In this document: positions 1 to 64,000 of the stretch, in pieces
Numbering within the stretch: position 1 is the first letter of the stretch
How the letters are laid out: every line of letters starts with the position of its first letter
Translations under genes and position numbers: made by a program
The notes under the pieces: model-generated
What the model saw: only the letters and a program-made list of their open reading frames with translations
What the model was told of the DNA's origin: nothing
The model's database searches: none
Origin: an uncultured Dictyoglomota bacterium
GTDB lineage: Bacteria; Dictyoglomota; Dictyoglomia; Dictyoglomales; Dictyoglomaceae
Length of the DNA: 64,000 nt
Direction of reading: 5' to 3'
Assembly (NCBI GenBank): GCA_964654465.1
Contig: CAZZIO010000065.1
Span: forward strand, 1 to 64,000

Positions 1-62
1 TCCTCGCTCTCTATATGCCTTCCTCTCTTCTTCCTTCTCTCTTCTCTCTCCCTTTTCTCCCT

Positions 63-132
63 TTGTCTAATGTGCATCCGCCCTTTCTCATCGGGCGGAT
101 TAAATTCTATCATATATATCTCCCTTTTGCAA
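63..132 (-). promoter_or_regulatory. Strong sigma70-type promoter with hairpin and boxA-like leader, possibly the start of an rRNA/stable RNA operon running off the left edge
   Basis: On minus strand: TTGCAA (127-132), 17 bp, TGnTAGAAT (104-109); then hairpin ATCCGCCC/GGGCGGAT (76-100), GCACATTAGACAA (63-75) and a purine-rich non-coding run. Confidence 0.5.
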
Positions 133-173
133 GAGGGGGGACAAGAAAAAAATATAAAAAAGCAAAAAAGCCT

Positions 174-1919
174 CTATACCTCTTGATCTTCTTCTACCTT
201 TTCTCTTCTTTGATTTCTAAACATTTCTAAAATTTCAGAGACAGAAGTTGCATCATAAGGACCTTTATCCTCTCTAATAAAGCCAATAACTCTTGGGAAT
301 CTTAATGCATAACCTAATCCATCAGTTTCTTTTCCACATGTATGCACGGGGCTTCTTGTTATTTCATCAGCTTGAATTTCTACCACATATTTAGGTTCTA
401 CCCATACATCAGGTTCTATTAAAGAATCAACATTACTGGGTTTATGGTCAACTTTTACTTCATCTAAAACTTCCCTAAATTTTACCCATTCCTCTTCCGT
501 TGGGCCTGTTCCTATTTTTGCTATAGTCTTAAATAGATCTCTCTCTTGATCATACACTCCAACAAGAAGGGCACCTATTCCAAATTTTGCTCTATGTCCT
601 CTTCCTTTAAAATATCCAAGAATCACACAATCAACTGTATCTGTGAGATGACTTTGATAAGATCTCTTTAATTTTATCCAGTTAAAATTTCTTACTCCTG
701 CCTGATATGGGGCATCTAATCTCTTAGCTACAATACCTTCCAATCCTTCACTAATACATTCCTCAAAAAACATCTGTATTTCCTTCGGATCACTGGTAAC
801 AATATTCTTTGTTATAAAAATTTTATCTCCTTCTTTTATATTCTCTTCTAATTTTTTTCTTCTTCTAAGATAAGGTAAGGATGTAATATCTTCTCCATCT
901 ACATATAAAATATCAAAAGTAAATAGCTGGAGAGGAAAAAGCTCTACCATTTCACTAATATTATATTTCCTTTTTCTTTGAACAGTAACCTGAAAAGGAT
1001 AAAATTCTCCAGTTTCGGGATTATAAGAGATAGCTTCACCCTCAATTATTATCTCCTCCTTAGGTATCTGATCAAGTATCCCTTCTACTAAATCAGGAAA
1101 CATATGGGTATTATCTTCTAAATTTCTTGAGAAAATTTTGACAATTTTACCTTTTTTATGTATCTGACACCTAAAACCATCAAACTTAGGTTCTACTGAG
1201 CATTTACCCATTTTTTTAATGATCTCTTCAGGCTTAGAAACCCTTTCAGCTAATGCCATCCTTATAGGTCTTCCAACTTGTACCTTGATTTTCTTTAGAG
1301 CTTCTGTACCTCCTTCCCAAAAAACCTTAGCCACATATCCTAAATCAGAAGTAATATTAAAAGCTCTTTCTATAAAAGACCTTAGAGTCTTATCTTTTGC
1401 CTTTGCATAAGAAAGAGCATCCATAATTGTTGGCTCTCCTATTCCAAGCCTTAATTTCCCTAAAACTATTCTTACCAGATATTTTGCTCCTTCTGAAGTT
1501 AAGGAGTTTATAAGAAAAGCCAATCTATTTACTTTGGCATCAACACTTCCTTCTCCAGAGATACTAGCTATCTCATATAAAACATTAAACACCTCAGTAA
1601 TTGATAAATCTTTTTCTCTTTCTCTATGGTACCTTATTACAATTTCTCCCAAGTCTCCTATTTCTTTATAAACCCTTTCAAGTTCTGATATAGGCACTAT
1701 AAATGCTAAAGCCATAGCTCTTAATACTAATTTTTCTGACATACCAAACTCGACTTTTTCATATTCAGGAGCAACTCTTCCATTTAATAAATAGATTATC
1801 TTATCAATTTCTTCTTTATCTGCCTTTTTAAATAAATCAGCTAATATTTCAGTCATCTCATTTCTTTTTGTAGTAATTTCTAATCTTCCAAAATATTCTG
1901 CCAATTCACTAAAAAACAT
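174..1919 (-). CDS. lig: ATP-dependent DNA ligase, archaeal/LigI type
   Basis: 581 aa; EPKFDG (adenylated Lys), EGIVAK, WIKLK, LRFPR motifs; N-terminal DNA-binding domain. Confidence 0.95.
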   Translation of the reverse strand: MFFSELAEYFGRLEITTKRNEMTEILADLFKKADKEEIDKIIYLLNGRVAPEYEKVEFGMSEKLVLRAMALAFIVPISELERVYKEIGDLGEIVIRYHREREKDLSITEVFNVLYEIASISGEGSVDAKVNRLAFLINSLTSEGAKYLVRIVLGKLRLGIGEPTIMDALSYAKAKDKTLRSFIERAFNITSDLGYVAKVFWEGGTEALKKIKVQVGRPIRMALAERVSKPEEIIKKMGKCSVEPKFDGFRCQIHKKGKIVKIFSRNLEDNTHMFPDLVEGILDQIPKEEIIIEGEAISYNPETGEFYPFQVTVQRKRKYNISEMVELFPLQLFTFDILYVDGEDITSLPYLRRRKKLEENIKEGDKIFITKNIVTSDPKEIQMFFEECISEGLEGIVAKRLDAPYQAGVRNFNWIKLKRSYQSHLTDTVDCVILGYFKGRGHRAKFGIGALLVGVYDQERDLFKTIAKIGTGPTEEEWVKFREVLDEVKVDHKPSNVDSLIEPDVWVEPKYVVEIQADEITRSPVHTCGKETDGLGYALRFPRVIGFIREDKGPYDATSVSEILEMFRNQRREKVEEDQEV

Positions 1920-2000
1920 ACCTCTTCATTCTCCTTTCATTAAAATCTTTTGATATAATTAATTTTATCACTATAAAAAAGTAAGGGAGGAAAATTAGTT

Positions 2001-2861
2001 ATGGAATTTGTAAAAAGTCATGGTCTTGGAAATGATTATATAGTCCTTGAAAAAAATAAAATTGATTTTATATTAAACGAGAAAAACATTAGATTAATCT
2101 GTAATAGAAATATGGGTATAGGATCTGATGGTATCCTTGTATTTGAAAAGATTAACGATAACGAATTTGCTGTCAGAATTTTTAATCCTGACGGAAGTGA
2201 AGCAGAAAAGAGTGGCAATGGACTCAGAATTTTAGCTAAATATATATATGACTACGGTTTTACCTCTCAAAAAGAATTTTTTATACACACATTAGGAGGA
2301 AGGGTTAAAGCCAATATAATTGAGGAAAAAAATAACAAAGCAAAATGTATAGAAATTGAAATGGGAAAAGTTACCTTTAATACTAAAGAAATTCCTGTAA
2401 ATACAGAAGAAGAAGAACTTGTAGACAAAGAATTAGAAATAGATCACGAAAAAATAAAAATAACCTGCCTTTCCATAGGTAACCCTCACTGTGTGTTTTT
2501 TGTTGATAATATTGATGAAGAAAAAATTAAAAAATTAGGTCCAACTTTGGAAAATCATCCTCTCTTTCCAAACAGAACAAATGTTCAAATGGTAAAGGTA
2601 ATATCTCCTGAAAAAATAGAGATAAGAATATGGGAAAGAGGTGCTGGTTATACACTTGCATCTGGTAGTAGCTCTTGTGCAGCAGTTTCAGCAGCATATA
2701 GGAAAGGTCTTGTCAATAATTATGTAGAGGTTCTAATGCCTGGGGGTGAATTAAAAATAAGAATAAATAAAGATTGGACTGTTAACCTCATAGGTCCTGT
2801 AGAAGAAGTATTTAAAGGTCAATTCTCTGAAGAATTTTGGGAAAAACTTAAAGAGATTTAA
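2001..2861 (+). CDS. dapF: Diaminopimelate epimerase family protein with Ser at both catalytic Cys positions
   Basis: KSHGLGNDY, GIGSDG, NPDGSEAEKSGNG, GNPHCV, WERGAGYTLASGSSS. Confidence 0.88.
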   Translation: MEFVKSHGLGNDYIVLEKNKIDFILNEKNIRLICNRNMGIGSDGILVFEKINDNEFAVRIFNPDGSEAEKSGNGLRILAKYIYDYGFTSQKEFFIHTLGGRVKANIIEEKNNKAKCIEIEMGKVTFNTKEIPVNTEEEELVDKELEIDHEKIKITCLSIGNPHCVFFVDNIDEEKIKKLGPTLENHPLFPNRTNVQMVKVISPEKIEIRIWERGAGYTLASGSSSCAAVSAAYRKGLVNNYVEVLMPGGELKIRINKDWTVNLIGPVEEVFKGQFSEEFWEKLKEI

Positions 2862-3334
2862 ATCATCCCTTTTTTAAATTCTGTTAATTGATATAAATGG
2901 TCTTTCTCTTGTTTTATTATCTCAGAGAGGATTTTTCTATCTTTCTCTGGTATAAATGGTTCTATCTCATAATAAAATAAAAGAGAATCCTTCTCAAGTC
3001 TGATTGCAAGATCTAATACTTCTTCTTTTTTCCATACAGTTTTCTTGGTAAGTTCATCCCAATCAATAAATACCTGTGATTCCACCCAAGCATGTAAATA
3101 TTTATTGGCTTCTTCATCAGGATAAGCAGATACAAAACCTTCTTTTTCAATCTCATAATAAATCTTTTTAAAAGTTATTGCATGAGCATGCTCCTGAACA
3201 GCAAGATATGAAAATAGTCTTTTTAAGTCTTCCTTCTCCACTTTAGATTGCAATATTTTATAAAATTTTTCACTCTCTTCTTCTAAGTGAATTGCCATTT
3301 CTAAAAGATCAGCAGAAGAAAACATCTTTACCAT
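2858..3334 (-). CDS. Ferritin-like/rubrerythrin family protein
   Basis: AIHLEEES...FY, QEHAH, AIRLEKDS...FY, QEKDH diiron-type motifs. Confidence 0.85.
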   Translation of the reverse strand: MVKMFSSADLLEMAIHLEEESEKFYKILQSKVEKEDLKRLFSYLAVQEHAHAITFKKIYYEIEKEGFVSAYPDEEANKYLHAWVESQVFIDWDELTKKTVWKKEEVLDLAIRLEKDSLLFYYEIEPFIPEKDRKILSEIIKQEKDHLYQLTEFKKGMI

Positions 3335-3355
3335 TTTCTATAAAACCTCCTTTTT

Positions 3356-4663
3356 TTACTTTCCAGATACCATAACGTCTTCTAACTTTATTATTGGAGA
3401 AGCTACATTCCCTTTAAAATATAATTCGCTTCCTACTTCAGATATTGAATTTAAAAGATCCTTTAAATTTCCAGCAACAGTCATCTCTGCTAACGGTTTA
3501 TAAAATTCACCATCTTTTATTTGCAAACCTTCTATACCTAAGGAAAAATCTCCAGAAACTGTATCTGCAAGATGTAATCCCATTAAAGAAATAATATAAA
3601 TACCATTTTTTACAGAAGATATTATCTCTCTCTCTGTTCTAATACCTGGTTTTATATACATATTGAAGGAGGCTATTTTAGGTAGACTCTTAAAATTAAG
3701 ACGCACTCCATTTCCAGTAGAATTTCTTCTTTCTTTATTAGCAGTGTATAAATTATGAAGATATTCCTTTAATATTCCATCTTCAATAAGATACTTTTTA
3801 TATGTTTTAACTCCTTCATCATCAAAAGCCCTTGGAACCAATGACCTTTCATCAGTAGGATCCTCTATAATACTCAATACTGGAGATGCCACTCTTTGAT
3901 TAATTAATCCCTTCAATAATGATTTGTTTTTCTGAACATTGTCAGCAATGAACATATATGAAAGAAGCTCTAAAAAATCACTTGCCACATCTGAGGGGAG
4001 TAAAATTGTAGTACGTTTAGATAGGGTTTGCTCAGCTCCCAATAAGCTTGTAGCCTTCCAAACAACCTTATCTACTAAATTATCAAAATTCAAATCATAC
4101 CAAGTTCTTCCAGTATCAAACTCAAAACCGCTTCTCTCATTATTCCCATCAGAAGCTGAAATTTCTGTGTAAACATATTGATATTGATAATTGTATTCAA
4201 GGAAAGTATTTAATGTATTTATTATCTTATTATTTTCACATATTTTCTCCCAAACTATATTTCTTATACTTTTTATTCTCTTATCCTTAGAATATATTTT
4301 TTTCTCAATTTCTTTAAGAGTGTTAATTCTTTCCTCCATCGGAGGATCCTCAATATATCCTTTTATATCTTTGGCTTCCAAATCTTCTACTAAACTCCAA
4401 TTTTCATCAATAGGCATATAATCAACATATGCCAATGCCTTATTTATAGCTTCCTCCACATTCTTAATATCAGTAGTGTATGAAAAACTTTGCTTGTTTT
4501 TTTTAAGTATTCTTATACCTATACCTTGTTCTTTTGATACTTGATATTTCTCTACGTCTCCACCATATATTGTTAAAGAATGTTTTTCCTTTTCTTGATA
4601 AAAAATTTCTCCTTCAACTTTATTTTTCTTAAGAAATTTCAAAACAAATTCTATATCTAACAT
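3356..4663 (-). CDS. pmbA: TldE/PmbA family protein
   Basis: FDDEG, STGNG, SGDFSL, VAGNL; no HExxGH; adjacent to tldD. Confidence 0.9.
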   Translation of the reverse strand: MLDIEFVLKFLKKNKVEGEIFYQEKEKHSLTIYGGDVEKYQVSKEQGIGIRILKKNKQSFSYTTDIKNVEEAINKALAYVDYMPIDENWSLVEDLEAKDIKGYIEDPPMEERINTLKEIEKKIYSKDKRIKSIRNIVWEKICENNKIINTLNTFLEYNYQYQYVYTEISASDGNNERSGFEFDTGRTWYDLNFDNLVDKVVWKATSLLGAEQTLSKRTTILLPSDVASDFLELLSYMFIADNVQKNKSLLKGLINQRVASPVLSIIEDPTDERSLVPRAFDDEGVKTYKKYLIEDGILKEYLHNLYTANKERRNSTGNGVRLNFKSLPKIASFNMYIKPGIRTEREIISSVKNGIYIISLMGLHLADTVSGDFSLGIEGLQIKDGEFYKPLAEMTVAGNLKDLLNSISEVGSELYFKGNVASPIIKLEDVMVSGK

Positions 4664-4674
4664 GATTAAAAAAT

Positions 4675-6066
4675 CTAATCCTCCCTCTTTTTAGTTCCAC
4701 CTACAGTAATCTCAGATATTAATATGGTAGGCATTCCATCAGTAACAGGTACACCCTGACCATCCTTTCCACATGTCCCTGGAGTAAAACCAATATCATC
4801 ACCTATTAATTCTATTTTCTCAAGGATTTTAGGCCCATTACCTATCAAAGTAGCTCCCCTCACAGGATTTTTAATTTTTCCAGATTCTATCATATAACCT
4901 TCTTCAATCTCAAAAACAAAATCTCCTGAGACTGTATCAACCTGACCACCACCCATTTTTACCACATAAAGACCTTTTTCTACTTTATCTAACATATCCC
5001 CTAACTTACTATTCCCAGGAAGGATAAAAGTATTAGTCATTCTTGGGATTGGTGGATATCTAAAACTTTGTCTTCTACCATTGCCAGTAGGAGCTACTCC
5101 AAACTTTTTAGCAGTAATTCTTGAATGCATATAACTTTTTAATATTCCCCTATCTATTAACACATTATAATTTGTTTTAACTCCTTCGTCATCTACATAT
5201 GAACTTCCATACTTTTCTTCCAACACACCAGCATCTACTAATGTTACAGAATTAGAAGCTACTTTCTCCCCTATCTTACCTTTATAAACAGAAACACCTT
5301 TTTCTGCTAAGTCTGCCTCCAAACCATGACCTACTGCCTCATGAATTAGAACACCCCCAGCCTGAGAAGAAATAATCACAGGCATAATTCCAGCAGGCGC
5401 TTCCTCAGCTTCTAACATTAAAATAGCTCTTCGAGAAGCCTCTAAAGCTACATTCTTAACCAAATCCTCAGTAAAAAGTTCCCAGCCTAAAGTAGCTCCT
5501 ACAATCTCATAACCAGTTTGTATAAGTCCATCTTTTTCACCAACTGCAAACCCATAAACGACACTTCGCACTCTCTTTTCTTCTACAAAATCACCTTCAC
5601 TATTTGCTATAAGTATTTCCTGAGTATGGTTCCTTATTACTGATGTAAATTGGACAATTCTTGGACTATAATTTCTTGAACTTTCATCCATTATTTTCAA
5701 AAGATCAATACCTTCCCCAACCTCTACCGATTTATAATCTTTCAATGCTTTGGTAATAAATTCCTTTTTATCCTCCATAATTATCTTTCTATTGTTTTCT
5801 CCTTTAATAACTACCTCTGATAAATTGTTAGCAAGCTTCTTTAAACCCAATTCACTTATATCAGTAGTATAACCATAATATACTTTGTCTCCTTGAATAA
5901 TCCTTATACCAGCCCCTATATCCTCTCCATAAGTTACCTCTTCCGCCCTTCTATCATCCCAATAAAAATAAAGGGAATGAGAATTTTCTAAAAATATTTC
6001 TGAAAATTCTCCCCCATGTCTGATAGCAATACCAAGAATTTCTTCTATTAAGTTTTTATTTAACAT
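4675..6066 (-). CDS. tldD: TldD family metalloprotease
   Basis: HEAVGHGLEAD, DDEG, TGNGRR, PRMTNT, GTCGKDGQ; ATG at 6066 preferred to TTG at 6081. Confidence 0.93.
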   Translation of the reverse strand: MLNKNLIEEILGIAIRHGGEFSEIFLENSHSLYFYWDDRRAEEVTYGEDIGAGIRIIQGDKVYYGYTTDISELGLKKLANNLSEVVIKGENNRKIIMEDKKEFITKALKDYKSVEVGEGIDLLKIMDESSRNYSPRIVQFTSVIRNHTQEILIANSEGDFVEEKRVRSVVYGFAVGEKDGLIQTGYEIVGATLGWELFTEDLVKNVALEASRRAILMLEAEEAPAGIMPVIISSQAGGVLIHEAVGHGLEADLAEKGVSVYKGKIGEKVASNSVTLVDAGVLEEKYGSSYVDDEGVKTNYNVLIDRGILKSYMHSRITAKKFGVAPTGNGRRQSFRYPPIPRMTNTFILPGNSKLGDMLDKVEKGLYVVKMGGGQVDTVSGDFVFEIEEGYMIESGKIKNPVRGATLIGNGPKILEKIELIGDDIGFTPGTCGKDGQGVPVTDGMPTILISEITVGGTKKRED

Positions 6067-6094
6067 ATTTGTTAACCTCAATTATTAACCTTAA

Positions 6095-6119
6095 GAGGGG
6101 AGAGTTTTATCTCCCCCTC
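6095..6119. terminator. Hairpin between ferredoxin and tldD
   Basis: GGGGAGA/TCTCCCC stem just downstream of the ferredoxin stop; weak U-tail. Confidence 0.5.
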
Positions 6120-6136
6120 AAATCTTTAAATAATTC

Positions 6137-6322
6137 TTAAAGAGTAATTGCACCGACTGGACAAGAATCTGCTGCATCTTGACAGCAACCTGCAGACTCG
6201 CAATCAGCCCCTTCTCTTACAACAGCTTTTCCTTCGCTATCAATCTCAAAAACATCAGGGCATAAAGATGCACAAACACCACACCCGATACAAAGTTCTC
6301 TGTTTACGTTTGGTACGCTCAT
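6137..6322 (-). CDS. fdx: Single-cluster ferredoxin
   Basis: CIGCGVC...CP and CPVGAI; GGAGG RBS. Confidence 0.93.
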   Translation of the reverse strand: MSVPNVNRELCIGCGVCASLCPDVFEIDSEGKAVVREGADCESAGCCQDAADSCPVGAITL

Positions 6323-6406
6323 TTAATTAACCTCCTTTTATAATATAGTATTATCATCTTAAAAATTCTCTTAAAGAATAGAAAATTTTATCCTAAAAGT
6401 CAACAA

Positions 6407-6868
6407 TTATTCTCTTATGTAATCTATTTTAGCTCCTACAGAGAATTTATATTTTTCAAAAAATCCCGCTTTAACTTCCAAAGCATATCTATAGGGTTTT
6501 GGACTATAGTACACAGCACAATCTTTTCCCTCTTTACATGGTAACATTCTCTGAATATTAAAGATAATCTTATCAGAAGAAATAAATGCAATATCTAACG
6601 GTACGTACGTATTTTTCATCCAAAAACCGTAGGATACATCGGTGGAAAATATAAAGAGCATTCCATACTCCCATGGTATATCCTTTCTATACATGAGTCC
6701 TAAAGTATGCAATTCTTCCCTATCAGCTATCTCTATTGGAATCTCCAAACTTCTATGGTTTTGGGTAATAATAAGTCTTCCCTTTGGAAAAACTGTCTTA
6801 GAAGTTCCCAAGGTTACTAAAGATATAATTAGGATCCCAAAAATCATTAAAAATATAAACTTTTTCAT
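6407..6868 (-). CDS. DUF192 family protein with N-terminal signal/TM segment
   Basis: GLMYR, GMLFIF, FWMKNTYVPLDIAF, YALEVKAG. Confidence 0.9.
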   Translation of the reverse strand: MKKFIFLMIFGILIISLVTLGTSKTVFPKGRLIITQNHRSLEIPIEIADREELHTLGLMYRKDIPWEYGMLFIFSTDVSYGFWMKNTYVPLDIAFISSDKIIFNIQRMLPCKEGKDCAVYYSPKPYRYALEVKAGFFEKYKFSVGAKIDYIRE

Positions 6869-6912
6869 TACATAATAGCCCCTTTCTTTTTATTTCTTGC
6901 TATAATTATAGT

Positions 6913-7989
6913 ATGATAAAAAGAGAATTTGCAGAACTACCTCTTCATACTGGTAAAGCACCTCAATGGCTTTTTCATAGAATGAAAAAGCTATCAAGAG
7001 AAATCATTCTTCTATTCTATATGGAGAACAAAATTGATGATCTTATAAAAAAACTTTCGGATCCTTTCTGGTTTCAAGCTTTAGGATGTATATTAGGTTT
7101 CGATTGGCATTCCAGTGGACTTACTACAACTACTGGATCCGCACTTAAAGAAGCTCTTAGAGAAATTCCAGATGACATAGGACTTTATATAGTAGGAGGA
7201 AAGGGAAAAACAGCTTTAAATACTCCTAAAGAAATCATAAAAATATCAGAGAAGAGTAGCATTGATCCAAATAAATGGATCTTTATAAGTAGAATAGTAG
7301 CGAGGGTAGATAATAATGCTATTCAGGATGGATATCAATTGTATACCCATCTTTTAGTATTTACAAAAAATGACAAATGGTGTGTTATCCAACAAGGAAT
7401 GAATGAAAAAAACCACTATGCAAGAAGATATCATTGGTTAGGAGATGAAATAAAAAGTTTTGTGGAAGATCCCCATAAAGGTATTATTAGTGAAAGATTT
7501 GAAAATTACGTATTAAACCTGGTTTCAAAAGAAAGTAAAAAAGCTCAGGAAACAATAACATATTTATTTCATGAAAAACCAGAAGATATAACAAAGTTAT
7601 GGGAAAAAGTCTCTTTAAGACTACCCCCCTACCATCCAATAACTGCTAGAGAAATAAAGCCTGAAAATCTTAAGACTGTATTATTGAAAAATTATGAAAA
7701 TCCTCCAAAGGATTTCCAAGATTTAATACTAAGAGAAGGTGTAGGAGCAAAAACTCTTAGAGCTTTAGCATTGATATCCGAGCTTGTATATGGAAATCCA
7801 GCAAGCATAAAAGATCCAGCAAGGTTCTCTTTTGCTCACGGCGGAAAAGACGGACATCCCTATCCTGTAGACAAAAGAAATTATGATAAATCCATAGAAA
7901 TATTAGAAAAGGCAATTAAAAATGCAAAATTAGGTAGAAGAGAAGAGATAGATACTCTTAAAAAATTATCTTTCTTTTTTAAGATCTAA
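6913..7989 (+). CDS. DUF763 family protein
   Basis: LPLHTGKAP, DPFWFQALGC, FDWHSSG, QQGMN, ARRYHW, FAHGGKDGHPYPV. Confidence 0.88.
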   Translation: MIKREFAELPLHTGKAPQWLFHRMKKLSREIILLFYMENKIDDLIKKLSDPFWFQALGCILGFDWHSSGLTTTTGSALKEALREIPDDIGLYIVGGKGKTALNTPKEIIKISEKSSIDPNKWIFISRIVARVDNNAIQDGYQLYTHLLVFTKNDKWCVIQQGMNEKNHYARRYHWLGDEIKSFVEDPHKGIISERFENYVLNLVSKESKKAQETITYLFHEKPEDITKLWEKVSLRLPPYHPITAREIKPENLKTVLLKNYENPPKDFQDLILREGVGAKTLRALALISELVYGNPASIKDPARFSFAHGGKDGHPYPVDKRNYDKSIEILEKAIKNAKLGRREEIDTLKKLSFFFKI

Positions 7990-8643
7990 TAGAATTTTCT
8001 TACTGTATATGTGGGCTAATCTTATAGGTTCAGGCAATCTGTATTTGAAAGTACAATTAAACGAAATTTTTATAGAGGATTCTAATGAAACTTTATGACC
8101 AGGAGATATATATACAGGTTTTACATTCTCTTTTGTCCTTAACACTGCACCAATAACCTCTTCCTTATCATATATATAACTAAATGCTCCCTTTTTATTA
8201 TCAGGTTCTTTAAAATCTCCTATTAATAAATTTTTAGCACAACCTATGGTTGCTATATCTAACACTACACCTACATGAGATGCAATACCCAATCTTCTTG
8301 GATGTGCTATACCTTGACCATCAAAGATTAATATATCAGGCTTTATTTTGAGTTTCCCCCAAGCTTTCATTATACTTGGGCCTTCTCTAAAACTTAAAAA
8401 TCCTGGTATATAAGGAACTGTTACATCCATTGAATGATAAGAAATTTCTATTAACTCTAATGTTTTGTAATTCATAACTACAATAACAGATAATGCCACA
8501 TCATTAGAAAAAGATGTATCCACACCACCTACTGTGTTTATATTAATAAACCCATCTTTTAAAATAATTTTTCTTTTTAGCTCCTCTTGAATTTTTATTG
8601 CTTCATCTCTACTTTTCCAAACAAAAAAACTTTCATAATCCAT
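7966..8643 (-). CDS. nfi: Endonuclease V
   Basis: GGVD, PYIPGFLSFRE, DGQGIAHPRRLGIASH, GCAK, RLPEP. Confidence 0.95.
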   Translation of the reverse strand: MDYESFFVWKSRDEAIKIQEELKRKIILKDGFININTVGGVDTSFSNDVALSVIVVMNYKTLELIEISYHSMDVTVPYIPGFLSFREGPSIMKAWGKLKIKPDILIFDGQGIAHPRRLGIASHVGVVLDIATIGCAKNLLIGDFKEPDNKKGAFSYIYDKEEVIGAVLRTKENVKPVYISPGHKVSLESSIKISFNCTFKYRLPEPIRLAHIYSKKILLDLKKER

Positions 8644-11146
8644 AAATCTCTATACTTCCTAACTTCTCCATCTCTATATTAAGATTCTTATCCCCACCAC
8701 ATTTACTCATATAAGCATTTATAAATCTTTTCATTGAATTTTTGGGCTTAAGAATATAGACATTATTCAGTTTTACAGAGTAAGCAAAAGGATAAAATAT
8801 AGTGTAATTTGACAAGAGAAAAATATTTAAATCTCTTAAGGCTTGTAAGAATAAAATAAATTCATCTAAGTAAATAATTTTCCTTACTTTAATAATATCA
8901 CCAGAAAAAGATAAATCCATATTATTATTGAAAGTTTTATTCTCTATTACAACTTTAGTATAAAGGTTATAAAATTCCCCTTCTTTTCTCTTTAGTATAA
9001 AGGACTCTATAACAGCCACTTTTTCCTTATTCAACCTTTGAAAATAAAGCTTTGTTATAAGTTCTTCAAGAAATCCTGGCTTTCTAACCATAAACCCTTT
9101 AGAGTCTTTAGGATAACTCTCTAAAACCTTTGTATCTTTAAGAAGCTGAATATCCAAAAGAAGTTTTTCATTATGTAAAAAAACTATATTAAGGGGAATT
9201 CTTATTTCAAAAATCTCATCTAATGCCCAAAATATATCCTCACTTAAAGATGTTTTATTGTCCTTTGATATTTCTAAGGATAACATTTCTTTAGTATAAT
9301 CCCTAAAATTTAATTTTAAGGATATTCCTTTATCAAAGAAATCACTCGCCTTACCATTCTTTATATCAATCCTTATATAAAGATTCTCAAGATCATAGCC
9401 ATAATATATTCTCTTTATTAATCCATCCTCCTCCAAAAGATTTAAAGAAGAAAGCACCCACTCATCTTGGAAAGAAACTTTCCCGTCTATTTTAGGAGTA
9501 AAAATAAAAAATTCTCTTGATTTCCAAATAGGATTTTTAAAGACAATAGGAAAATCCAAAAAAGTAGGATAATCTTTATCTATTGATTTAAAAACATTCT
9601 TTAAATGCACTCTAAATATATAATCAAATACCTCATCATGGCCTGAATCTTGATCATCTCCATACCACCAGAACCAATCACTCCCCTCCGCAGCCCATAA
9701 GCTTTTCCAATCTAAACTATTCTTATCAAAATAGGCTTTTTTAATCCCCCTTTCTAAATAGGCTCTAACTAAACTCAAATAATCCCAAGCCAAATTTTCT
9801 TCAAGCTCTCCAATCCAAGTAGTAAGATCAGCATTTATCCAGGATCCTGTAAAAATATAGTTTAAAGTATCCTTTGGAGGATTTTTAAGTATAAACTCTC
9901 CAACCGTTGTAGTTTCAACTTCATTAGAATCTTCAATCAATGTATAAAGATGCCTTAAAAAATCTCTACCATCATTATCATAATATTCCCAGCAGTTTTC
10001 ACCATCCAAAGCAATAGTCAATAGATAAGACTGATCCATAGGTAATCTATCCTTTATTTTAATTATTCTCTCATATAGATCCTTAGCTGCATCATAGGGA
10101 TCCATATTCATATAAACAAAGCCTATCCTATCTGATAAGAACTGATCTCTAAATACCACATTAACTTCCTTACCATTAATATTTACTCTATACGGTTTAT
10201 ACAAAATTTCTGGATTTAAAATATTTCCATTACTATTTCTCACCATCTCTTTTCTAATAGTTTTTCCAAGAATTTTCTCATCTGTAATTATCCACTTTAT
10301 ATTAAGCTCAGAGCATAAAACTATAACCTCTGGAGAAACAGCCTCTTCAGAAGGCCACATTCCTATAGGTTCTCTTGAAAAAATTTTTTTATAATATTCC
10401 TTTCCTAAAATTATTTGAGCTTTTGCATCTTCAGGATAAGAAAAGCTAAAAGAAGGTAAAGGTAAATCTGGAGTAGATATCTTAGCATTCTCGGTACTTA
10501 CAAGAAGTGGTAATATGGGATGAAAAAAGGGAGAAAAAGTTATTTCTATTTGCCCTGAATCTTGCATCTCTTTATAAAGAGAAAATAAATTTTTAATTAT
10601 ATAAAACTGTTTCTCTATCAGTTTTACTTTTTCCTCTTCATTAAAAAATCTTCCTTTTTTACATAATCCTCTCAAAAATTCATCCTTTTCCCTAAATTCA
10701 GGATCAAACCAAGCCAGATTATATAAAACCTGCAAATCTAAATAATCCTGATTAGAATAATCTTCATTTTTTAACTTTTTATCATACAATTCTTTAAACC
10801 TATCAAAAATAAACCCCATTTTCTCCTTATTAAGCAGAAAAAAGTTGTCTTTAATAAATTTTCTCTCATTTTCATTTAAATCCTCCACTTTTTTAAGTGT
10901 ATATTCAAGCCAAAGATCCGTAGTTGTCCCATTTAAATATTCTTCAATTTGCATTAGTAAACTTGGAACTAAATTAAAAGTTTGCTTAATTTTGGGAAAA
11001 TCTCTTAATATGGACACCATATTGTAGTAATTTTTAATTGCATGAAGCCTCACCCATGGAAAAAGGGAAAGATTATTAATAGTATCTTTATAATAAGGTT
11101 GATGCATGTGCCATACAAAAGCTATATATAATTTGTTTTCATTCAT
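8633..11146 (-). CDS. Glycoside hydrolase family 57 (amylopullulanase-like) with C-terminal extension
   Basis: WHMHQP, GMWPSE, ALDGENCW, GSWI, EGSDWFWW; GGAGG RBS favours ATG at 11146. Confidence 0.9.
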   Translation of the reverse strand: MNENKLYIAFVWHMHQPYYKDTINNLSLFPWVRLHAIKNYYNMVSILRDFPKIKQTFNLVPSLLMQIEEYLNGTTTDLWLEYTLKKVEDLNENERKFIKDNFFLLNKEKMGFIFDRFKELYDKKLKNEDYSNQDYLDLQVLYNLAWFDPEFREKDEFLRGLCKKGRFFNEEEKVKLIEKQFYIIKNLFSLYKEMQDSGQIEITFSPFFHPILPLLVSTENAKISTPDLPLPSFSFSYPEDAKAQIILGKEYYKKIFSREPIGMWPSEEAVSPEVIVLCSELNIKWIITDEKILGKTIRKEMVRNSNGNILNPEILYKPYRVNINGKEVNVVFRDQFLSDRIGFVYMNMDPYDAAKDLYERIIKIKDRLPMDQSYLLTIALDGENCWEYYDNDGRDFLRHLYTLIEDSNEVETTTVGEFILKNPPKDTLNYIFTGSWINADLTTWIGELEENLAWDYLSLVRAYLERGIKKAYFDKNSLDWKSLWAAEGSDWFWWYGDDQDSGHDEVFDYIFRVHLKNVFKSIDKDYPTFLDFPIVFKNPIWKSREFFIFTPKIDGKVSFQDEWVLSSLNLLEEDGLIKRIYYGYDLENLYIRIDIKNGKASDFFDKGISLKLNFRDYTKEMLSLEISKDNKTSLSEDIFWALDEIFEIRIPLNIVFLHNEKLLLDIQLLKDTKVLESYPKDSKGFMVRKPGFLEELITKLYFQRLNKEKVAVIESFILKRKEGEFYNLYTKVVIENKTFNNNMDLSFSGDIIKVRKIIYLDEFILFLQALRDLNIFLLSNYTIFYPFAYSVKLNNVYILKPKNSMKRFINAYMSKCGGDKNLNIEMEKLGSIEIYGL

Positions 11147-11222
11147 TATATGAACCTCCATATATTAATACGTGTTAAAAATCAAGTGTATAATATCATT
11201 ATATCCTTTTATCATCAAGTAA

Positions 11223-11251
11223 TTGACGATTATTAGGTTAAGTGTTATAAC
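11223..11251 (+). promoter_or_regulatory. sigma70-type promoter of the ABC transporter operon
   Basis: TTGACG, 17 bp, TGnTATAAC. Confidence 0.7.
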
Positions 11252-11268
11252 AAAGAAAAAAAGAAGGG

Positions 11269-11391
11269 AGGGAGAGAATAAATTGTATGAGTAGTAAGAA
11301 TGAAGACGTAATTCCGAGATGTAACTCTTTCATTACTACAATACAAAGGAAAGGAGATAAGATATCATGGAAAAAAGTAGATTCTCTCCCT
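11269..11391 (+). ncRNA. Putative structured cis-regulatory leader RNA, family not identified
   Basis: 11-bp closing stem 11269-11279/11381-11391 enclosing an interrupted hairpin (11283-11346), ending just before the RBS. Confidence 0.4.
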
Positions 11392-11413
11392 TACGTAAAG
11401 GAGGCCAGAGAAA

Positions 11414-13126
11414 ATGCCCAGGCTAATCTGGTCTCCAATAAAATATCGAAAATTTTCTGTTGGAGACATAATAATATTCCTCTTTATAGGAAGTATTATT
11501 TACTCCATTGCAACCTTAAATACTATCTATTCAAAACCCACCCAACAAATATATCTTGATCTATCCCCCCTAAAACTTCCCCTTTATGCTATCTTTTCAC
11601 TTATAAGAATGATCTTCGCTTATATTATTTCTTTAATTTTTACCATTGTATATGCCTATACTGCGGCCTATAAGAAAAACTTGGAAAAGATATTAATTCC
11701 TCTCCTTGACATTCTCCAATCCATACCTGTCTTGTCCTTTTTACCACCTGTATTTATGGCAGTAATATCACTTTTTCCTGGCTCCAAAATAGGACTAGAG
11801 CTTACATCTATTATATTAATATTTACAGGACAAGTATGGAACATGGTATTTAGTTTTTATCAATCCCTAATATCCATACCCCGAGATCTCAGAGAAGCAG
11901 CTAAGGTTTTAAAGCTAAATCCTTGGCAAAGGTTTTGGAATTTAGAATTACCATGTGCTGCTATAGGCCTCATATGGAACAGTATGATGTCCTGGGCTGG
12001 GGGCTGGTTTTTCCTTATGGCCTGTGAGATGTTTACATTAACAAATCAAAATTTCGTATTACCAGGCATTGGCTCTTATCTATCATTTTCAGCCATAGAA
12101 GGAGACTTAACAAAACTATTCTATGGCTTATTTACATTAATTATTGTGATCATACTTTTAGATCAATTAGTATGGAGACCTCTTATTGCATGGGGACAAA
12201 AATTTAAAATAGAATTTGTTCAAGATGAAGAAACTTATGAATCAAGAGTATTATTATGGTATCGACGTTCAAGAATATTTGAATTTATAAAAAACCATAT
12301 CGCTGATCCTTTAAAAGAGAAATTAAACCAATGTTTTGTAAGATATTATACGGAGAAAACTCTAAAAGCCCAAAATATATCTATATTTCCAAAGATATTA
12401 AATATTATTGTATCTTCCCTCTTAGGATTATTAGTATTAAGAGGAGTCTTCGGATTATTAAATCTATTAATTAAATTACCTTTAACTACCTGGGAAGAAA
12501 TTCTTACTGCTGCACTCCTAACCCTTTTAAGAGTATCCTTAGCAGTTATTATTACTTTATTATGGACCTTACCTTTAGGTGTAAAAATTGGAATGAATAC
12601 AAAACTTTCTAAAATATTACAACCAATAGTACAAATAGTTGCATCCATTCCTGCAACAGCCATATTTCCTATTATCATTATGTATCTTATAAAACTACCA
12701 GGAGGGCTAAATTTAGCAAGTATTATTTTAATGTTATTAGGTACTCAATGGTATCTACTTTTTAATATTATTGCAGGAGGTATGTCTATTCCAAAAGATC
12801 TTATCGAAGTTTCCAAACTTCTTAAACTTGGTAGAAAAGAACAATGGAAAATACTTATATTACCTTCCATATTACCTTACTTGGTAACTGGTGGTATTAC
12901 AGCAATGGGAGGAGCATTTAACGCGAGTATTGTTTCTGAATATATAGAATTTCAAAATAAGGTGGTAAAAATAAAGGGTCTTGGAGCTTTGATAACTGAA
13001 GCCTCAAGTACAGGAAATAATGCTCTCCTTGCTGGAAGTACTATTACTATGGCTATCATGGTGGTGACTATAAACCGTTTATTCTGGAAAAGATTATTTA
13101 AGAAATCAGAAGAAATGCTATCATGA
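11414..13126 (+). CDS. NitT/TauT-type ABC transporter permease with duplicated permease domain
   Basis: LDILQSIPVLSF, EAA loop, NSMMSWAGGWFFL, GGAFNASIVSEY. Confidence 0.9.
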   Translation: MPRLIWSPIKYRKFSVGDIIIFLFIGSIIYSIATLNTIYSKPTQQIYLDLSPLKLPLYAIFSLIRMIFAYIISLIFTIVYAYTAAYKKNLEKILIPLLDILQSIPVLSFLPPVFMAVISLFPGSKIGLELTSIILIFTGQVWNMVFSFYQSLISIPRDLREAAKVLKLNPWQRFWNLELPCAAIGLIWNSMMSWAGGWFFLMACEMFTLTNQNFVLPGIGSYLSFSAIEGDLTKLFYGLFTLIIVIILLDQLVWRPLIAWGQKFKIEFVQDEETYESRVLLWYRRSRIFEFIKNHIADPLKEKLNQCFVRYYTEKTLKAQNISIFPKILNIIVSSLLGLLVLRGVFGLLNLLIKLPLTTWEEILTAALLTLLRVSLAVIITLLWTLPLGVKIGMNTKLSKILQPIVQIVASIPATAIFPIIIMYLIKLPGGLNLASIILMLLGTQWYLLFNIIAGGMSIPKDLIEVSKLLKLGRKEQWKILILPSILPYLVTGGITAMGGAFNASIVSEYIEFQNKVVKIKGLGALITEASSTGNNALLAGSTITMAIMVVTINRLFWKRLFKKSEEMLS

Positions 13127-13147
13127 TAATTAGGAGGTATTTAAATT

Positions 13148-14440
13148 ATGGAACTTCTTAAATTAGAAAATATAACTGTAAGCTTTACCTTTCCAGAGGG
13201 CATTGTTACAGTATTAGATAATATTAATTTTACAGTTAATGAAGGAGATTTTTTGGCCCTTTTAGGACCATCGGGATCTGGAAAATCAACCCTACTTAGA
13301 ATCATAGCAGGACTTATAAAACCTAATAAAGGAAAAGTATATTTTAAGGGTAAAGAAATAAAAGATATAAATCCTGGAGTAGCGATGGTATTCCAAAATT
13401 TTGCTCTATTTCCATGGCTTACTGTCTTAGAAAATGTGGAATTAGGACTAAAGGCAAAAGGTTTACCCCCTGAAGAAAGGAGAAAAAAGGCTACAGAAGC
13501 AATAGATTTGATAGGACTTGATGGTTTTGAGAATGCATATCCTAAAGAGCTTTCTGGAGGTATGAGACAGAGAGTAGGCTTTGCCAGGGCTTTAGTAATG
13601 GAACCTGATATTCTCCTTTTAGACGAGCCTTTTTCTGCCTTAGATGTATTAACAGCAGAAAACTTAAGAAATGACCTTATTGAATTATGGATAGAAAAAA
13701 GAATTCCAACTAAAGCTATAATTTTAGTTACTCATAGTATTGAGGAAGCTGTATATATGGCAGACAGAATCATTTTGTTAAGTAAAGATCCTGGAAGGAT
13801 AATTAAAGAAATAAGAATAAACATACCTCATTGGAGAGATAAAAAATCTCAAGAATTTTTGGAGATTGTAGATGAAATTTATAGCACCTTAACTGGTAAA
13901 CCATTGGAAAAGATCTTATGGAAAGAAAAAAGACATATTCATATTCCTGAAGCAAGCGTGGGTTCTATAACAGGATTAGTTGAACTTGTCAATGATTTAG
14001 AGGGGAAAGCTGATATATACAAATTAGGAGAGGAACTTCTCATGGACGTTGAAGATTTATTACCTATTGTAGAAGCCTGCGAACTTTTAGGTTTTGCTGA
14101 GGTTAAAGAAGGTGATTTAATACTTACTGAAGCTGGTAAAAAATTTGCAGAAGCAGATGTGTTAGAGAGGAAAGAAATTTTTAAAACTTTAGCAATTGAA
14201 AAAGTTCCATTCCTAAAGCAGATAGTCAAAGTTCTTCAATCAAAATCAAACCATAAAGTTCCAAGGGCTTTCTTTTTAGATTTATTAAGGAAAAACCTCA
14301 CACCAAAAGAGGCAGAAAGACAATTAGATACACTCATAGATTGGGGCCGATATGCAGAACTCTTTGAATATGATGATGATAAGGATGAGCTCTATTTGCC
14401 TGAAACATCAGAATTAATTAATCTTTCTTCGGAAACCTAA
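13148..14440 (+). CDS. NitT/TauT-type ABC ATPase with C-terminal AAA-associated domain
   Basis: GPSGSGKS, LSGGMRQR, DEPFSALD, C-terminal IDWGRYAELF. Confidence 0.92.
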   Translation: MELLKLENITVSFTFPEGIVTVLDNINFTVNEGDFLALLGPSGSGKSTLLRIIAGLIKPNKGKVYFKGKEIKDINPGVAMVFQNFALFPWLTVLENVELGLKAKGLPPEERRKKATEAIDLIGLDGFENAYPKELSGGMRQRVGFARALVMEPDILLLDEPFSALDVLTAENLRNDLIELWIEKRIPTKAIILVTHSIEEAVYMADRIILLSKDPGRIIKEIRINIPHWRDKKSQEFLEIVDEIYSTLTGKPLEKILWKEKRHIHIPEASVGSITGLVELVNDLEGKADIYKLGEELLMDVEDLLPIVEACELLGFAEVKEGDLILTEAGKKFAEADVLERKEIFKTLAIEKVPFLKQIVKVLQSKSNHKVPRAFFLDLLRKNLTPKEAERQLDTLIDWGRYAELFEYDDDKDELYLPETSELINLSSET

Positions 14441-14474
14441 TTTGTGTTAAAATAAATAATGGGAGGTTAGAATT

Positions 14475-14939
14475 TTGGAAACTGTTGTTATAAGTAGGAT
14501 AAGAATATTAACCTTTCTATTGACTTATACTTATGTTATATCCAATATATTTTTCGAAGACTTATTACAATATCTCGTAATATTATCTTCTATTTTTTAT
14601 AGTTTTATTCTTTATTACTTTTCATCCCACAATAAAATCAATGAAACTCTTATTATCTCAGTTTTAGATGAGATCTTTATTCTTATTCACCTGTTTACCT
14701 TTAAAAATTTTATCTCTAAATTTTTATTTCTCATATATCTTCCTGTAATAAAAGAAGTACTTTTTAGAAGGGATAAAGAAGCATTTCTATTAGGATTTAT
14801 ATGTAATGTAATAATTATTCTCTATTCTTTACAAAATACTCAATTTTTATCTCCCACCATATCCTTTTCTCTTATCCCTTTTTCCTTTCTTATTCCCTAT
14901 CTTTCTCTCCATTATACTAAGGAAAAGCCGGGAGGGTAG
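14475..14939 (+). CDS. Hypothetical multi-pass membrane protein
   Basis: GGGAGG RBS, TTG start, several hydrophobic segments. Confidence 0.65.
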   Translation: METVVISRIRILTFLLTYTYVISNIFFEDLLQYLVILSSIFYSFILYYFSSHNKINETLIISVLDEIFILIHLFTFKNFISKFLFLIYLPVIKEVLFRRDKEAFLLGFICNVIIILYSLQNTQFLSPTISFSLIPFSFLIPYLSLHYTKEKPGG

Positions 14940-14943
14940 AAAT

Positions 14944-16224
14944 TTGAAAAAAGGAAAGTTTTTCTTAATTCTCTTTATTCTTCTTCTATGGATCATTTCC
15001 ATTTCAGTTCCTGCCCAAGAGTCAGTATATATAATACCTATTAAAGGAACTATCGAATTAGGGCTTTCTTCTTTCGTAGAAAGAAGTATTAGAGAACATC
15101 CAAATGCAAAAGCTTTTATATTCGAAATTGATACATTTGGTGGAAGGGTAGATGCAGCCACAAAGATTAGAGATGCTATCCTTAATACTCCCATAACAAC
15201 CATTGCATATATAAAAGATAGAGCCTGGTCTGCAGGTGCATTAATAGCGCTTGCGTGTGAAAAAATCGCCATATCTCCATCTGGAAGCATTGGAGCAGCA
15301 GAACCAAGACCCGCAGAAGAAAAAATTATCTCTGCTCTTAAAGCTGAGTTCGAGAGTACCGCAAAGAAAAGAGGAAGAGATCCTAAAATAGCAGCAGGAA
15401 TGGTAGATGCAAGTATCTACATACCTGGTATAAAAGAAAAAGGTAAAATTCTTACATTATACGCAGAAGAAGCCAAAAAATTTAAATTCGCAGATCTTAT
15501 TGCTTCTAATATGGATGATGTACTAAATTTCTTCAAATTAAAGGATACAAATCTTGTAAAGCTTAATCCTACTTGGTCTGAAAATATTGTAAGATTTATA
15601 ACAGATCCAACAGTATCTAGTATCATTTTGACTATAGGAATGTTAAGTCTTTATGTAGCTATCTTTACCCCTGGATTAGGTGTTCCTGAAATATTAGCTA
15701 TTGTTTGTTTAGGTCTATTCTTTGGAGGGCATTATTTAGCAGGACTTTCGGGACTTGAAACAGTACTATTATTTTTATTAGGGCTTCTTCTAATTTTTAT
15801 AGAAATACATACCCCAGGATTTGGAATCTCAGGAATATTAGGTAGTGTCTCAGTATTTTTTAGTATATATCTTACTATAGCTCAAAAGGTTGGAACCACC
15901 CAAGCAATTCTTACAGGAATTTTTGTAGTATCTTCCCTTATTATATTTCTTATCTTCTACCTTCCAAGAAGCAGATTTTGGAAAATTTTAAACATCCCTC
16001 AAGATCAAAAGAAAGATTTAGGATACACTGCAGTTAAAGAAAGAACAGACCTTATTGGAAAAAAAGGGATAACTATAACAATGTTAAGACCTACAGGTTA
16101 TATTGAAGTAGATGGAGAAAAATTAGAGGCATATACAGAATCAGAATTCATTGAACCAAATACGGAGATTATAGTGGTAAAAGTAGAGGGAAATAAAATT
16201 TTTGTAAGGAGGAGTGAAAAATGA
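14944..16224 (+). CDS. nfeD: NfeD family membrane serine protease (YqeZ-like)
   Basis: DTFGG, AWSAGA, SIGAA, TM region, C-terminal LRPTG OB-fold. Confidence 0.9.
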
Positions 16225-17207
16225 GTTTAGTTTTAGGTTTTCTAATCCTAATCTTAGTTTTAATTTTCTTAGTAATATTCTTTAGCTTTGTTCCCTTAGG
16301 ACTTTGGATCTCCGCCCTTGCAGCTGGTGTACGAATAAAAGTTACTGATCTTATCGGAATGAGACTTAGAAGGGTACCCCCTGGAATAATAATTAATTCT
16401 CTAATTAAAGCTCATAAGGCAGGACTATCGGAAGTTACATTAGATAAATTAGAAGCTCATTATTTAGCAGGAGGTAATGTGGATAGAGTAGTAAATGCTC
16501 TTATCGCTGCACAAAGGGCTGGAATTCCTTTAACCTTTGAGAAAGCTGCTGCTATAGATCTTGCTGGAAGAGATGTCTTAGAAGCAGTACAAATGAGTGT
16601 AAATCCAAAGGTTATCGAAACTCCCACAGTTGCAGCTGTTGCCAAAGATGGTATTGAGCTGAAAGCTAAAGCAAGAGTAACTGTAAGAGCTAACATTGAG
16701 AGACTTGTGGGAGGAGCTGGCGAAGCTACCATAATAGCAAGAGTTGGAGAAGGTATTGTAACCACGATAGGTTCTGCAGAGAGCTATAAAGAAGTATTAG
16801 AAAATCCTGATAGTATATCAAAAACTGTACTTGCAAAAGGATTGGATGCTGGTACTGCCTTTGAAATAGTCTCTATAGACATTGCAGACGTAGATGTTGG
16901 AAATAACGTAGGTGCAAGACTAAAAATGGATCAGGCAGAAGCTGATATGAGAATCGCTCAGGCCCAAGCCGAAAGTAGAAGAGCTCTTGCTATAGCAAGA
17001 GAACAAGAAATGAAAGCTTTAACTCAAGAAATGAGAGCCAAATTAATAGAAGCAGAAAAAGAAGTACCATTAGCTGTTGCAGAAGCATTGAGAGCTGGTA
17101 AAATAGGTGTTTTAGATTACTATACTCTTAAAAATATTATGGCAGATACAGCCATGAGAGAAGCAATATCTAAACTTGGACAAACAAAAGAAGAAGGCAA
17201 AGATTAA
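16221..17207 (+). CDS. floA: Flotillin-like protein FloA (YqfA)
   Basis: [38 protein letters not shown]. Confidence 0.95.
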
Positions 17208-17208
17208 A

Positions 17209-17577
17209 ATGGAATGGATAGTATTTCTATATATATTATTCATAATTCTATCTGCCACTTTAAATGCCATTAAAGAAGTTAATAAACAGAAAAAAGTAGT
17301 TGTCATTAAACCAATAGAAGAAAAGTTGGAGAAAACGCCTAAGACTGAGTCCCCACCAAAAGAAAAAACTAAAGTTTTATCTACATTATACTCAGAAAAA
17401 CCAAGAATAGAGAGTAAAACAAAAGAAATTGTTCAAGGAAAAAAAATACAAGAAGAGCCCTCTTATATAGAGAAAAGCTTGAAAAATAATCTTCCAGAAA
17501 TTATAGCACTAATAGAGATTATGGGCCCACCAAGAGCTCTTCAAGGATGGAGTCCTCCATATAAGAGGAAAAATTAA
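17209..17577 (+). CDS. Hypothetical protein, YqfB-like position in the nfeD-floA operon
   Basis: ATG 2 nt after floA stop; N-terminal TM; C-terminal EIMGPPRA. Confidence 0.7.
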   Translation: MEWIVFLYILFIILSATLNAIKEVNKQKKVVVIKPIEEKLEKTPKTESPPKEKTKVLSTLYSEKPRIESKTKEIVQGKKIQEEPSYIEKSLKNNLPEIIALIEIMGPPRALQGWSPPYKRKN

Positions 17578-18214
17578 TTATTCTAAATTCTGAAAAATAA
17601 AATTCTTTAAAAAGGAAGAGACCCATCTTATTTTTCAAATCTTCAAAGTCTACATTACGGTGGGTCTCTTCTTTTATTGATGTTACTTCTTTATCTTTTA
17701 AACCACAAGGAATAATAAAAGAGAAAGGAGTCAAATCATTATTAACATTTAGAGCAAAACCATGATAAGAAACTCTTTTTTTAATTGCTACCCCTATGGC
17801 AGCAATTTTCTTATTTCCTACCCATACTCCTGGATTTTTGACATCAATCCCAGATTCTATTCTATACTCTTCTAATAGCTTTATTAAAGCATTTTCAATT
17901 TTAAAGATAAAATTTTTAACGCCTTCAACTCTAAAAACAAAATAACCCACTAATTGTCCTGGACCATGATAAGTTATATCTCCACCTCTATCCACATGAA
18001 AATATTCAATTCCTAAGCTATTAAGTTCTTCTTTCGTTTTTAAAAGATTTTCTTCCTTACCAAACTTTCCTAAGGTGATAACTGGATAATGTTCTAACAA
18101 AATCAAGGTATCTGGAATTAGATTTTCTACTCTTAAGGAATGCAATTTTCTTTGAAGTTCCCATGCATCTAAATATCTTACTTTGGGAAGATTAAGAATT
18201 ACTAATTGGCCCAT
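17519..18214 (-). CDS. lipB: Lipoyl(octanoyl) transferase
   Basis: LLEHYPVITLG, DRGGDITYHGPGQ, KIAAIG, HGFALN, IIPCG; start uncertain (18214 or 18226). Confidence 0.92.
   Translation of the reverse strand: MGQLVILNLPKVRYLDAWELQRKLHSLRVENLIPDTLILLEHYPVITLGKFGKEENLLKTKEELNSLGIEYFHVDRGGDITYHGPGQLVGYFVFRVEGVKNFIFKIENALIKLLEEYRIESGIDVKNPGVWVGNKKIAAIGVAIKKRVSYHGFALNVNNDLTPFSFIIPCGLKDKEVTSIKEETHRNVDFEDLKNKMGLFLFKEFYFSEFRIINFSSYMEDSILEELLVGP
17611..17675 (+). terminator. Inverted repeat inside lipB 3' end, candidate terminator for the nfeD-floA operon
   Basis: GAAGAGACCCA (17615-17625)/TGGGTCTCTTC (17661-17671), extendable with G-U pairs, followed by TTTT. Confidence 0.45.
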
Positions 18215-19580
18215 ATCTTTTATCAAGTTTTATACTCACTCTCTCATAACACTTCTTTATTATAAAAATATAAAAACCACAAATTGCCTTGAAAGATATA
18301 TCTGTAGCCATCGCAATCCAAGCTCCAACAAGGCCTAAACCAAGTTTAATAGAGAGTATATAAGCCAGTGGTATTCTTATTAACCACATACCTAAACCAC
18401 TATATATCATAGGAATTTTTGAAAATCCTGCTCCTCTTAAAGATCCAGACATTACATTAGCTGTTGCCAAAAAAGGCTGTATTATAGCAATAATTCTTAA
18501 AGCAGAACAACTCATTCTAATTACTTCTCTATCTCTGCTAAAAATCTGTACAAAATATTCTGGGACCAAAAATAAAATTAATCCTACTGTACCCATAAGT
18601 ATCACTGCTCTCTTCCATGCTTCTAACGAGGCTAAAAGAGCTTTTTTATCCTCTCCTGCCCCTTTAAACTGACCTACCAGAGCAGTTACAGTAACTCCAA
18701 AAGCAAAACCAGGTTGAAAAGAAAGAGACTCTACATTAAGAGATATTCTATGAGCAGCATAGACTTTTGTTCCCAACTTTAAAACGATAGTCGCATAAAG
18801 AAGAGCACCTACGTTAAAAAGTAGACTTTCTACTGATGTGGGTATACCTATTCTAAGAATTTGAAAAGCTTTCTCTTTTTCAATTTTTAAAGAAATAAAT
18901 CTAAAAGATTTAAAAAGCCTATTTTTATTATAGATTACAAGAAAAAGTACTATAACCCCCAAAAATCTTGAAATAGTTGTTGCCAAAGCAGCCCCAGCAA
19001 CTTCCATTTTGGGAAAACCAAATTTCCCAAAAACAAAAACGTAATCAAGAAATATATTAATAGTATTTGAAAAAATTGTTATGTAAAGAGGTATTCTTGT
19101 ATCACCAGCTCCCCTTAAAGCAGATGAAATTATATTCATATAGACCATAAGAATACCGGGAACAAGAATATATTTCAAATATAGAGATGTTTGTTTCAAA
19201 AGCTCCCCCTTAGCTCCTAACATCCTTAGGGTCTCATCTATACCAAATATGGCATAAAACAAAATTAAAATTGATAAATATAAACCAATATTTAAAGAAA
19301 TTTGTAAATAATCAGATAAATCTTTATATCTCTTTGCCCCTACACTATAAGCCACCATCACCATTGTACCCGTAGTAAGGGTTGAAATTATAGCAAGGAT
19401 CACATTAATTATCTGCATGCCAAAACCCACAGCAGCTAAAGCAGTTGCGCCTAAAAACCCAACAAAGATCATATCAACAAAACTAAATAGTAGTTGAAAA
19501 AGGTTCTCAAAAAGGACAGGTATAGAAAGAGTAATTACTTTTTTACCTATTTCTTTTCTTTCTTCATAGTCAAGCTCCAT
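18192..19580 (-). CDS. MATE family efflux transporter
   Basis: VDMIFVG, LRGAGDT, GAALAT, LRIGIP; about 12 TM segments. Confidence 0.93.
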   Translation of the reverse strand: MELDYEERKEIGKKVITLSIPVLFENLFQLLFSFVDMIFVGFLGATALAAVGFGMQIINVILAIISTLTTGTMVMVAYSVGAKRYKDLSDYLQISLNIGLYLSILILFYAIFGIDETLRMLGAKGELLKQTSLYLKYILVPGILMVYMNIISSALRGAGDTRIPLYITIFSNTINIFLDYVFVFGKFGFPKMEVAGAALATTISRFLGVIVLFLVIYNKNRLFKSFRFISLKIEKEKAFQILRIGIPTSVESLLFNVGALLYATIVLKLGTKVYAAHRISLNVESLSFQPGFAFGVTVTALVGQFKGAGEDKKALLASLEAWKRAVILMGTVGLILFLVPEYFVQIFSRDREVIRMSCSALRIIAIIQPFLATANVMSGSLRGAGFSKIPMIYSGLGMWLIRIPLAYILSIKLGLGLVGAWIAMATDISFKAICGFYIFIIKKCYERVSIKLDKRYGPISNS

Positions 19581-19620
19581 CGCTTTTTAAAGTCTCCTTT
19601 TACTATTTATCCCTCTAACT

Positions 19621-19659
19621 AAAAGAGAGGCTGGAAGAACTTTTTCTTTCCAGCCTCTC
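19621..19659 (-). terminator. Terminator-like hairpin in the MATE leader
   Basis: 12-bp stem GAGAGGCTGGAA/TTCCAGCCTCTC, followed by TTTT on the minus strand. Confidence 0.6.
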
Positions 19660-19757
19660 ATAAGGAGGGGGGTGTGGGTAATATTATAATAAAAATCTCT
19701 ATTTTTTGTAAAGAAAAAATAAAGTAAAATAAGAAAAACTAAAAGGGGGTAAAAAAA

Positions 19758-20609
19758 ATGATTAAAAAAAGGTTTTATGGAAAAAATAAAGAACCTCTTT
19801 CCATAATAGGCTTTGGTGGAATATTAGTAATGAATGAAGATCAAGAAACAGCAAATAGGAGAGTTTCAGAAGCTATAGAGTTAGGTATAAATTATTTTGA
19901 TGTCGCACCTTCATATGGAGATGCAGAAGATAAACTTGGTCCAGCTATCAAAGGAAAACGAGACAGAATATTTCTGGCTTGCAAAACCATGCAAAGAGAC
20001 AAAGAAGGAGCTTTAGAAGAACTAAAAAAATCTCTAAAGAAATTAAATTCCGATCACTTTGATCTATATCAGCTTCATGCTATGACTACTGAGGATGATT
20101 TTCAAAAAGTAATAGGTCCTAATGGAGCCTTAGAAGCTTTTTTAAAAGCAAAGGATGAAGGTTTAATTCGTTATATAGGTTTTTCCGCTCATTCTGCAGA
20201 TATAGCATTAAAATTATTAGATGTATTTAATTTTGATTCTATTTTATTTCCCATAAATTGGGTATGTTATTTCAATGGCAATTTCGGTCCACAAGTAATT
20301 GAAAAAGCTAAAGAAAAAGGTATTACTATTTTAGCTTTAAAAGCCATGGCAAAAACTTCTATTCCTGAAGGACAAGAAAGAAAATACCCTAAATGTTGGT
20401 ATGAACCTGTTGATAATAAGGAACTTGCTCAATTAGCATTAAGATTCACCCTCTCCCTAAATATAACAGCAGCTATACCCCCAGGAGAATATAAGTTTTT
20501 TCAATGGGCAATAGAGGTTGGAATGAATTTTAATCCTATTACTCAAGAGGAATTGGAGCATCTGAAGAAACTTGCATTAAATATAGAACCAATTTTTAAA
20601 GTTTCTTAA
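19758..20609 (+). CDS. Aldo/keto reductase
   Basis: GFGG, YFDVAPSYG, LACK, DLYQLH, IGFSAH. Confidence 0.9.
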   Translation: MIKKRFYGKNKEPLSIIGFGGILVMNEDQETANRRVSEAIELGINYFDVAPSYGDAEDKLGPAIKGKRDRIFLACKTMQRDKEGALEELKKSLKKLNSDHFDLYQLHAMTTEDDFQKVIGPNGALEAFLKAKDEGLIRYIGFSAHSADIALKLLDVFNFDSILFPINWVCYFNGNFGPQVIEKAKEKGITILALKAMAKTSIPEGQERKYPKCWYEPVDNKELAQLALRFTLSLNITAAIPPGEYKFFQWAIEVGMNFNPITQEELEHLKKLALNIEPIFKVS

Positions 20610-20685
20610 TGTACTATATCTTGAATTTTCAGATCTTTCTGATATACTCCATATGGTATATATATAAAGGAGGTGATAGTAAAAT

Positions 20686-21660
20686 ATGGATTTTATTTCT
20701 ATTGCAAAGCCTATGGATAAAATTGAAGAAGAGCAAGAAGTAATAATATTAGGAGGAGGACCAGCAGGACTCACTGCAGGTATTTATGCTGGAAGAAACT
20801 TATGGAAGACCTTGATTATTGAAAAAGCAATAATTGGAGGAAATGCAGCCTTAACTGAAAAAATTGACAATTATCCCGGATTTCCTGAGGGAATAACAGG
20901 AGAAGAATTAGTTAAAAGAATGGAAATCCAAGCAAAAAAATTTGGTTCTAAAATATTAGAGGCAGATGTTCTCAATTTTCGTATTGATGGCATATGGAAA
21001 ATTATTGAAACATCTAATGGTATATATAGAGCTCCAACCCTTATTATAGCAACAGGAACAAGACCAAGAAAATTAGAAGTACCAGGAGAAGAAGAATTCA
21101 CAGGAAAAGGTGTCTCTTACTGTGCTGTATGTGATGGAGCATTCTTTACAGGTAAAAGAGTAGCAGTGGTAGGAGGAGGAGACTCTGCTGTTGAAGAAGC
21201 CATCTACCTGACGAAATTTGCAGAAGAAGTTATATTAATTCACAGAAGAGATACTTTAAAAGCTGAAAAGATTACACAACAAAAAGCCTTTTCCAATCCT
21301 AAAATTAAGTTTTTATGGAGTCATATAGTCAAGGCTATTGAGGGTGATAAAAAAGTGGAAAGATTAATATTACAAGATTTAAAAACCAATGAGATTAAAC
21401 AATTGCCGATAGATGGAGTCTTTATCTATGTTGGACTAATACCAAATACAGAAATTTTTAAAGATATTTTGAATTTAGATAAAGATGGTTTTATAATAAC
21501 AGATGAAAAGATGCATACTTCAGTACCAGGTATATATGCTGCTGGAGATGTACGCGGAAAAATATTAAGACAAATAGTAACTGCTGTTGCAGATGGTGCT
21601 ATAGCAGGCATGGAAGCAAGTAAATTTTTAGAAGATATTAAATATAATAAGGAGGTATAA
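20686..21660 (+). CDS. trxB: Thioredoxin reductase
   Basis: GGGPAGL, SYCAVCDG, GGGDSA, HRRD, AAGD. Confidence 0.95.
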   Translation: MDFISIAKPMDKIEEEQEVIILGGGPAGLTAGIYAGRNLWKTLIIEKAIIGGNAALTEKIDNYPGFPEGITGEELVKRMEIQAKKFGSKILEADVLNFRIDGIWKIIETSNGIYRAPTLIIATGTRPRKLEVPGEEEFTGKGVSYCAVCDGAFFTGKRVAVVGGGDSAVEEAIYLTKFAEEVILIHRRDTLKAEKITQQKAFSNPKIKFLWSHIVKAIEGDKKVERLILQDLKTNEIKQLPIDGVFIYVGLIPNTEIFKDILNLDKDGFIITDEKMHTSVPGIYAAGDVRGKILRQIVTAVADGAIAGMEASKFLEDIKYNKEV

Positions 21661-21662
21661 TA

Positions 21663-22346
21663 ATGGCTCTTTTAAAAGAAGAGGATCGTCAGTATTTAGA
21701 AAATCTTTTTAGGGAAAATCTAAAAGATAAAGTAAAAATAATATTATTCAGTGAAAAGGCTGCAGGAAGCAAACTTGTAGTTCCGGGAAGAATAGAATGC
21801 CCCTATTGTCAACAAACAAGAGAAATTTTGGAAGAATTAACTGGACTTTCTGATCTATTAGAACTTGAGGTACATGATTTCCTCACAGATGAGATTATTG
21901 CTAAAAAATATAATGTGGATAAAATACCTGCCATACTTTTTGAGAAAAATAATAATGTTTTAGGAGTAAGGTATTTCGGAATACCATCAGGTTATGAGTT
22001 CTCAAGTTTAATAGAAGACCTCATTGATATTTCAAGAGGAGAAACTCAACTTTCTCCTACAACAAAGTCATTTCTTAAGACAGTAGATAAACCTGTACAT
22101 ATACAAGTTTTTGTCACACCTACCTGTCCATATTGTCCAAGAGCTGTAAGGCTAGCCCATCAATTTGCTATGGAGAATCCATTAATCACAGCAGATATGA
22201 TTGAAGCAATTGAATTTCCACATTTAGCAGAAAAATATGAAGTAACAGGGGTACCAAAAACCATAATCAATGAAAAGGTTGAGATAGAAGGTGCTGTTCC
22301 TGAAAATGTATTTCTTGAATATTTTAAATCTGCCCTAAAAGATTAG
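21663..22346 (+). CDS. Protein disulfide oxidoreductase (thermophile PDO, two thioredoxin folds)
   Basis: Two CPYC motifs, GIPSGYEF, GVP cis-Pro loop. Confidence 0.9.
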   Translation: MALLKEEDRQYLENLFRENLKDKVKIILFSEKAAGSKLVVPGRIECPYCQQTREILEELTGLSDLLELEVHDFLTDEIIAKKYNVDKIPAILFEKNNNVLGVRYFGIPSGYEFSSLIEDLIDISRGETQLSPTTKSFLKTVDKPVHIQVFVTPTCPYCPRAVRLAHQFAMENPLITADMIEAIEFPHLAEKYEVTGVPKTIINEKVEIEGAVPENVFLEYFKSALKD

Positions 22347-23677
22347 TCTAATTTACCAAAGAAATGGTCTAAAGCCTCACCTACTAAATACAAAGATCCA
22401 GTAATTAATATTAAGTCAGTAGGTGAGGCTTTCTTTATCACATCTTCATATGCTTCTTTAAAATCTACATAAGAAAAAGCATCTTTTACAGAGAAGCTGT
22501 TTACTATTCTTGAAAGTTCATCAGGAGTTCTTGTTCTATTAGTAGGTAATGGAACAAAATGATAGCTATAAACCAATGGATCTAAAGTAGAGACAAAGCC
22601 TAAAGCATCCTTATCTTTCATCATACCGCAGATTAGAAATAATTTATCATATTTTATATATTCTGTGATAGTATCTCTTAAAGCTTTAGCAGAAGAGATA
22701 TTATGAGCACCATCTAAAACTACCATTGGATTTTCCTTTAAAATTTGAACTCTACCTTTCCATTCAATCTTTGAAAAACCATTTTTTATACTCTCATCAT
22801 CAATATCTATAAAATATTTTGATTTTAAAACTTCTAAAACCCCATAAGCAGTAACAGCATTAATTATCTGATGATTACCTAATAAAGGGATAAAATATAT
22901 TTTTTCATATGAACCATCACTTATTGAAAATTCCTGACCCAAATTACTAAATGACAATCTTTTCCAACTATATTTTTCATCTATTTTAATTATAGGAGCC
23001 TTTCTTTCAGTAGCCATTTTTTTAACCACATTCCATGCCTCTTCCTCTTGTAAAGATGAGATTACTGGTATATTTTCCTTAATAATGCCAGCCTTTTCAA
23101 AAGCTATTTGGGATAAAGTGTTTCCTAAAATATGCATATGATCATAACCTATAGGAGTAATTACAGATACTAAAGGCAATATAACATTAGTAGCATCCAA
23201 CCTTCCTCCTAATCCTACTTCAATAACTGCAAAATCGACTTTTTTGATAGAAAAGTATAGAAAAGACAAAGCTGTTAATATTTCAAAGAAAGTAGGAGAA
23301 CCATAAATAGGATGCTTTTTGGCTTCTTCAATATAAGGTTTAGCAATGTTTACAAGATCAACCAATTCCTCTTCAGAAATTAATCCACGATCAATCCTAA
23401 TTCTCTCTCTTAAGGTTTGCAAATGAGGTGAAGTATATAATCCCACTTTATATCCTGCTTCTTTTAGTACTGAAAAAATAAAGGCAGATGTAGATCCCTT
23501 ACCTTTTGTTCCAGCTATATGAATAGATTTAAAATTATTTTGGGGATTTCCCATAAGATTTAAAAGATATTTCATTCTCTCTAAATAAAACTTTTTCTCC
23601 TCATAAGTTAATTTATCTAAGTTTTTCTCATAATTTATAAAACCATATATGTAATCTAAAGCATCCTTATATTTCAC
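22343..23677 (-). CDS. folC: Folylpolyglutamate synthase/dihydrofolate synthase
   Basis: HIAGTKGKGS, TSPHL, EVGLGGRLDATN, DGAHN, TGSLYL. Confidence 0.95.
   Translation of the reverse strand: MKYKDALDYIYGFINYEKNLDKLTYEEKKFYLERMKYLLNLMGNPQNNFKSIHIAGTKGKGSTSAFIFSVLKEAGYKVGLYTSPHLQTLRERIRIDRGLISEEELVDLVNIAKPYIEEAKKHPIYGSPTFFEILTALSFLYFSIKKVDFAVIEVGLGGRLDATNVILPLVSVITPIGYDHMHILGNTLSQIAFEKAGIIKENIPVISSLQEEEAWNVVKKMATERKAPIIKIDEKYSWKRLSFSNLGQEFSISDGSYEKIYFIPLLGNHQIINAVTAYGVLEVLKSKYFIDIDDESIKNGFSKIEWKGRVQILKENPMVVLDGAHNISSAKALRDTITEYIKYDKLFLICGMMKDKDALGFVSTLDPLVYSYHFVPLPTNRTRTPDELSRIVNSFSVKDAFSYVDFKEAYEDVIKKASPTDLILITGSLYLVGEALDHFFGKLD
22371..22432 (+). terminator. Perfect 15-bp inverted repeat inside folC 3' end, candidate terminator for trxB-PDO
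   Basis: AAAGCCTCACCTACT (22371-22385)/AGTAGGTGAGGCTTT (22418-22432). Confidence 0.45.
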
Positions 23678-23708
23678 TTCCTATTCCTCCCATTTTAATA
23701 ATCTTTAA

Positions 23709-23737
23709 TTGATTTTAACATCTTTTTGTGATAAATT
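23709..23737 (+). promoter_or_regulatory. sigma70-type promoter for the DUF4914 gene
   Basis: TTGATT, 17 bp, TGnTAAATT. Confidence 0.55.
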
Positions 23738-23758
23738 TATCCTTGAACTAATAAAGGC

Positions 23759-23818
23759 TCAAAGATGACCAATATTTCCCTCATCAATGAGGATAGAAAT
23801 ATTGGTCTTTGTTTATTT
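23759..23818 (+). promoter_or_regulatory. Leader attenuator: terminator with two ANTAR-like hexaloop hairpins
   Basis: 12-bp stem GACCAATATTTC/GAAATATTGGTC plus TTTGTTTATTT; hexaloops AAAGAT and AATGAG (A at 1, G at 4). Confidence 0.55.
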
Positions 23819-23849
23819 ATAAAATGTTAGAAAGGAGAGCGATTAGATT

Positions 23850-25730
23850 ATGCTTAGGGAAGAAGTATCCTATTTTATAGTTCCAAAAGAAGTAGAAGAT
23901 ATCCTTCTTTCATGTAAAAAAGTTATAATACCAGAAAAAAGAGAAGAATTTTTTGAGCTCGCTATAGGAGGAAAAGATAATAAAGAATTTGAAGTAAAAT
24001 ACAATGTACCTGGAAAAGGAGAAGTAGTGGAAGCTATAGTAACAAAATGCAAAAATGGAATTGTAATAAATTATCCTGATGTATATATGAGAAGAAGAGA
24101 TCCAGATAGCTTAGTAGTTGGCGACGAAGGTGATACAGATAAACCTACATTTAAGGAAAGGTTTGGAGAAGATTTTGATACATTAAGAGAAAAAACCTTT
24201 GAATGGCTAAAATCACAAGAACTTATAGTCATGCCATTTATGTCTGGTGGAAAAGAATTAGGATACCCTTCCCTATTAATTTGCCCTTCTAACGCTGCTT
24301 TTTTTGCTGGAGCACTTGCTGATATTCAAGGTTTTATACCTAAAAGCCAAATAAGAACCAATTTTGAGCCTATAGCCATAGTATATGTAGCCCCTCCTTT
24401 TAGACATACTCATTTTGGAGGAAAACAAGTCGTAGTACATAATAGAATAAATAACCATCATGAGGTTTTTTCATATAATTTATACCCTGGGCCCAGTGCA
24501 AAAAAGGGAATATATGGAGTACTGTTAAATATAGGAGAAATGGAAGGCTGGGTTACTGCACATGCCTCAACAGTAAAAATAATAACACCTTATGATAATG
24601 TATTAACTATAATGCATGAAGGAGCAAGCGGTGGTGGAAAAAGCGAACTACTACAACAGATGCACAGAGAAAAAGATAACCGAGTACTATTAGGTACAAA
24701 TATCATTACAGGAGAAAAATTTTATATAGAAATCCAAGAATCTTGTGAAATTTATCCTGTAACTGATGATATGGCAATGTGTCATCCTAAGTTACAAACC
24801 GGACGAGGCAAAATGGTAGTAAAAGATGCAGAACAAGGATGGTTTGTAAGACTGGACAATATTAAAAGCTATGGCACTGAGCCTCAGCTAGAAAGACTTA
24901 CTATACATCCGCCTGAGCCATTAATATTCTTAAATATTGAGGGACACCCTGGTGCTACTGCTTTAATATGGGAACATACTATGGACGAACCTGGTAAACC
25001 ATGTCCAAATCCAAGGGTTATAATCCCAAGAAGATTCATACCTAATATTATAGATGAATCTGTAGAAATAGATGTAAGGAGTTTTGGTTTTAGAACCCCA
25101 CCATGTACAAAAGAAAAACCAACATATGGCATAGTAGGTCTCTTTCATGTGCTTCCCCCTGCTATCGCTTGGCTTTGGAGACTTGTAAGCCCAAGAGGAT
25201 ATGATAATCCAAGTGTAACCAATGGAGATTTAATGAGTAGTGAAGGTGTAGGATCTTATTGGCCTTTTGCTACAGGAAAGATGGTAAAACAAGCCAATCT
25301 CCTTTTACAGCAAATATTAGATTATCCTAATACTCAATATATACTTGTGCCTAATCAGTATATTGGTGTTTATAGGGTAGGATTTATGCCAGAGTGGATA
25401 GTAAGAGAGTACTTAGCTAAAAGAGGAAGTGCTAGATTCAGACCAGAGCAATTAAAACCTGCAAGATGTCCTTTGTTGGGATATGCCCTAGAAATAGTAA
25501 AAGTTGAAGGTCACTATATACCAAAGGCATTTCTTCAAGTAGATCAACAACCAGAAGTAGGACCAGAAGCCTATGATGCTGGAGCAGAAATACTTAAAAA
25601 TTTCTTTAAAAAAGAACTTAAAAAATTTATGACCTTAGATCTTGATCCCTTAGGGAAAAGAATTATTGAATGTTGCTTAGATGATGGGAGCTTAGAGGAT
25701 TATATAAAACTAATTCCTCCTCGTAGATAA
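23850..25730 (+). CDS. DUF4914 family protein, PEP-carboxykinase-like P-loop protein
   Basis: MRRRDPD, YPGPSAKKG, HEGASGGGKSE, TDD, CPNPR. Confidence 0.8.
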   Translation: MLREEVSYFIVPKEVEDILLSCKKVIIPEKREEFFELAIGGKDNKEFEVKYNVPGKGEVVEAIVTKCKNGIVINYPDVYMRRRDPDSLVVGDEGDTDKPTFKERFGEDFDTLREKTFEWLKSQELIVMPFMSGGKELGYPSLLICPSNAAFFAGALADIQGFIPKSQIRTNFEPIAIVYVAPPFRHTHFGGKQVVVHNRINNHHEVFSYNLYPGPSAKKGIYGVLLNIGEMEGWVTAHASTVKIITPYDNVLTIMHEGASGGGKSELLQQMHREKDNRVLLGTNIITGEKFYIEIQESCEIYPVTDDMAMCHPKLQTGRGKMVVKDAEQGWFVRLDNIKSYGTEPQLERLTIHPPEPLIFLNIEGHPGATALIWEHTMDEPGKPCPNPRVIIPRRFIPNIIDESVEIDVRSFGFRTPPCTKEKPTYGIVGLFHVLPPAIAWLWRLVSPRGYDNPSVTNGDLMSSEGVGSYWPFATGKMVKQANLLLQQILDYPNTQYILVPNQYIGVYRVGFMPEWIVREYLAKRGSARFRPEQLKPARCPLLGYALEIVKVEGHYIPKAFLQVDQQPEVGPEAYDAGAEILKNFFKKELKKFMTLDLDPLGKRIIECCLDDGSLEDYIKLIPPRR

Positions 25731-25819
25731 TAAAATATTTTTTTCTCTTTTAAAAATTATATATAAGTGGTATAAATATAAATAGAAAAAAGATTTTATA
25801 TTCGAGGAGGAATATAAAA

Positions 25820-26425
25820 ATGAAAGAAATAAAAGTACCGATAGGCGTGTCTGCACGCCATGTCCACCTCTCACAGGATGATCTGGAGAGGTTATTTGGA
25901 AAAGGTTACGAGTTGCATCCTTATAAACCTTTATCACAGCCAGGACAATATGCAGCAGAAGAAGAGGTAGAAGTAATTGGGCCTAAAAGGTCTCTAAAGT
26001 TAAGAGTACTAGGGCCAACCAGAAAAAATACTCAAGTAGAATTAGCAATAACCGATGCTATTTATTTAGGGATTCAACCCATTCCTCCCATAAGGGATTC
26101 TGGTGATGTGGAAGGGACACCTGGAATAAAGATTAGAGGTCCCTTAGGAGAGATTGAGATTCCTAAAGGAGTAATTGTCGCACGGAGACATATACACACT
26201 CCAAAAGATATGGCAGATGAATTGGGTCTTGTGGATAAGCAGATTGTAAAGGTAAAAGTAGAAGGAATAAGAGCTGTAGTATTTGAAAATGTCTTAATAA
26301 GAGTAAGCGACAAATACGCCTGGGAATTTCATATTGATACAGACGAAGCAAATGCTGCATTTGTTAAAAACGGAGATATAGCTACAGTAGTCTTTGAGCC
26401 AATAAAGCTTTTGCAAAAAACATAG
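25820..26425 (+). CDS. pduL: Phosphate propanoyl/acetyltransferase PduL
   Basis: SARHVHL, LSQPGQ, RVLGP, RRHIH, HIDTDEANA. Confidence 0.93.
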   Translation: MKEIKVPIGVSARHVHLSQDDLERLFGKGYELHPYKPLSQPGQYAAEEEVEVIGPKRSLKLRVLGPTRKNTQVELAITDAIYLGIQPIPPIRDSGDVEGTPGIKIRGPLGEIEIPKGVIVARRHIHTPKDMADELGLVDKQIVKVKVEGIRAVVFENVLIRVSDKYAWEFHIDTDEANAAFVKNGDIATVVFEPIKLLQKT

Positions 26426-26455
26426 CTAAAAAAAGCTAAAATAAAAATTTTCTAG

Positions 26456-26492
26456 AAAAGAGAGGAAGAAATAAATTTCTTCCTCTCTTTTT
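26456..26492. terminator. Intrinsic terminator after pduL
   Basis: AAAAGAGAGGAAGAAAT/ATTTCTTCCTCTCTTTT inverted repeat with T-tail. Confidence 0.85.
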
Positions 26493-26550
26493 ATTTACAC
26501 AATTTTAGATATAATTAATAGGTAAAACGAATTTCAAGGAGGTGATCTTA

Positions 26551-26838
26551 TTGTCCAACTTAATTATTATACTTCTTTTGGGAATAATTATAGCTTTAAT
26601 TTTTTCATTTCAAAATCAGACTGAGGTTGTAATCTACTTCGTATATTGGTCTTTTACAACTAAAATTTCTACAGTACTTTTTATTACTTTTGCAATTGGA
26701 GTTCTCTTAGCTTTTATTAGTATATTACCAGTTTTGTTTAAATATAAACGAGAAATATCGAAATTAAATAGAAAAATAAAAGATTATGAAAAACAATTTA
26801 AGATAAATAAAGAGCAAGAAATATCTCCAGGAAACTAA
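26551..26838 (+). CDS. LapA/DUF1049 family small membrane protein
   Basis: Two TM segments, FSFQN motif, C-terminal coiled coil; AAGGAGGTG RBS before TTG 26551. Confidence 0.75.
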   Translation: MSNLIIILLLGIIIALIFSFQNQTEVVIYFVYWSFTTKISTVLFITFAIGVLLAFISILPVLFKYKREISKLNRKIKDYEKQFKINKEQEISPGN

Positions 26839-26849
26839 GAGGTGAAAAA

Positions 26850-27743
26850 ATGATAGAGGAAAAGATAAAAAAATTAAAAAAAGAAAGAGATGCTGTTATA
26901 TTAGCTCATAATTATCAACTTCCTGAAGTACAAGATATAGCTGATTTTGTGGGAGATTCATTAGAACTTGCAAGGATAGCAAAGGAAGTTAAAGAAAAAG
27001 TAATAATTTTTTGTGGAGTACATTTTATGGCAGAAACAGCTTCTATTCTTGCTCCAGATAAGATAGTAATTCTACCTGACCCACATGCAGGGTGCCCTTT
27101 GGCTAATTCTATAACCCCAGCAGATATTTTAAAATTAAAAGAAAAATATAAAGATCATGTTGTTGTTAGTTATATAAATACAACCGCAGAAGTAAAAGCA
27201 TTAAGTGACTATATTTGCACCTCTGCAAATGCGGTCTCTGTAGTAGATAAAATTTCAGAGGATAAAATCATCTTCGTACCAGACCGAAATTTAGGCTATT
27301 ATGTAAGTAAGCATACTAAGAAAGAAATGATAATTTGGGATGGATTTTGCCCTACCCATCAAAGAATTCTTCCTCAAAATATATTGGAACTTAAAGAAAA
27401 ACATAAAGATGCCAAAATAGTAGTACATCCAGAATGCAGAAAAGAGGTATTAGACTTAGCTGATAAAGTAGCAAGTACAAGTGGAATTATCAAATACGTA
27501 AAAGAAGATAACCATCATAGATACATAATAGGGACCGAAGCAGGATTACTACACAGACTAAGAAAGGAAGTTCCCAATAAAGAATTCTTCCTGGCATCCC
27601 CACTTGCAGTATGTGCTAACATGAAAAAAATCACATTAGAAAAAATATTATGGTCTTTGGAAGATTTATCTCCACAAGTAAAGGTACCAGATCATATAAG
27701 AGAAAAAGCATTAATACCAATCATGAGAATGCTATCCTTATGA
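26850..27743 (+). CDS. nadA: Quinolinate synthase
   Basis: LAHNYQ, GDSL, FCGVHFMAE, AGCPLA, GFCPTH, HPEC, CANMK. Confidence 0.95.
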   Translation: MIEEKIKKLKKERDAVILAHNYQLPEVQDIADFVGDSLELARIAKEVKEKVIIFCGVHFMAETASILAPDKIVILPDPHAGCPLANSITPADILKLKEKYKDHVVVSYINTTAEVKALSDYICTSANAVSVVDKISEDKIIFVPDRNLGYYVSKHTKKEMIIWDGFCPTHQRILPQNILELKEKHKDAKIVVHPECRKEVLDLADKVASTSGIIKYVKEDNHHRYIIGTEAGLLHRLRKEVPNKEFFLASPLAVCANMKKITLEKILWSLEDLSPQVKVPDHIREKALIPIMRMLSL

Positions 27744-29368
27744 TAGATAGATATATTGCTAATTTCAAATCAAAAAGTACATTAGAAAAATTTGACATAA
27801 TAATTGTTGGAAGTGGAATAGCAGGCTTAATTTCAGCCTACTATACTCCCCCTCAATTTAAAGTCGGCCTTTTTACAAAAGACAAAATAGAGGAAAGTAA
27901 TACTTATTATGCCCAAGGAGGAATTGCAGTAGCATTAGCTCCTGATGATTCTCCCGAATTACACTTCAAAGATACTATTTTAGCTGGGGCAGATTTTAAT
28001 GAGGAAAAAATAGTAAGAATTGTTGTGGAAGAAGGAATTGATAGGGTTAGAGATTTAATAAAATTAGGTGTGAATTTTGATAAAAAAAATGGGCTTTCCT
28101 TTACAAAGGAGGCTGCCCATAGTAGAAAGAGAATAATCCATGCCCATGGAGATGCTACAGGATACGAAGTGGCTTGTACTCTAATTAAAAAAATTAAAGA
28201 TAAGGAGAATATTAGATTATTTGATAATCATATGCTTATTGATATACTTACCCTTGATAATCAAGCTTATGGATGTATCTTTCTTGATTCAAAAACAAAC
28301 AAAATTTCAATATATCTTAGCAGTTATATTATATTAGCTACTGGTGGAGCAGGCCAGTTATACCTTCATACCACTAATCCTCTCATTGCCACAGGAGATG
28401 GTATAGTATCTGCTTTTAGGGCGGGAGCAAGAATTATGGATCTTGAATTTTTCCAGTTTCACCCAACAGCCTTAAAAATAGATGCTCCCCAAAGATTCCT
28501 TATCTCCGAAGCAGTAAGAGGCGAAGGAGGAAGACTTATAAACTCCTATGGAGAGAGGTTTATGCTTAATTATCATCCTTTGGGAGAATTAGCCCCAAGA
28601 GACATAGTCACAAGGGCTATATACTTTGAAATATTAGAAACGCAAAAAGATGTATATCTTGATTTAAGACCAATCGGAGAAAACAAAATAAAGAGAAGAT
28701 TTCCTAATATATACAAAAAATGCTTGGAATATGGAATAGACATAACAAAAGACCTTGTCCCTATATCACCTGCTGCCCACTATTTTATGGGGGGAATAGA
28801 AACTGATGAATATGGAAGAACATCCATAAGAAATTTATATGCTTGTGGAGAAGTAGCTTGTACAGGACTGCATGGAGCTAATAGACTTGCTAGTAATTCT
28901 CTACTGGAAGGGCTTGTTTTTGGTAAGAGATGTATTGATGCTATATTAAATGATAACCCATCTTTGATCTCAGAATATGATGAAAACCTAAATTTAAAAG
29001 AAATTGAAAATGACAAATTTTTAAAGGAGAGAATACAAAAATTAAAAACTCTTATGTGGGATAAAGTAGGAATTATAAGGGAAGAAAGTAAATTAAAAGA
29101 AAGTGAAAGAGAAATAATTGATTTAATGGAAGAGATAAACGGAGTATATTTGAAAAATAGAAACTTTTTTGAATACAAAAATATGTTAACCCTTTCTTTA
29201 TTGATGATAAGATCAGCTATTCTAAGAAAGGAAAGTCGTGGTGCCCATTTTAGAATAGATTTTCCTACCTCAAAAAAAGAATGGAAAAAACATATAATTT
29301 GGGAAAAAGATAAGGAGGTAATATATCGTGATGTCAATTCCCCACCATCTTTTAAAAAAGATCATTGA
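27740..29368 (+). CDS. nadB: L-aspartate oxidase
   Basis: GSGIAG, AQGGIA, EAAHS, QFHPT, SEAVRGEG, HGANRLASNSL; ATGA overlap with nadA. Confidence 0.95.
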   Translation: MIDRYIANFKSKSTLEKFDIIIVGSGIAGLISAYYTPPQFKVGLFTKDKIEESNTYYAQGGIAVALAPDDSPELHFKDTILAGADFNEEKIVRIVVEEGIDRVRDLIKLGVNFDKKNGLSFTKEAAHSRKRIIHAHGDATGYEVACTLIKKIKDKENIRLFDNHMLIDILTLDNQAYGCIFLDSKTNKISIYLSSYIILATGGAGQLYLHTTNPLIATGDGIVSAFRAGARIMDLEFFQFHPTALKIDAPQRFLISEAVRGEGGRLINSYGERFMLNYHPLGELAPRDIVTRAIYFEILETQKDVYLDLRPIGENKIKRRFPNIYKKCLEYGIDITKDLVPISPAAHYFMGGIETDEYGRTSIRNLYACGEVACTGLHGANRLASNSLLEGLVFGKRCIDAILNDNPSLISEYDENLNLKEIENDKFLKERIQKLKTLMWDKVGIIREESKLKESEREIIDLMEEINGVYLKNRNFFEYKNMLTLSLLMIRSAILRKESRGAHFRIDFPTSKKEWKKHIIWEKDKEVIYRDVNSPPSFKKDH

Positions 29369-30167
29369 AGAAGCTTTAATTGAAGATATTGGTACAGGAG
29401 ATATTACAACCGATAGTATCGTTCCAGAAGATATGAGATCAAAGGCTATTATTTTGTCAAAAGATAACGGTATTATTGCTGGTATACCTGTAGCAAAAGA
29501 AGTTTTTAAATATCTTGATGCAGATGTAAAATTCAATGAAAATTGTAAAGATGGTGATTCCATTAGAAGAGGAGACATAATACTTGAAATATATGGAAAA
29601 ACAAGAGCTATACTTTCAGGAGAAAGAACAGCTCTTAACTTTTTACAAAGACTATCTGGCATTGCAACCTATACAAGAAAATGCATTGATATAGTAAGTC
29701 CATACAATGTTAAAATTTTAGACACAAGAAAAACTACTCCACTTTTAAGAATTCTTGAAAAATATGCAGTAAAGGTTGGTGGAGGAGAAAATCACAGATT
29801 TGCACTATACGATATGGTATTAATAAAAGATAATCATATAAAATTTGCAGGAAGCATCACTGAAGCAATTAAAAGAATTAGGAAAAACCTATCTCATATA
29901 TATAAAATAGAAGTAGAAGTAAAAAATATTGAGGAACTAAAAGAAGCATTAGAAAATAATGTAGATATGGTATTGTTGGATAATATGGATTTAAAAACTA
30001 TAGAGGAATGTGTAAAAATAGCAAAAGGAAAAGCATTAATAGAGGTTTCAGGAGGAATATCCATAGAAAATTTAGAATCTATTGCTAAATTAGGTGTGGA
30101 CTTTATATCTATGGGAAAACTAACTCATTCAGTGAAAAGCTTAGATCTAAGCTTGGAAATAGAATAA
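29331..30167 (+). CDS. nadC: Nicotinate-nucleotide diphosphorylase (carboxylating)
   Basis: GDITT, ERTALN, DTRKT, NHR, IKDNH, LLDNM, SGG. Confidence 0.95.
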   Translation: MSIPHHLLKKIIEEALIEDIGTGDITTDSIVPEDMRSKAIILSKDNGIIAGIPVAKEVFKYLDADVKFNENCKDGDSIRRGDIILEIYGKTRAILSGERTALNFLQRLSGIATYTRKCIDIVSPYNVKILDTRKTTPLLRILEKYAVKVGGGENHRFALYDMVLIKDNHIKFAGSITEAIKRIRKNLSHIYKIEVEVKNIEELKEALENNVDMVLLDNMDLKTIEECVKIAKGKALIEVSGGISIENLESIAKLGVDFISMGKLTHSVKSLDLSLEIE

Positions 30168-30174
30168 TACTTCA

Positions 30175-31016
30175 ATGTTAAAAACCAAAACTCAAAAGGA
30201 AAAAGCATATATCTTCCTTTTAATTGGCATATCAGCTATGGCTTCAGCTTCCATTATTATTAAGCTGACAAAAGCTCCTCCCCTTGTTATAGCATCATAC
30301 CGTTTATTAATATCATCTCTTATTCTTTCCTTAATGAATTACAAGAAAGTAAAAACATGCTCTAAGATATTTAACAATATATTGTTAACTTTTGCAGGAT
30401 TATCCTTAAGCATTCATTTTTACACATGGATCTCTGCTCTTTTTCTAACTTCTGTGGCTAATGCTGTTGTACTTGTAAATACAAGTCCTATATTTATATC
30501 TATATTAGTATCAATTATAGAGAAAAAAATACCATCAAAAAAATTCTACCTTTCAGTATTAGTAGCCCTTATAGGTGTGTTTCTTATAACCTATAACAAT
30601 GATTTAAAAGTCCAAATAGGAAAAGGTGAAATATTATCCATTATAGGTGCTATAACCTTTGCCATTTATATATACACAGGTAGATATCTCTCAAAAGAAA
30701 TATCCTTCATCTCATATATTACCTATGTATATTCTATTGCAGGGATATGCTTACTTTTAATTACTATCCTCTTAAAAATACCTTTAGTAGGATACTCTGC
30801 CTATACATATCTAAATTTTTTGCTCCTTGCCCTAATACCACAGTTAATAGGTCATTCTTCTACCAATTATGCTATTAGAATTTTATCTCCTACCTTTACC
30901 TCTATAGTATTAATAGGTGAAACAGTAATAGCAACAGTTTTCTCAGTCATCTTTTTAAAAGAAACTATAAATCTATATAAACTTATAGGAATAGGTTTAA
31001 TAATAATAGCAGTATT

Positions 31017-31041
<25 letters not shown>
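30175..31041 (+). CDS. DMT/EamA family transporter
   Basis: About 10 TM segments, TSVANA, PQLIGH. Confidence 0.85.
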
Positions 31042-36258
<5,217 letters not shown>

Positions 36259-36265
36259 AAAATTT

Positions 36266-36631
36266 CTATGCCCCTAAAAGTAGTTCTACCTTAGAAATCA
36301 AATCCGCAAGACCAAAAGGTTTAGTCATATACTCATCTGCCCCCATACTATAACCTACTTTTTTATCTAATTCGCTGGACCTTGCTGTAAGCATAAGTAC
36401 CATGGTATTCATAGAAGGATCACCTTTTATTTGTTCGCATATACTATAACCATCAATATCAGGAAGCATTATATCAAGAATTACTAAATCGGGTTGTACT
36501 TCTCTTATTTTCTCTAATGCTTCCCTCCCTGTCCCAGCTTCGTGTATCTCATATTTTTTTAAAAAATCCAAGGTTTCTCTGATAAGGCTTCTAACATTTT
36601 CTTCATCTTCCACTATTAGAATCTTCTTCAT
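36266..36631 (-). CDS. Single-domain response regulator
   Basis: VEDE, LDIMLP, LTA, TKPF; no output domain. Confidence 0.93.
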   Translation of the reverse strand: MKKILIVEDEENVRSLIRETLDFLKKYEIHEAGTGREALEKIREVQPDLVILDIMLPDIDGYSICEQIKGDPSMNTMVLMLTARSSELDKKVGYSMGADEYMTKPFGLADLISKVELLLGA

Positions 36632-36730
36632 AATACCTCCTATAAATCTTTAATTTAATTAACTTAATTTTAATTTTACCTTATTATACCAAGTATATTA
36701 TAATAAAAAAAATATTACGAGGTGAAAGGT

Positions 36731-37015
36731 ATGAATTTAAAAGAGCAAATAGAAAACAGACTTAGAGAAATTATAGATCCCGAGGTAGGTATGGATTTAG
36801 TAACACTTAATACCATCGATAAACTGGAAGTAGACAATGATGGAAATGTGAAAGTTGTATTTAGACCCACAACTCCTTTTTGCCCTTTGGGTATTCAACT
36901 TGCTCTATCCATCAAAAAAGTCATTAAAGAAATAGAAGGTGTAAAAAATGTAGATGTAGAGGTGGTAGATTTTATATTTGCAGAACAAGCAAATGAAATT
37001 TTAAAAAATCGATAA
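36731..37015 (+). CDS. DUF59/SufT-like Fe-S assembly factor
   Basis: IIDPE, TTPFCP; GAAAGG RBS before ATG 36731. Confidence 0.88.
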   Translation: MNLKEQIENRLREIIDPEVGMDLVTLNTIDKLEVDNDGNVKVVFRPTTPFCPLGIQLALSIKKVIKEIEGVKNVDVEVVDFIFAEQANEILKNR

Positions 37016-37022
37016 AAGTTAA

Positions 37023-38984
37023 TCATTCTTTCTTAACAACCCACTCTTCGAAGAGCTCCTCTTTAGGGAGCTCTTCGATAAATATGGAAGGCTTATTAAA
37101 TATATTCATATCCTTTAATCTTTTCATTATGTGAGTAATAACAAAAAGTTCTCTTTTGGCTCTTGTTACTGCCACATAAAAAAGTCTCCTTTCTTCTTCT
37201 AAATTATCCATACTTTTATAAGAAGGAAATTCTCCTTGTACTAAACGGAGAATAAAAACCACATCCCATTCTAAACCCTTTGCCTGATGAATAGTAGATA
37301 AAACCACATAGTCCTTTTCTTCTCCCTCTTCTTCTATTAATTTTTCTCCTGCATAGGTATATAAGGTAAGTTCGCTTAAAAAATCGCCTAAATTCTTATA
37401 TTTTTGAGAAAAATTAATAAGTTGAACAATATCCTTTTCTCTATCTTTAAAATCAGGATATTTAGTTTCCAAATAATTTCTGTACTCTTCGTTATAAAAA
37501 ACAAATAGAATATCTGAAAATCTATCTAAAGGGATATTCTTAATCTTATCCCATAAATCTCTTATCCTTCTTAAACCATCTAAAGTTCTACCACTTACTG
37601 AGATCTGAAATATCCTTTCAAAATCTCTTGTTTCTCTCAAAATAGAAGCAAATTTTTTTGCATAAGCTCTACCAATTCCTGGAAACAATTTAAAAAATCT
37701 CTGGGCAGAAAGTTCATCTTGGGGATTATATAGAATTTTTAATATGGAAAGCATATCTTTTATATGAGCTTGTTCAAAAAATCTTAAACCTCCTCTTACC
37801 TCATATGGGATACCTTGAGTAGTAAGCTCCATTTGTAAAATCATAGAATGATAGTTAGACCTAAAAAGTACTCCCATATTCTTATATTTAATACCTTCCT
37901 GATGCATATTTTTAATGATCTCTGCCACAAATTGAGCTTCTTCTTCATCATCTCTTACCCATACTAATTTGGGTTTAGATCCACTTTTTAATACGGGTCT
38001 TATAGTCTTAGGATACTGATTTACATTTCTCTTAATAATCTCATTAGCCAAAGCTATTATCTCGGGTGTACTTCTATAGTTATATTCTAAATAAAAAATC
38101 TTCGTTCCTAAAAATATATTAGGAAAATTCAATATATTATCAATAGTGGCCCCTCTAAAGGAATATATACTTTGAGCATCATCTCCAACTACCAATACAT
38201 TTTTATTTTCTTCTCTCATAAGTCTTACAATTTCTCCTTGAAGCCAATTTGTATCCTGATATTCATCTACTAAAAGCCAGATAAATTTATCATTTAAGAT
38301 TTTTTTTACCTTCTCTTTTTCCATAAGAAGCTTATACCAAAACATAAGTAGATCATCATAATCTACAAGATTTAGCTCTTTTTTCCTCTCTTCATATCTT
38401 TTAAAAACCCTCTCAATTAAATCTACCTTTTCTATAATATGAGGAGCCTTTATTTTCAAAACCTCATCCCAATTTTTCCCAGTGTTCACCTTATAACTAA
38501 ATATTTCCAAAACTAAATTTTTACCTAATTCTTCCTCCCTCCGCTCCTCTAAACATTCATCAATAAGATCTGCTGAATCCTCTCTATCCAATATGTTATA
38601 ATCTACCCTCATTCCAATTTCCTTTCCAAATATTCTTAAAATTCTATTTCCCACATGATGAAATGTACCTCCCCATATATCTTCAGCCTTTTCTCCTATT
38701 AAAGCAGAAGCCCTGTTTATCATGTTTTTAGCGGCATGGTTGGTGAAAGTTAAAAGCATAATATTCTTAGGAGAATAACCTAAAGCAATAAGATATCCTA
38801 CTCTATAGATAACTGTACGAGTCTTTCCTGATCCAGGTCCAGCAATAACCAAGGAAGGACCATCTGCTTCTAAAACTACTTTTTTCTGTTCATCATTTAG
38901 GTCCTTCTCTATACGTTTAAGAAATTCTTGCTTCTTTTTAGAAGGGAGAATATAAATTTTCTTATCACTAAATTGGTTATCCAT
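37023..38984 (-). CDS. UvrD/PcrA/Rep family helicase
   Basis: AGPGSGKT, TFTN, DEYQD, GDDAQSIYSFRGA, NYRS, TIHQAKGLE, YVAVTRA. Confidence 0.95.
   Translation of the reverse strand: MDNQFSDKKIYILPSKKKQEFLKRIEKDLNDEQKKVVLEADGPSLVIAGPGSGKTRTVIYRVGYLIALGYSPKNIMLLTFTNHAAKNMINRASALIGEKAEDIWGGTFHHVGNRILRIFGKEIGMRVDYNILDREDSADLIDECLEERREEELGKNLVLEIFSYKVNTGKNWDEVLKIKAPHIIEKVDLIERVFKRYEERKKELNLVDYDDLLMFWYKLLMEKEKVKKILNDKFIWLLVDEYQDTNWLQGEIVRLMREENKNVLVVGDDAQSIYSFRGATIDNILNFPNIFLGTKIFYLEYNYRSTPEIIALANEIIKRNVNQYPKTIRPVLKSGSKPKLVWVRDDEEEAQFVAEIIKNMHQEGIKYKNMGVLFRSNYHSMILQMELTTQGIPYEVRGGLRFFEQAHIKDMLSILKILYNPQDELSAQRFFKLFPGIGRAYAKKFASILRETRDFERIFQISVSGRTLDGLRRIRDLWDKIKNIPLDRFSDILFVFYNEEYRNYLETKYPDFKDREKDIVQLINFSQKYKNLGDFLSELTLYTYAGEKLIEEEGEEKDYVVLSTIHQAKGLEWDVVFILRLVQGEFPSYKSMDNLEEERRLFYVAVTRAKRELFVITHIMKRLKDMNIFNKPSIFIEELPKEELFEEWVVKKE
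37048..37078. terminator. Hairpin inside helicase 3' end, downstream of the DUF59 stop
   Basis: TCGAAGAGCTCC/GGAGCTCTTCGA 12-bp stem; no U-tail. Confidence 0.45.
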
Positions 38985-39038
38985 AAGAATTATTATATAA
39001 TAAGAGAAAATAAAATCCTTTAAGGAGGAAATAATAAA

Positions 39039-39614
39039 ATGAAAAAAATTATAACTTTGATTCTTATTGTAATTTTAATCATAAATTTAAGCTTTGCCCA
39101 AAATACTCAAACCCCCACTCAAAAAAATATTGTGAAAAAACCAGTTACTATATTTACCCTTCATGTATTAACATTTAACAATCTTGTAAAATCCAATTTA
39201 GAAAAAGATTTAAAAGGGCTTGATGATTCTTTTAAAATGAGTATTCCCATATATCATCCTGCGATTGGTTTAAACCTATCTTTTTATACAAAACTTTCCC
39301 AAAAAGGTAATCCTTATCCTTCCATGATAAATAGAATTCTTAAAAATTTGGTCTTTGCTTTAAATAGTTCAGAGCTTCCTGATAAAACAAATATCAACAT
39401 AATCCTATATACAGAAGATGAGAAAAATATATATGATTCTAAAACCCTTTTTATCACATTTACTCTATCTTCTCTAAAAGAGTTTGCAAAAGCCAAGGAT
39501 ATAAATAAGTTTGGTAGCCAAATGTTAGTCTTTTTAGAAACCGAGAAACTTGAATATAAAAATGGAGTATTTTCATCTAAAAATTACGATTTTGAATGGA
39601 TATTAAAAATATAA
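39039..39614 (+). CDS. Hypothetical exported protein
   Basis: AAGGAGG RBS; signal peptide ending SFA. Confidence 0.75.
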   Translation: MKKIITLILIVILIINLSFAQNTQTPTQKNIVKKPVTIFTLHVLTFNNLVKSNLEKDLKGLDDSFKMSIPIYHPAIGLNLSFYTKLSQKGNPYPSMINRILKNLVFALNSSELPDKTNINIILYTEDEKNIYDSKTLFITFTLSSLKEFAKAKDINKFGSQMLVFLETEKLEYKNGVFSSKNYDFEWILKI

Positions 39615-39615
39615 G

Positions 39616-40191
39616 ATGAGGAGTGATATTGTGTATAAAGAAATAAGAAATACCTTTACCTATCTATTACATCCCCTGCCTGCTCTTCTTATCACAAGTA
39701 TTAGCAAAAATCAAAAGCCTAATGTTATGACTATTTCTTGGATCATACCAGTAAGTATAAACCCACCTCTTATTGCTGTAAGTCTTAGACCAGAGAGATA
39801 TACCTATGCCCTTATTAAAGAAACAAAAAACTTTGCAATAAACATTCCTGATTATTCTTTAAGAAAATCAGTTTTTATATGTGGAAGATTTAGTGGTAGA
39901 AATACAGATAAATTTAAAAAGGCTAACCTTACTCCCATACCTGCCCATAAAATAACTGCTCCCCTAATCAAGGAATGTACCGCACATATAGAATGTTCTT
40001 TAGAAGATATTGTAGAACTTAAGGCTGATCATCACATAGTAATAGGTAAAGTAATTTACTCTGAAGCCTTAGAAGAATATTTTGAAACCATTTATGATCC
40101 TTCAAAGTACAAAGCCCTTCTCTATTTTGGAAAAGATGTTTATACTACAACAGGTGAATATGAAACCATCAAATTATCAGAAGAAAATTAA
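39616..40191 (+). CDS. Flavin reductase family protein
   Basis: PNVMTISW, FAINIP, SGRNTDK, AHIEC, DHHIVIG; true start may be GTG 39631. Confidence 0.9.
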   Translation: MRSDIVYKEIRNTFTYLLHPLPALLITSISKNQKPNVMTISWIIPVSINPPLIAVSLRPERYTYALIKETKNFAINIPDYSLRKSVFICGRFSGRNTDKFKKANLTPIPAHKITAPLIKECTAHIECSLEDIVELKADHHIVIGKVIYSEALEEYFETIYDPSKYKALLYFGKDVYTTTGEYETIKLSEEN

Positions 40192-40840
40192 ACATCATTT
40201 TATATTAGTTTTATTATTTATTTTACTAAGCATATCCTTATCCTTAGGTATATCTATTGAAGAAGTAATAAGAAAAACCCAAGAAGCTAATAATAAAGTA
40301 TCCACTCTTTATAGTATTCTTGAAGTTTATAATAGACTAGGGAATAACGAAGAATATATTACATATAAATTTTATTACCAGAAACCAGATAAAATAAGGT
40401 TGGAAGTACTAGAGGGAAAAGATAAGAGTACAATAATGGTATATCAAACAGGTAAAGTAAGATATAAAAAGGGCGGATTATTAAGCTTTATTCCCTTATC
40501 TTTAAACGTAGATGATCCCTTGGTAGTATCCATTAGAAAAGGGCAAATACCTGACCTCACTTTTGATTATATTATAGACTTATTAACTACCAATAACCCA
40601 ACTGGAATAAAGGAAACTGTTTTTTTAAACTATAATTGTTACATAATAGAAATAGGAAGTAGTAGAGATAAATTATATAATTATTCTTTCCAAAGGATAT
40701 ATATAGAAAAAAATTTATTTTTACCTGTTTCCTTAGAACAATATGAAGATATTAAGGGAGAAAGAACATTAGTACATAGGAGAGTATATAAAAACCTTCA
40801 GATAAACATAAAAATTGATCCACAAACCTTTGAAATATAA
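40160..40840 (+). CDS. LolA-like outer-membrane lipoprotein-sorting fold protein
   Basis: Signal/TM segment, KPDKIRLE, C-terminal YKNLQIN...F pattern; start uncertain. Confidence 0.65.
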   Translation: MKPSNYQKKIKHHFILVLLFILLSISLSLGISIEEVIRKTQEANNKVSTLYSILEVYNRLGNNEEYITYKFYYQKPDKIRLEVLEGKDKSTIMVYQTGKVRYKKGGLLSFIPLSLNVDDPLVVSIRKGQIPDLTFDYIIDLLTTNNPTGIKETVFLNYNCYIIEIGSSRDKLYNYSFQRIYIEKNLFLPVSLEQYEDIKGERTLVHRRVYKNLQINIKIDPQTFEI

Positions 40841-40842
40841 AT

Positions 40843-41931
40843 ATGGGAATAAAAATAACTCTTGAAAATATATATAAAACTTATAAAGAGGAAGGCTTAT
40901 TAAAAGAGAAAAAATTTACAAATGCCTTAGAGAATATTAATTTAGAAATTCCTGAAGGGAAAACCTTAGCTGTAGTAGGACCATCTGGATGTGGTAAAAC
41001 TACTTTATTAAAAGTAATAGCAGGTTTAGAAAACCCAGATAGTGGAGATATTTATTTTAATCAACAAAAAGTCAATGATCTCTCACCCGCTGAAAGAAAA
41101 ATTGGAATGGTTTTCCAAAACTATGCCCTTTATCCTCACTACGAAGCAAGAGGTAATTTAGCATTTCCATTTTGGATTAAAAAAACCCCCGAAAAAGTAA
41201 TTGATGAAAAAATTAAAGAAACAGCAGATATATTAGGAGTTGATTTTCAATACTTACTAAATAAAAAACCAAAACAACTTTCAGGAGGAGAAAAACAAAG
41301 AGTAGCAATAGGAAGATGTATAATTAGAAATCCTTCAGTTATGTTATTTGACGAACCCTTATCTAATTTAGATGCAAGATTAAGGGCTATAACAAGAGTA
41401 CAAATAAAAAAGCTCCTTTTAAGATTTCAAGTTACATCAGTATATGTCACCCACGATCAAATAGAAGCAACAAGTATGGGAGATATAATAGCAGTAATGA
41501 ATGAAGGGAAAATATTACAGGTTGGTACTTATGATAAATTAATAGAAGATCCTAAAAATTCTTTTGTGGCTTCTTTTGTAGGGAAACCTCCAATGAATCT
41601 TATAGAAGCAAAGATTATAAATTCTCACATTATCATAGGTTCAAAAAATATTCCTATCAGATATACTATAAGAGACGGAGAATACCTTATAGGTTTTCAT
41701 GCAAGGGATATAAAAATTACTTCCGAAGGAATTTTTAGAGGAGAAATCTTTTTTATTGATGGAACTCCCTCAGATAATTTAAGAATCCTAAATGTTGAAA
41801 CCGAAGAAAAGAAGATCATAAAAATAGAAATAAAGGAAAGTACAAGATTTCATGTAGGAGAAACTATATCATTTTCCCTTCCAAATAGAATTTATGTGTT
41901 TGATAAGATTTCAGGGAAAAGAGTTATCTAA
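40843..41931 (+). CDS. MalK-type ABC transporter ATPase
   Basis: GPSGCGKT, VFQNYALYPH, LSGGEKQR, DEPLSNLD, YVTHDQ. Confidence 0.92.
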   Translation: MGIKITLENIYKTYKEEGLLKEKKFTNALENINLEIPEGKTLAVVGPSGCGKTTLLKVIAGLENPDSGDIYFNQQKVNDLSPAERKIGMVFQNYALYPHYEARGNLAFPFWIKKTPEKVIDEKIKETADILGVDFQYLLNKKPKQLSGGEKQRVAIGRCIIRNPSVMLFDEPLSNLDARLRAITRVQIKKLLLRFQVTSVYVTHDQIEATSMGDIIAVMNEGKILQVGTYDKLIEDPKNSFVASFVGKPPMNLIEAKIINSHIIIGSKNIPIRYTIRDGEYLIGFHARDIKITSEGIFRGEIFFIDGTPSDNLRILNVETEEKKIIKIEIKESTRFHVGETISFSLPNRIYVFDKISGKRVI

Positions 41932-41953
41932 AATAAAAGGAGGATAATCCAAC

Positions 41954-42907
41954 ATGTGGAAAAAAGTAACTTTAAGCATTTTCTTAATAATACTTTTTCT
42001 CTCCCCAGCTCTTTCTTGGTCTGCCCATAGAGAAATGACAGAAATCATACTGAAAGATTTAGATTGGCTAAAAAAATATAGGGACATAACCGTAACAGCT
42101 TATACCTATCATGATACATCCCCATACAATCCATCATATATTATTCCCTATCGTGGAGAAAAAATAGGTGATAAGATAGATGCCATAACAATAATCACAA
42201 GATATGTAACTGAACCAGATATGGGAATGGATGAAAACATAAATCTTAACTCTATGCAAAAACTTACGGGAGGAAGCTCAGGTTGGAGACATCAATATTA
42301 TATACTTTTTGGTGGAACCCTTAAATTAGGCGAAGCCCCCAAAAGAATAATCCATTTTTGGAACTTAGCCAAAGAGGCCTTCCAAAAGAATGATTATTAT
42401 TGGGGTTTCCGTTTCTTTGCTTATAGCCTCCACTACCTTCAGGACCTTACACAGCCTTTTCACGCCTATCCCATGCCTCTGGGAAATGCTATTGTTAATA
42501 TTTTTAATCTTGAAAAACTCATTGCCCAGGGAGAAAATCATCATTATACTTTAGAAGATTACCAAGAATGGCAAATAATAAATAAAAATCCTATATATAT
42601 TCAAACCATTAAAAAGGCACAACCTCACAAGGTAGATAATCCTGAAGAAGCAGGAATTAAAGCAGCATGGGAAGCAAGAAAAGATGCAGGAAAATTATGG
42701 GAGATTCAATCTAAATATTTTCCTAGAATAAATGACAATAAAAATTATAAAGCCCCAAAAGAATTATTTAGTAAACCTTCTCAATTAAGAGAAGAGTATG
42801 ATAAAATTATCCTTCATAATTTAGAAAATTTTGCAGGATGGACAAAAGGTTATTTGGAGTTCTTAAAAATTACTCTTGACAAATTAAACGAGGTATCAGG
42901 CAAATGA
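41954..42907 (+). CDS. Secreted Zn-dependent phospholipase C / S1-P1 nuclease fold protein
   Basis: Signal peptide ALS followed by WSAH; EPD; HYLQDLTQPFH; HHYTLE. Confidence 0.75.
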   Translation: MWKKVTLSIFLIILFLSPALSWSAHREMTEIILKDLDWLKKYRDITVTAYTYHDTSPYNPSYIIPYRGEKIGDKIDAITIITRYVTEPDMGMDENINLNSMQKLTGGSSGWRHQYYILFGGTLKLGEAPKRIIHFWNLAKEAFQKNDYYWGFRFFAYSLHYLQDLTQPFHAYPMPLGNAIVNIFNLEKLIAQGENHHYTLEDYQEWQIINKNPIYIQTIKKAQPHKVDNPEEAGIKAAWEARKDAGKLWEIQSKYFPRINDNKNYKAPKELFSKPSQLREEYDKIILHNLENFAGWTKGYLEFLKITLDKLNEVSGK

Positions 42908-43998
42908 GAAAAGTATATATAACTATATTACTATTAGGAATCGCTATAGCTCTTTTTGCATATTTTCAAATAACTAATAGACCTGTAGATGTAGAAGTAT
43001 TAAGGCTCTCAAGAAGAGATTTACCCTTATCTATAAGCGTAAGTGGTATTTTAGTTTTTTCAAGAAAAATAGACATATATCCTAAAATATCCGGAGTAGT
43101 AAAAGAAGTTAGAGTAAAACCAGGAAACAAAGTTAAGAAAGGAGATATACTAGCTACAATAGATGCTCAAGAATTAAAAAAACAGATGGACCAAATAAAA
43201 AATATGATCGATCTTTTGAAAATAAACAACGCATTAAGAGGCATAGGATTTCAACAAAGTAATACTCCTTATTTCTCACAAGATCAATTAAAGACCTTAG
43301 AAAACTATTATGATTCTTTAAAAAACCTTTATGAAGAACGAATAGTAAAAGCCCCAATATCTGGTATTATCGCCAAAGTAAATATTACTCCTGGAGAAAC
43401 CATAAAATCTCAAGAACAAGTCCCTGCTACAAATTTCTTAGGAAATCTCTCCAGTCTATTATCCTTATTCAACCTTAATATTTCAAATAGTAACTCCATA
43501 ATTACTATAATTGATCCTACTTCTTTGGTTGGTTTACTAAAAGTAGATGAAAACAATATTTTAAAAATAAAAGAAGGTCAAGATGTAGAAATATATGTAG
43601 ACGCTTTGGAAGAAAACCCATGGAGAGGAAAAATAACATCCATAAACATGATTCCTTCGTTAAATAAAGATGGTTCTTACTCTTATGATGTTTCTGTGAA
43701 TATTCCCCAACTTGGAAATAAAGTAGTAGAAGGTATGAGTATTTCTGCTACCATAAATATAGGAGTAAAGAAAAATGTTATTGTTATACCTTTAAGTACT
43801 ATCTCCTTTAAAGAAGGCAAAACCTATGTCTACACTGTAGAAAATGGAAGAGCAAAAAGAAAAGAAGTTGTAATAGGAGATATGAATACTGATTATGTGG
43901 AAATAAAAGGAGGACTAAAAGAAGGAGATTTAGTAATCTTATCTCCTCTTGATAAAATCTCTGATAACTCCAAAATAAAAATATATAAAGAAAACTAA
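42904..43998 (+). CDS. Efflux membrane fusion protein (MacA-like)
   Basis: N-terminal TM, ISGVV...VKKGD lipoyl halves, APISG, GLKEGD. Confidence 0.9.
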   Translation: MRKVYITILLLGIAIALFAYFQITNRPVDVEVLRLSRRDLPLSISVSGILVFSRKIDIYPKISGVVKEVRVKPGNKVKKGDILATIDAQELKKQMDQIKNMIDLLKINNALRGIGFQQSNTPYFSQDQLKTLENYYDSLKNLYEERIVKAPISGIIAKVNITPGETIKSQEQVPATNFLGNLSSLLSLFNLNISNSNSIITIIDPTSLVGLLKVDENNILKIKEGQDVEIYVDALEENPWRGKITSINMIPSLNKDGSYSYDVSVNIPQLGNKVVEGMSISATINIGVKKNVIVIPLSTISFKEGKTYVYTVENGRAKRKEVVIGDMNTDYVEIKGGLKEGDLVILSPLDKISDNSKIKIYKEN

Positions 43999-43999
43999 A

Positions 44000-45235
44000 A
44001 TGAACACAAAATTTTATGAAAACCTAAAGATAGCTATTTTTACTCTTAAAAGTAATAAGTTAAGATCTTTTTTAACCATCTTAGGGATTATTATTGGTGT
44101 ATTTTCTGTAGTTCTCCTTATTTCTATAGGAGAAGGTGCTAAAAACCAGACTCTTCAAATAATTGAAAATTTAGGTGGAAATACCCTATTAATCTTTCCT
44201 ACATCGGTAGAAACAGAAGGAACATTTAATTCCATCAGAAATCAGAATTTTAGAAATCAAAGAGGAGTTATTCCTCAGCTCTTTAAGTATAATGACTTAC
44301 TATCTCTAAGAAGAGTATTTAAAGATGAAATTATATTCTCATCTATGGTGACCTCTTACTTAGAAGTGAAATACAAAATTTTTCCTATTAATGCTACTAT
44401 TTATGGTACTGATAGCAATGGATTAATCATCAATAAAGATGGAATTACCTATGGAAGATTCTTTTCAGAGTATGAAATATCTTCAAAGGAGAAAGTATGT
44501 ATCATAGGACCTAAGATTGCCCAAAATATTGCATCTCAACTTCAAGAATCACTGAACAAAATAATTAAAATAGGTAGTTATAATTTTAGAGTTATAGGGG
44601 TTCTCAAAGAAAGGGGATACAGTCAAAATTTAGGTGATTTAGATTCCAGAATCATAATACCTATTACTACCGCCTTTATCTTAAAAGGAGATCAAAATCT
44701 TAATATTATTATTGCTCAAGTAAAAGATTCAAAAAATATTGATATTTATAAACAAAAGCTCATATTTATACTAAAGCAAATCAGAGGAAAATTAAATTTC
44801 ATTGTTGCAAAACAAGAAGATCTTTTATCTGCTATGAATGAAATATTAAATATATTGACTTTAACATTAGCAGGAATAGCAAGTATATCACTTATTGTAG
44901 GAGGTATTGGAATAATGAATATAATGCTGGTCTCTGTTACAGAAAGGTATAAAGAGATTGGTATAAGAAAAGCCATAGGAGCCAGAAGAAAAGATATTTT
45001 AATTCAATTTCTTACTGAATCATCTTTTTTAGGAATAATAGGTGGATTTTTAGGAATCATTTTATCCATAATCACTGGAGAAATATTGAAAAATTTCGAA
45101 ATACCATATTCTTTTAATATAACCACAGTACTACTTGGTTTCTTTTTCTCTCTTTTTATAGGACTTATATTTGGAGTGTTACCTGCTATGCGTGCTGCCA
45201 ATTTGGATCCAATACAAGCATTACGCTCAGAGTAA
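44000..45235 (+). CDS. MacB/FtsX-family ABC permease without ATPase domain
   Basis: RSFLTILGIIIG, GGIGIMNIMLVSVTER, EIGIRKAIGA, PIQALR. Confidence 0.92.
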   Translation: MNTKFYENLKIAIFTLKSNKLRSFLTILGIIIGVFSVVLLISIGEGAKNQTLQIIENLGGNTLLIFPTSVETEGTFNSIRNQNFRNQRGVIPQLFKYNDLLSLRRVFKDEIIFSSMVTSYLEVKYKIFPINATIYGTDSNGLIINKDGITYGRFFSEYEISSKEKVCIIGPKIAQNIASQLQESLNKIIKIGSYNFRVIGVLKERGYSQNLGDLDSRIIIPITTAFILKGDQNLNIIIAQVKDSKNIDIYKQKLIFILKQIRGKLNFIVAKQEDLLSAMNEILNILTLTLAGIASISLIVGGIGIMNIMLVSVTERYKEIGIRKAIGARRKDILIQFLTESSFLGIIGGFLGIILSIITGEILKNFEIPYSFNITTVLLGFFFSLFIGLIFGVLPAMRAANLDPIQALRSE

Positions 45236-45271
45236 ACTTTTTACCATAGTAAAAATCCTTTATTCAAAATG

Positions 45272-45300
45272 TTGATTTTTATAATTGAAAATTATAAAAT
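45272..45300 (+). promoter_or_regulatory. Promoter overlapped by a palindromic operator upstream of DUF2089
   Basis: TTGATT, 17 bp, TAAAAT; TTTTATAATT-gaa-AATTATAAAA (45277-45299). Confidence 0.45.
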
Positions 45301-45329
45301 TTATTTGTAAATTTTTAAAGGAGGAAAGG

Positions 45330-45701
45330 ATGTCTCACAATTTACCAAAATGTCCTATATGTGGTAAAGAAATGATTATCAGGAAACTTGAATGTCCTGA
45401 TTGTAAGATAACTATTGAGGGAGAATTTTGGGTTAGCAGATTAGCAAGTCTAAGCAAAGAAGAAATGGAATTCTTAGAGCTCTTTCTAAAAACAAGAGGA
45501 AATGTAAGAGAAATGGAAAGAATTCTTAAAATTTCTTACCCTACGGTGAGAAGTAAATTGGATAATATTTTAAAAAATTTAGGACTTTTATCTGAGGAAG
45601 AGCCAAAAGATAAAATAAGATGGATCATTGATAAATTAGAAAAAGGAGAAATTACAGTTCAAGAGGCTTTAAAGGCTTTAGAGGAGGATAAAGATGTTTA
45701 A
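45330..45701 (+). CDS. DUF2089 family protein (Zn ribbon + HTH)
   Basis: CPIC...CPDC, GNVREM...ISYPTVRSKLD; AAGGAGG RBS. Confidence 0.9.
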   Translation: MSHNLPKCPICGKEMIIRKLECPDCKITIEGEFWVSRLASLSKEEMEFLELFLKTRGNVREMERILKISYPTVRSKLDNILKNLGLLSEEEPKDKIRWIIDKLEKGEITVQEALKALEEDKDV

Positions 45702-46224
45702 TAAATATTTTTTGGGGATAGCTTTTCTAATTATTGGTATCTCTCTTATTGCCCAAAATTTTCAAATACCTTTGCTTAAGGATCTATGGAAATTTTGGCC
45801 TCTTATTTTCATATACTTTGGAATAAAGATTATCTACAATTCTAAAAGATATGATCATAAAAGGAGGATAAAAATGAGAGAAGAAAGATATAAAATTTTG
45901 AAATTAGTTCAAGAAGGCAGAATTACAGCAGAAGAAGCAGAAGAACTCTTAAAAAAATTAGAAGAGAATCAAAATAGAGGCAAAAGGTTACTTCTATTAA
46001 AGGTAATAGAAAATGGAAATAATATAGTAAACATAAGTATCCCACTATCCTTAGCAAAATGGGGCCTAAAATTTGCTAATTCATATGCAGAAAAATACGG
46101 AGAAAAAATAGATTTCTCTCCAGAAGAATGGGAAGAACTAATAAGCAATCCAGATTTAAAAGGGAAAATTGTGGATATAAATGTACCAGAAAAAAACACA
46201 CAAGTAACTGTGGAAATAGTTTAG
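45694..46224 (+). CDS. LiaF/DUF5668-like TM domain fused to YvlB/LiaX-type SHOCT-like domain
   Basis: LWKFWPL TM motif; MREERYKILKLVQEGRITAEEA; internal RBS+ATG at 45874. Confidence 0.75.
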   Translation: MFNKYFLGIAFLIIGISLIAQNFQIPLLKDLWKFWPLIFIYFGIKIIYNSKRYDHKRRIKMREERYKILKLVQEGRITAEEAEELLKKLEENQNRGKRLLLLKVIENGNNIVNISIPLSLAKWGLKFANSYAEKYGEKIDFSPEEWEELISNPDLKGKIVDINVPEKNTQVTVEIV

Positions 46225-46227
46225 ATA

Positions 46228-46956
46228 TTAAACATCTATCAATTCATATTTGCCCCAAACTCCTAAATGCTCTCCTATAATAATTATTACTTGATGAACT
46301 TCTGGAAATTTTTTAGCAAATTCTAATCCTATATTTATATCTTCAGGCTTTTGAATAAGATTTCCCACTGCTGTAGCCATAGCATCTGCAAAAATAACAG
46401 AATGTGATATTATAACAACAGCATCAGCTTTGCCAAAACTAAGAGAAGGTCCCACTGTTCCAGAAGATGTACAAATACCCAATACCGAATTTTTAGGAAT
46501 AAGTATCCCTATTTTATTACTCCAGGGAGATTCTCCTGCAAAGATTAACACTTTTCTTTCTTTTTTTGTAGAAATGAAAATATCTCCACCATTTTCAATG
46601 ATTATTTGAGAAGAATAATTTAAAAGATCTTTTCCAACAAACTCGGATATAGCTCCTGCTACAGAAGCCATTGGCCCAACTCCTGCCTTTCCTGTCCAGT
46701 ATGACATCTGTTTAACTATTAAAGGTGCATCCTCTTCCACAGTGTAAGGAGTTAAGGATACCCTAAATAAAGGATCTCTTGATATATAATCTTCTAATTG
46801 TTGTCTATAGAAAGATAAAATTTTTAATGTTTCTTCTTCAAGGTTTTTCTCAGCTAAAACAAATAGGTCACTTTCCCGAATTTTTACAGGAAAACCAACA
46901 AGATCCTCTGTTTTCACTAACCTTCTATATTTTCTTTCTATATATTCTTTTGTCAT
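46228..46956 (-). CDS. UPF0280 (ApbE-like, MA1715-type) protein
   Basis: GVGPMASVAGA, ENGGDI, ICTSSGTVGPSLSFGKADA. Confidence 0.92.
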   Translation of the reverse strand: MTKEYIERKYRRLVKTEDLVGFPVKIRESDLFVLAEKNLEEETLKILSFYRQQLEDYISRDPLFRVSLTPYTVEEDAPLIVKQMSYWTGKAGVGPMASVAGAISEFVGKDLLNYSSQIIIENGGDIFISTKKERKVLIFAGESPWSNKIGILIPKNSVLGICTSSGTVGPSLSFGKADAVVIISHSVIFADAMATAVGNLIQKPEDINIGLEFAKKFPEVHQVIIIIGEHLGVWGKYELIDV

Positions 46957-46971
46957 AAAAATCCATAAAAT

Positions 46972-47000
46972 ATGGGGAGAGAAATATATCCTCTCCCCAT
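46972..47000 (-). terminator. Hairpin between NIL-ferredoxin and UPF0280 genes
   Basis: ATGGGGAGAG/CTCTCCCCAT 10-bp stem, ATTTTAT tail on the minus strand. Confidence 0.6.
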
Positions 47001-47010
47001 TTAAATATAT

Positions 47011-47418
47011 CTAAACAAAGAGTTTCATCTCCATAGCATTATATGGACATAGTTCTACACAAATTCCACAAGCTGTACATTTTTGAGAATCAAACTTGAC
47101 AAAATAACCTTCTCTATAAAGAGCTTTTGTTGGACAATAACTTACACAATATCCACAATGTACACATTTATCCTCTAACCATACTACATCTTGAGAAAGA
47201 GGCTGAATCTCAACACCTAAATCTTTCAAATATTCAATTCCTTTTATAAAATTATCATCTTCTCCCGAAAGCTCTAAAACCATTAATCCCTCTTCGTCTG
47301 GAGTGATCGTAGCCTTAAGTATATTAAAATCCAAATTAAATTTTTTCACCAAATTTACCACTACAGGCTTATCAGCAAGTTCCTTTGGAAAATGTAATAC
47401 TATCCTCTCTGTTCTCAC
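47011..47418 (-). CDS. NIL domain + 2x[4Fe-4S] ferredoxin (MA1822/MJ0099-like)
   Basis: FNILKA; CVHCGYCVSYCP and CTACGICVELCP. Confidence 0.92.
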   Translation of the reverse strand: MRTERIVLHFPKELADKPVVVNLVKKFNLDFNILKATITPDEEGLMVLELSGEDDNFIKGIEYLKDLGVEIQPLSQDVVWLEDKCVHCGYCVSYCPTKALYREGYFVKFDSQKCTACGICVELCPYNAMEMKLFV

Positions 47419-48635
47419 TTCTGCTCCACCTCCCCTAAAATCTCTTTTCCACTAAATTGTTTAAATTTTATACCTGACTCTACTCCAGGAAGTGGGGCAG
47501 AAGGAGAAGTTAAAAAGAATTTTCCTTCTTTTATCCATGATTTAAGTATTTCAGCTATCTCTTTAGCTTTAGGATAACTTGATAACGGGCTTGTAGGTAT
47601 CTTCTTTCCAAAAAGCTCTATATAACCACTTTTAAGTTCCTTATAACTTACATAAGTGATAACATCAGATTCTCTATTAGGATAAGCTGTAGCATAATCT
47701 ACTACTGGCGCCAGTATATCCTCATCACTAACAGAGGTATAAAAAGCCATCTCTTCATCTAAAATAGGAATTGGTACACCTATGCCTACTGCCAGTGAGA
47801 CCCCATATCCTTTCATGCTTACCCCACGAAGCCATTTTGCGTTCATCTGTTTAAGATCACCAATAACTGCTAATGTACCTGCTCCACCTTTTGGTATACC
47901 CCTTTCTGTCCTCTCTACAGAAGGATTATGTTGAGTTCCATGCCAAATCACATATCCTATACCACCACCCAAAAATATACGAGTTCCGATTCCTATAGTC
48001 TTATAATAAGGATCATTTAAAAGAGGTGATAATTGCCCTGCACTGGAATAATTTGCATTACCAAACTTAGGTTTTAACATACCTAAGTATGTATACAACA
48101 CTCTGTTTGAAGAGTTTACAGCCACATTATAATTTTGATACGCATTTCTTATATTAAAAAGTACAGCTTCATTAAGGTCATTTATTGTAATATAAGCATC
48201 CAAAAATCTTCTTGGGTAACAATCTGTACCATATGCTTGAGCAGTTATTCTAATTTCTTTACCTGAAACTAAATCCTCTATTACGTGTCCTCCACCATAT
48301 GGGAAATCTCCGGGATAATACTTATTTCTTGGATCATCATCAGGCAAGGCATTTGCACCTAAGAATAAGTCTACTGCTGCGTAAGCAGCATAAGCAGGAA
48401 CACCGTTAAGATATACTTTTCCTCCCCCGAGCTTAATTCTTGGTTTTGTATGGCCAATGTTAAAATATATACCAGAAGAACACATAATTCCAAAAGTCCC
48501 AGTTGTTACAACATCTACTTCTTTAGCTGCTCTCTCTACACCCTTTTCTTTCACGATACCAATCATTTCCTCAGCAGTAACAACCACTGCCTTACCCTGG
48601 CGGATCTTCTCATTAATTTCTTCAATTGTCTTCAT
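47415..48635 (-). CDS. DUF39 homocysteine biosynthesis protein (aspartate-semialdehyde sulfurtransferase, MA1821/MJ0100-like) without CBS domains
   Basis: DVVTTGTFGIMCSSG, YGGGHVIEDL, GTDCYPR, RNAYQNY, LSPLLNDP, GTQHNP. Confidence 0.92.
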   Translation of the reverse strand: MKTIEEINEKIRQGKAVVVTAEEMIGIVKEKGVERAAKEVDVVTTGTFGIMCSSGIYFNIGHTKPRIKLGGGKVYLNGVPAYAAYAAVDLFLGANALPDDDPRNKYYPGDFPYGGGHVIEDLVSGKEIRITAQAYGTDCYPRRFLDAYITINDLNEAVLFNIRNAYQNYNVAVNSSNRVLYTYLGMLKPKFGNANYSSAGQLSPLLNDPYYKTIGIGTRIFLGGGIGYVIWHGTQHNPSVERTERGIPKGGAGTLAVIGDLKQMNAKWLRGVSMKGYGVSLAVGIGVPIPILDEEMAFYTSVSDEDILAPVVDYATAYPNRESDVITYVSYKELKSGYIELFGKKIPTSPLSSYPKAKEIAEILKSWIKEGKFFLTSPSAPLPGVESGIKFKQFSGKEILGEVEQK

Positions 48636-48718
48636 CCTTTTACCTCCTTTTTCTCAATATCTATTATAACTTCTCCTATATTAACCGCCCTTTTCGGGCA
48701 AGGCATGATCCATAACAA
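48632..48718 (-). CDS. Putative 28-aa leader peptide (MLWIMPCPKRAVNIGEVIIDIEKKEVKG)
   Basis: AAGGAGGT RBS 7 nt before TTG; TGA overlaps DUF39 ATG (ATGA). Confidence 0.45.
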   Translation of the reverse strand: MLWIMPCPKRAVNIGEVIIDIEKKEVKG

Positions 48719-48758
48719 TTTCACCACCTCCTTAAATAAGGGGTAAAATTTTCCATAT

Positions 48759-48787
48759 ATAATACCAAAAACGTCGGAGTTTTGCAA
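48759..48787 (-). promoter_or_regulatory. sigma70-type promoter for the DUF39 operon
   Basis: TTGCAA, 17 bp, TGnTATTAT on the minus strand. Confidence 0.65.
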
Positions 48788-48802
48788 GATTATAAATTGA
48801 TT

Positions 48803-49765
48803 TTATCTATATTTCTTAGCAGTCTCCATAAAAACCTTTATATTTTCCAAAGGTGTACCTACAGGTATATCACAACCAGAACTTAAAATAAAATTTTTAA
48901 CATCTCTCATTTTATTTAGAAGCTCAATAGTCTTCTTCTCTATATCTTCTTTTTTCCCTTGTAAAAAAACTTTGACAGGATCCAGATTACCTATAATATA
49001 CATATGAGATGGGATTTTTTCAGCAACCCATTTTAAATCTACCAAACTATCAAGACTTAACCCATAAGCATCGCTTTTCCCCATATCTTCTATAAGATGA
49101 GATGTATTACCACAAATATGATATATGAGAGGTCTTTTAAGTTCAGATACAAGATACTTGAAATAGGGTAAAGAAAATTCCCTAAAATAAGCTGGAGAAA
49201 GTATAACTGCAGTTGGTTCCAATACCGCTACCACATCAACTCCTGCATCGAAAAAAGCTTTTGCATACTCTTTGATAACATTCACAGAAAACTCTAGCAA
49301 TTCCTTTACAAAATCAGGATCATCTATTACATTAATACCTAAATCATTTACACCCATAAGTTCACCTGTTAAAGTAAAAGGACCTATAACATAACCTCCT
49401 TTTATTACCTTGAAATTCTGAGCCATTTTTTCAGCCACTCTAATAAATGTTATCATACGTCCAGAAATACCCTTCCATCTTCTTTTTATATCTTGAAGAA
49501 CTTCTCTATCCTTAACCGGATGATCTAAAACAGAAGGATTTTCATTCTCAGGGAAATTAATCTTTAGACCTAAAGCTTCTACTTCTACAGTCAAATCCAT
49601 AAAAGTAAATATACCATCAGGTTGAAACTCTGAAAGAATCATATCCAAAGTTTTAAACTGTATTTCTGGATTTATTAAATTTTCTTTTAAAGTAGTATTA
49701 GTCAATTTTATTCCTGGAGCACCAAGTAAAGGAATTATTAGTCTTTCTCCTCTCTTATCAAGCAT
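48803..49765 (-). CDS. Uroporphyrinogen-decarboxylase-fold methyltransferase (MtaA/MtbA/CmuA-like)
   Basis: DLTVEVEALG, GPFTL, Zn-type motif YHICG...SSGCD, GNLDP. Confidence 0.85.
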   Translation of the reverse strand: MLDKRGERLIIPLLGAPGIKLTNTTLKENLINPEIQFKTLDMILSEFQPDGIFTFMDLTVEVEALGLKINFPENENPSVLDHPVKDREVLQDIKRRWKGISGRMITFIRVAEKMAQNFKVIKGGYVIGPFTLTGELMGVNDLGINVIDDPDFVKELLEFSVNVIKEYAKAFFDAGVDVVAVLEPTAVILSPAYFREFSLPYFKYLVSELKRPLIYHICGNTSHLIEDMGKSDAYGLSLDSLVDLKWVAEKIPSHMYIIGNLDPVKVFLQGKKEDIEKKTIELLNKMRDVKNFILSSGCDIPVGTPLENIKVFMETAKKYR

Positions 49766-51444
49766 TGATCTTCCTCCTCAAAATACATAAACTTTATAAA
49801 ATACTCTTGAAATTTTTTATCAGAAGAAAGCTCTACATAATTGACTTTTTCTTTTATCTTTTCTACATCTTCCATAAGAAATCTATTTAGAAGTACAATC
49901 TTAGCTCCTCCAATAGCCGAATTCCCAACCAATATAATTTTTTCCAAAGGTATATGAGGTAAAAGTCCTGTTTTAATAGCATTTTTTCTATTCAAATAAC
50001 TACCAAAAGAACCAGCAATATAAATTTTATCTATTTCTTTATAGATTATACCTGCTTTATTAAGTAAAACCTCTATACCAGCTCTTAAGGCAGATTTTAC
50101 CAGTTGAAACTCCCTAACATCTTTCTGAGTTATCTTAACTTTACCTATATAAAATTCCCCGCCCTTCATAAATTTCCCAGTATGATCTATTATCTTTAGA
50201 TCCAACATTACTGATATAGCATCTAAAAGGCCAGAACCACATATTCCTTTCTCTTCCATATCTCCAATAACCTCAAACTTAACTGTTTCTTCTAACCATA
50301 CATGAGAAATAGCACCTTTCTTTGCAATCATGCCATGTGAAATATTACTTCCTTCAAAGGCAGGTCCTGCAGCCGTAGCACACGCAAAAAGAGTATCCTC
50401 TGACTTTAACACTATCTCACCATTGGTTCCTATATCAATAAGCATAACATTTCCTTTTTCATTCAATAAATTAGTAGCTATAATTCCTGCTACTACATCT
50501 CCCCCCACATAACCTGAGATTAAAGGAAAGACATAAAGTTTTGCATTAAATATATTTCCAAAAATATCTTTTGAATTAAAAATCATTCCATTTCTAAAAG
50601 CAGGAACAAAAGGAGAAAAAGCTATATTTTCCGGAGTTACACCAAGAAAAATGTGAGTCATAACGGAATTACCAGCTATGGAGATAGCATAAATATCATT
50701 TAAACTTATATTATTCTTTATACACAAATCTTGAATTATCTCTGTAATAGCTTTTATTAACTTATCTCTTAGAATCTGCAAACCCTCAGGATTATGAATA
50801 ATAAAATTAATTCTTGAAATTATATCAGCCCCATAAGTTAACTGAGGATTTTCAGTAGAATAGCTATCTATATCGCTTCCATTTGTAAGATCCAATATAT
50901 GTCCTACTAAAGTTGTTGTCCCTATATCCAAAGCAATACCATATACACTTTTTAGTTCTTCTTCCCTTATATCAATTATTTCTTCCTTAAAAAGTACAAG
51001 ATTCCCTTTATAATTATTTCTTCTTAAAAAAGTTGGTAATCTTCTTAAAACAGAAATATCTTGTAAATATATATTTTCTTTTACAGATAAAATTCTTTCT
51101 AAATCGGATCTCAAATCGCTAAGAGAAGGAATTTGCAGAGAAAAAGCTTGTAATGTAATGACGGGAGAAAGGATAAAATTGTTATCTTCTAAAAATTCCT
51201 TTTGTATGTTTATGTCAGTACTTTCTTCTTTTAACAATTCAACCGTTAAATCCTCTTCCGCATATGTCTGACAAGCAAGGCTTATACCCTTATCTAATAT
51301 TTTTACCTTACACTTTTTACACCATCCAGCCCCACCACAATAAGAAGGAATTTTTATATTATTTTCTATCAATATATCTAATAATCTATCCCCTTGAGTT
51401 ACCTTAATTATTTTGTTTTCAGGTAAAACTCTTATATATGGCAT
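49738..51444 (-). CDS. ASKHA (DUF4445) ATP-dependent corrinoid reductive activator, RACo-like, with N-terminal 2Fe-2S domain
   Basis: CGGAGWCKKC...LACQ, DIGTT, YVGGD, DIGTNGE, AAGPAFEG, GICGSG, AGSFG. Confidence 0.92.
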   Translation of the reverse strand: MPYIRVLPENKIIKVTQGDRLLDILIENNIKIPSYCGGAGWCKKCKVKILDKGISLACQTYAEEDLTVELLKEESTDINIQKEFLEDNNFILSPVITLQAFSLQIPSLSDLRSDLERILSVKENIYLQDISVLRRLPTFLRRNNYKGNLVLFKEEIIDIREEELKSVYGIALDIGTTTLVGHILDLTNGSDIDSYSTENPQLTYGADIISRINFIIHNPEGLQILRDKLIKAITEIIQDLCIKNNISLNDIYAISIAGNSVMTHIFLGVTPENIAFSPFVPAFRNGMIFNSKDIFGNIFNAKLYVFPLISGYVGGDVVAGIIATNLLNEKGNVMLIDIGTNGEIVLKSEDTLFACATAAGPAFEGSNISHGMIAKKGAISHVWLEETVKFEVIGDMEEKGICGSGLLDAISVMLDLKIIDHTGKFMKGGEFYIGKVKITQKDVREFQLVKSALRAGIEVLLNKAGIIYKEIDKIYIAGSFGSYLNRKNAIKTGLLPHIPLEKIILVGNSAIGGAKIVLLNRFLMEDVEKIKEKVNYVELSSDKKFQEYFIKFMYFEEEDQCLIREEKD

Positions 51445-52083
51445 TTATGATACTTTGAGTAATCTATTGACCAACTCCACAGAGGAATAAGCATCCTCTG
51501 CATAACCATCTGCGCCAATCTCCTTCGCAAATTCTTCTGTAACAGGAGCACCTCCAACAATAATCTTAACCTTATCTCTTAATCCTTCCTTTTCAATAAC
51601 ATCTATAGTAACCTTCATTTGAGACATTGTAGTGGTAAGAAGAGCTGACATCCCCACCACATCAGGTTTATTTTCTTTTATTGCTTGCACAAACTTCTCA
51701 GGTGGCACATCTATACCAAGATCAATTATTTGATAACCAGCTCCCTCTAACATCATAGCGACTAAATTTTTCCCAATATCATGCAAATCTCCCTTAACAG
51801 TACCTATTACAATCTTTCCTTTAATAACATTTGAGGATTTTGCAATAAGAGGTTTTAAAATTTCCATACCTTTTTGCATTGCTCTTGCAGAAACAAGAAC
51901 CTCGGGAACAAAGATTTCATTTTTCTTAAATCTTTCTCCTATAACACTCATACCTGAAAGAAGTCCTTTGTCTATTATATCTTCTGGGGTAATCCCTTCT
52001 TTTAATGCCTTCTCCACTAATTCTTGAACCTTTTTTCTATCACCTGAAATTACAGCATTTGCAATTTCTTTTAATATTTCCAT
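51445..52083 (-). CDS. Corrinoid (B12-binding) protein
   Basis: Cap domain FVPEVL; GDLHDIGKN (DxHxxG), SALLTTT, VGGAP. Confidence 0.95.
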   Translation of the reverse strand: MEILKEIANAVISGDRKKVQELVEKALKEGITPEDIIDKGLLSGMSVIGERFKKNEIFVPEVLVSARAMQKGMEILKPLIAKSSNVIKGKIVIGTVKGDLHDIGKNLVAMMLEGAGYQIIDLGIDVPPEKFVQAIKENKPDVVGMSALLTTTMSQMKVTIDVIEKEGLRDKVKIIVGGAPVTEEFAKEIGADGYAEDAYSSVELVNRLLKVS

Positions 52084-52097
52084 ATTATAAACCTCCC

Positions 52098-52124
52098 GAA
52101 AACGTTTTTCTTTTATGAATTATA
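52098..52124 (-). promoter_or_regulatory. Extended -10 promoter and LacI-type operator upstream of the corrinoid gene
   Basis: TGnTATAAT (52119-52124, minus) followed by palindrome AAAACGTTTT (52099-52108) just before the RBS. Confidence 0.65.
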
Positions 52125-52155
52125 TCATATTTACCTCAATTTTTACCCAAATTTT

Positions 52156-53169
52156 CTATTTTCTTGGAGCAGTACTCTCCCTTATCACCAACTTTGTAGG
52201 AAGTTTAATATGTTGAATAGGAAGATCTGGATTTTTTAATCTTTCTATTAAAACTTCCGCTGCTTTAACTCCCATCTCATAGAATGGCTGAGAAACAGTG
52301 GTTAGTTCGGGTATAGTAAGATTGGCAAGAGTGTCATCAAACCCCACTATAGACATATCCTGAGGTATACGAATTCCTCTTTTGACAAGTATCTTCATAA
52401 TCTGAATAGCCATAAAATCACTAAAAGCAAAAACGGCAGTAGGCGGAATAGGAAGAGAAAGTAACTCATTAATTGCTATTTCTTCATTAACCTGATCATA
52501 AAATATCTTCAGGAGATTTTCATCAAAAGGAATTTTAGCATCCTCCAACGCTTTTTTATAACCTTCAATTCTTTCCCTTACAATAATACTTTCTGGATTT
52601 ATAGTAATATGAGCTATTCTTGTATGACCTAACTCAATTAAATACTTAACTGCCTCATAACTTCCCTGAATATTATCAGCATATACCACATCATGTTCGG
52701 AAAATCTTGGATGCTCCAATATAACCAAAGGCATATTTTTCTTACGAGCAAGCCTACTTACTTCTTCATTTGACAGTGCTCCAACGATCACACCATCAAC
52801 CCTTCTTTCCAACATAAGATTCATATATCTTAGTTCTCTCAATGATTTTCCATCTGTATTACAAAGAAGAACGGTATATCCATTATGTCTTGCCACATCC
52901 TCTATTCCCCTTGCCATATTAGGAAAGACAGGATTAGCTATATCTAATACAAAAAATGCAATAGCTTCAGTTTTTTGCTTTGCTAAACTTCTTGCAATTG
53001 CATTTGGTTTATAATCCAGTATTTTCACAGCCTCAAGTACTCTTCTTCTAGTTTCTTCACTTATTTTTATTCCAGGAGTATTATTAAGAACAAAAGAAAC
53101 AGTTGAACGAGAAACTCCAGCAAGTCTTGCTACATCCCAACTCGTAGGCGCTTTCTTTTTCTTTGTCAT
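52156..53169 (-). CDS. LacI family transcriptional regulator
   Basis: DVARLAGVSRSTVS HTH, YKPNAIARSL hinge, SIVGFDD, LTTV, IRES. Confidence 0.95.
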   Translation of the reverse strand: MTKKKKAPTSWDVARLAGVSRSTVSFVLNNTPGIKISEETRRRVLEAVKILDYKPNAIARSLAKQKTEAIAFFVLDIANPVFPNMARGIEDVARHNGYTVLLCNTDGKSLRELRYMNLMLERRVDGVIVGALSNEEVSRLARKKNMPLVILEHPRFSEHDVVYADNIQGSYEAVKYLIELGHTRIAHITINPESIIVRERIEGYKKALEDAKIPFDENLLKIFYDQVNEEIAINELLSLPIPPTAVFAFSDFMAIQIMKILVKRGIRIPQDMSIVGFDDTLANLTIPELTTVSQPFYEMGVKAAEVLIERLKNPDLPIQHIKLPTKLVIRESTAPRK

Positions 53170-53185
53170 TTTTCCACCCCTTTTA

Positions 53186-53199
53186 TTAACACGTTTTTC
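53186..53199. promoter_or_regulatory. Second LacI-type operator (possible autoregulation)
   Basis: TTAACACGTTTTTC shares ACGTTTTTC with the site at 52098-52110. Confidence 0.45.
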
Positions 53200-53253
53200 T
53201 TAGTATATTAGCACAAAATTTATATTCTTTGATATAATAATTCTCAAAACATT

Positions 53254-56200
53254 ATGAAAAGAAAAAATATATTTCTTTTATTTCTCCTTATTATACTTAT
53301 ATTTCAAGTCTCTGCTCAACAAAAAGCAGATCCTAAAATATTATGGAGCGCCATCTTAGATGAAAATTTTAACTATGTAAAAAACTTAGAGACTGATGAT
53401 TTTAATACAAACATAGCAAAAGCTTTAATTTTTTTATTAGAAGATAACTTTACAGAATCCTGGAATTACTGGAAAAAAGCACTTCAAATAAATTCTTCCT
53501 CTTATTGGCATGACATCATAGGACTTCTTGGAGAAGGTGCTTGGGAGAATTTAGGGATATTTAAAGAAATTCCCATTATCTTAAAAGATAAAAAAAACCT
53601 TTCTCCTTTCATGGAAAATTTATATTGGAAATCTTTGCTTTCTCAACAAAAGATAAAAGAAATCTATAATTATGCAAGAAGTAAAGGCTTTATTACTGAT
53701 TTTCTTTTCATCGGCCCTTTTGAAAATGTAGGAAATTCTGGATTATATAAAGAATTTCCACCTGAAAAAGAGATTTTGCTAAATCAAAAGTATAAAGGAA
53801 AAAATGGCATAGAAATTAATTGGTTTAAGCCTATGGAAAAAAGTATAAATGGTTATATCAACCTTTATAATTTGTTCTATCCTAATAAATGGAGTACTGC
53901 TTATGCTCTTTGTTATATTTTTATGCCCAAAAGCCAAGAAGTATTAATTAAAATAGGTTCGCCAAATTCCTATAAATTATTTATAGATGACTCTTTTATC
54001 TATAGCATAGAAACAGAAAGACGAAACTTGTTTGACCAAGAGATTATAAAAATTTACTTACCTTTAGGTTGGCATAAATTATTAATTAAAATTTCTAATA
54101 CTATGGGTCCTTTTGGATTTTATTTAGGGATCACCAATGAAAAGAATGAACCTATATCTGGAATAAAGATATCTGAGAATATTCAGAATTATATAAAAAG
54201 GAATTTGTCCTGGGTAAAAATAATCCCACAAAAAGACTTTATCAGAGAATCATCATTATCTGAGATATTTTATTCTTTTTACGGATTTCTTTTAGGTACC
54301 TATTATGGATATAGTGATGCTGGAGAAGAATTTTTAGAAAGAGCAGAAAAAATAAAACCTAAATCCTCATTAATAAAGTTTTTAAAAGGCAAGCTTGAAT
54401 ATGAACTTGGAAACTTAGAAACTGCTAAAAAATATATGGACATTGCCTATAAGGGTAACAGAGACATAAAACTCTCTGCATATTACTTATCTCTCTACAA
54501 CTTAAATTATGGAAGATATGAGGATGCCATAAAGATAATTAAAGAAAATATACACGATAATTCATTCCTTTTAAGATCTCTACTCTCAAGAATCTTCATA
54601 TCACTATCGTGGGAAAAAGAAGTAAATTCAAACGTTAATACATTATCATCTAAATATCCAAACTCTATAGAAACATTATTTTTAATTGGAAAATATTATG
54701 AGATAAAGGAAATTAAAGATAAGGCTATAGATTATTATCAAAAAGCATTATCTATAGACACTGAAAATTGGGAGATGTTTTTAACATTATATAACTTAGC
54801 CGATGAACTAAATCGAATTGATATCTTAGAAAATTTATTAGATATAGCCTTAGAAAAAGATCCAACAAGCACTTGGGCGTACTTAGAAAAGATAAGATTA
54901 TACATGATTAGGGGAGACAAAGAGAAAGCATTTTCCATATTAGAAAGAGTTGAAAAAATCTCCTATCAATATCCTGAAACCTATCTATACAAAGGAAAAC
55001 TTTATTTAGAAGATAATGACGAAAAAGCCATAGAACTTTTCGAAAGAACCCTTCAATTAAATCCATATTTTACAAATTTAAGAATCTATATAAACCATCT
55101 GAAAAGAGAAGAATATAATCTCCCTGATGTTTCTTCTTATTTAGAATCAAAAATTCCAGAAGAATATTTAGAATATCCAGCTGTAATCTTATTAGATCAA
55201 AAAGAAAGAACTTTTTTTAATGATGGAACTTCAAGGATGATTTATCATAAATTAATTAAAATTCTTAAAAACTCAGCAAAAGACAAATATGGCGAAATTC
55301 AAATAGACTACGATTCAAGCTTTGAGAGAGTAAGAATATTAAGGGCAAGAACAATAAAACCAAACGGTGATGAAATTGAAGTCTCAACAATACAGGATTT
55401 TCCAATACTTAGTGATTACCCTCTTTATACTGATGAAAGAAAAATTGTTCTCTCATATCCAGGAATTGAAAAAGGAGCTATCTTAGAGTGTCTATACATG
55501 GTAGAAGAATACACTGGTGGGATATATGGTAAAAACTTTCAAGATATCTTTTTCTTTCAAAACGAGATACCTTCATTATACAGTAGATTCATATTAAAGA
55601 TTCCAAAGGATTTAGAGATAAAATATACCTTTTATAATGGTAACAAAGAACCTAACATAGAAGAAGATAAGAAATGGAAAACATACAAATGGGAAATGGA
55701 AAAACTTCCTGCTATAATAGAAGAACCACTTATGCCTAAAGTAATAGATCTAATACCTCAAGTATGGATAACCACATTCAAAGATTGGGAACAATTAGCA
55801 GATCTTTATTATTCCTTAGCTTACCCTCAAATTAGAGCTGATAAGGCAATTAAAGAAAAGGTTAAAGAATTAATATTAGGTTTGAAAAAAGAAGAAGACA
55901 AAATAAAAGCTATATACTATTATGTAACGTCAGAAATAAGATATGTTGGATTAGAATTTGGTATTGGAGGAATTATGCCTCATAGTGCTCCCAGCATATT
56001 TAGAGAAAAATATGGTGATTGTAAAGATAAGGCAATACTGCTCATTACTATGCTTCAAGAAGCAGGAATAGAAGCGTATTATACTCTCGTAAACACCAGA
56101 TATTCCATATCTTTTAAGAAAGAAATACCTGCTTTTCAGTTTGATCATGCTATAGTAGCTGTACCTCTAAATAATAATTTTATTTTCCTTGATGGAACAG

Positions 56201-56940
56201 CTGAAAATACACCTTTTGGAGAAGTACCATACATGGATCAAGGAGCAGATGTTATGATTATAAAAGACGAAAAACCAGTATTTACAAAAATTCCCATGAG
56301 CAAACCTGAAGAAAACGCAAAAGATTTTAAGACAGAAATTATTTTTGAAAATGGCAAGGCTTTAATGAAAACTACATTATCTTTTAAAGGCTATTTTGCA
56401 ACTTATTTTCGTTGGTTATTAGATAGTCTATCTTATGAGGAAAAGGAAAATCTTATATCCTACTTAATAAACAATACTTATCCCGGCTCTTATCTTACTT
56501 CTTGGAATATTGAAAATCTATATAATTTAGAAGCCCCTCTAAGGATAAATGTCCAATATTATAATAGCCAGCTTCTAAAAAATAATAAATATACATATAT
56601 ATATTCCCCATTCATTACAAAAATAGAGAAGGCTGAAGAAATATTTAAAGAAGAAAGAATATACCCCATCCAATACTACCTTCCATACGAGGAAAAAGAA
56701 TTAATAACCATTAATTTGTCCTCTATTAATAAAATCCCTGAAAATATATTGGAAAATGTAAATATAGAGAATCCTTGGATAACCTACACGAGAAAATGTT
56801 ACTGGGAAGGAAAGAATATTCTAATTGAAAGAAACTTCAAACTAAAAGAGATATTTATCCCCACTGAGAATTATAAAGAATACAAGAAAACAATCGAGGA
56901 AATTATAGACAGAGATAACGAAATACTAATATTAAGATAA
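53254..56940 (+). CDS. Large exported TPR + DUF3857 + transglutaminase-like protein
   Basis: Signal peptide, IGPF domain, TPRs, YGDCKDKA...FDHAI...LDGT triad. Confidence 0.85.
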   Translation: MKRKNIFLLFLLIILIFQVSAQQKADPKILWSAILDENFNYVKNLETDDFNTNIAKALIFLLEDNFTESWNYWKKALQINSSSYWHDIIGLLGEGAWENLGIFKEIPIILKDKKNLSPFMENLYWKSLLSQQKIKEIYNYARSKGFITDFLFIGPFENVGNSGLYKEFPPEKEILLNQKYKGKNGIEINWFKPMEKSINGYINLYNLFYPNKWSTAYALCYIFMPKSQEVLIKIGSPNSYKLFIDDSFIYSIETERRNLFDQEIIKIYLPLGWHKLLIKISNTMGPFGFYLGITNEKNEPISGIKISENIQNYIKRNLSWVKIIPQKDFIRESSLSEIFYSFYGFLLGTYYGYSDAGEEFLERAEKIKPKSSLIKFLKGKLEYELGNLETAKKYMDIAYKGNRDIKLSAYYLSLYNLNYGRYEDAIKIIKENIHDNSFLLRSLLSRIFISLSWEKEVNSNVNTLSSKYPNSIETLFLIGKYYEIKEIKDKAIDYYQKALSIDTENWEMFLTLYNLADELNRIDILENLLDIALEKDPTSTWAYLEKIRLYMIRGDKEKAFSILERVEKISYQYPETYLYKGKLYLEDNDEKAIELFERTLQLNPYFTNLRIYINHLKREEYNLPDVSSYLESKIPEEYLEYPAVILLDQKERTFFNDGTSRMIYHKLIKILKNSAKDKYGEIQIDYDSSFERVRILRARTIKPNGDEIEVSTIQDFPILSDYPLYTDERKIVLSYPGIEKGAILECLYMVEEYTGGIYGKNFQDIFFFQNEIPSLYSRFILKIPKDLEIKYTFYNGNKEPNIEEDKKWKTYKWEMEKLPAIIEEPLMPKVIDLIPQVWITTFKDWEQLADLYYSLAYPQIRADKAIKEKVKELILGLKKEEDKIKAIYYYVTSEIRYVGLEFGIGGIMPHSAPSIFREKYGDCKDKAILLITMLQEAGIEAYYTLVNTRYSISFKKEIPAFQFDHAIVAVPLNNNFIFLDGTAENTPFGEVPYMDQGADVMIIKDEKPVFTKIPMSKPEENAKDFKTEIIFENGKALMKTTLSFKGYFATYFRWLLDSLSYEEKENLISYLINNTYPGSYLTSWNIENLYNLEAPLRINVQYYNSQLLKNNKYTYIYSPFITKIEKAEEIFKEERIYPIQYYLPYEEKELITINLSSINKIPENILENVNIENPWITYTRKCYWEGKNILIERNFKLKEIFIPTENYKEYKKTIEEIIDRDNEILILR

Positions 56941-56945
56941 AAATT

Positions 56946-57575
56946 TCATTTTACAAATCTAACCTCTATGTTTCTTACCTCTGGTATCTTTCTTAGATTT
57001 TCCTCTATTTCTTGTTTTATATGACTCTTGAAAGAATCATCATCAGATAGTAAAAGTTCTATAATTATATCTCCTTCCTCAGTAATTTTTAAATAATTGA
57101 GCAACTTTAGACTAATAATATCCATGGAAATACTCGGATAAACAATCTTAGAAAGAACCTCTATAATCTCTTTTTCATTTAAAACTGAAGAAGTATTTTT
57201 TTCTCCCAAATAATTTTTTATTGCCGACTTTAATCCATCGACAGCTAAAACAGAACAATGCATTTTTACCGGAGGCAATCCTCCAAGAGCCTCTGCCACA
57301 TCTTTCCAGGTAATTTTTAAGGCTTCTTCTATAGTCTTTCCTTTTACCATCTCTGTCATCATAGAGCCTGTTGCAATATTGGAAGCACAACCGAAAGATT
57401 GAAACCTTATGTCTGTAATTATATTTGTATTTTTATCTACCTTAATATAAACAGCAATCTGATCACCACAAGCAGGACTTCCCTCTATAGCAAACCCATC
57501 AGGATTTTCTATAATCCCTACATTTCTTGGATTTCTAAAATGCTCTAAAACAATATCAGAATATTTTAAATTCAA
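56946..57575 (-). CDS. iscU: IscU/NifU Fe-S scaffold with C-terminal DUF59-like domain
   Basis: HFRNPRNVG, ACGD, FGCAS, LPPVKMHC; TTG start with AGGAGG RBS. Confidence 0.9.
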   Translation of the reverse strand: MNLKYSDIVLEHFRNPRNVGIIENPDGFAIEGSPACGDQIAVYIKVDKNTNIITDIRFQSFGCASNIATGSMMTEMVKGKTIEEALKITWKDVAEALGGLPPVKMHCSVLAVDGLKSAIKNYLGEKNTSSVLNEKEIIEVLSKIVYPSISMDIISLKLLNYLKITEEGDIIIELLLSDDDSFKSHIKQEIEENLRKIPEVRNIEVRFVK

Positions 57576-57598
57576 CTTAATTTATTTCCTCCTTTTCC

Positions 57599-57687
57599 TA
57601 CTTTTTTAGTATATTTTCAAAATATATTTTATAACATAAAAATACTTTTGACAACAATTATCATATAATTTATACTATTTTAGTATA
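57599..57687. promoter_or_regulatory. Divergent iscU/nifS control region with two TACT-N5-AGTA palindromes (Rrf2/IscR-like)
   Basis: TACT-ttttt-AGTA (57599-57611) and TATACT-atttt-AGTATA (57671-57687); TTGACA (57648-57653), 17 bp, TATACT. Confidence 0.6.
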
Positions 57688-57706
57688 TTTTAGGAGGTAA
57701 ATTTAC

Positions 57707-58882
57707 ATGAAAAGAGAAGTATATTTAGATTATGCAGCTACCACTCCTATAAGACCTGAAGTCTTTCAGGCTATGAAACCATATCTAACAAAAGAATTTG
57801 GAAATCCATCCAGTATCCATCATTTCGGAAGACAAGCAAGAATTGCTATAGAGGAAGCGAGAGAAAAAATTGCTAAGGCTTTAGGAGCAAAAAATGAGGA
57901 GATTATATTTACCAGTGGGGGAACAGAATCCAATAATATGGCTCTAAAAGGAGTAGCATATGCCCTCTCTCATAAAGGAAAACATGTAATTACATCCTCG
58001 ATAGAACATCATGCCATATTAGAACCATGTCATTTCTTAGAGAAACTTGGATTTGAGATAACCTATTTGCCAGTTGATAAAGAAGGATTTATTGATCCAG
58101 ATTCATTAAAAAAGGCAATAAGAAAAGATACTATCCTAATTTCCATAATGCATGCCAATAACGAAATCGGCACAATTGAACCAATAGAGGAACTTACAAA
58201 AATTGCTAAAGAATATGAAATATATTTTCATACTGATGCAGTGCAAACAGTTGGCCATATACCTGTAAATGTAGATAAATTAGGAGTTGATCTATTATCC
58301 ATCTCTGCCCATAAATTTTATGGCCCAAAAGGAATTGGAGCACTATATATAAGAAAAGGGACAAAAATACACCCTTTTATTCATGGTGGAGAGCAAGAAC
58401 AAAGAAAAAGAGCAGGTACCGAAAATGTAGCAGGTATTGTAGGAATGGGTAAAGCTATTGAAATCTCAATTTTAGAGCTTGATAAAGAGAGAGAAAGATT
58501 AATCAATCTTAGAGACTATTTTATAAAAGAAATAGAAAAACGAATAGAGGATGTATATCTTAATGGACCAAGAGAGAAAAGACTACCTAATAATATAAAT
58601 TTTAGTTTCGCCTATATAGAAGGTGAATCCATACTTCTTAATTTAGATTTAGAAGGGATAGCTGTATCTACAGGTTCAGCTTGCAGTTCTGCTTCCCTTG
58701 AACCATCCCATGTCCTTTCAGCTATAGGACTTCCGATAGAACTTGCTCATAGTGCAGTAAGGTTTACCTTAGGATACTATACTACAAAGGAAGATTTAGA
58801 CTATACTTTAGAAGTATTAGAAAAAACTGTAAAAAGATTGAGGGATATATCACCATATAAACAAGGATGGAAAATAAAATAG
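57707..58882 (+). CDS. nifS: Cysteine desulfurase, NifS/IscS type
   Basis: YLDYAATTP, GNPSS, GGTESNN, HTDAVQ, SAHKFYGPKG, STGSACSS. Confidence 0.96.
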   Translation: MKREVYLDYAATTPIRPEVFQAMKPYLTKEFGNPSSIHHFGRQARIAIEEAREKIAKALGAKNEEIIFTSGGTESNNMALKGVAYALSHKGKHVITSSIEHHAILEPCHFLEKLGFEITYLPVDKEGFIDPDSLKKAIRKDTILISIMHANNEIGTIEPIEELTKIAKEYEIYFHTDAVQTVGHIPVNVDKLGVDLLSISAHKFYGPKGIGALYIRKGTKIHPFIHGGEQEQRKRAGTENVAGIVGMGKAIEISILELDKERERLINLRDYFIKEIEKRIEDVYLNGPREKRLPNNINFSFAYIEGESILLNLDLEGIAVSTGSACSSASLEPSHVLSAIGLPIELAHSAVRFTLGYYTTKEDLDYTLEVLEKTVKRLRDISPYKQGWKIK

Positions 58883-58937
58883 TAATTTATTTTTATGATA
58901 AAATAATAAAGAATTTTCAAGCTTATAAGGAGAAACA

Positions 58938-60008
58938 ATGGAAAATAGAATAAAAGCTCGATTAAGAAAACATGATTTTGTCATTAAAATGATAGAAGAA
59001 TTTCTTATAGAAGATATTAAAAAACTTGCTGAAATAATTGTAGATGGATATAAAAAAGGCAACAAAGTTATATTATTTGGAAATGGTGGCAGTGCCGCTG
59101 ATGCCCAACATATTACCGCAGAACTTGTAGGAAGATTTCTAAAAGAGAGACGTGGTATTCCAGCTATTTCATTAACCACAAATACTTCTAATCTTACATC
59201 TATATCTAATGATTATGGCTTTGAAGAGGTATATGCAAGACAAATAGAAGCTATAATGAATAAAGGAGATATTGTTATAGGAATAACAACATCTGGAGAC
59301 TCACCTAATATTATAAAAGGATTAGAAAAGGCAAGAGAACTTGGAGGATATACAGTTGCTTTAACAGGAAAGAACGGAGGAAAAGTTATAAATTTTGCCC
59401 ACTTTTCCATAATTGTACCTTTTCATATGACTCCTCATATTCAAGAAGCCCATATAACTATTGGTCATATTCTATGTGACCTGATAGAAGAAGCATTATT
59501 TCCATCAAAAAAGGTTGCTTGTTTCTTAGATAGAGATGGAACAATTAATATAGACAAGGGTTATGTCCATAAGATAGAAGATTTGGAACTTATTCCTGGA
59601 GTTATAGAAGCTTTAAAACTTTTACAAAAAAAGTTCCTTCTGATAATTGTTACCAATCAATCAGGAGTTGAAAGAGGCTACTATACGAAAGAAGATGTAG
59701 AAAGGTTTCATAGATATCTATATTACATCCTTTCTAAGGAAGGAGTATATATAGATGATTTTTATTATTGTCCCTATCTGGAAGGAGAATGTAGAAAACC
59801 AAATCCAGGTATGCTGTTAGAAGCAGCAAAAGATTGGAATATAGATCTCAAAAATTCTTATATGATTGGGGATAAAACAAGTGATATTGAAGCTGGTAAA
59901 AATGCAGGCTGTAAAGCCATAATTATAGGAAAAGAGGATGTAACTGCTGATTACTCTGCTAAAAACTTGATGGAGGCTGCAAAATGGATCTTAAATCAAG
60001 ACTCATAG
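58938..60008 (+). CDS. gmhA: Fused phosphoheptose isomerase (GmhA) / heptose 1,7-bisphosphate phosphatase (GmhB)
   Basis: GNGGSAADAQH, SNDY, TTSG, IQEAH; then FLDRDGT, VTNQSG, CRKP, MIGD. Confidence 0.93.
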   Translation: MENRIKARLRKHDFVIKMIEEFLIEDIKKLAEIIVDGYKKGNKVILFGNGGSAADAQHITAELVGRFLKERRGIPAISLTTNTSNLTSISNDYGFEEVYARQIEAIMNKGDIVIGITTSGDSPNIIKGLEKARELGGYTVALTGKNGGKVINFAHFSIIVPFHMTPHIQEAHITIGHILCDLIEEALFPSKKVACFLDRDGTINIDKGYVHKIEDLELIPGVIEALKLLQKKFLLIIVTNQSGVERGYYTKEDVERFHRYLYYILSKEGVYIDDFYYCPYLEGECRKPNPGMLLEAAKDWNIDLKNSYMIGDKTSDIEAGKNAGCKAIIIGKEDVTADYSAKNLMEAAKWILNQDS

Positions 60009-60985
60009 AAATTATTAAATCATGGAAAGGGAAAAAAATAGCAGTCATTGGGGATGTAATGTTAGATGAATACATAATAGGAAAAATTGAGAGAATTTCA
60101 CCAGAAGCTCCCGTTCCCATATTAGAAGTTGAAGAAGAAAGACATGTATTAGGAGGAGCAGCAAATGTGGCAAACAATATTAAAGCTTTAAGTGGGGAAC
60201 CTATTCTTTTTGGGGTTATTGGAGAAGATCACGGAGGAGAAAAAATTATAAATCTTCTTTCTAATAAAAATATAAAACATATATTAATTACAGATAAAGG
60301 AAGACCTACTACATTAAAAACAAGACTTATAGCTTTAAATCAACAAATAGTAAGAATGGACCGAGAGAAAAAATACCCAATAAATAATTATATACAGGAA
60401 AAACTCATATCAAAGTTTAAAAAACATATAAATGAAATAGATCTTATAATCCTATCCGATTATGCAAAGGGGGTCTTAACCCCAGAGACAACCCAAAAAA
60501 TAATAAATATAGCCAAATCTAATAATAAAGAGGTAATTGTAGACCCTAAAGGAAAAGATTTTTCCAAATATGAAAATGCCACCCTTATCACTCCAAATGA
60601 GAAAGAAGCAAAAATCGCTACAAATATGGAGGAAGAATGGGATTTAATTAAAGGTGCCCAAAAACTCATGGAGATAATTAAAGGAAAAGGAATAGTTATA
60701 ACAAGAGGAGAAAGAGGAATCTTTCTTTTAGAGAATGATAAATTTTTTGAAATTCCTGCCTTAAAATCTGAAGTAAGAGATGTAACAGGGGCTGGAGACA
60801 CTGTTATATCCGCTCTATCATTAAGTTTATCCGCAGGTACAGATATCCTTTCTGCATGTATAATTGCTAATTTTGCCGCAGGCTGTGTAGTGAGAAAATT
60901 TGGTACAAGCACCTTATCAACTGATGAACTAATCGCAATAATACCTGAAAAAATTGAAATTAAGAATAACCATGTTATCTTCTGA
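59984..60985 (+). CDS. rfaE1: Heptose 7-phosphate kinase (RfaE domain I)
   Basis: GDVMLD, RISPEAPVP, LGGAANVA, SDYAKG, DVTGAGD. Confidence 0.93.
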   Translation: MDLKSRLIEIIKSWKGKKIAVIGDVMLDEYIIGKIERISPEAPVPILEVEEERHVLGGAANVANNIKALSGEPILFGVIGEDHGGEKIINLLSNKNIKHILITDKGRPTTLKTRLIALNQQIVRMDREKKYPINNYIQEKLISKFKKHINEIDLIILSDYAKGVLTPETTQKIINIAKSNNKEVIVDPKGKDFSKYENATLITPNEKEAKIATNMEEEWDLIKGAQKLMEIIKGKGIVITRGERGIFLLENDKFFEIPALKSEVRDVTGAGDTVISALSLSLSAGTDILSACIIANFAAGCVVRKFGTSTLSTDELIAIIPEKIEIKNNHVIF

Positions 60986-61466
60986 TAGAAAAATTAAAAA
61001 AATTGAAGAACTAAAAGATGTCATCGACATTCACAAAAATCAAGGGAAAATAATAGTCTTTACTAATGGTTGTTTTGAAATTTTACATCCTGGTCACATA
61101 AAACTTTTAGAAGAGGCCAAAAATTATGGTGACATTCTCGTAGTGGGTATAAATAGTGATGAGTCTGTTAAAAGAATAAAAGGAGAAAAGAAATTAATAT
61201 TTGATGAAAAAAGTAGATTAAAAATCATCTCAGCATTAGAATGTGTTGATTATGTTACTCTTTTCAATGAAAATACACCAGAAAATTTAATAGAAATTAT
61301 AAAGCCTCATATACATGTAAAAGGAGGAGACTATAAAGAAGAAGAATTACCTGAAGCAAAAATTGTTAAAGAATATGGAGGAAAAATAATAATTCTACCT
61401 ATATTAGAAGATTTCTCTACTACCCAAATAATCCAAAAAATTCTAACTCTCTATAAGAATCATTAA
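60972..61466 (+). CDS. rfaE2: Heptose 1-phosphate adenylyltransferase (RfaE domain II)
   Basis: FTNGCFEILHPGH, NSDESV, KGGDY, STT. Confidence 0.92.
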   Translation: MLSSDRKIKKIEELKDVIDIHKNQGKIIVFTNGCFEILHPGHIKLLEEAKNYGDILVVGINSDESVKRIKGEKKLIFDEKSRLKIISALECVDYVTLFNENTPENLIEIIKPHIHVKGGDYKEEELPEAKIVKEYGGKIIILPILEDFSTTQIIQKILTLYKNH

Positions 61467-63794
61467 TTTTTCCCATACTAAATCAACTGTAATATCCATA
61501 CAAGATAAGTCATCACAAACTTTATTTCTCTTATCCCATAGACATGGCTCACAAGGAAGGTCTATTTTAGCTATTTGAAATTTAGGATCATCTGGAACAA
61601 TCTCTTTAGGATTAGTAGGTCCAAATAGGGCGACTAAAGGTTTCTTCAATGCTACACCTAAGTGTAGAGGAGCCGAATCCAAACATATCATAGCCTTACT
61701 AAAATATATCCACCCTATAAATTCATCCAAACCATCAGGTAATATAAACAATCCATCTTTTATTAATTTTTTTAACTCTTCTATCGTTTCTTCTTCATCT
61801 GGACCATAAACAATTACATACGGAAGTTCTTTTTGATTTAATTTTTCAATCAATTCTTTCCATTTTTCAGGAGCCCACCTTCTATCTATACCTCTTCTAA
61901 TACTCATCTTACTAATTCCAGGATGTATTAATATATAAGAGAAAGGTTCTAAAGAGTACTTTATGAGTTTATTTTTTACTCTATCTTTTATACTCTCTGG
62001 TATATCTATCTCAGGCAACGAGAATTCTAAATTCTCATCTAATACTTTTAAAAGCCTAAAATGAACCTTCCCCATATACTCATTTCTTGTAGAAGAAGCC
62101 TTATGGGTATATAAAAAGCTCAAAGGATTTTCCATATAACCTACCCTAATAGGAGCTCCTACAAAATACATAAAGATAGGGATAAAAGGAGATTTTCCTG
62201 TAGATATACTCAAATCATAAGATTCTCTTCTTAATTTTGCCATAAGATATAATGTTTTAGAAAAAGAAAGTTTTTCCTTTGGATTGAATTCCTCTACATC
62301 CATTCCAAGAATATCAAATATTTTTCTTCCTCTTCTCTCAGTTATAATCTTCAACCTTTGAGGATTACATCTCTGAATAACCCCTTTAACCACTGGAAGG
62401 AATAAAATTTGATCTCCTAAACCTCCTAAATTAAATAAAAGCACCTTTTTTATTTTTCCATCATATTCAAAAAGATTTAAGAGAATAGCTACAGAAAACC
62501 AAAACATTATTTGAGGGTAAGGCCTATACCATATAGTATCTACAATTCCATGAAAAAGAGGAGCAGTAATAGATGAAATAGCTGATATACCCAATATTTT
62601 ATGTTTCAGATCCCATGTAGAGTATTTTATGAAAAATCTCCTATAAAGATAATAGATCATAAGAAGAAAAACAATAAGGGCTAATATACCACCTTCTATT
62701 CCAATTTCTAAAAATAAGTTATAAGAAGCAAGGGCAGTAAATTTAGGCTCCATATAGAAAGCATACACTCTTCTAAAAACGTCATTACCTAAACCTATAC
62801 CAGTCCAAAAGAAATCCTTAAAAATCTTAAAAGAACGTTCCCAAATTACAATTCTGGTCGCATTAGAAGAGTGTCCCCAAAGGGTAAAAGCAGAGAGAAT
62901 CCTTTTTTGAAAATAAGAGGACTGGGAGAAAATTCCTACACTAGCCAGTATTACAACAAACAAAAACATCAATAAAATTTTCCTTATATTTCTATTTGCT
63001 ACCATATAAATTATCTTTAATATCATTATAAAATATAAAGCCATAGATACCAAAAAACCCAAGTATGCTCCTCTTGAATATGTCCAAATAATAGAAAGAA
63101 AAGTTAAAATAGCAGTAATTACAGAAATACTCTTTAAGCTAAATATATAAATTGTAGATAATATAAAAGGCATAACTCCTATTAAATAACCACCTAAGAG
63201 ATTAGGGTTTAGGAGAGTACCATAAACTCTTGTCACTTTCTCTCCCACAAACTCCACATCTTCCCATCCAGCTAATGGTGGGACTTTAATTATCCACTGA
63301 TAAAGACAATATAAAGAAAGGAAGAACGTAGAAAGAAGAATAGAAAAGAAAGCTCTCTTTATTTTCTCATCATCTTTAAAAACATCTTTAAAGACTAAGA
63401 ATATGGCAAAATAAACTAAAAACTTTAAATACCCATTAATGGCTGGTATAAGATAAGGAGAAAAGAAAGTTGCAACAAGATTTATAAGAAGAAAAATCAC
63501 ATATATAATAACAAAGGAATTTAAACTTTCAAAAAATTTTTTATCCTTTGAAAGAAAAGTATCAAGAAACCATAAGAAGAAAGCAATAAATATTCCTATA
63601 GCAATTTTTCCAGATGATAAAAAAGGAATAAGAAAGAGAAAAAGATATAGATAATATTCAAGAACAAAAGAGATAAGGGGGAAAGAAAAAGATTCAGAGA
63701 TAACTTTATCAGTTATATCCTTTATAAATAATTCTGCTTTGTTTAATATATAAAAAAGAAAACTTTTTCTCCAAATATCTAAAAGCCTCTCCAT
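61443..63794 (-). CDS. IctB-like O-antigen ligase family membrane domain fused to glycosyltransferase family 9
   Basis: TRVYGTLLNPNLLGGYL, TYSRG, SSNATR..IW, GIGLGN, VDTIWYRP; then GGLGD, IHPG, DSAPLHL, LFGPT, CEPC...CM. Confidence 0.85.
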   Translation of the reverse strand: MERLLDIWRKSFLFYILNKAELFIKDITDKVISESFSFPLISFVLEYYLYLFLFLIPFLSSGKIAIGIFIAFFLWFLDTFLSKDKKFFESLNSFVIIYVIFLLINLVATFFSPYLIPAINGYLKFLVYFAIFLVFKDVFKDDEKIKRAFFSILLSTFFLSLYCLYQWIIKVPPLAGWEDVEFVGEKVTRVYGTLLNPNLLGGYLIGVMPFILSTIYIFSLKSISVITAILTFLSIIWTYSRGAYLGFLVSMALYFIMILKIIYMVANRNIRKILLMFLFVVILASVGIFSQSSYFQKRILSAFTLWGHSSNATRIVIWERSFKIFKDFFWTGIGLGNDVFRRVYAFYMEPKFTALASYNLFLEIGIEGGILALIVFLLMIYYLYRRFFIKYSTWDLKHKILGISAISSITAPLFHGIVDTIWYRPYPQIMFWFSVAILLNLFEYDGKIKKVLLFNLGGLGDQILFLPVVKGVIQRCNPQRLKIITERRGRKIFDILGMDVEEFNPKEKLSFSKTLYLMAKLRRESYDLSISTGKSPFIPIFMYFVGAPIRVGYMENPLSFLYTHKASSTRNEYMGKVHFRLLKVLDENLEFSLPEIDIPESIKDRVKNKLIKYSLEPFSYILIHPGISKMSIRRGIDRRWAPEKWKELIEKLNQKELPYVIVYGPDEEETIEELKKLIKDGLFILPDGLDEFIGWIYFSKAMICLDSAPLHLGVALKKPLVALFGPTNPKEIVPDDPKFQIAKIDLPCEPCLWDKRNKVCDDLSCMDITVDLVWEKLMILIES

Positions 63795-63795
63795 A

Positions 63796-63999
63796 TTAAT
63801 ACCTTATTGCCGATACAACTCCCGAAATATCAGCCTTAAAACTCTCCACATTTATACTCATACCAACCTTTACTTTAACCCCAAGAATAACACTATCTTC
63901 TGTTACATAACCTTTAGTAGTAAAAGTAATAAGCATATCCACATTAAATGGATTATTCACATCATCTATAAAAGTATATGTGTCATTAAAATTAGGTAC
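63796..63999 (-). CDS. Partial CDS (C-terminal 67 aa), DUF4330-like
   Basis: Open frame from the window edge: ...DMLITFTTKGYVTEDSVILGVKVKVGMSINVE...IRY*, stopping just before the ligase ATG. Confidence 0.55.
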   Translation of the reverse strand, partial: VPNFNDTYTFIDDVNNPFNVDMLITFTTKGYVTEDSVILGVKVKVGMSINVESFKADISGVVSAIRY

Positions 64000-64000
64000 C

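Follow-up and report, generated by a model that had tools for sequence, protein, structure and literature searches.

Several described systems resemble parts of the locus analysed here. Methanogen methylcobamide:coenzyme M methyltransferases (MtaA, MtbA and MtsA) belong to the URO-D fold family, carry a His-Cys-Cys zinc triad and work with a corrinoid protein and an activase that depends on ATP. In acetogens, Desulfitobacterium and Methermicoccus, three-component O-demethylases consist of MT I, a corrinoid protein, MT II and an activating enzyme, and cleave aryl ethers. In the split cobalamin-dependent methionine synthase of Phaeobacter (Price 2018) and in Ruegeria MtgBCD (Mausz 2025), a separate PF02574 methylase is accompanied by a B12 carrier, a RamA-like activase and a methyl-THF-binding PF00809 subunit, and one carrier is described as serving both catabolic demethylation and methionine synthesis. 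In type 1 mlp clusters, MtaA-like His-Cys-Cys proteins (Mlp2 and Mlp3) occur with a corrinoid protein, a RACE activase and selenium/MarHDK genes but no folate methylase, and a methyl-sulfur/methionine link has been proposed for them (Kountz & Balskus, bioRxiv 2023). According to the same authors, URO-D S-methyltransferases carry His-Cys-Cys and O-methyltransferases lack one or both Cys, the URO-D family and MetE being grouped in one UroD superfamily (Kountz & Balskus, PMC10418091). Finally, members of the DUF39, NIL-ferredoxin and COG2122 families (MA1821, MA1822 and MA1715; DvMF_1464, DvMF_0262 and DvMF_0044) form a published homocysteine pathway (Price 2018, PMC5764234).

The window, a 64,000-nucleotide stretch of DNA, comes from a 99.97% complete Dictyoglomaceae genome. 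The host is a hot-spring bacterium that ferments sugars. The seven co-oriented genes listed in a first-pass annotation are present at its coordinates, all on the minus strand (46228..53169), and Pfam and NCBIfam profiles, from which domains were assigned, confirmed their families. These genes form two transcription units. In unit A, a LacI repressor gene is followed by an operon that encodes a corrinoid protein, a RACo activase and UROD1, an MtaA-like methyltransferase of the URO-D family; unit B is a homocysteine operon, which has a conserved promoter and leader to itself. The adjacent units probably cooperate, and this placement of a B12 methyl-carrier system beside homocysteine genes hints, short of proof, at an undescribed methionine route, with methyl groups probably stripped from a xylan sugar. 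What we observed are the genes present, their motifs, how far operator and promoter are conserved, and how often genes are co-localised; every substrate and direction of transfer given below is inferred.

Unit A begins with a 337-aa LacI-family repressor (52156..53169; LacI and Peripla_BP domains) whose top NCBIfam matches are RbsR-type, each under its cut-off. A 10-bp palindrome, AAAACGTTTT (52099..52108), kept in 3/3 aligned upstream regions, lies in all three genomes after the extended -10 box (TGATATAAT, 52127-52119) and ahead of the corrinoid gene's ribosome-binding site, and is a candidate LacI operator. Cores resembling it precede many other sugar genes, and the core is common in this genome, at 17 intergenic sites. 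The 212-aa corrinoid protein (51445..52083; B12-binding_2 and B12-binding domains) scores 221 bits against TIGR02370, above the cut-off, and is the sole methyltransferase-type corrinoid protein in the genome. The RACo/RamA-type ATP-dependent reductive activase (49738..51444; Fer2, RACo_linker, Raco_middle and RACo_C_ter), which has an N-terminal 2Fe-2S domain, is likewise present in a single copy. D. turgidum makes no tetrapyrroles (PMC5167688), so the URO-D genes described here are not haem genes. The host must import its corrinoid; a search for a B12 riboswitch found none.

UROD1 (48803..49765) begins within the end of the RACo gene, with an overlap of 28 nt. The protein matches the URO-D profile at 211 bits and reaches 180.8 bits against TIGR01463 (mtaA_cmuA), below the cut-off of 235.4; among solved structures it comes closest to that of the thiol methylase MtaA (PDB 4AY7, E 2.6e-24). 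The zinc motif HxC...C noted in the first-pass annotation is borne out, with H216, C218 and C298 invariant in 15/15 aligned homologues and His-Cys-Cys present in 74 of the 75 members of the clade; by the rule of Kountz and Balskus this triad is of the thiol type (S-type). UROD1 shares fold family, triad, corrinoid partner and activase with MtaA, MtbA and MtsA, but differs in its sub-threshold TIGR01463 score, its LacI sugar repressor and its homocysteine gene neighbours, and coenzyme M is an unlikely acceptor because the host is a fermentative bacterium. A second URO-D ORF accompanies UROD1 in 17/75 loci, and 13 of the 18 such partner ORFs lack the full triad, which is the pattern of a conserved unloading enzyme paired with a variable donor enzyme. 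At one locus (L035), UROD1 occurs with MttB and a corrinoid protein.

As the first-pass annotation cautioned, DUF39 does have a promoter to itself: TTGCAA-17-TATTAT (48759..48787, minus strand), whose second hexamer is preceded by TG, is kept in 3/3 related genomes. The transcribed leader that follows (48636..48752) has a conserved core of ~60 nt with a GCCC-GAAAA-GGGC hairpin; its 5' end, at ~48752, is estimated from the position of the -10 box, and in a relative an RNA contig extends to 48724. The leader is unique in the genome and matches no Rfam family; comparison of the window with Rfam returned no SAM riboswitch and no other Rfam family. Downstream lie genes for the 406-aa DUF39/HcyBio homocysteine biosynthesis enzyme (47415..48635; HcyBio, 515.6 bits), a 135-aa protein with a NIL domain and a 2x[4Fe-4S] ferredoxin (47011..47418; NIL and two Fer4) and, beyond a terminator-like or attenuator-like hairpin with a 12-bp stem (46972..47000), UPF0280/COG2122 (ApbE-like; 46228..46956; NF003323, 271.8 bits, cut-off 271). 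As proposed in the first-pass annotation, this methanogen-type block matches the published pathway as reported (PMC5764234), with all three families in one operon. The proteins themselves are ordinary; what differs is the conserved neighbouring corrinoid module in place of MetH, and the conserved, unclassified leader. DUF39-NIL-COG2122-MetH operons in three unrelated genomes provide a precedent for homocysteine genes adjoining a methionine-synthase-like unit.

Only one methyltransferase had been recognized, which is correct for the window but not for the genome. A second URO-D gene, UROD2 (C22:73744-74793), has His-Asp-Gly in place of His-Cys-Cys (O-type), as do the 67 URO-D ORFs that make up the UROD2-type clade, and lies directly 3' of a GH67 alpha-glucuronidase gene after a 13-bp gap, with no clear operator copy in the GH67-UROD2 upstream region. 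The GH67 enzyme of D. turgidum is reported to act on xylan oligosaccharides (PMC5167688). UROD2 is more likely than the 48803-49765 protein to be the substrate demethylase, a role once considered for the latter. The earlier suggestion that an O-methyl sugar feeds the corrinoid module under LacI control is plausible in view of the conserved palindrome and of an O-type URO-D gene following GH67. The three-component O-demethylases likewise pair a URO-D-type donor without Cys ligands with a small corrinoid protein and with a 2Fe-2S activase of the RACo type, and methyl ether cleavage via Co(I) would be common to both. They differ in that the substrate here, given the adjacent GH67 gene, would be an aliphatic sugar methyl ether, in that UROD1 and a homocysteine methyltransferase (HcyMT) stand in place of a pterin-binding or MtrH-like MT II, and in the dispersal of the Dictyoglomaceae genes over three contigs.

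The HcyMT gene, encoding a stand-alone MetH-type enzyme, adjoins plsY-like and hypA genes with no corrinoid gene beside it, and its presumed role in this genome is extrapolated from other phyla, where genes for a corrinoid protein and a URO-D enzyme both lie no more than 5 kb away in 20 of 41 stand-alone HcyMT loci, some of which are xylan loci (longer HcyMT forms have a URO-D gene nearby in 0/24). Because of this clustering, HcyMT is at least as good a candidate as UROD1 for the homocysteine step. A complete MetH or MetE had been named as evidence against a new methionine route; besides HcyMT, the genome has a complete MetV-MetF-FolD-Fhs cluster and a split MetE like those that Price 2021 described (PMC7857596), and split MetE with MetF already gives a conventional route. 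No known methyl-THF module is present: FolP is the sole Pterin_bind protein and MtrH was not found. As reported for Phaeobacter and Ruegeria, PF02574 methylase, B12 carrier and activase are separate, and the carrier may have the same double use. The present system differs in having URO-D enzymes and no PF00809 subunit, in belonging to a strict anaerobe and in encoding the homocysteine methylase apart from the carrier.

The reading that we think on balance probable is that GH67 and UROD2 load the corrinoid protein, and HcyMT and UROD1 unload it onto thiols, partly as methionine. Carrier, activase and one of the thiol-type methyltransferases would then come from unit A, and UROD2 and HcyMT would complete the system. 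GH67 would free 4-O-methyl-glucuronate from xylan oligosaccharides, UROD2 would move the ether methyl onto Co(I) of the corrinoid protein, and RACo would reverse accidental oxidation, restoring Co(I). HcyMT would take the methyl of CH3-Co(III) to homocysteine, giving methionine; unit B would make that homocysteine out of sulfide and aspartate semialdehyde, a synthesis already published for Desulfovibrio and methanogens. UROD1 would methylate a thiol, tentatively sulfide or another small thiol, or, a little less plausibly, homocysteine; that it runs backwards and takes methyl from a methyl-thioether donor is an unlikely variant. One methyl per uronate is estimated to exceed methionine demand greatly, so homocysteine cannot be the sole sink. 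In a relative, the window-type carrier and activase are physically joined to the glucuronidase unit in one cluster (ABC transporter, corrinoid protein, RACo, MtaB, GH67 and UROD2; locus L188), where MtaB, at the place of UROD1, fits a donor or an unloading role alike. Another locus combines GH115 alpha-glucuronidase and GH43 with corrinoid protein, HcyMT, UROD2-like and MFS genes, and a xylan locus (GH43, GH10 and CE4; L091) also carries corrinoid protein, HcyMT, MetH-activation-like, UROD2-like and UROD1-like genes.

The idea of the first-pass annotation, that UROD1 is itself a methylcorrinoid:homocysteine methyltransferase which with the corrinoid protein, RACo and a donor forms a folate-independent split methionine synthase coupled to unit B, is partly supported and in our judgement fairly unlikely. 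The thiol-type site, the nearest structure and the kinship with MetE in one superfamily (PMC10418091) agree with it, as does genome organization, which counts equally for the favoured reading: unit A directly adjoins DUF39 in 6/6 Dictyoglomota genomes having UROD1, from two genera, with no terminator-like site between UROD1 and the DUF39 promoter, and because the DUF39 trio precedes MetH in the three genomes mentioned above, a methionine synthase does occur in such a position. A further genus of the phylum has DUF39 and no UROD1 ortholog. The co-localisation does not extend beyond this family, however, DUF39 lying within 5 kb of UROD1 in 0/72 loci outside the Dictyoglomota (Dictyoglomaceae). 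Moreover, UROD1 would be redundant with PF02574 homocysteine methyltransferases, which occur with it in 33/40 genomes and share its cluster in L029, L091 and L185; split MetE and MetF are present; the UROD1 operon is under a sugar-type LacI and not under methionine control; and in the Thermotogota, six genomes that carry UROD1 have neither DUF39 nor HTS, MetE or MetH, and look like methionine auxotrophs rather than carriers of a hidden synthase.

UROD1 occurs in Thermotogota genomes that lack HcyMT, MetH and MetE, which agrees with UROD1 as an overflow valve passing methyl from CH3-Co(III) to sulfide or a small thiol, for example as methanethiol, its adjacency to homocysteine genes being incidental. 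By such a valve a fermenter without an acetogenic pathway could shed the methyls of methylated sugars, as the estimated stoichiometry requires of some sink, and the S-type triad, the pairing with variable URO-D genes and the 54-61% identity of the UROD1 family across phyla, which fits a small universal substrate, point the same way. Anaerobes such as Holophaga and Parasporobacterium make methanethiol out of sulfide and methoxylated aromatics, and one locus (L033) belongs to a Parasporobacterium MAG. A type 1 Mlp is reported to have weak methylcobalamin:sulfide activity, stronger with selenide (PMC10418091). The valve leaves the strict UROD1-DUF39 adjacency in two genera unexplained, however, and the literature cited contains no report of methanethiol production by Dictyoglomus; we consider it fairly unlikely.

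Quite improbable is a salvage route with UROD1 on the donor side, moving the methyl group of a thioether or selenide (possible donors being methanethiol, dimethyl sulfide and a methylthio-sugar that SAM use leaves behind) through the corrinoid protein and HcyMT to methionine. Such salvage has been proposed for the His-Cys-Cys Mlps of type 1 mlp clusters (PMC10418091), MtsA is an S-type URO-D precedent acting on methyl sulfides (PMC8630106), and the methanol donor enzyme MtaB takes the position of UROD1 in L188. The repressor is nearest to ribose-type repressors, and an operator core near-identical to AAAACGTTTT lies upstream of an FGGY kinase and SAM synthetase operon, but such cores are common in this genome. 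The cluster resembles type 1 mlp clusters in its MtaA-like His-Cys-Cys protein, corrinoid protein and activase and in having no folate methylase, but has sugar genes and a single Mlp, the second URO-D enzyme being O-type, against the Mlp2 and Mlp3 that define type 1, and Thermotogota genomes with UROD1 have no HcyMT to receive the methyl. Highly improbable is that the adjacency is meaningless, with a sugar demethylase (unit A) passing methyl to THF by an unrecognised enzyme for oxidation by MetFV/FolD/Fhs and unit B as unrelated housekeeping: separate promoters, a complete MetV-MetF-FolD-Fhs cluster and unlinked blocks in every other phylum are set against a nearly complete genome without a pterin-binding or MtrH-type methyltransferase, frequent HcyMT-corrinoid protein-URO-D clusters that suggest thiol acceptors, and a cited MT2 literature that, in the portions drawn on, names MtvA, acetogen MtaA (~30 kDa) and MtrH-like MtoA as methylating THF/H4MPT (PMC13391211, PMC8630106) and no URO-D family folate methylase.

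For the favoured loading of the carrier by UROD2, the surroundings of UROD2 relatives are mixed. Among 80 loci, GH67 was near 3 and GH115 near none, a neighbour cluster identified from its scanned representative as UxaC (glucuronate isomerase) occurred at 4 loci, and TRAP transporter component clusters at 4 to 6. The commonest neighbour family, again by its scanned representative, was GFO/IDH/MocA oxidoreductase (24/80 loci), which, with the rarity of GH67, suggests that many members of the clade may use other sugars.

All seven open reading frames that the first-pass annotation placed at 46228-53169 lie on the minus strand with exactly the boundaries it gave, and Pfam and NCBIfam searches confirmed the family assigned to each. 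The upstream unit encodes a LacI-family repressor (52156-53169), a corrinoid protein with B12-binding_2 and B12-binding domains (51445-52083; TIGR02370, 221 bits, above the cut-off), a RACo-type activase carrying a 2Fe-2S domain at its N-terminus (49738-51444) and UROD1 (48803-49765), a URO-D family protein whose best curated family is MtaA/CmuA. The downstream unit encodes DUF39/HcyBio (47415-48635; 515.6 bits), a NIL-ferredoxin with a NIL domain and two 4Fe-4S motifs (47011-47418) and a UPF0280 protein (46228-46956; NF003323, 271.8 bits against a cut-off of 271), and these assignments place it in the DUF39 homocysteine pathway. We take UPF0280 to be COG2122/MA1715, an equation supported by the presence of an equal trio ahead of MetH in other genomes. 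The window sits on contig C65 of a 1.91 Mb genome that is 99.97% complete, and its nearest public loci belong to Dictyoglomaceae MAGs, with UROD1 identities of 89%, 76% and 70%. The gene observations thus stand, and their interpretation as a corrinoid module methylating homocysteine made next door finds support in part.

The closest solved relative of UROD1 is MtaA (PDB 4AY7, E 2.6e-24), and its TIGR01463 (MtaA/CmuA) score of 180.8 bits falls below the 235.4 cut-off for curated membership. The proposed HxC...C zinc motif (H216, C218 and C298) proved invariant in 15/15 homologues from several phyla. A second URO-D gene of the genome, UROD2 (C22:73744-74793), starts 13 bp past a GH67 alpha-glucuronidase gene and encodes a protein 25% identical to UROD1. 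Where UROD1 has H-I-C and S-G-C-D, UROD2 has H-N-D and G-G-G at the aligned positions, so both Cys zinc ligands are absent. In a tree built from the 201 URO-D domains of all loci fetched, a UROD1 clade, His-Cys-Cys in 74 of 75 members with the remaining one unscored, stands apart from a UROD2-type clade of 67 ORFs with His-Asp-Gly. URO-D S-methyltransferases have been described as His-Cys-Cys enzymes and O-methyltransferases as replacing one or both Cys (Kountz & Balskus, PMC10418091); given this rule and the triad residues, we predict that UROD2 acts on methyl ethers (O-methyl groups) and UROD1 on thiols or thioethers. According to the genome paper on Dictyoglomus turgidum (PMC5167688), the GH67 of this species acts on xylan oligosaccharides and tetrapyrroles are not made, from which it would follow that the URO-D genes have no part in haem synthesis and that corrinoid must be imported.

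A GH67 gene occurs near UROD2 relatives in three of 80 loci: it adjoins the UROD2 relative in L197, lies ~3 kb off in L208 (Oscillospiraceae), and in L188, from a relative, forms a single cluster (L188:320-11041) with an ABC transporter, a corrinoid protein, RACo, MtaB and UROD2. The L188 proteins are 75% (corrinoid protein), 70% (GH67) and 77% (UROD2) identical to those of the window genome, and the cluster physically joins a window-type carrier and activase to the glucuronidase unit. Its MtaB (PF12176, 565 bits) stands at the place of UROD1, inside an aldouronate locus, and no UROD1-type match was found in that genome; with this MtaB, methanol could be either the source of the methyl group on the carrier or the form in which that group is released. 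Two further loci combine such genes with xylan functions: L166 (Calditrichaceae) carries a GH115 alpha-glucuronidase, GH43, a corrinoid protein, a stand-alone homocysteine S-methyltransferase (HcyMT), a UROD2-like gene and an MFS transporter, and a xylan locus of Ignavibacteria (L091) carries GH43, a fucosidase, a corrinoid protein, HcyMT, a MetH-activation-like gene, a UROD2-like gene, an esterase, CE4, a UROD1-like gene and GH10. Beside UROD2 relatives we also found a UxaC cluster (glucuronate isomerase; one representative scanned) in four loci and TRAP transporter component clusters in four to six. Against a xylan role for UROD2, however, the family found most often next to them (24 loci; a GFO/IDH/MocA oxidoreductase in the representative scanned) has no specific tie to xylan, and most of the 80 loci come from Planctomycetota at ~40% identity; these relatives may act on other sugars.

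A search of the genome for metH and metE showed no PF00809 methyl-THF-binding subunit of a split MetH. It did show a split MetE and a stand-alone PF02574 HcyMT, both of which speak against the idea of a methionine synthase unlike MetH and MetE. The latter (C64:37810-38754; 245 bits, with NCG and GGCCG Cys motifs) lies beside unrelated genes and is unlinked to the window. The split MetE (L007 locus) fits the definition of such proteins, a pair of neighbouring ORFs neither of which exceeds 400 aa: it comprises C67:5424-6401 (325 aa) and C67:6398-7426 (342 aa, 275.9 bits), which overlap by 4 nt, the first being N-terminal Meth_synt_1-like and the second Meth_synt_2 catalytic. Such proteins have been described as mainly archaeal and predicted to be folate-dependent (Price et al. 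2021, PMC7857596). The same arrangement is present in the Dictyoglomaceae genome G001. An acetogen-style Fhs-FolD-MetV (DUF5981)-MetF cluster (C40:249370-252942, L106) was also noted, which in a fermentative non-acetogen could feed methyl-THF to split MetE or oxidise methyl groups. The sole Pterin_bind (PF00809) gene is flanked by HPPK and FolE2/PTPS genes, and these folate-biosynthesis neighbours identify it as FolP; neither MtrH nor MtaB was found in the genome, which has one RACo and one methyltransferase-type corrinoid protein. A folate-methylating corrinoid enzyme of any known kind is thus missing from the genome. UROD1, UROD2 and HcyMT are left as candidates to load the carrier and to unload it.

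In other genomes, relatives of HcyMT recur beside corrinoid and URO-D genes. ORFs were called in 65 of 80 loci, 41 of them with a stand-alone form (<400 aa) and 24 with longer forms (MetH, fusions). Within 5 kb of the stand-alone genes we found a URO-D gene in 25 loci, a corrinoid protein in 22 and both in 20; no URO-D gene was found near the 24 longer forms. Three genomes found solely through GH67-UROD2 (G041, G047 and G048) all encode a stand-alone HcyMT of 310-323 aa; five further genomes checked had been selected via HcyMT or UROD1 and were left out of this count. From gene order, the recurrent HcyMT-corrinoid protein-URO-D cluster is a putative split methionine synthase with a URO-D enzyme in place of the MetH folate domain, an arrangement of which we found no description in the literature. 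Fifteen URO-D ORFs in the tree, L029:10981-12600 and 14 more (including those of L115, L117, L128, L130, L141, L144, L148, L149 and L152), have Phe-Cys-Cys at the triad positions; 13 are of 539-545 aa and two of 450-453 aa. Corrinoid protein and HcyMT genes both lie within 4 kb of 11 of these 15, the other four having one of them, and of the two scanned with Pfam, that of L029 has a C-terminal thioredoxin-like domain, which is absent in that of L152.

On balance we lean towards a dispersed corrinoid system, in which UROD2 would move the methyl ether of 4-O-methyl-glucuronate onto the corrinoid carrier of the window and the carrier would be unloaded onto thiols. Of the routes to methionine, that through HcyMT has the better support, with UROD1 as a second, predicted thiol-type enzyme; all substrates named here are ones that we infer. 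The published systems closest to the recurrent HcyMT-corrinoid protein-URO-D cluster are a split MetH of three genes that comes with a RamA-like activase (Price 2018, PMC5764234) and Ruegeria MtgC/MtgD, common to betaine demethylation and methionine synthesis (PMC12478193). The Dictyoglomota genome shares with the split MetH a separate PF02574 homocysteine methyltransferase, a protein with B12-binding cap and B12 domains and a RamA-like activase, but lacks its PF00809 methyl-THF subunit. Anaerobic three-component O-demethylases have a URO-D methyltransferase I without Cys zinc ligands, matched by UROD2 outside the window and beside GH67, whereas their THF-methylating methyltransferase II (pterin-binding or MtrH-like) is missing here. 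The window cluster also falls outside type 1 mlp clusters, in that it has one URO-D gene and the second, of O-type, is on another contig.

Methyl-glucuronoxylan is among the most abundant plant polymers, and our literature search found no enzyme described for the O2-independent removal of the 4-O-methyl group from glucuronic acid or from any methylated sugar. Passing the methyl group of a sugar ether to a thiol by way of a corrinoid protein would close this gap in anaerobic sugar O-demethylation and would link hemicellulose breakdown to methionine or methyl-sulfur metabolism in many anaerobic phyla. To this the window adds a predicted thiol-type URO-D enzyme that is conserved across phyla as the partner of varying URO-D genes and whose own gene, in two Dictyoglomota genera, always adjoins those for homocysteine biosynthesis. 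Both Dictyoglomus thermophilum and D. turgidum are available in culture and have these genes too, which makes the question directly testable.

The neighbours of UROD1 bear on its side of the relay. Of 80 loci, 75 gave UROD1-clade ORFs, with a corrinoid protein within 5 kb in 25 loci, RACo in 10, LacI in seven, HcyMT in two and DUF39 in two, both of Dictyoglomaceae (a third locus from this family is truncated). Seventeen loci contain a second URO-D ORF, and among these 18 partners the full triad is absent in 13, present in three and unscored in two; one locus (L035) comprises MttB, a corrinoid protein and UROD1. Among the remaining neighbours, sugar genes are frequent (KDG kinase/aldolase, GalT/GalK, FGGY kinases, GH2, GH4, AraC). 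Judged by gene neighbourhood, this is the pattern of a putative conserved unloading enzyme with variable donor enzymes. UROD1 may instead act in the opposite role, on the donor side, given that MtsA-type enzymes use methyl sulfides and that the methanol donor enzyme MtaB occupies its position in L188. MtaB also came up in regions around this gene in non-methanogen MAGs that carry UROD1 (L277-L284): in five of eight it is followed by a 574-584 aa fusion of an MtaA-like His-Cys-Cys URO-D domain and a corrinoid domain, and in L278 (MtaB and fusion at 7901-11043) DUF39 and NIL-ferredoxin genes lie ~5 kb off.

For UROD1 as an unloading enzyme, homocysteine is the acceptor that its genomic position brings to mind. 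The expected linkage of the two units holds within the phylum, where an ortholog (>=70% identity) occurs in 6 of 11 species genomes, in genera g1 and g2, and adjoins DUF39 in all six, with readable gaps of 161-195 bp; it disappears outside Dictyoglomaceae (0/72 loci, within 5 kb). All five genomes of genus g3 have DUF39 and lack a UROD1 ortholog, one of them having a 36% paralogue on a separate contig. Because these genomes are kin, the linkage counts as one or two events. Three unrelated genomes, one of Bacteroidota and two of spirochaetes, have DUF39-NIL-ferredoxin-COG2122-MetH operons (L285:281-6398, L286:1779-7817 and L287:1956-7981; MetH of 1220-1227 aa); homocysteine genes therefore tend to adjoin a methionine synthase, which keeps the earlier proposal alive. 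The adjacency of UROD1 and DUF39 in two genera is the best genomic hint so far for homocysteine as a possible acceptor. That UROD1 is an MtaA-type methylcorrinoid:homocysteine methyltransferase, forming with the corrinoid protein and RACo a folate-independent methionine synthase loaded by UROD2, nonetheless seems to us rather unlikely. If true, methionine would be made from a xylan-derived methyl group and homocysteine produced next door by the DUF39 pathway, and UROD1 would be a third enzyme lineage for homocysteine methylation, beside the MetH and MetE/Mes types.

A phylogenetic profile of 40 UROD1 genomes recovered PF02574 in 33, MetE in four and DUF39 in 14; absences in such MAGs are weak evidence, and MetX was outside the gene set searched. 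Seven genomes (six MAGs of Thermotogota and a small one of Clostridiales) lack both PF02574 and MetE (PF01717), which at first seemed to favour UROD1 as their hidden methionine synthase. That reading was rejected, methionine auxotrophy being simpler since all seven also lack DUF39 and HTS. Three loci of the six Thermotogota MAGs (G004, G006, G012, G028, G034 and G037; loci L018, L020, L026, L043, L049 and L053) have galactose-1-phosphate uridylyltransferase and galactokinase genes just upstream of UROD1, as seen by Pfam scan in L043 and by matching ORF clusters in L049 and L053.

Inspection of the region upstream of the corrinoid gene revealed an extended -10 box, followed by a palindrome of 10 bp, AAAACGTTTT (52099-52108). 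Both are invariant in three of three related genomes, and by its shape and position the palindrome is a candidate LacI operator. A 12-mer search with at most one mismatch returned 10 sites in the genome, and the 10-bp core 17 intergenic sites, many preceding other sugar transporters and LacI paralogues; no clear site was found upstream of GH67-UROD2. The sites are too common for a LacI regulon to be defined from them, and this attempt was abandoned. One operator-like site, sharing the string AAAACGTTTTTCTTTT with that of the corrinoid operon, was found 31 bp ahead of an FGGY kinase gene (C18:38286-41282, L100), which is followed by genes for an archaeal-type SAM synthetase (PF01941) and a class I lysyl-tRNA synthetase. 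A link through this kinase was rejected, as it is only 32-33% identical to the UROD1-adjacent kinases of L016 and L021.

The separate promoter suggested for DUF39 was borne out: TTGCAA-17-TATTAT with a TG (48787-48759), between UROD1 and DUF39, is kept in three of three genomes. No terminator-like site was found between UROD1 and this promoter, so read-through from UROD1 is possible. Contigs of metatranscriptome X1 from a relative ~90-93% identical cover 46228-47940, 48010-48724 and 50847-53148, which takes in the LacI-corrinoid part and, as far as 48724, the DUF39 operon, and none bridges the UROD1-DUF39 junction; transcript ends or levels are not readable from such assembled contigs.

The DUF39 operon leader (48636-48752, minus strand) has a ~60-nt core, near-identical in three Dictyoglomaceae genomes and holding a GCCC-GAAAA-GGGC hairpin, of which no second copy was found in the genome. 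No Rfam family reached gathering score in the window, matches over 48600-48830 were at chance level, and neither SAM-I nor cobalamin riboswitches were found in the genome. Riboswitch control of the operon was rejected, as the leader has no Rfam match and an unremarkable fold (z = -2.15). A small ORF was also rejected: both inter-genome differences in the conserved part would change an amino acid, and the absence of silent ones gives no sign of coding. The leader could act as a regulatory RNA, specific to this lineage, in the control of sulfur or methionine metabolism. A further hairpin, with a 12-bp stem (46972-47000, minus strand), lies between the NIL-ferredoxin and UPF0280 genes within the otherwise operon-like unit, and at the other end of the cluster a gene divergent from LacI (53254-56940, plus strand) encodes a protein of 1228 aa that combines TPR repeats with DUF3857 and a transglutaminase-like core.
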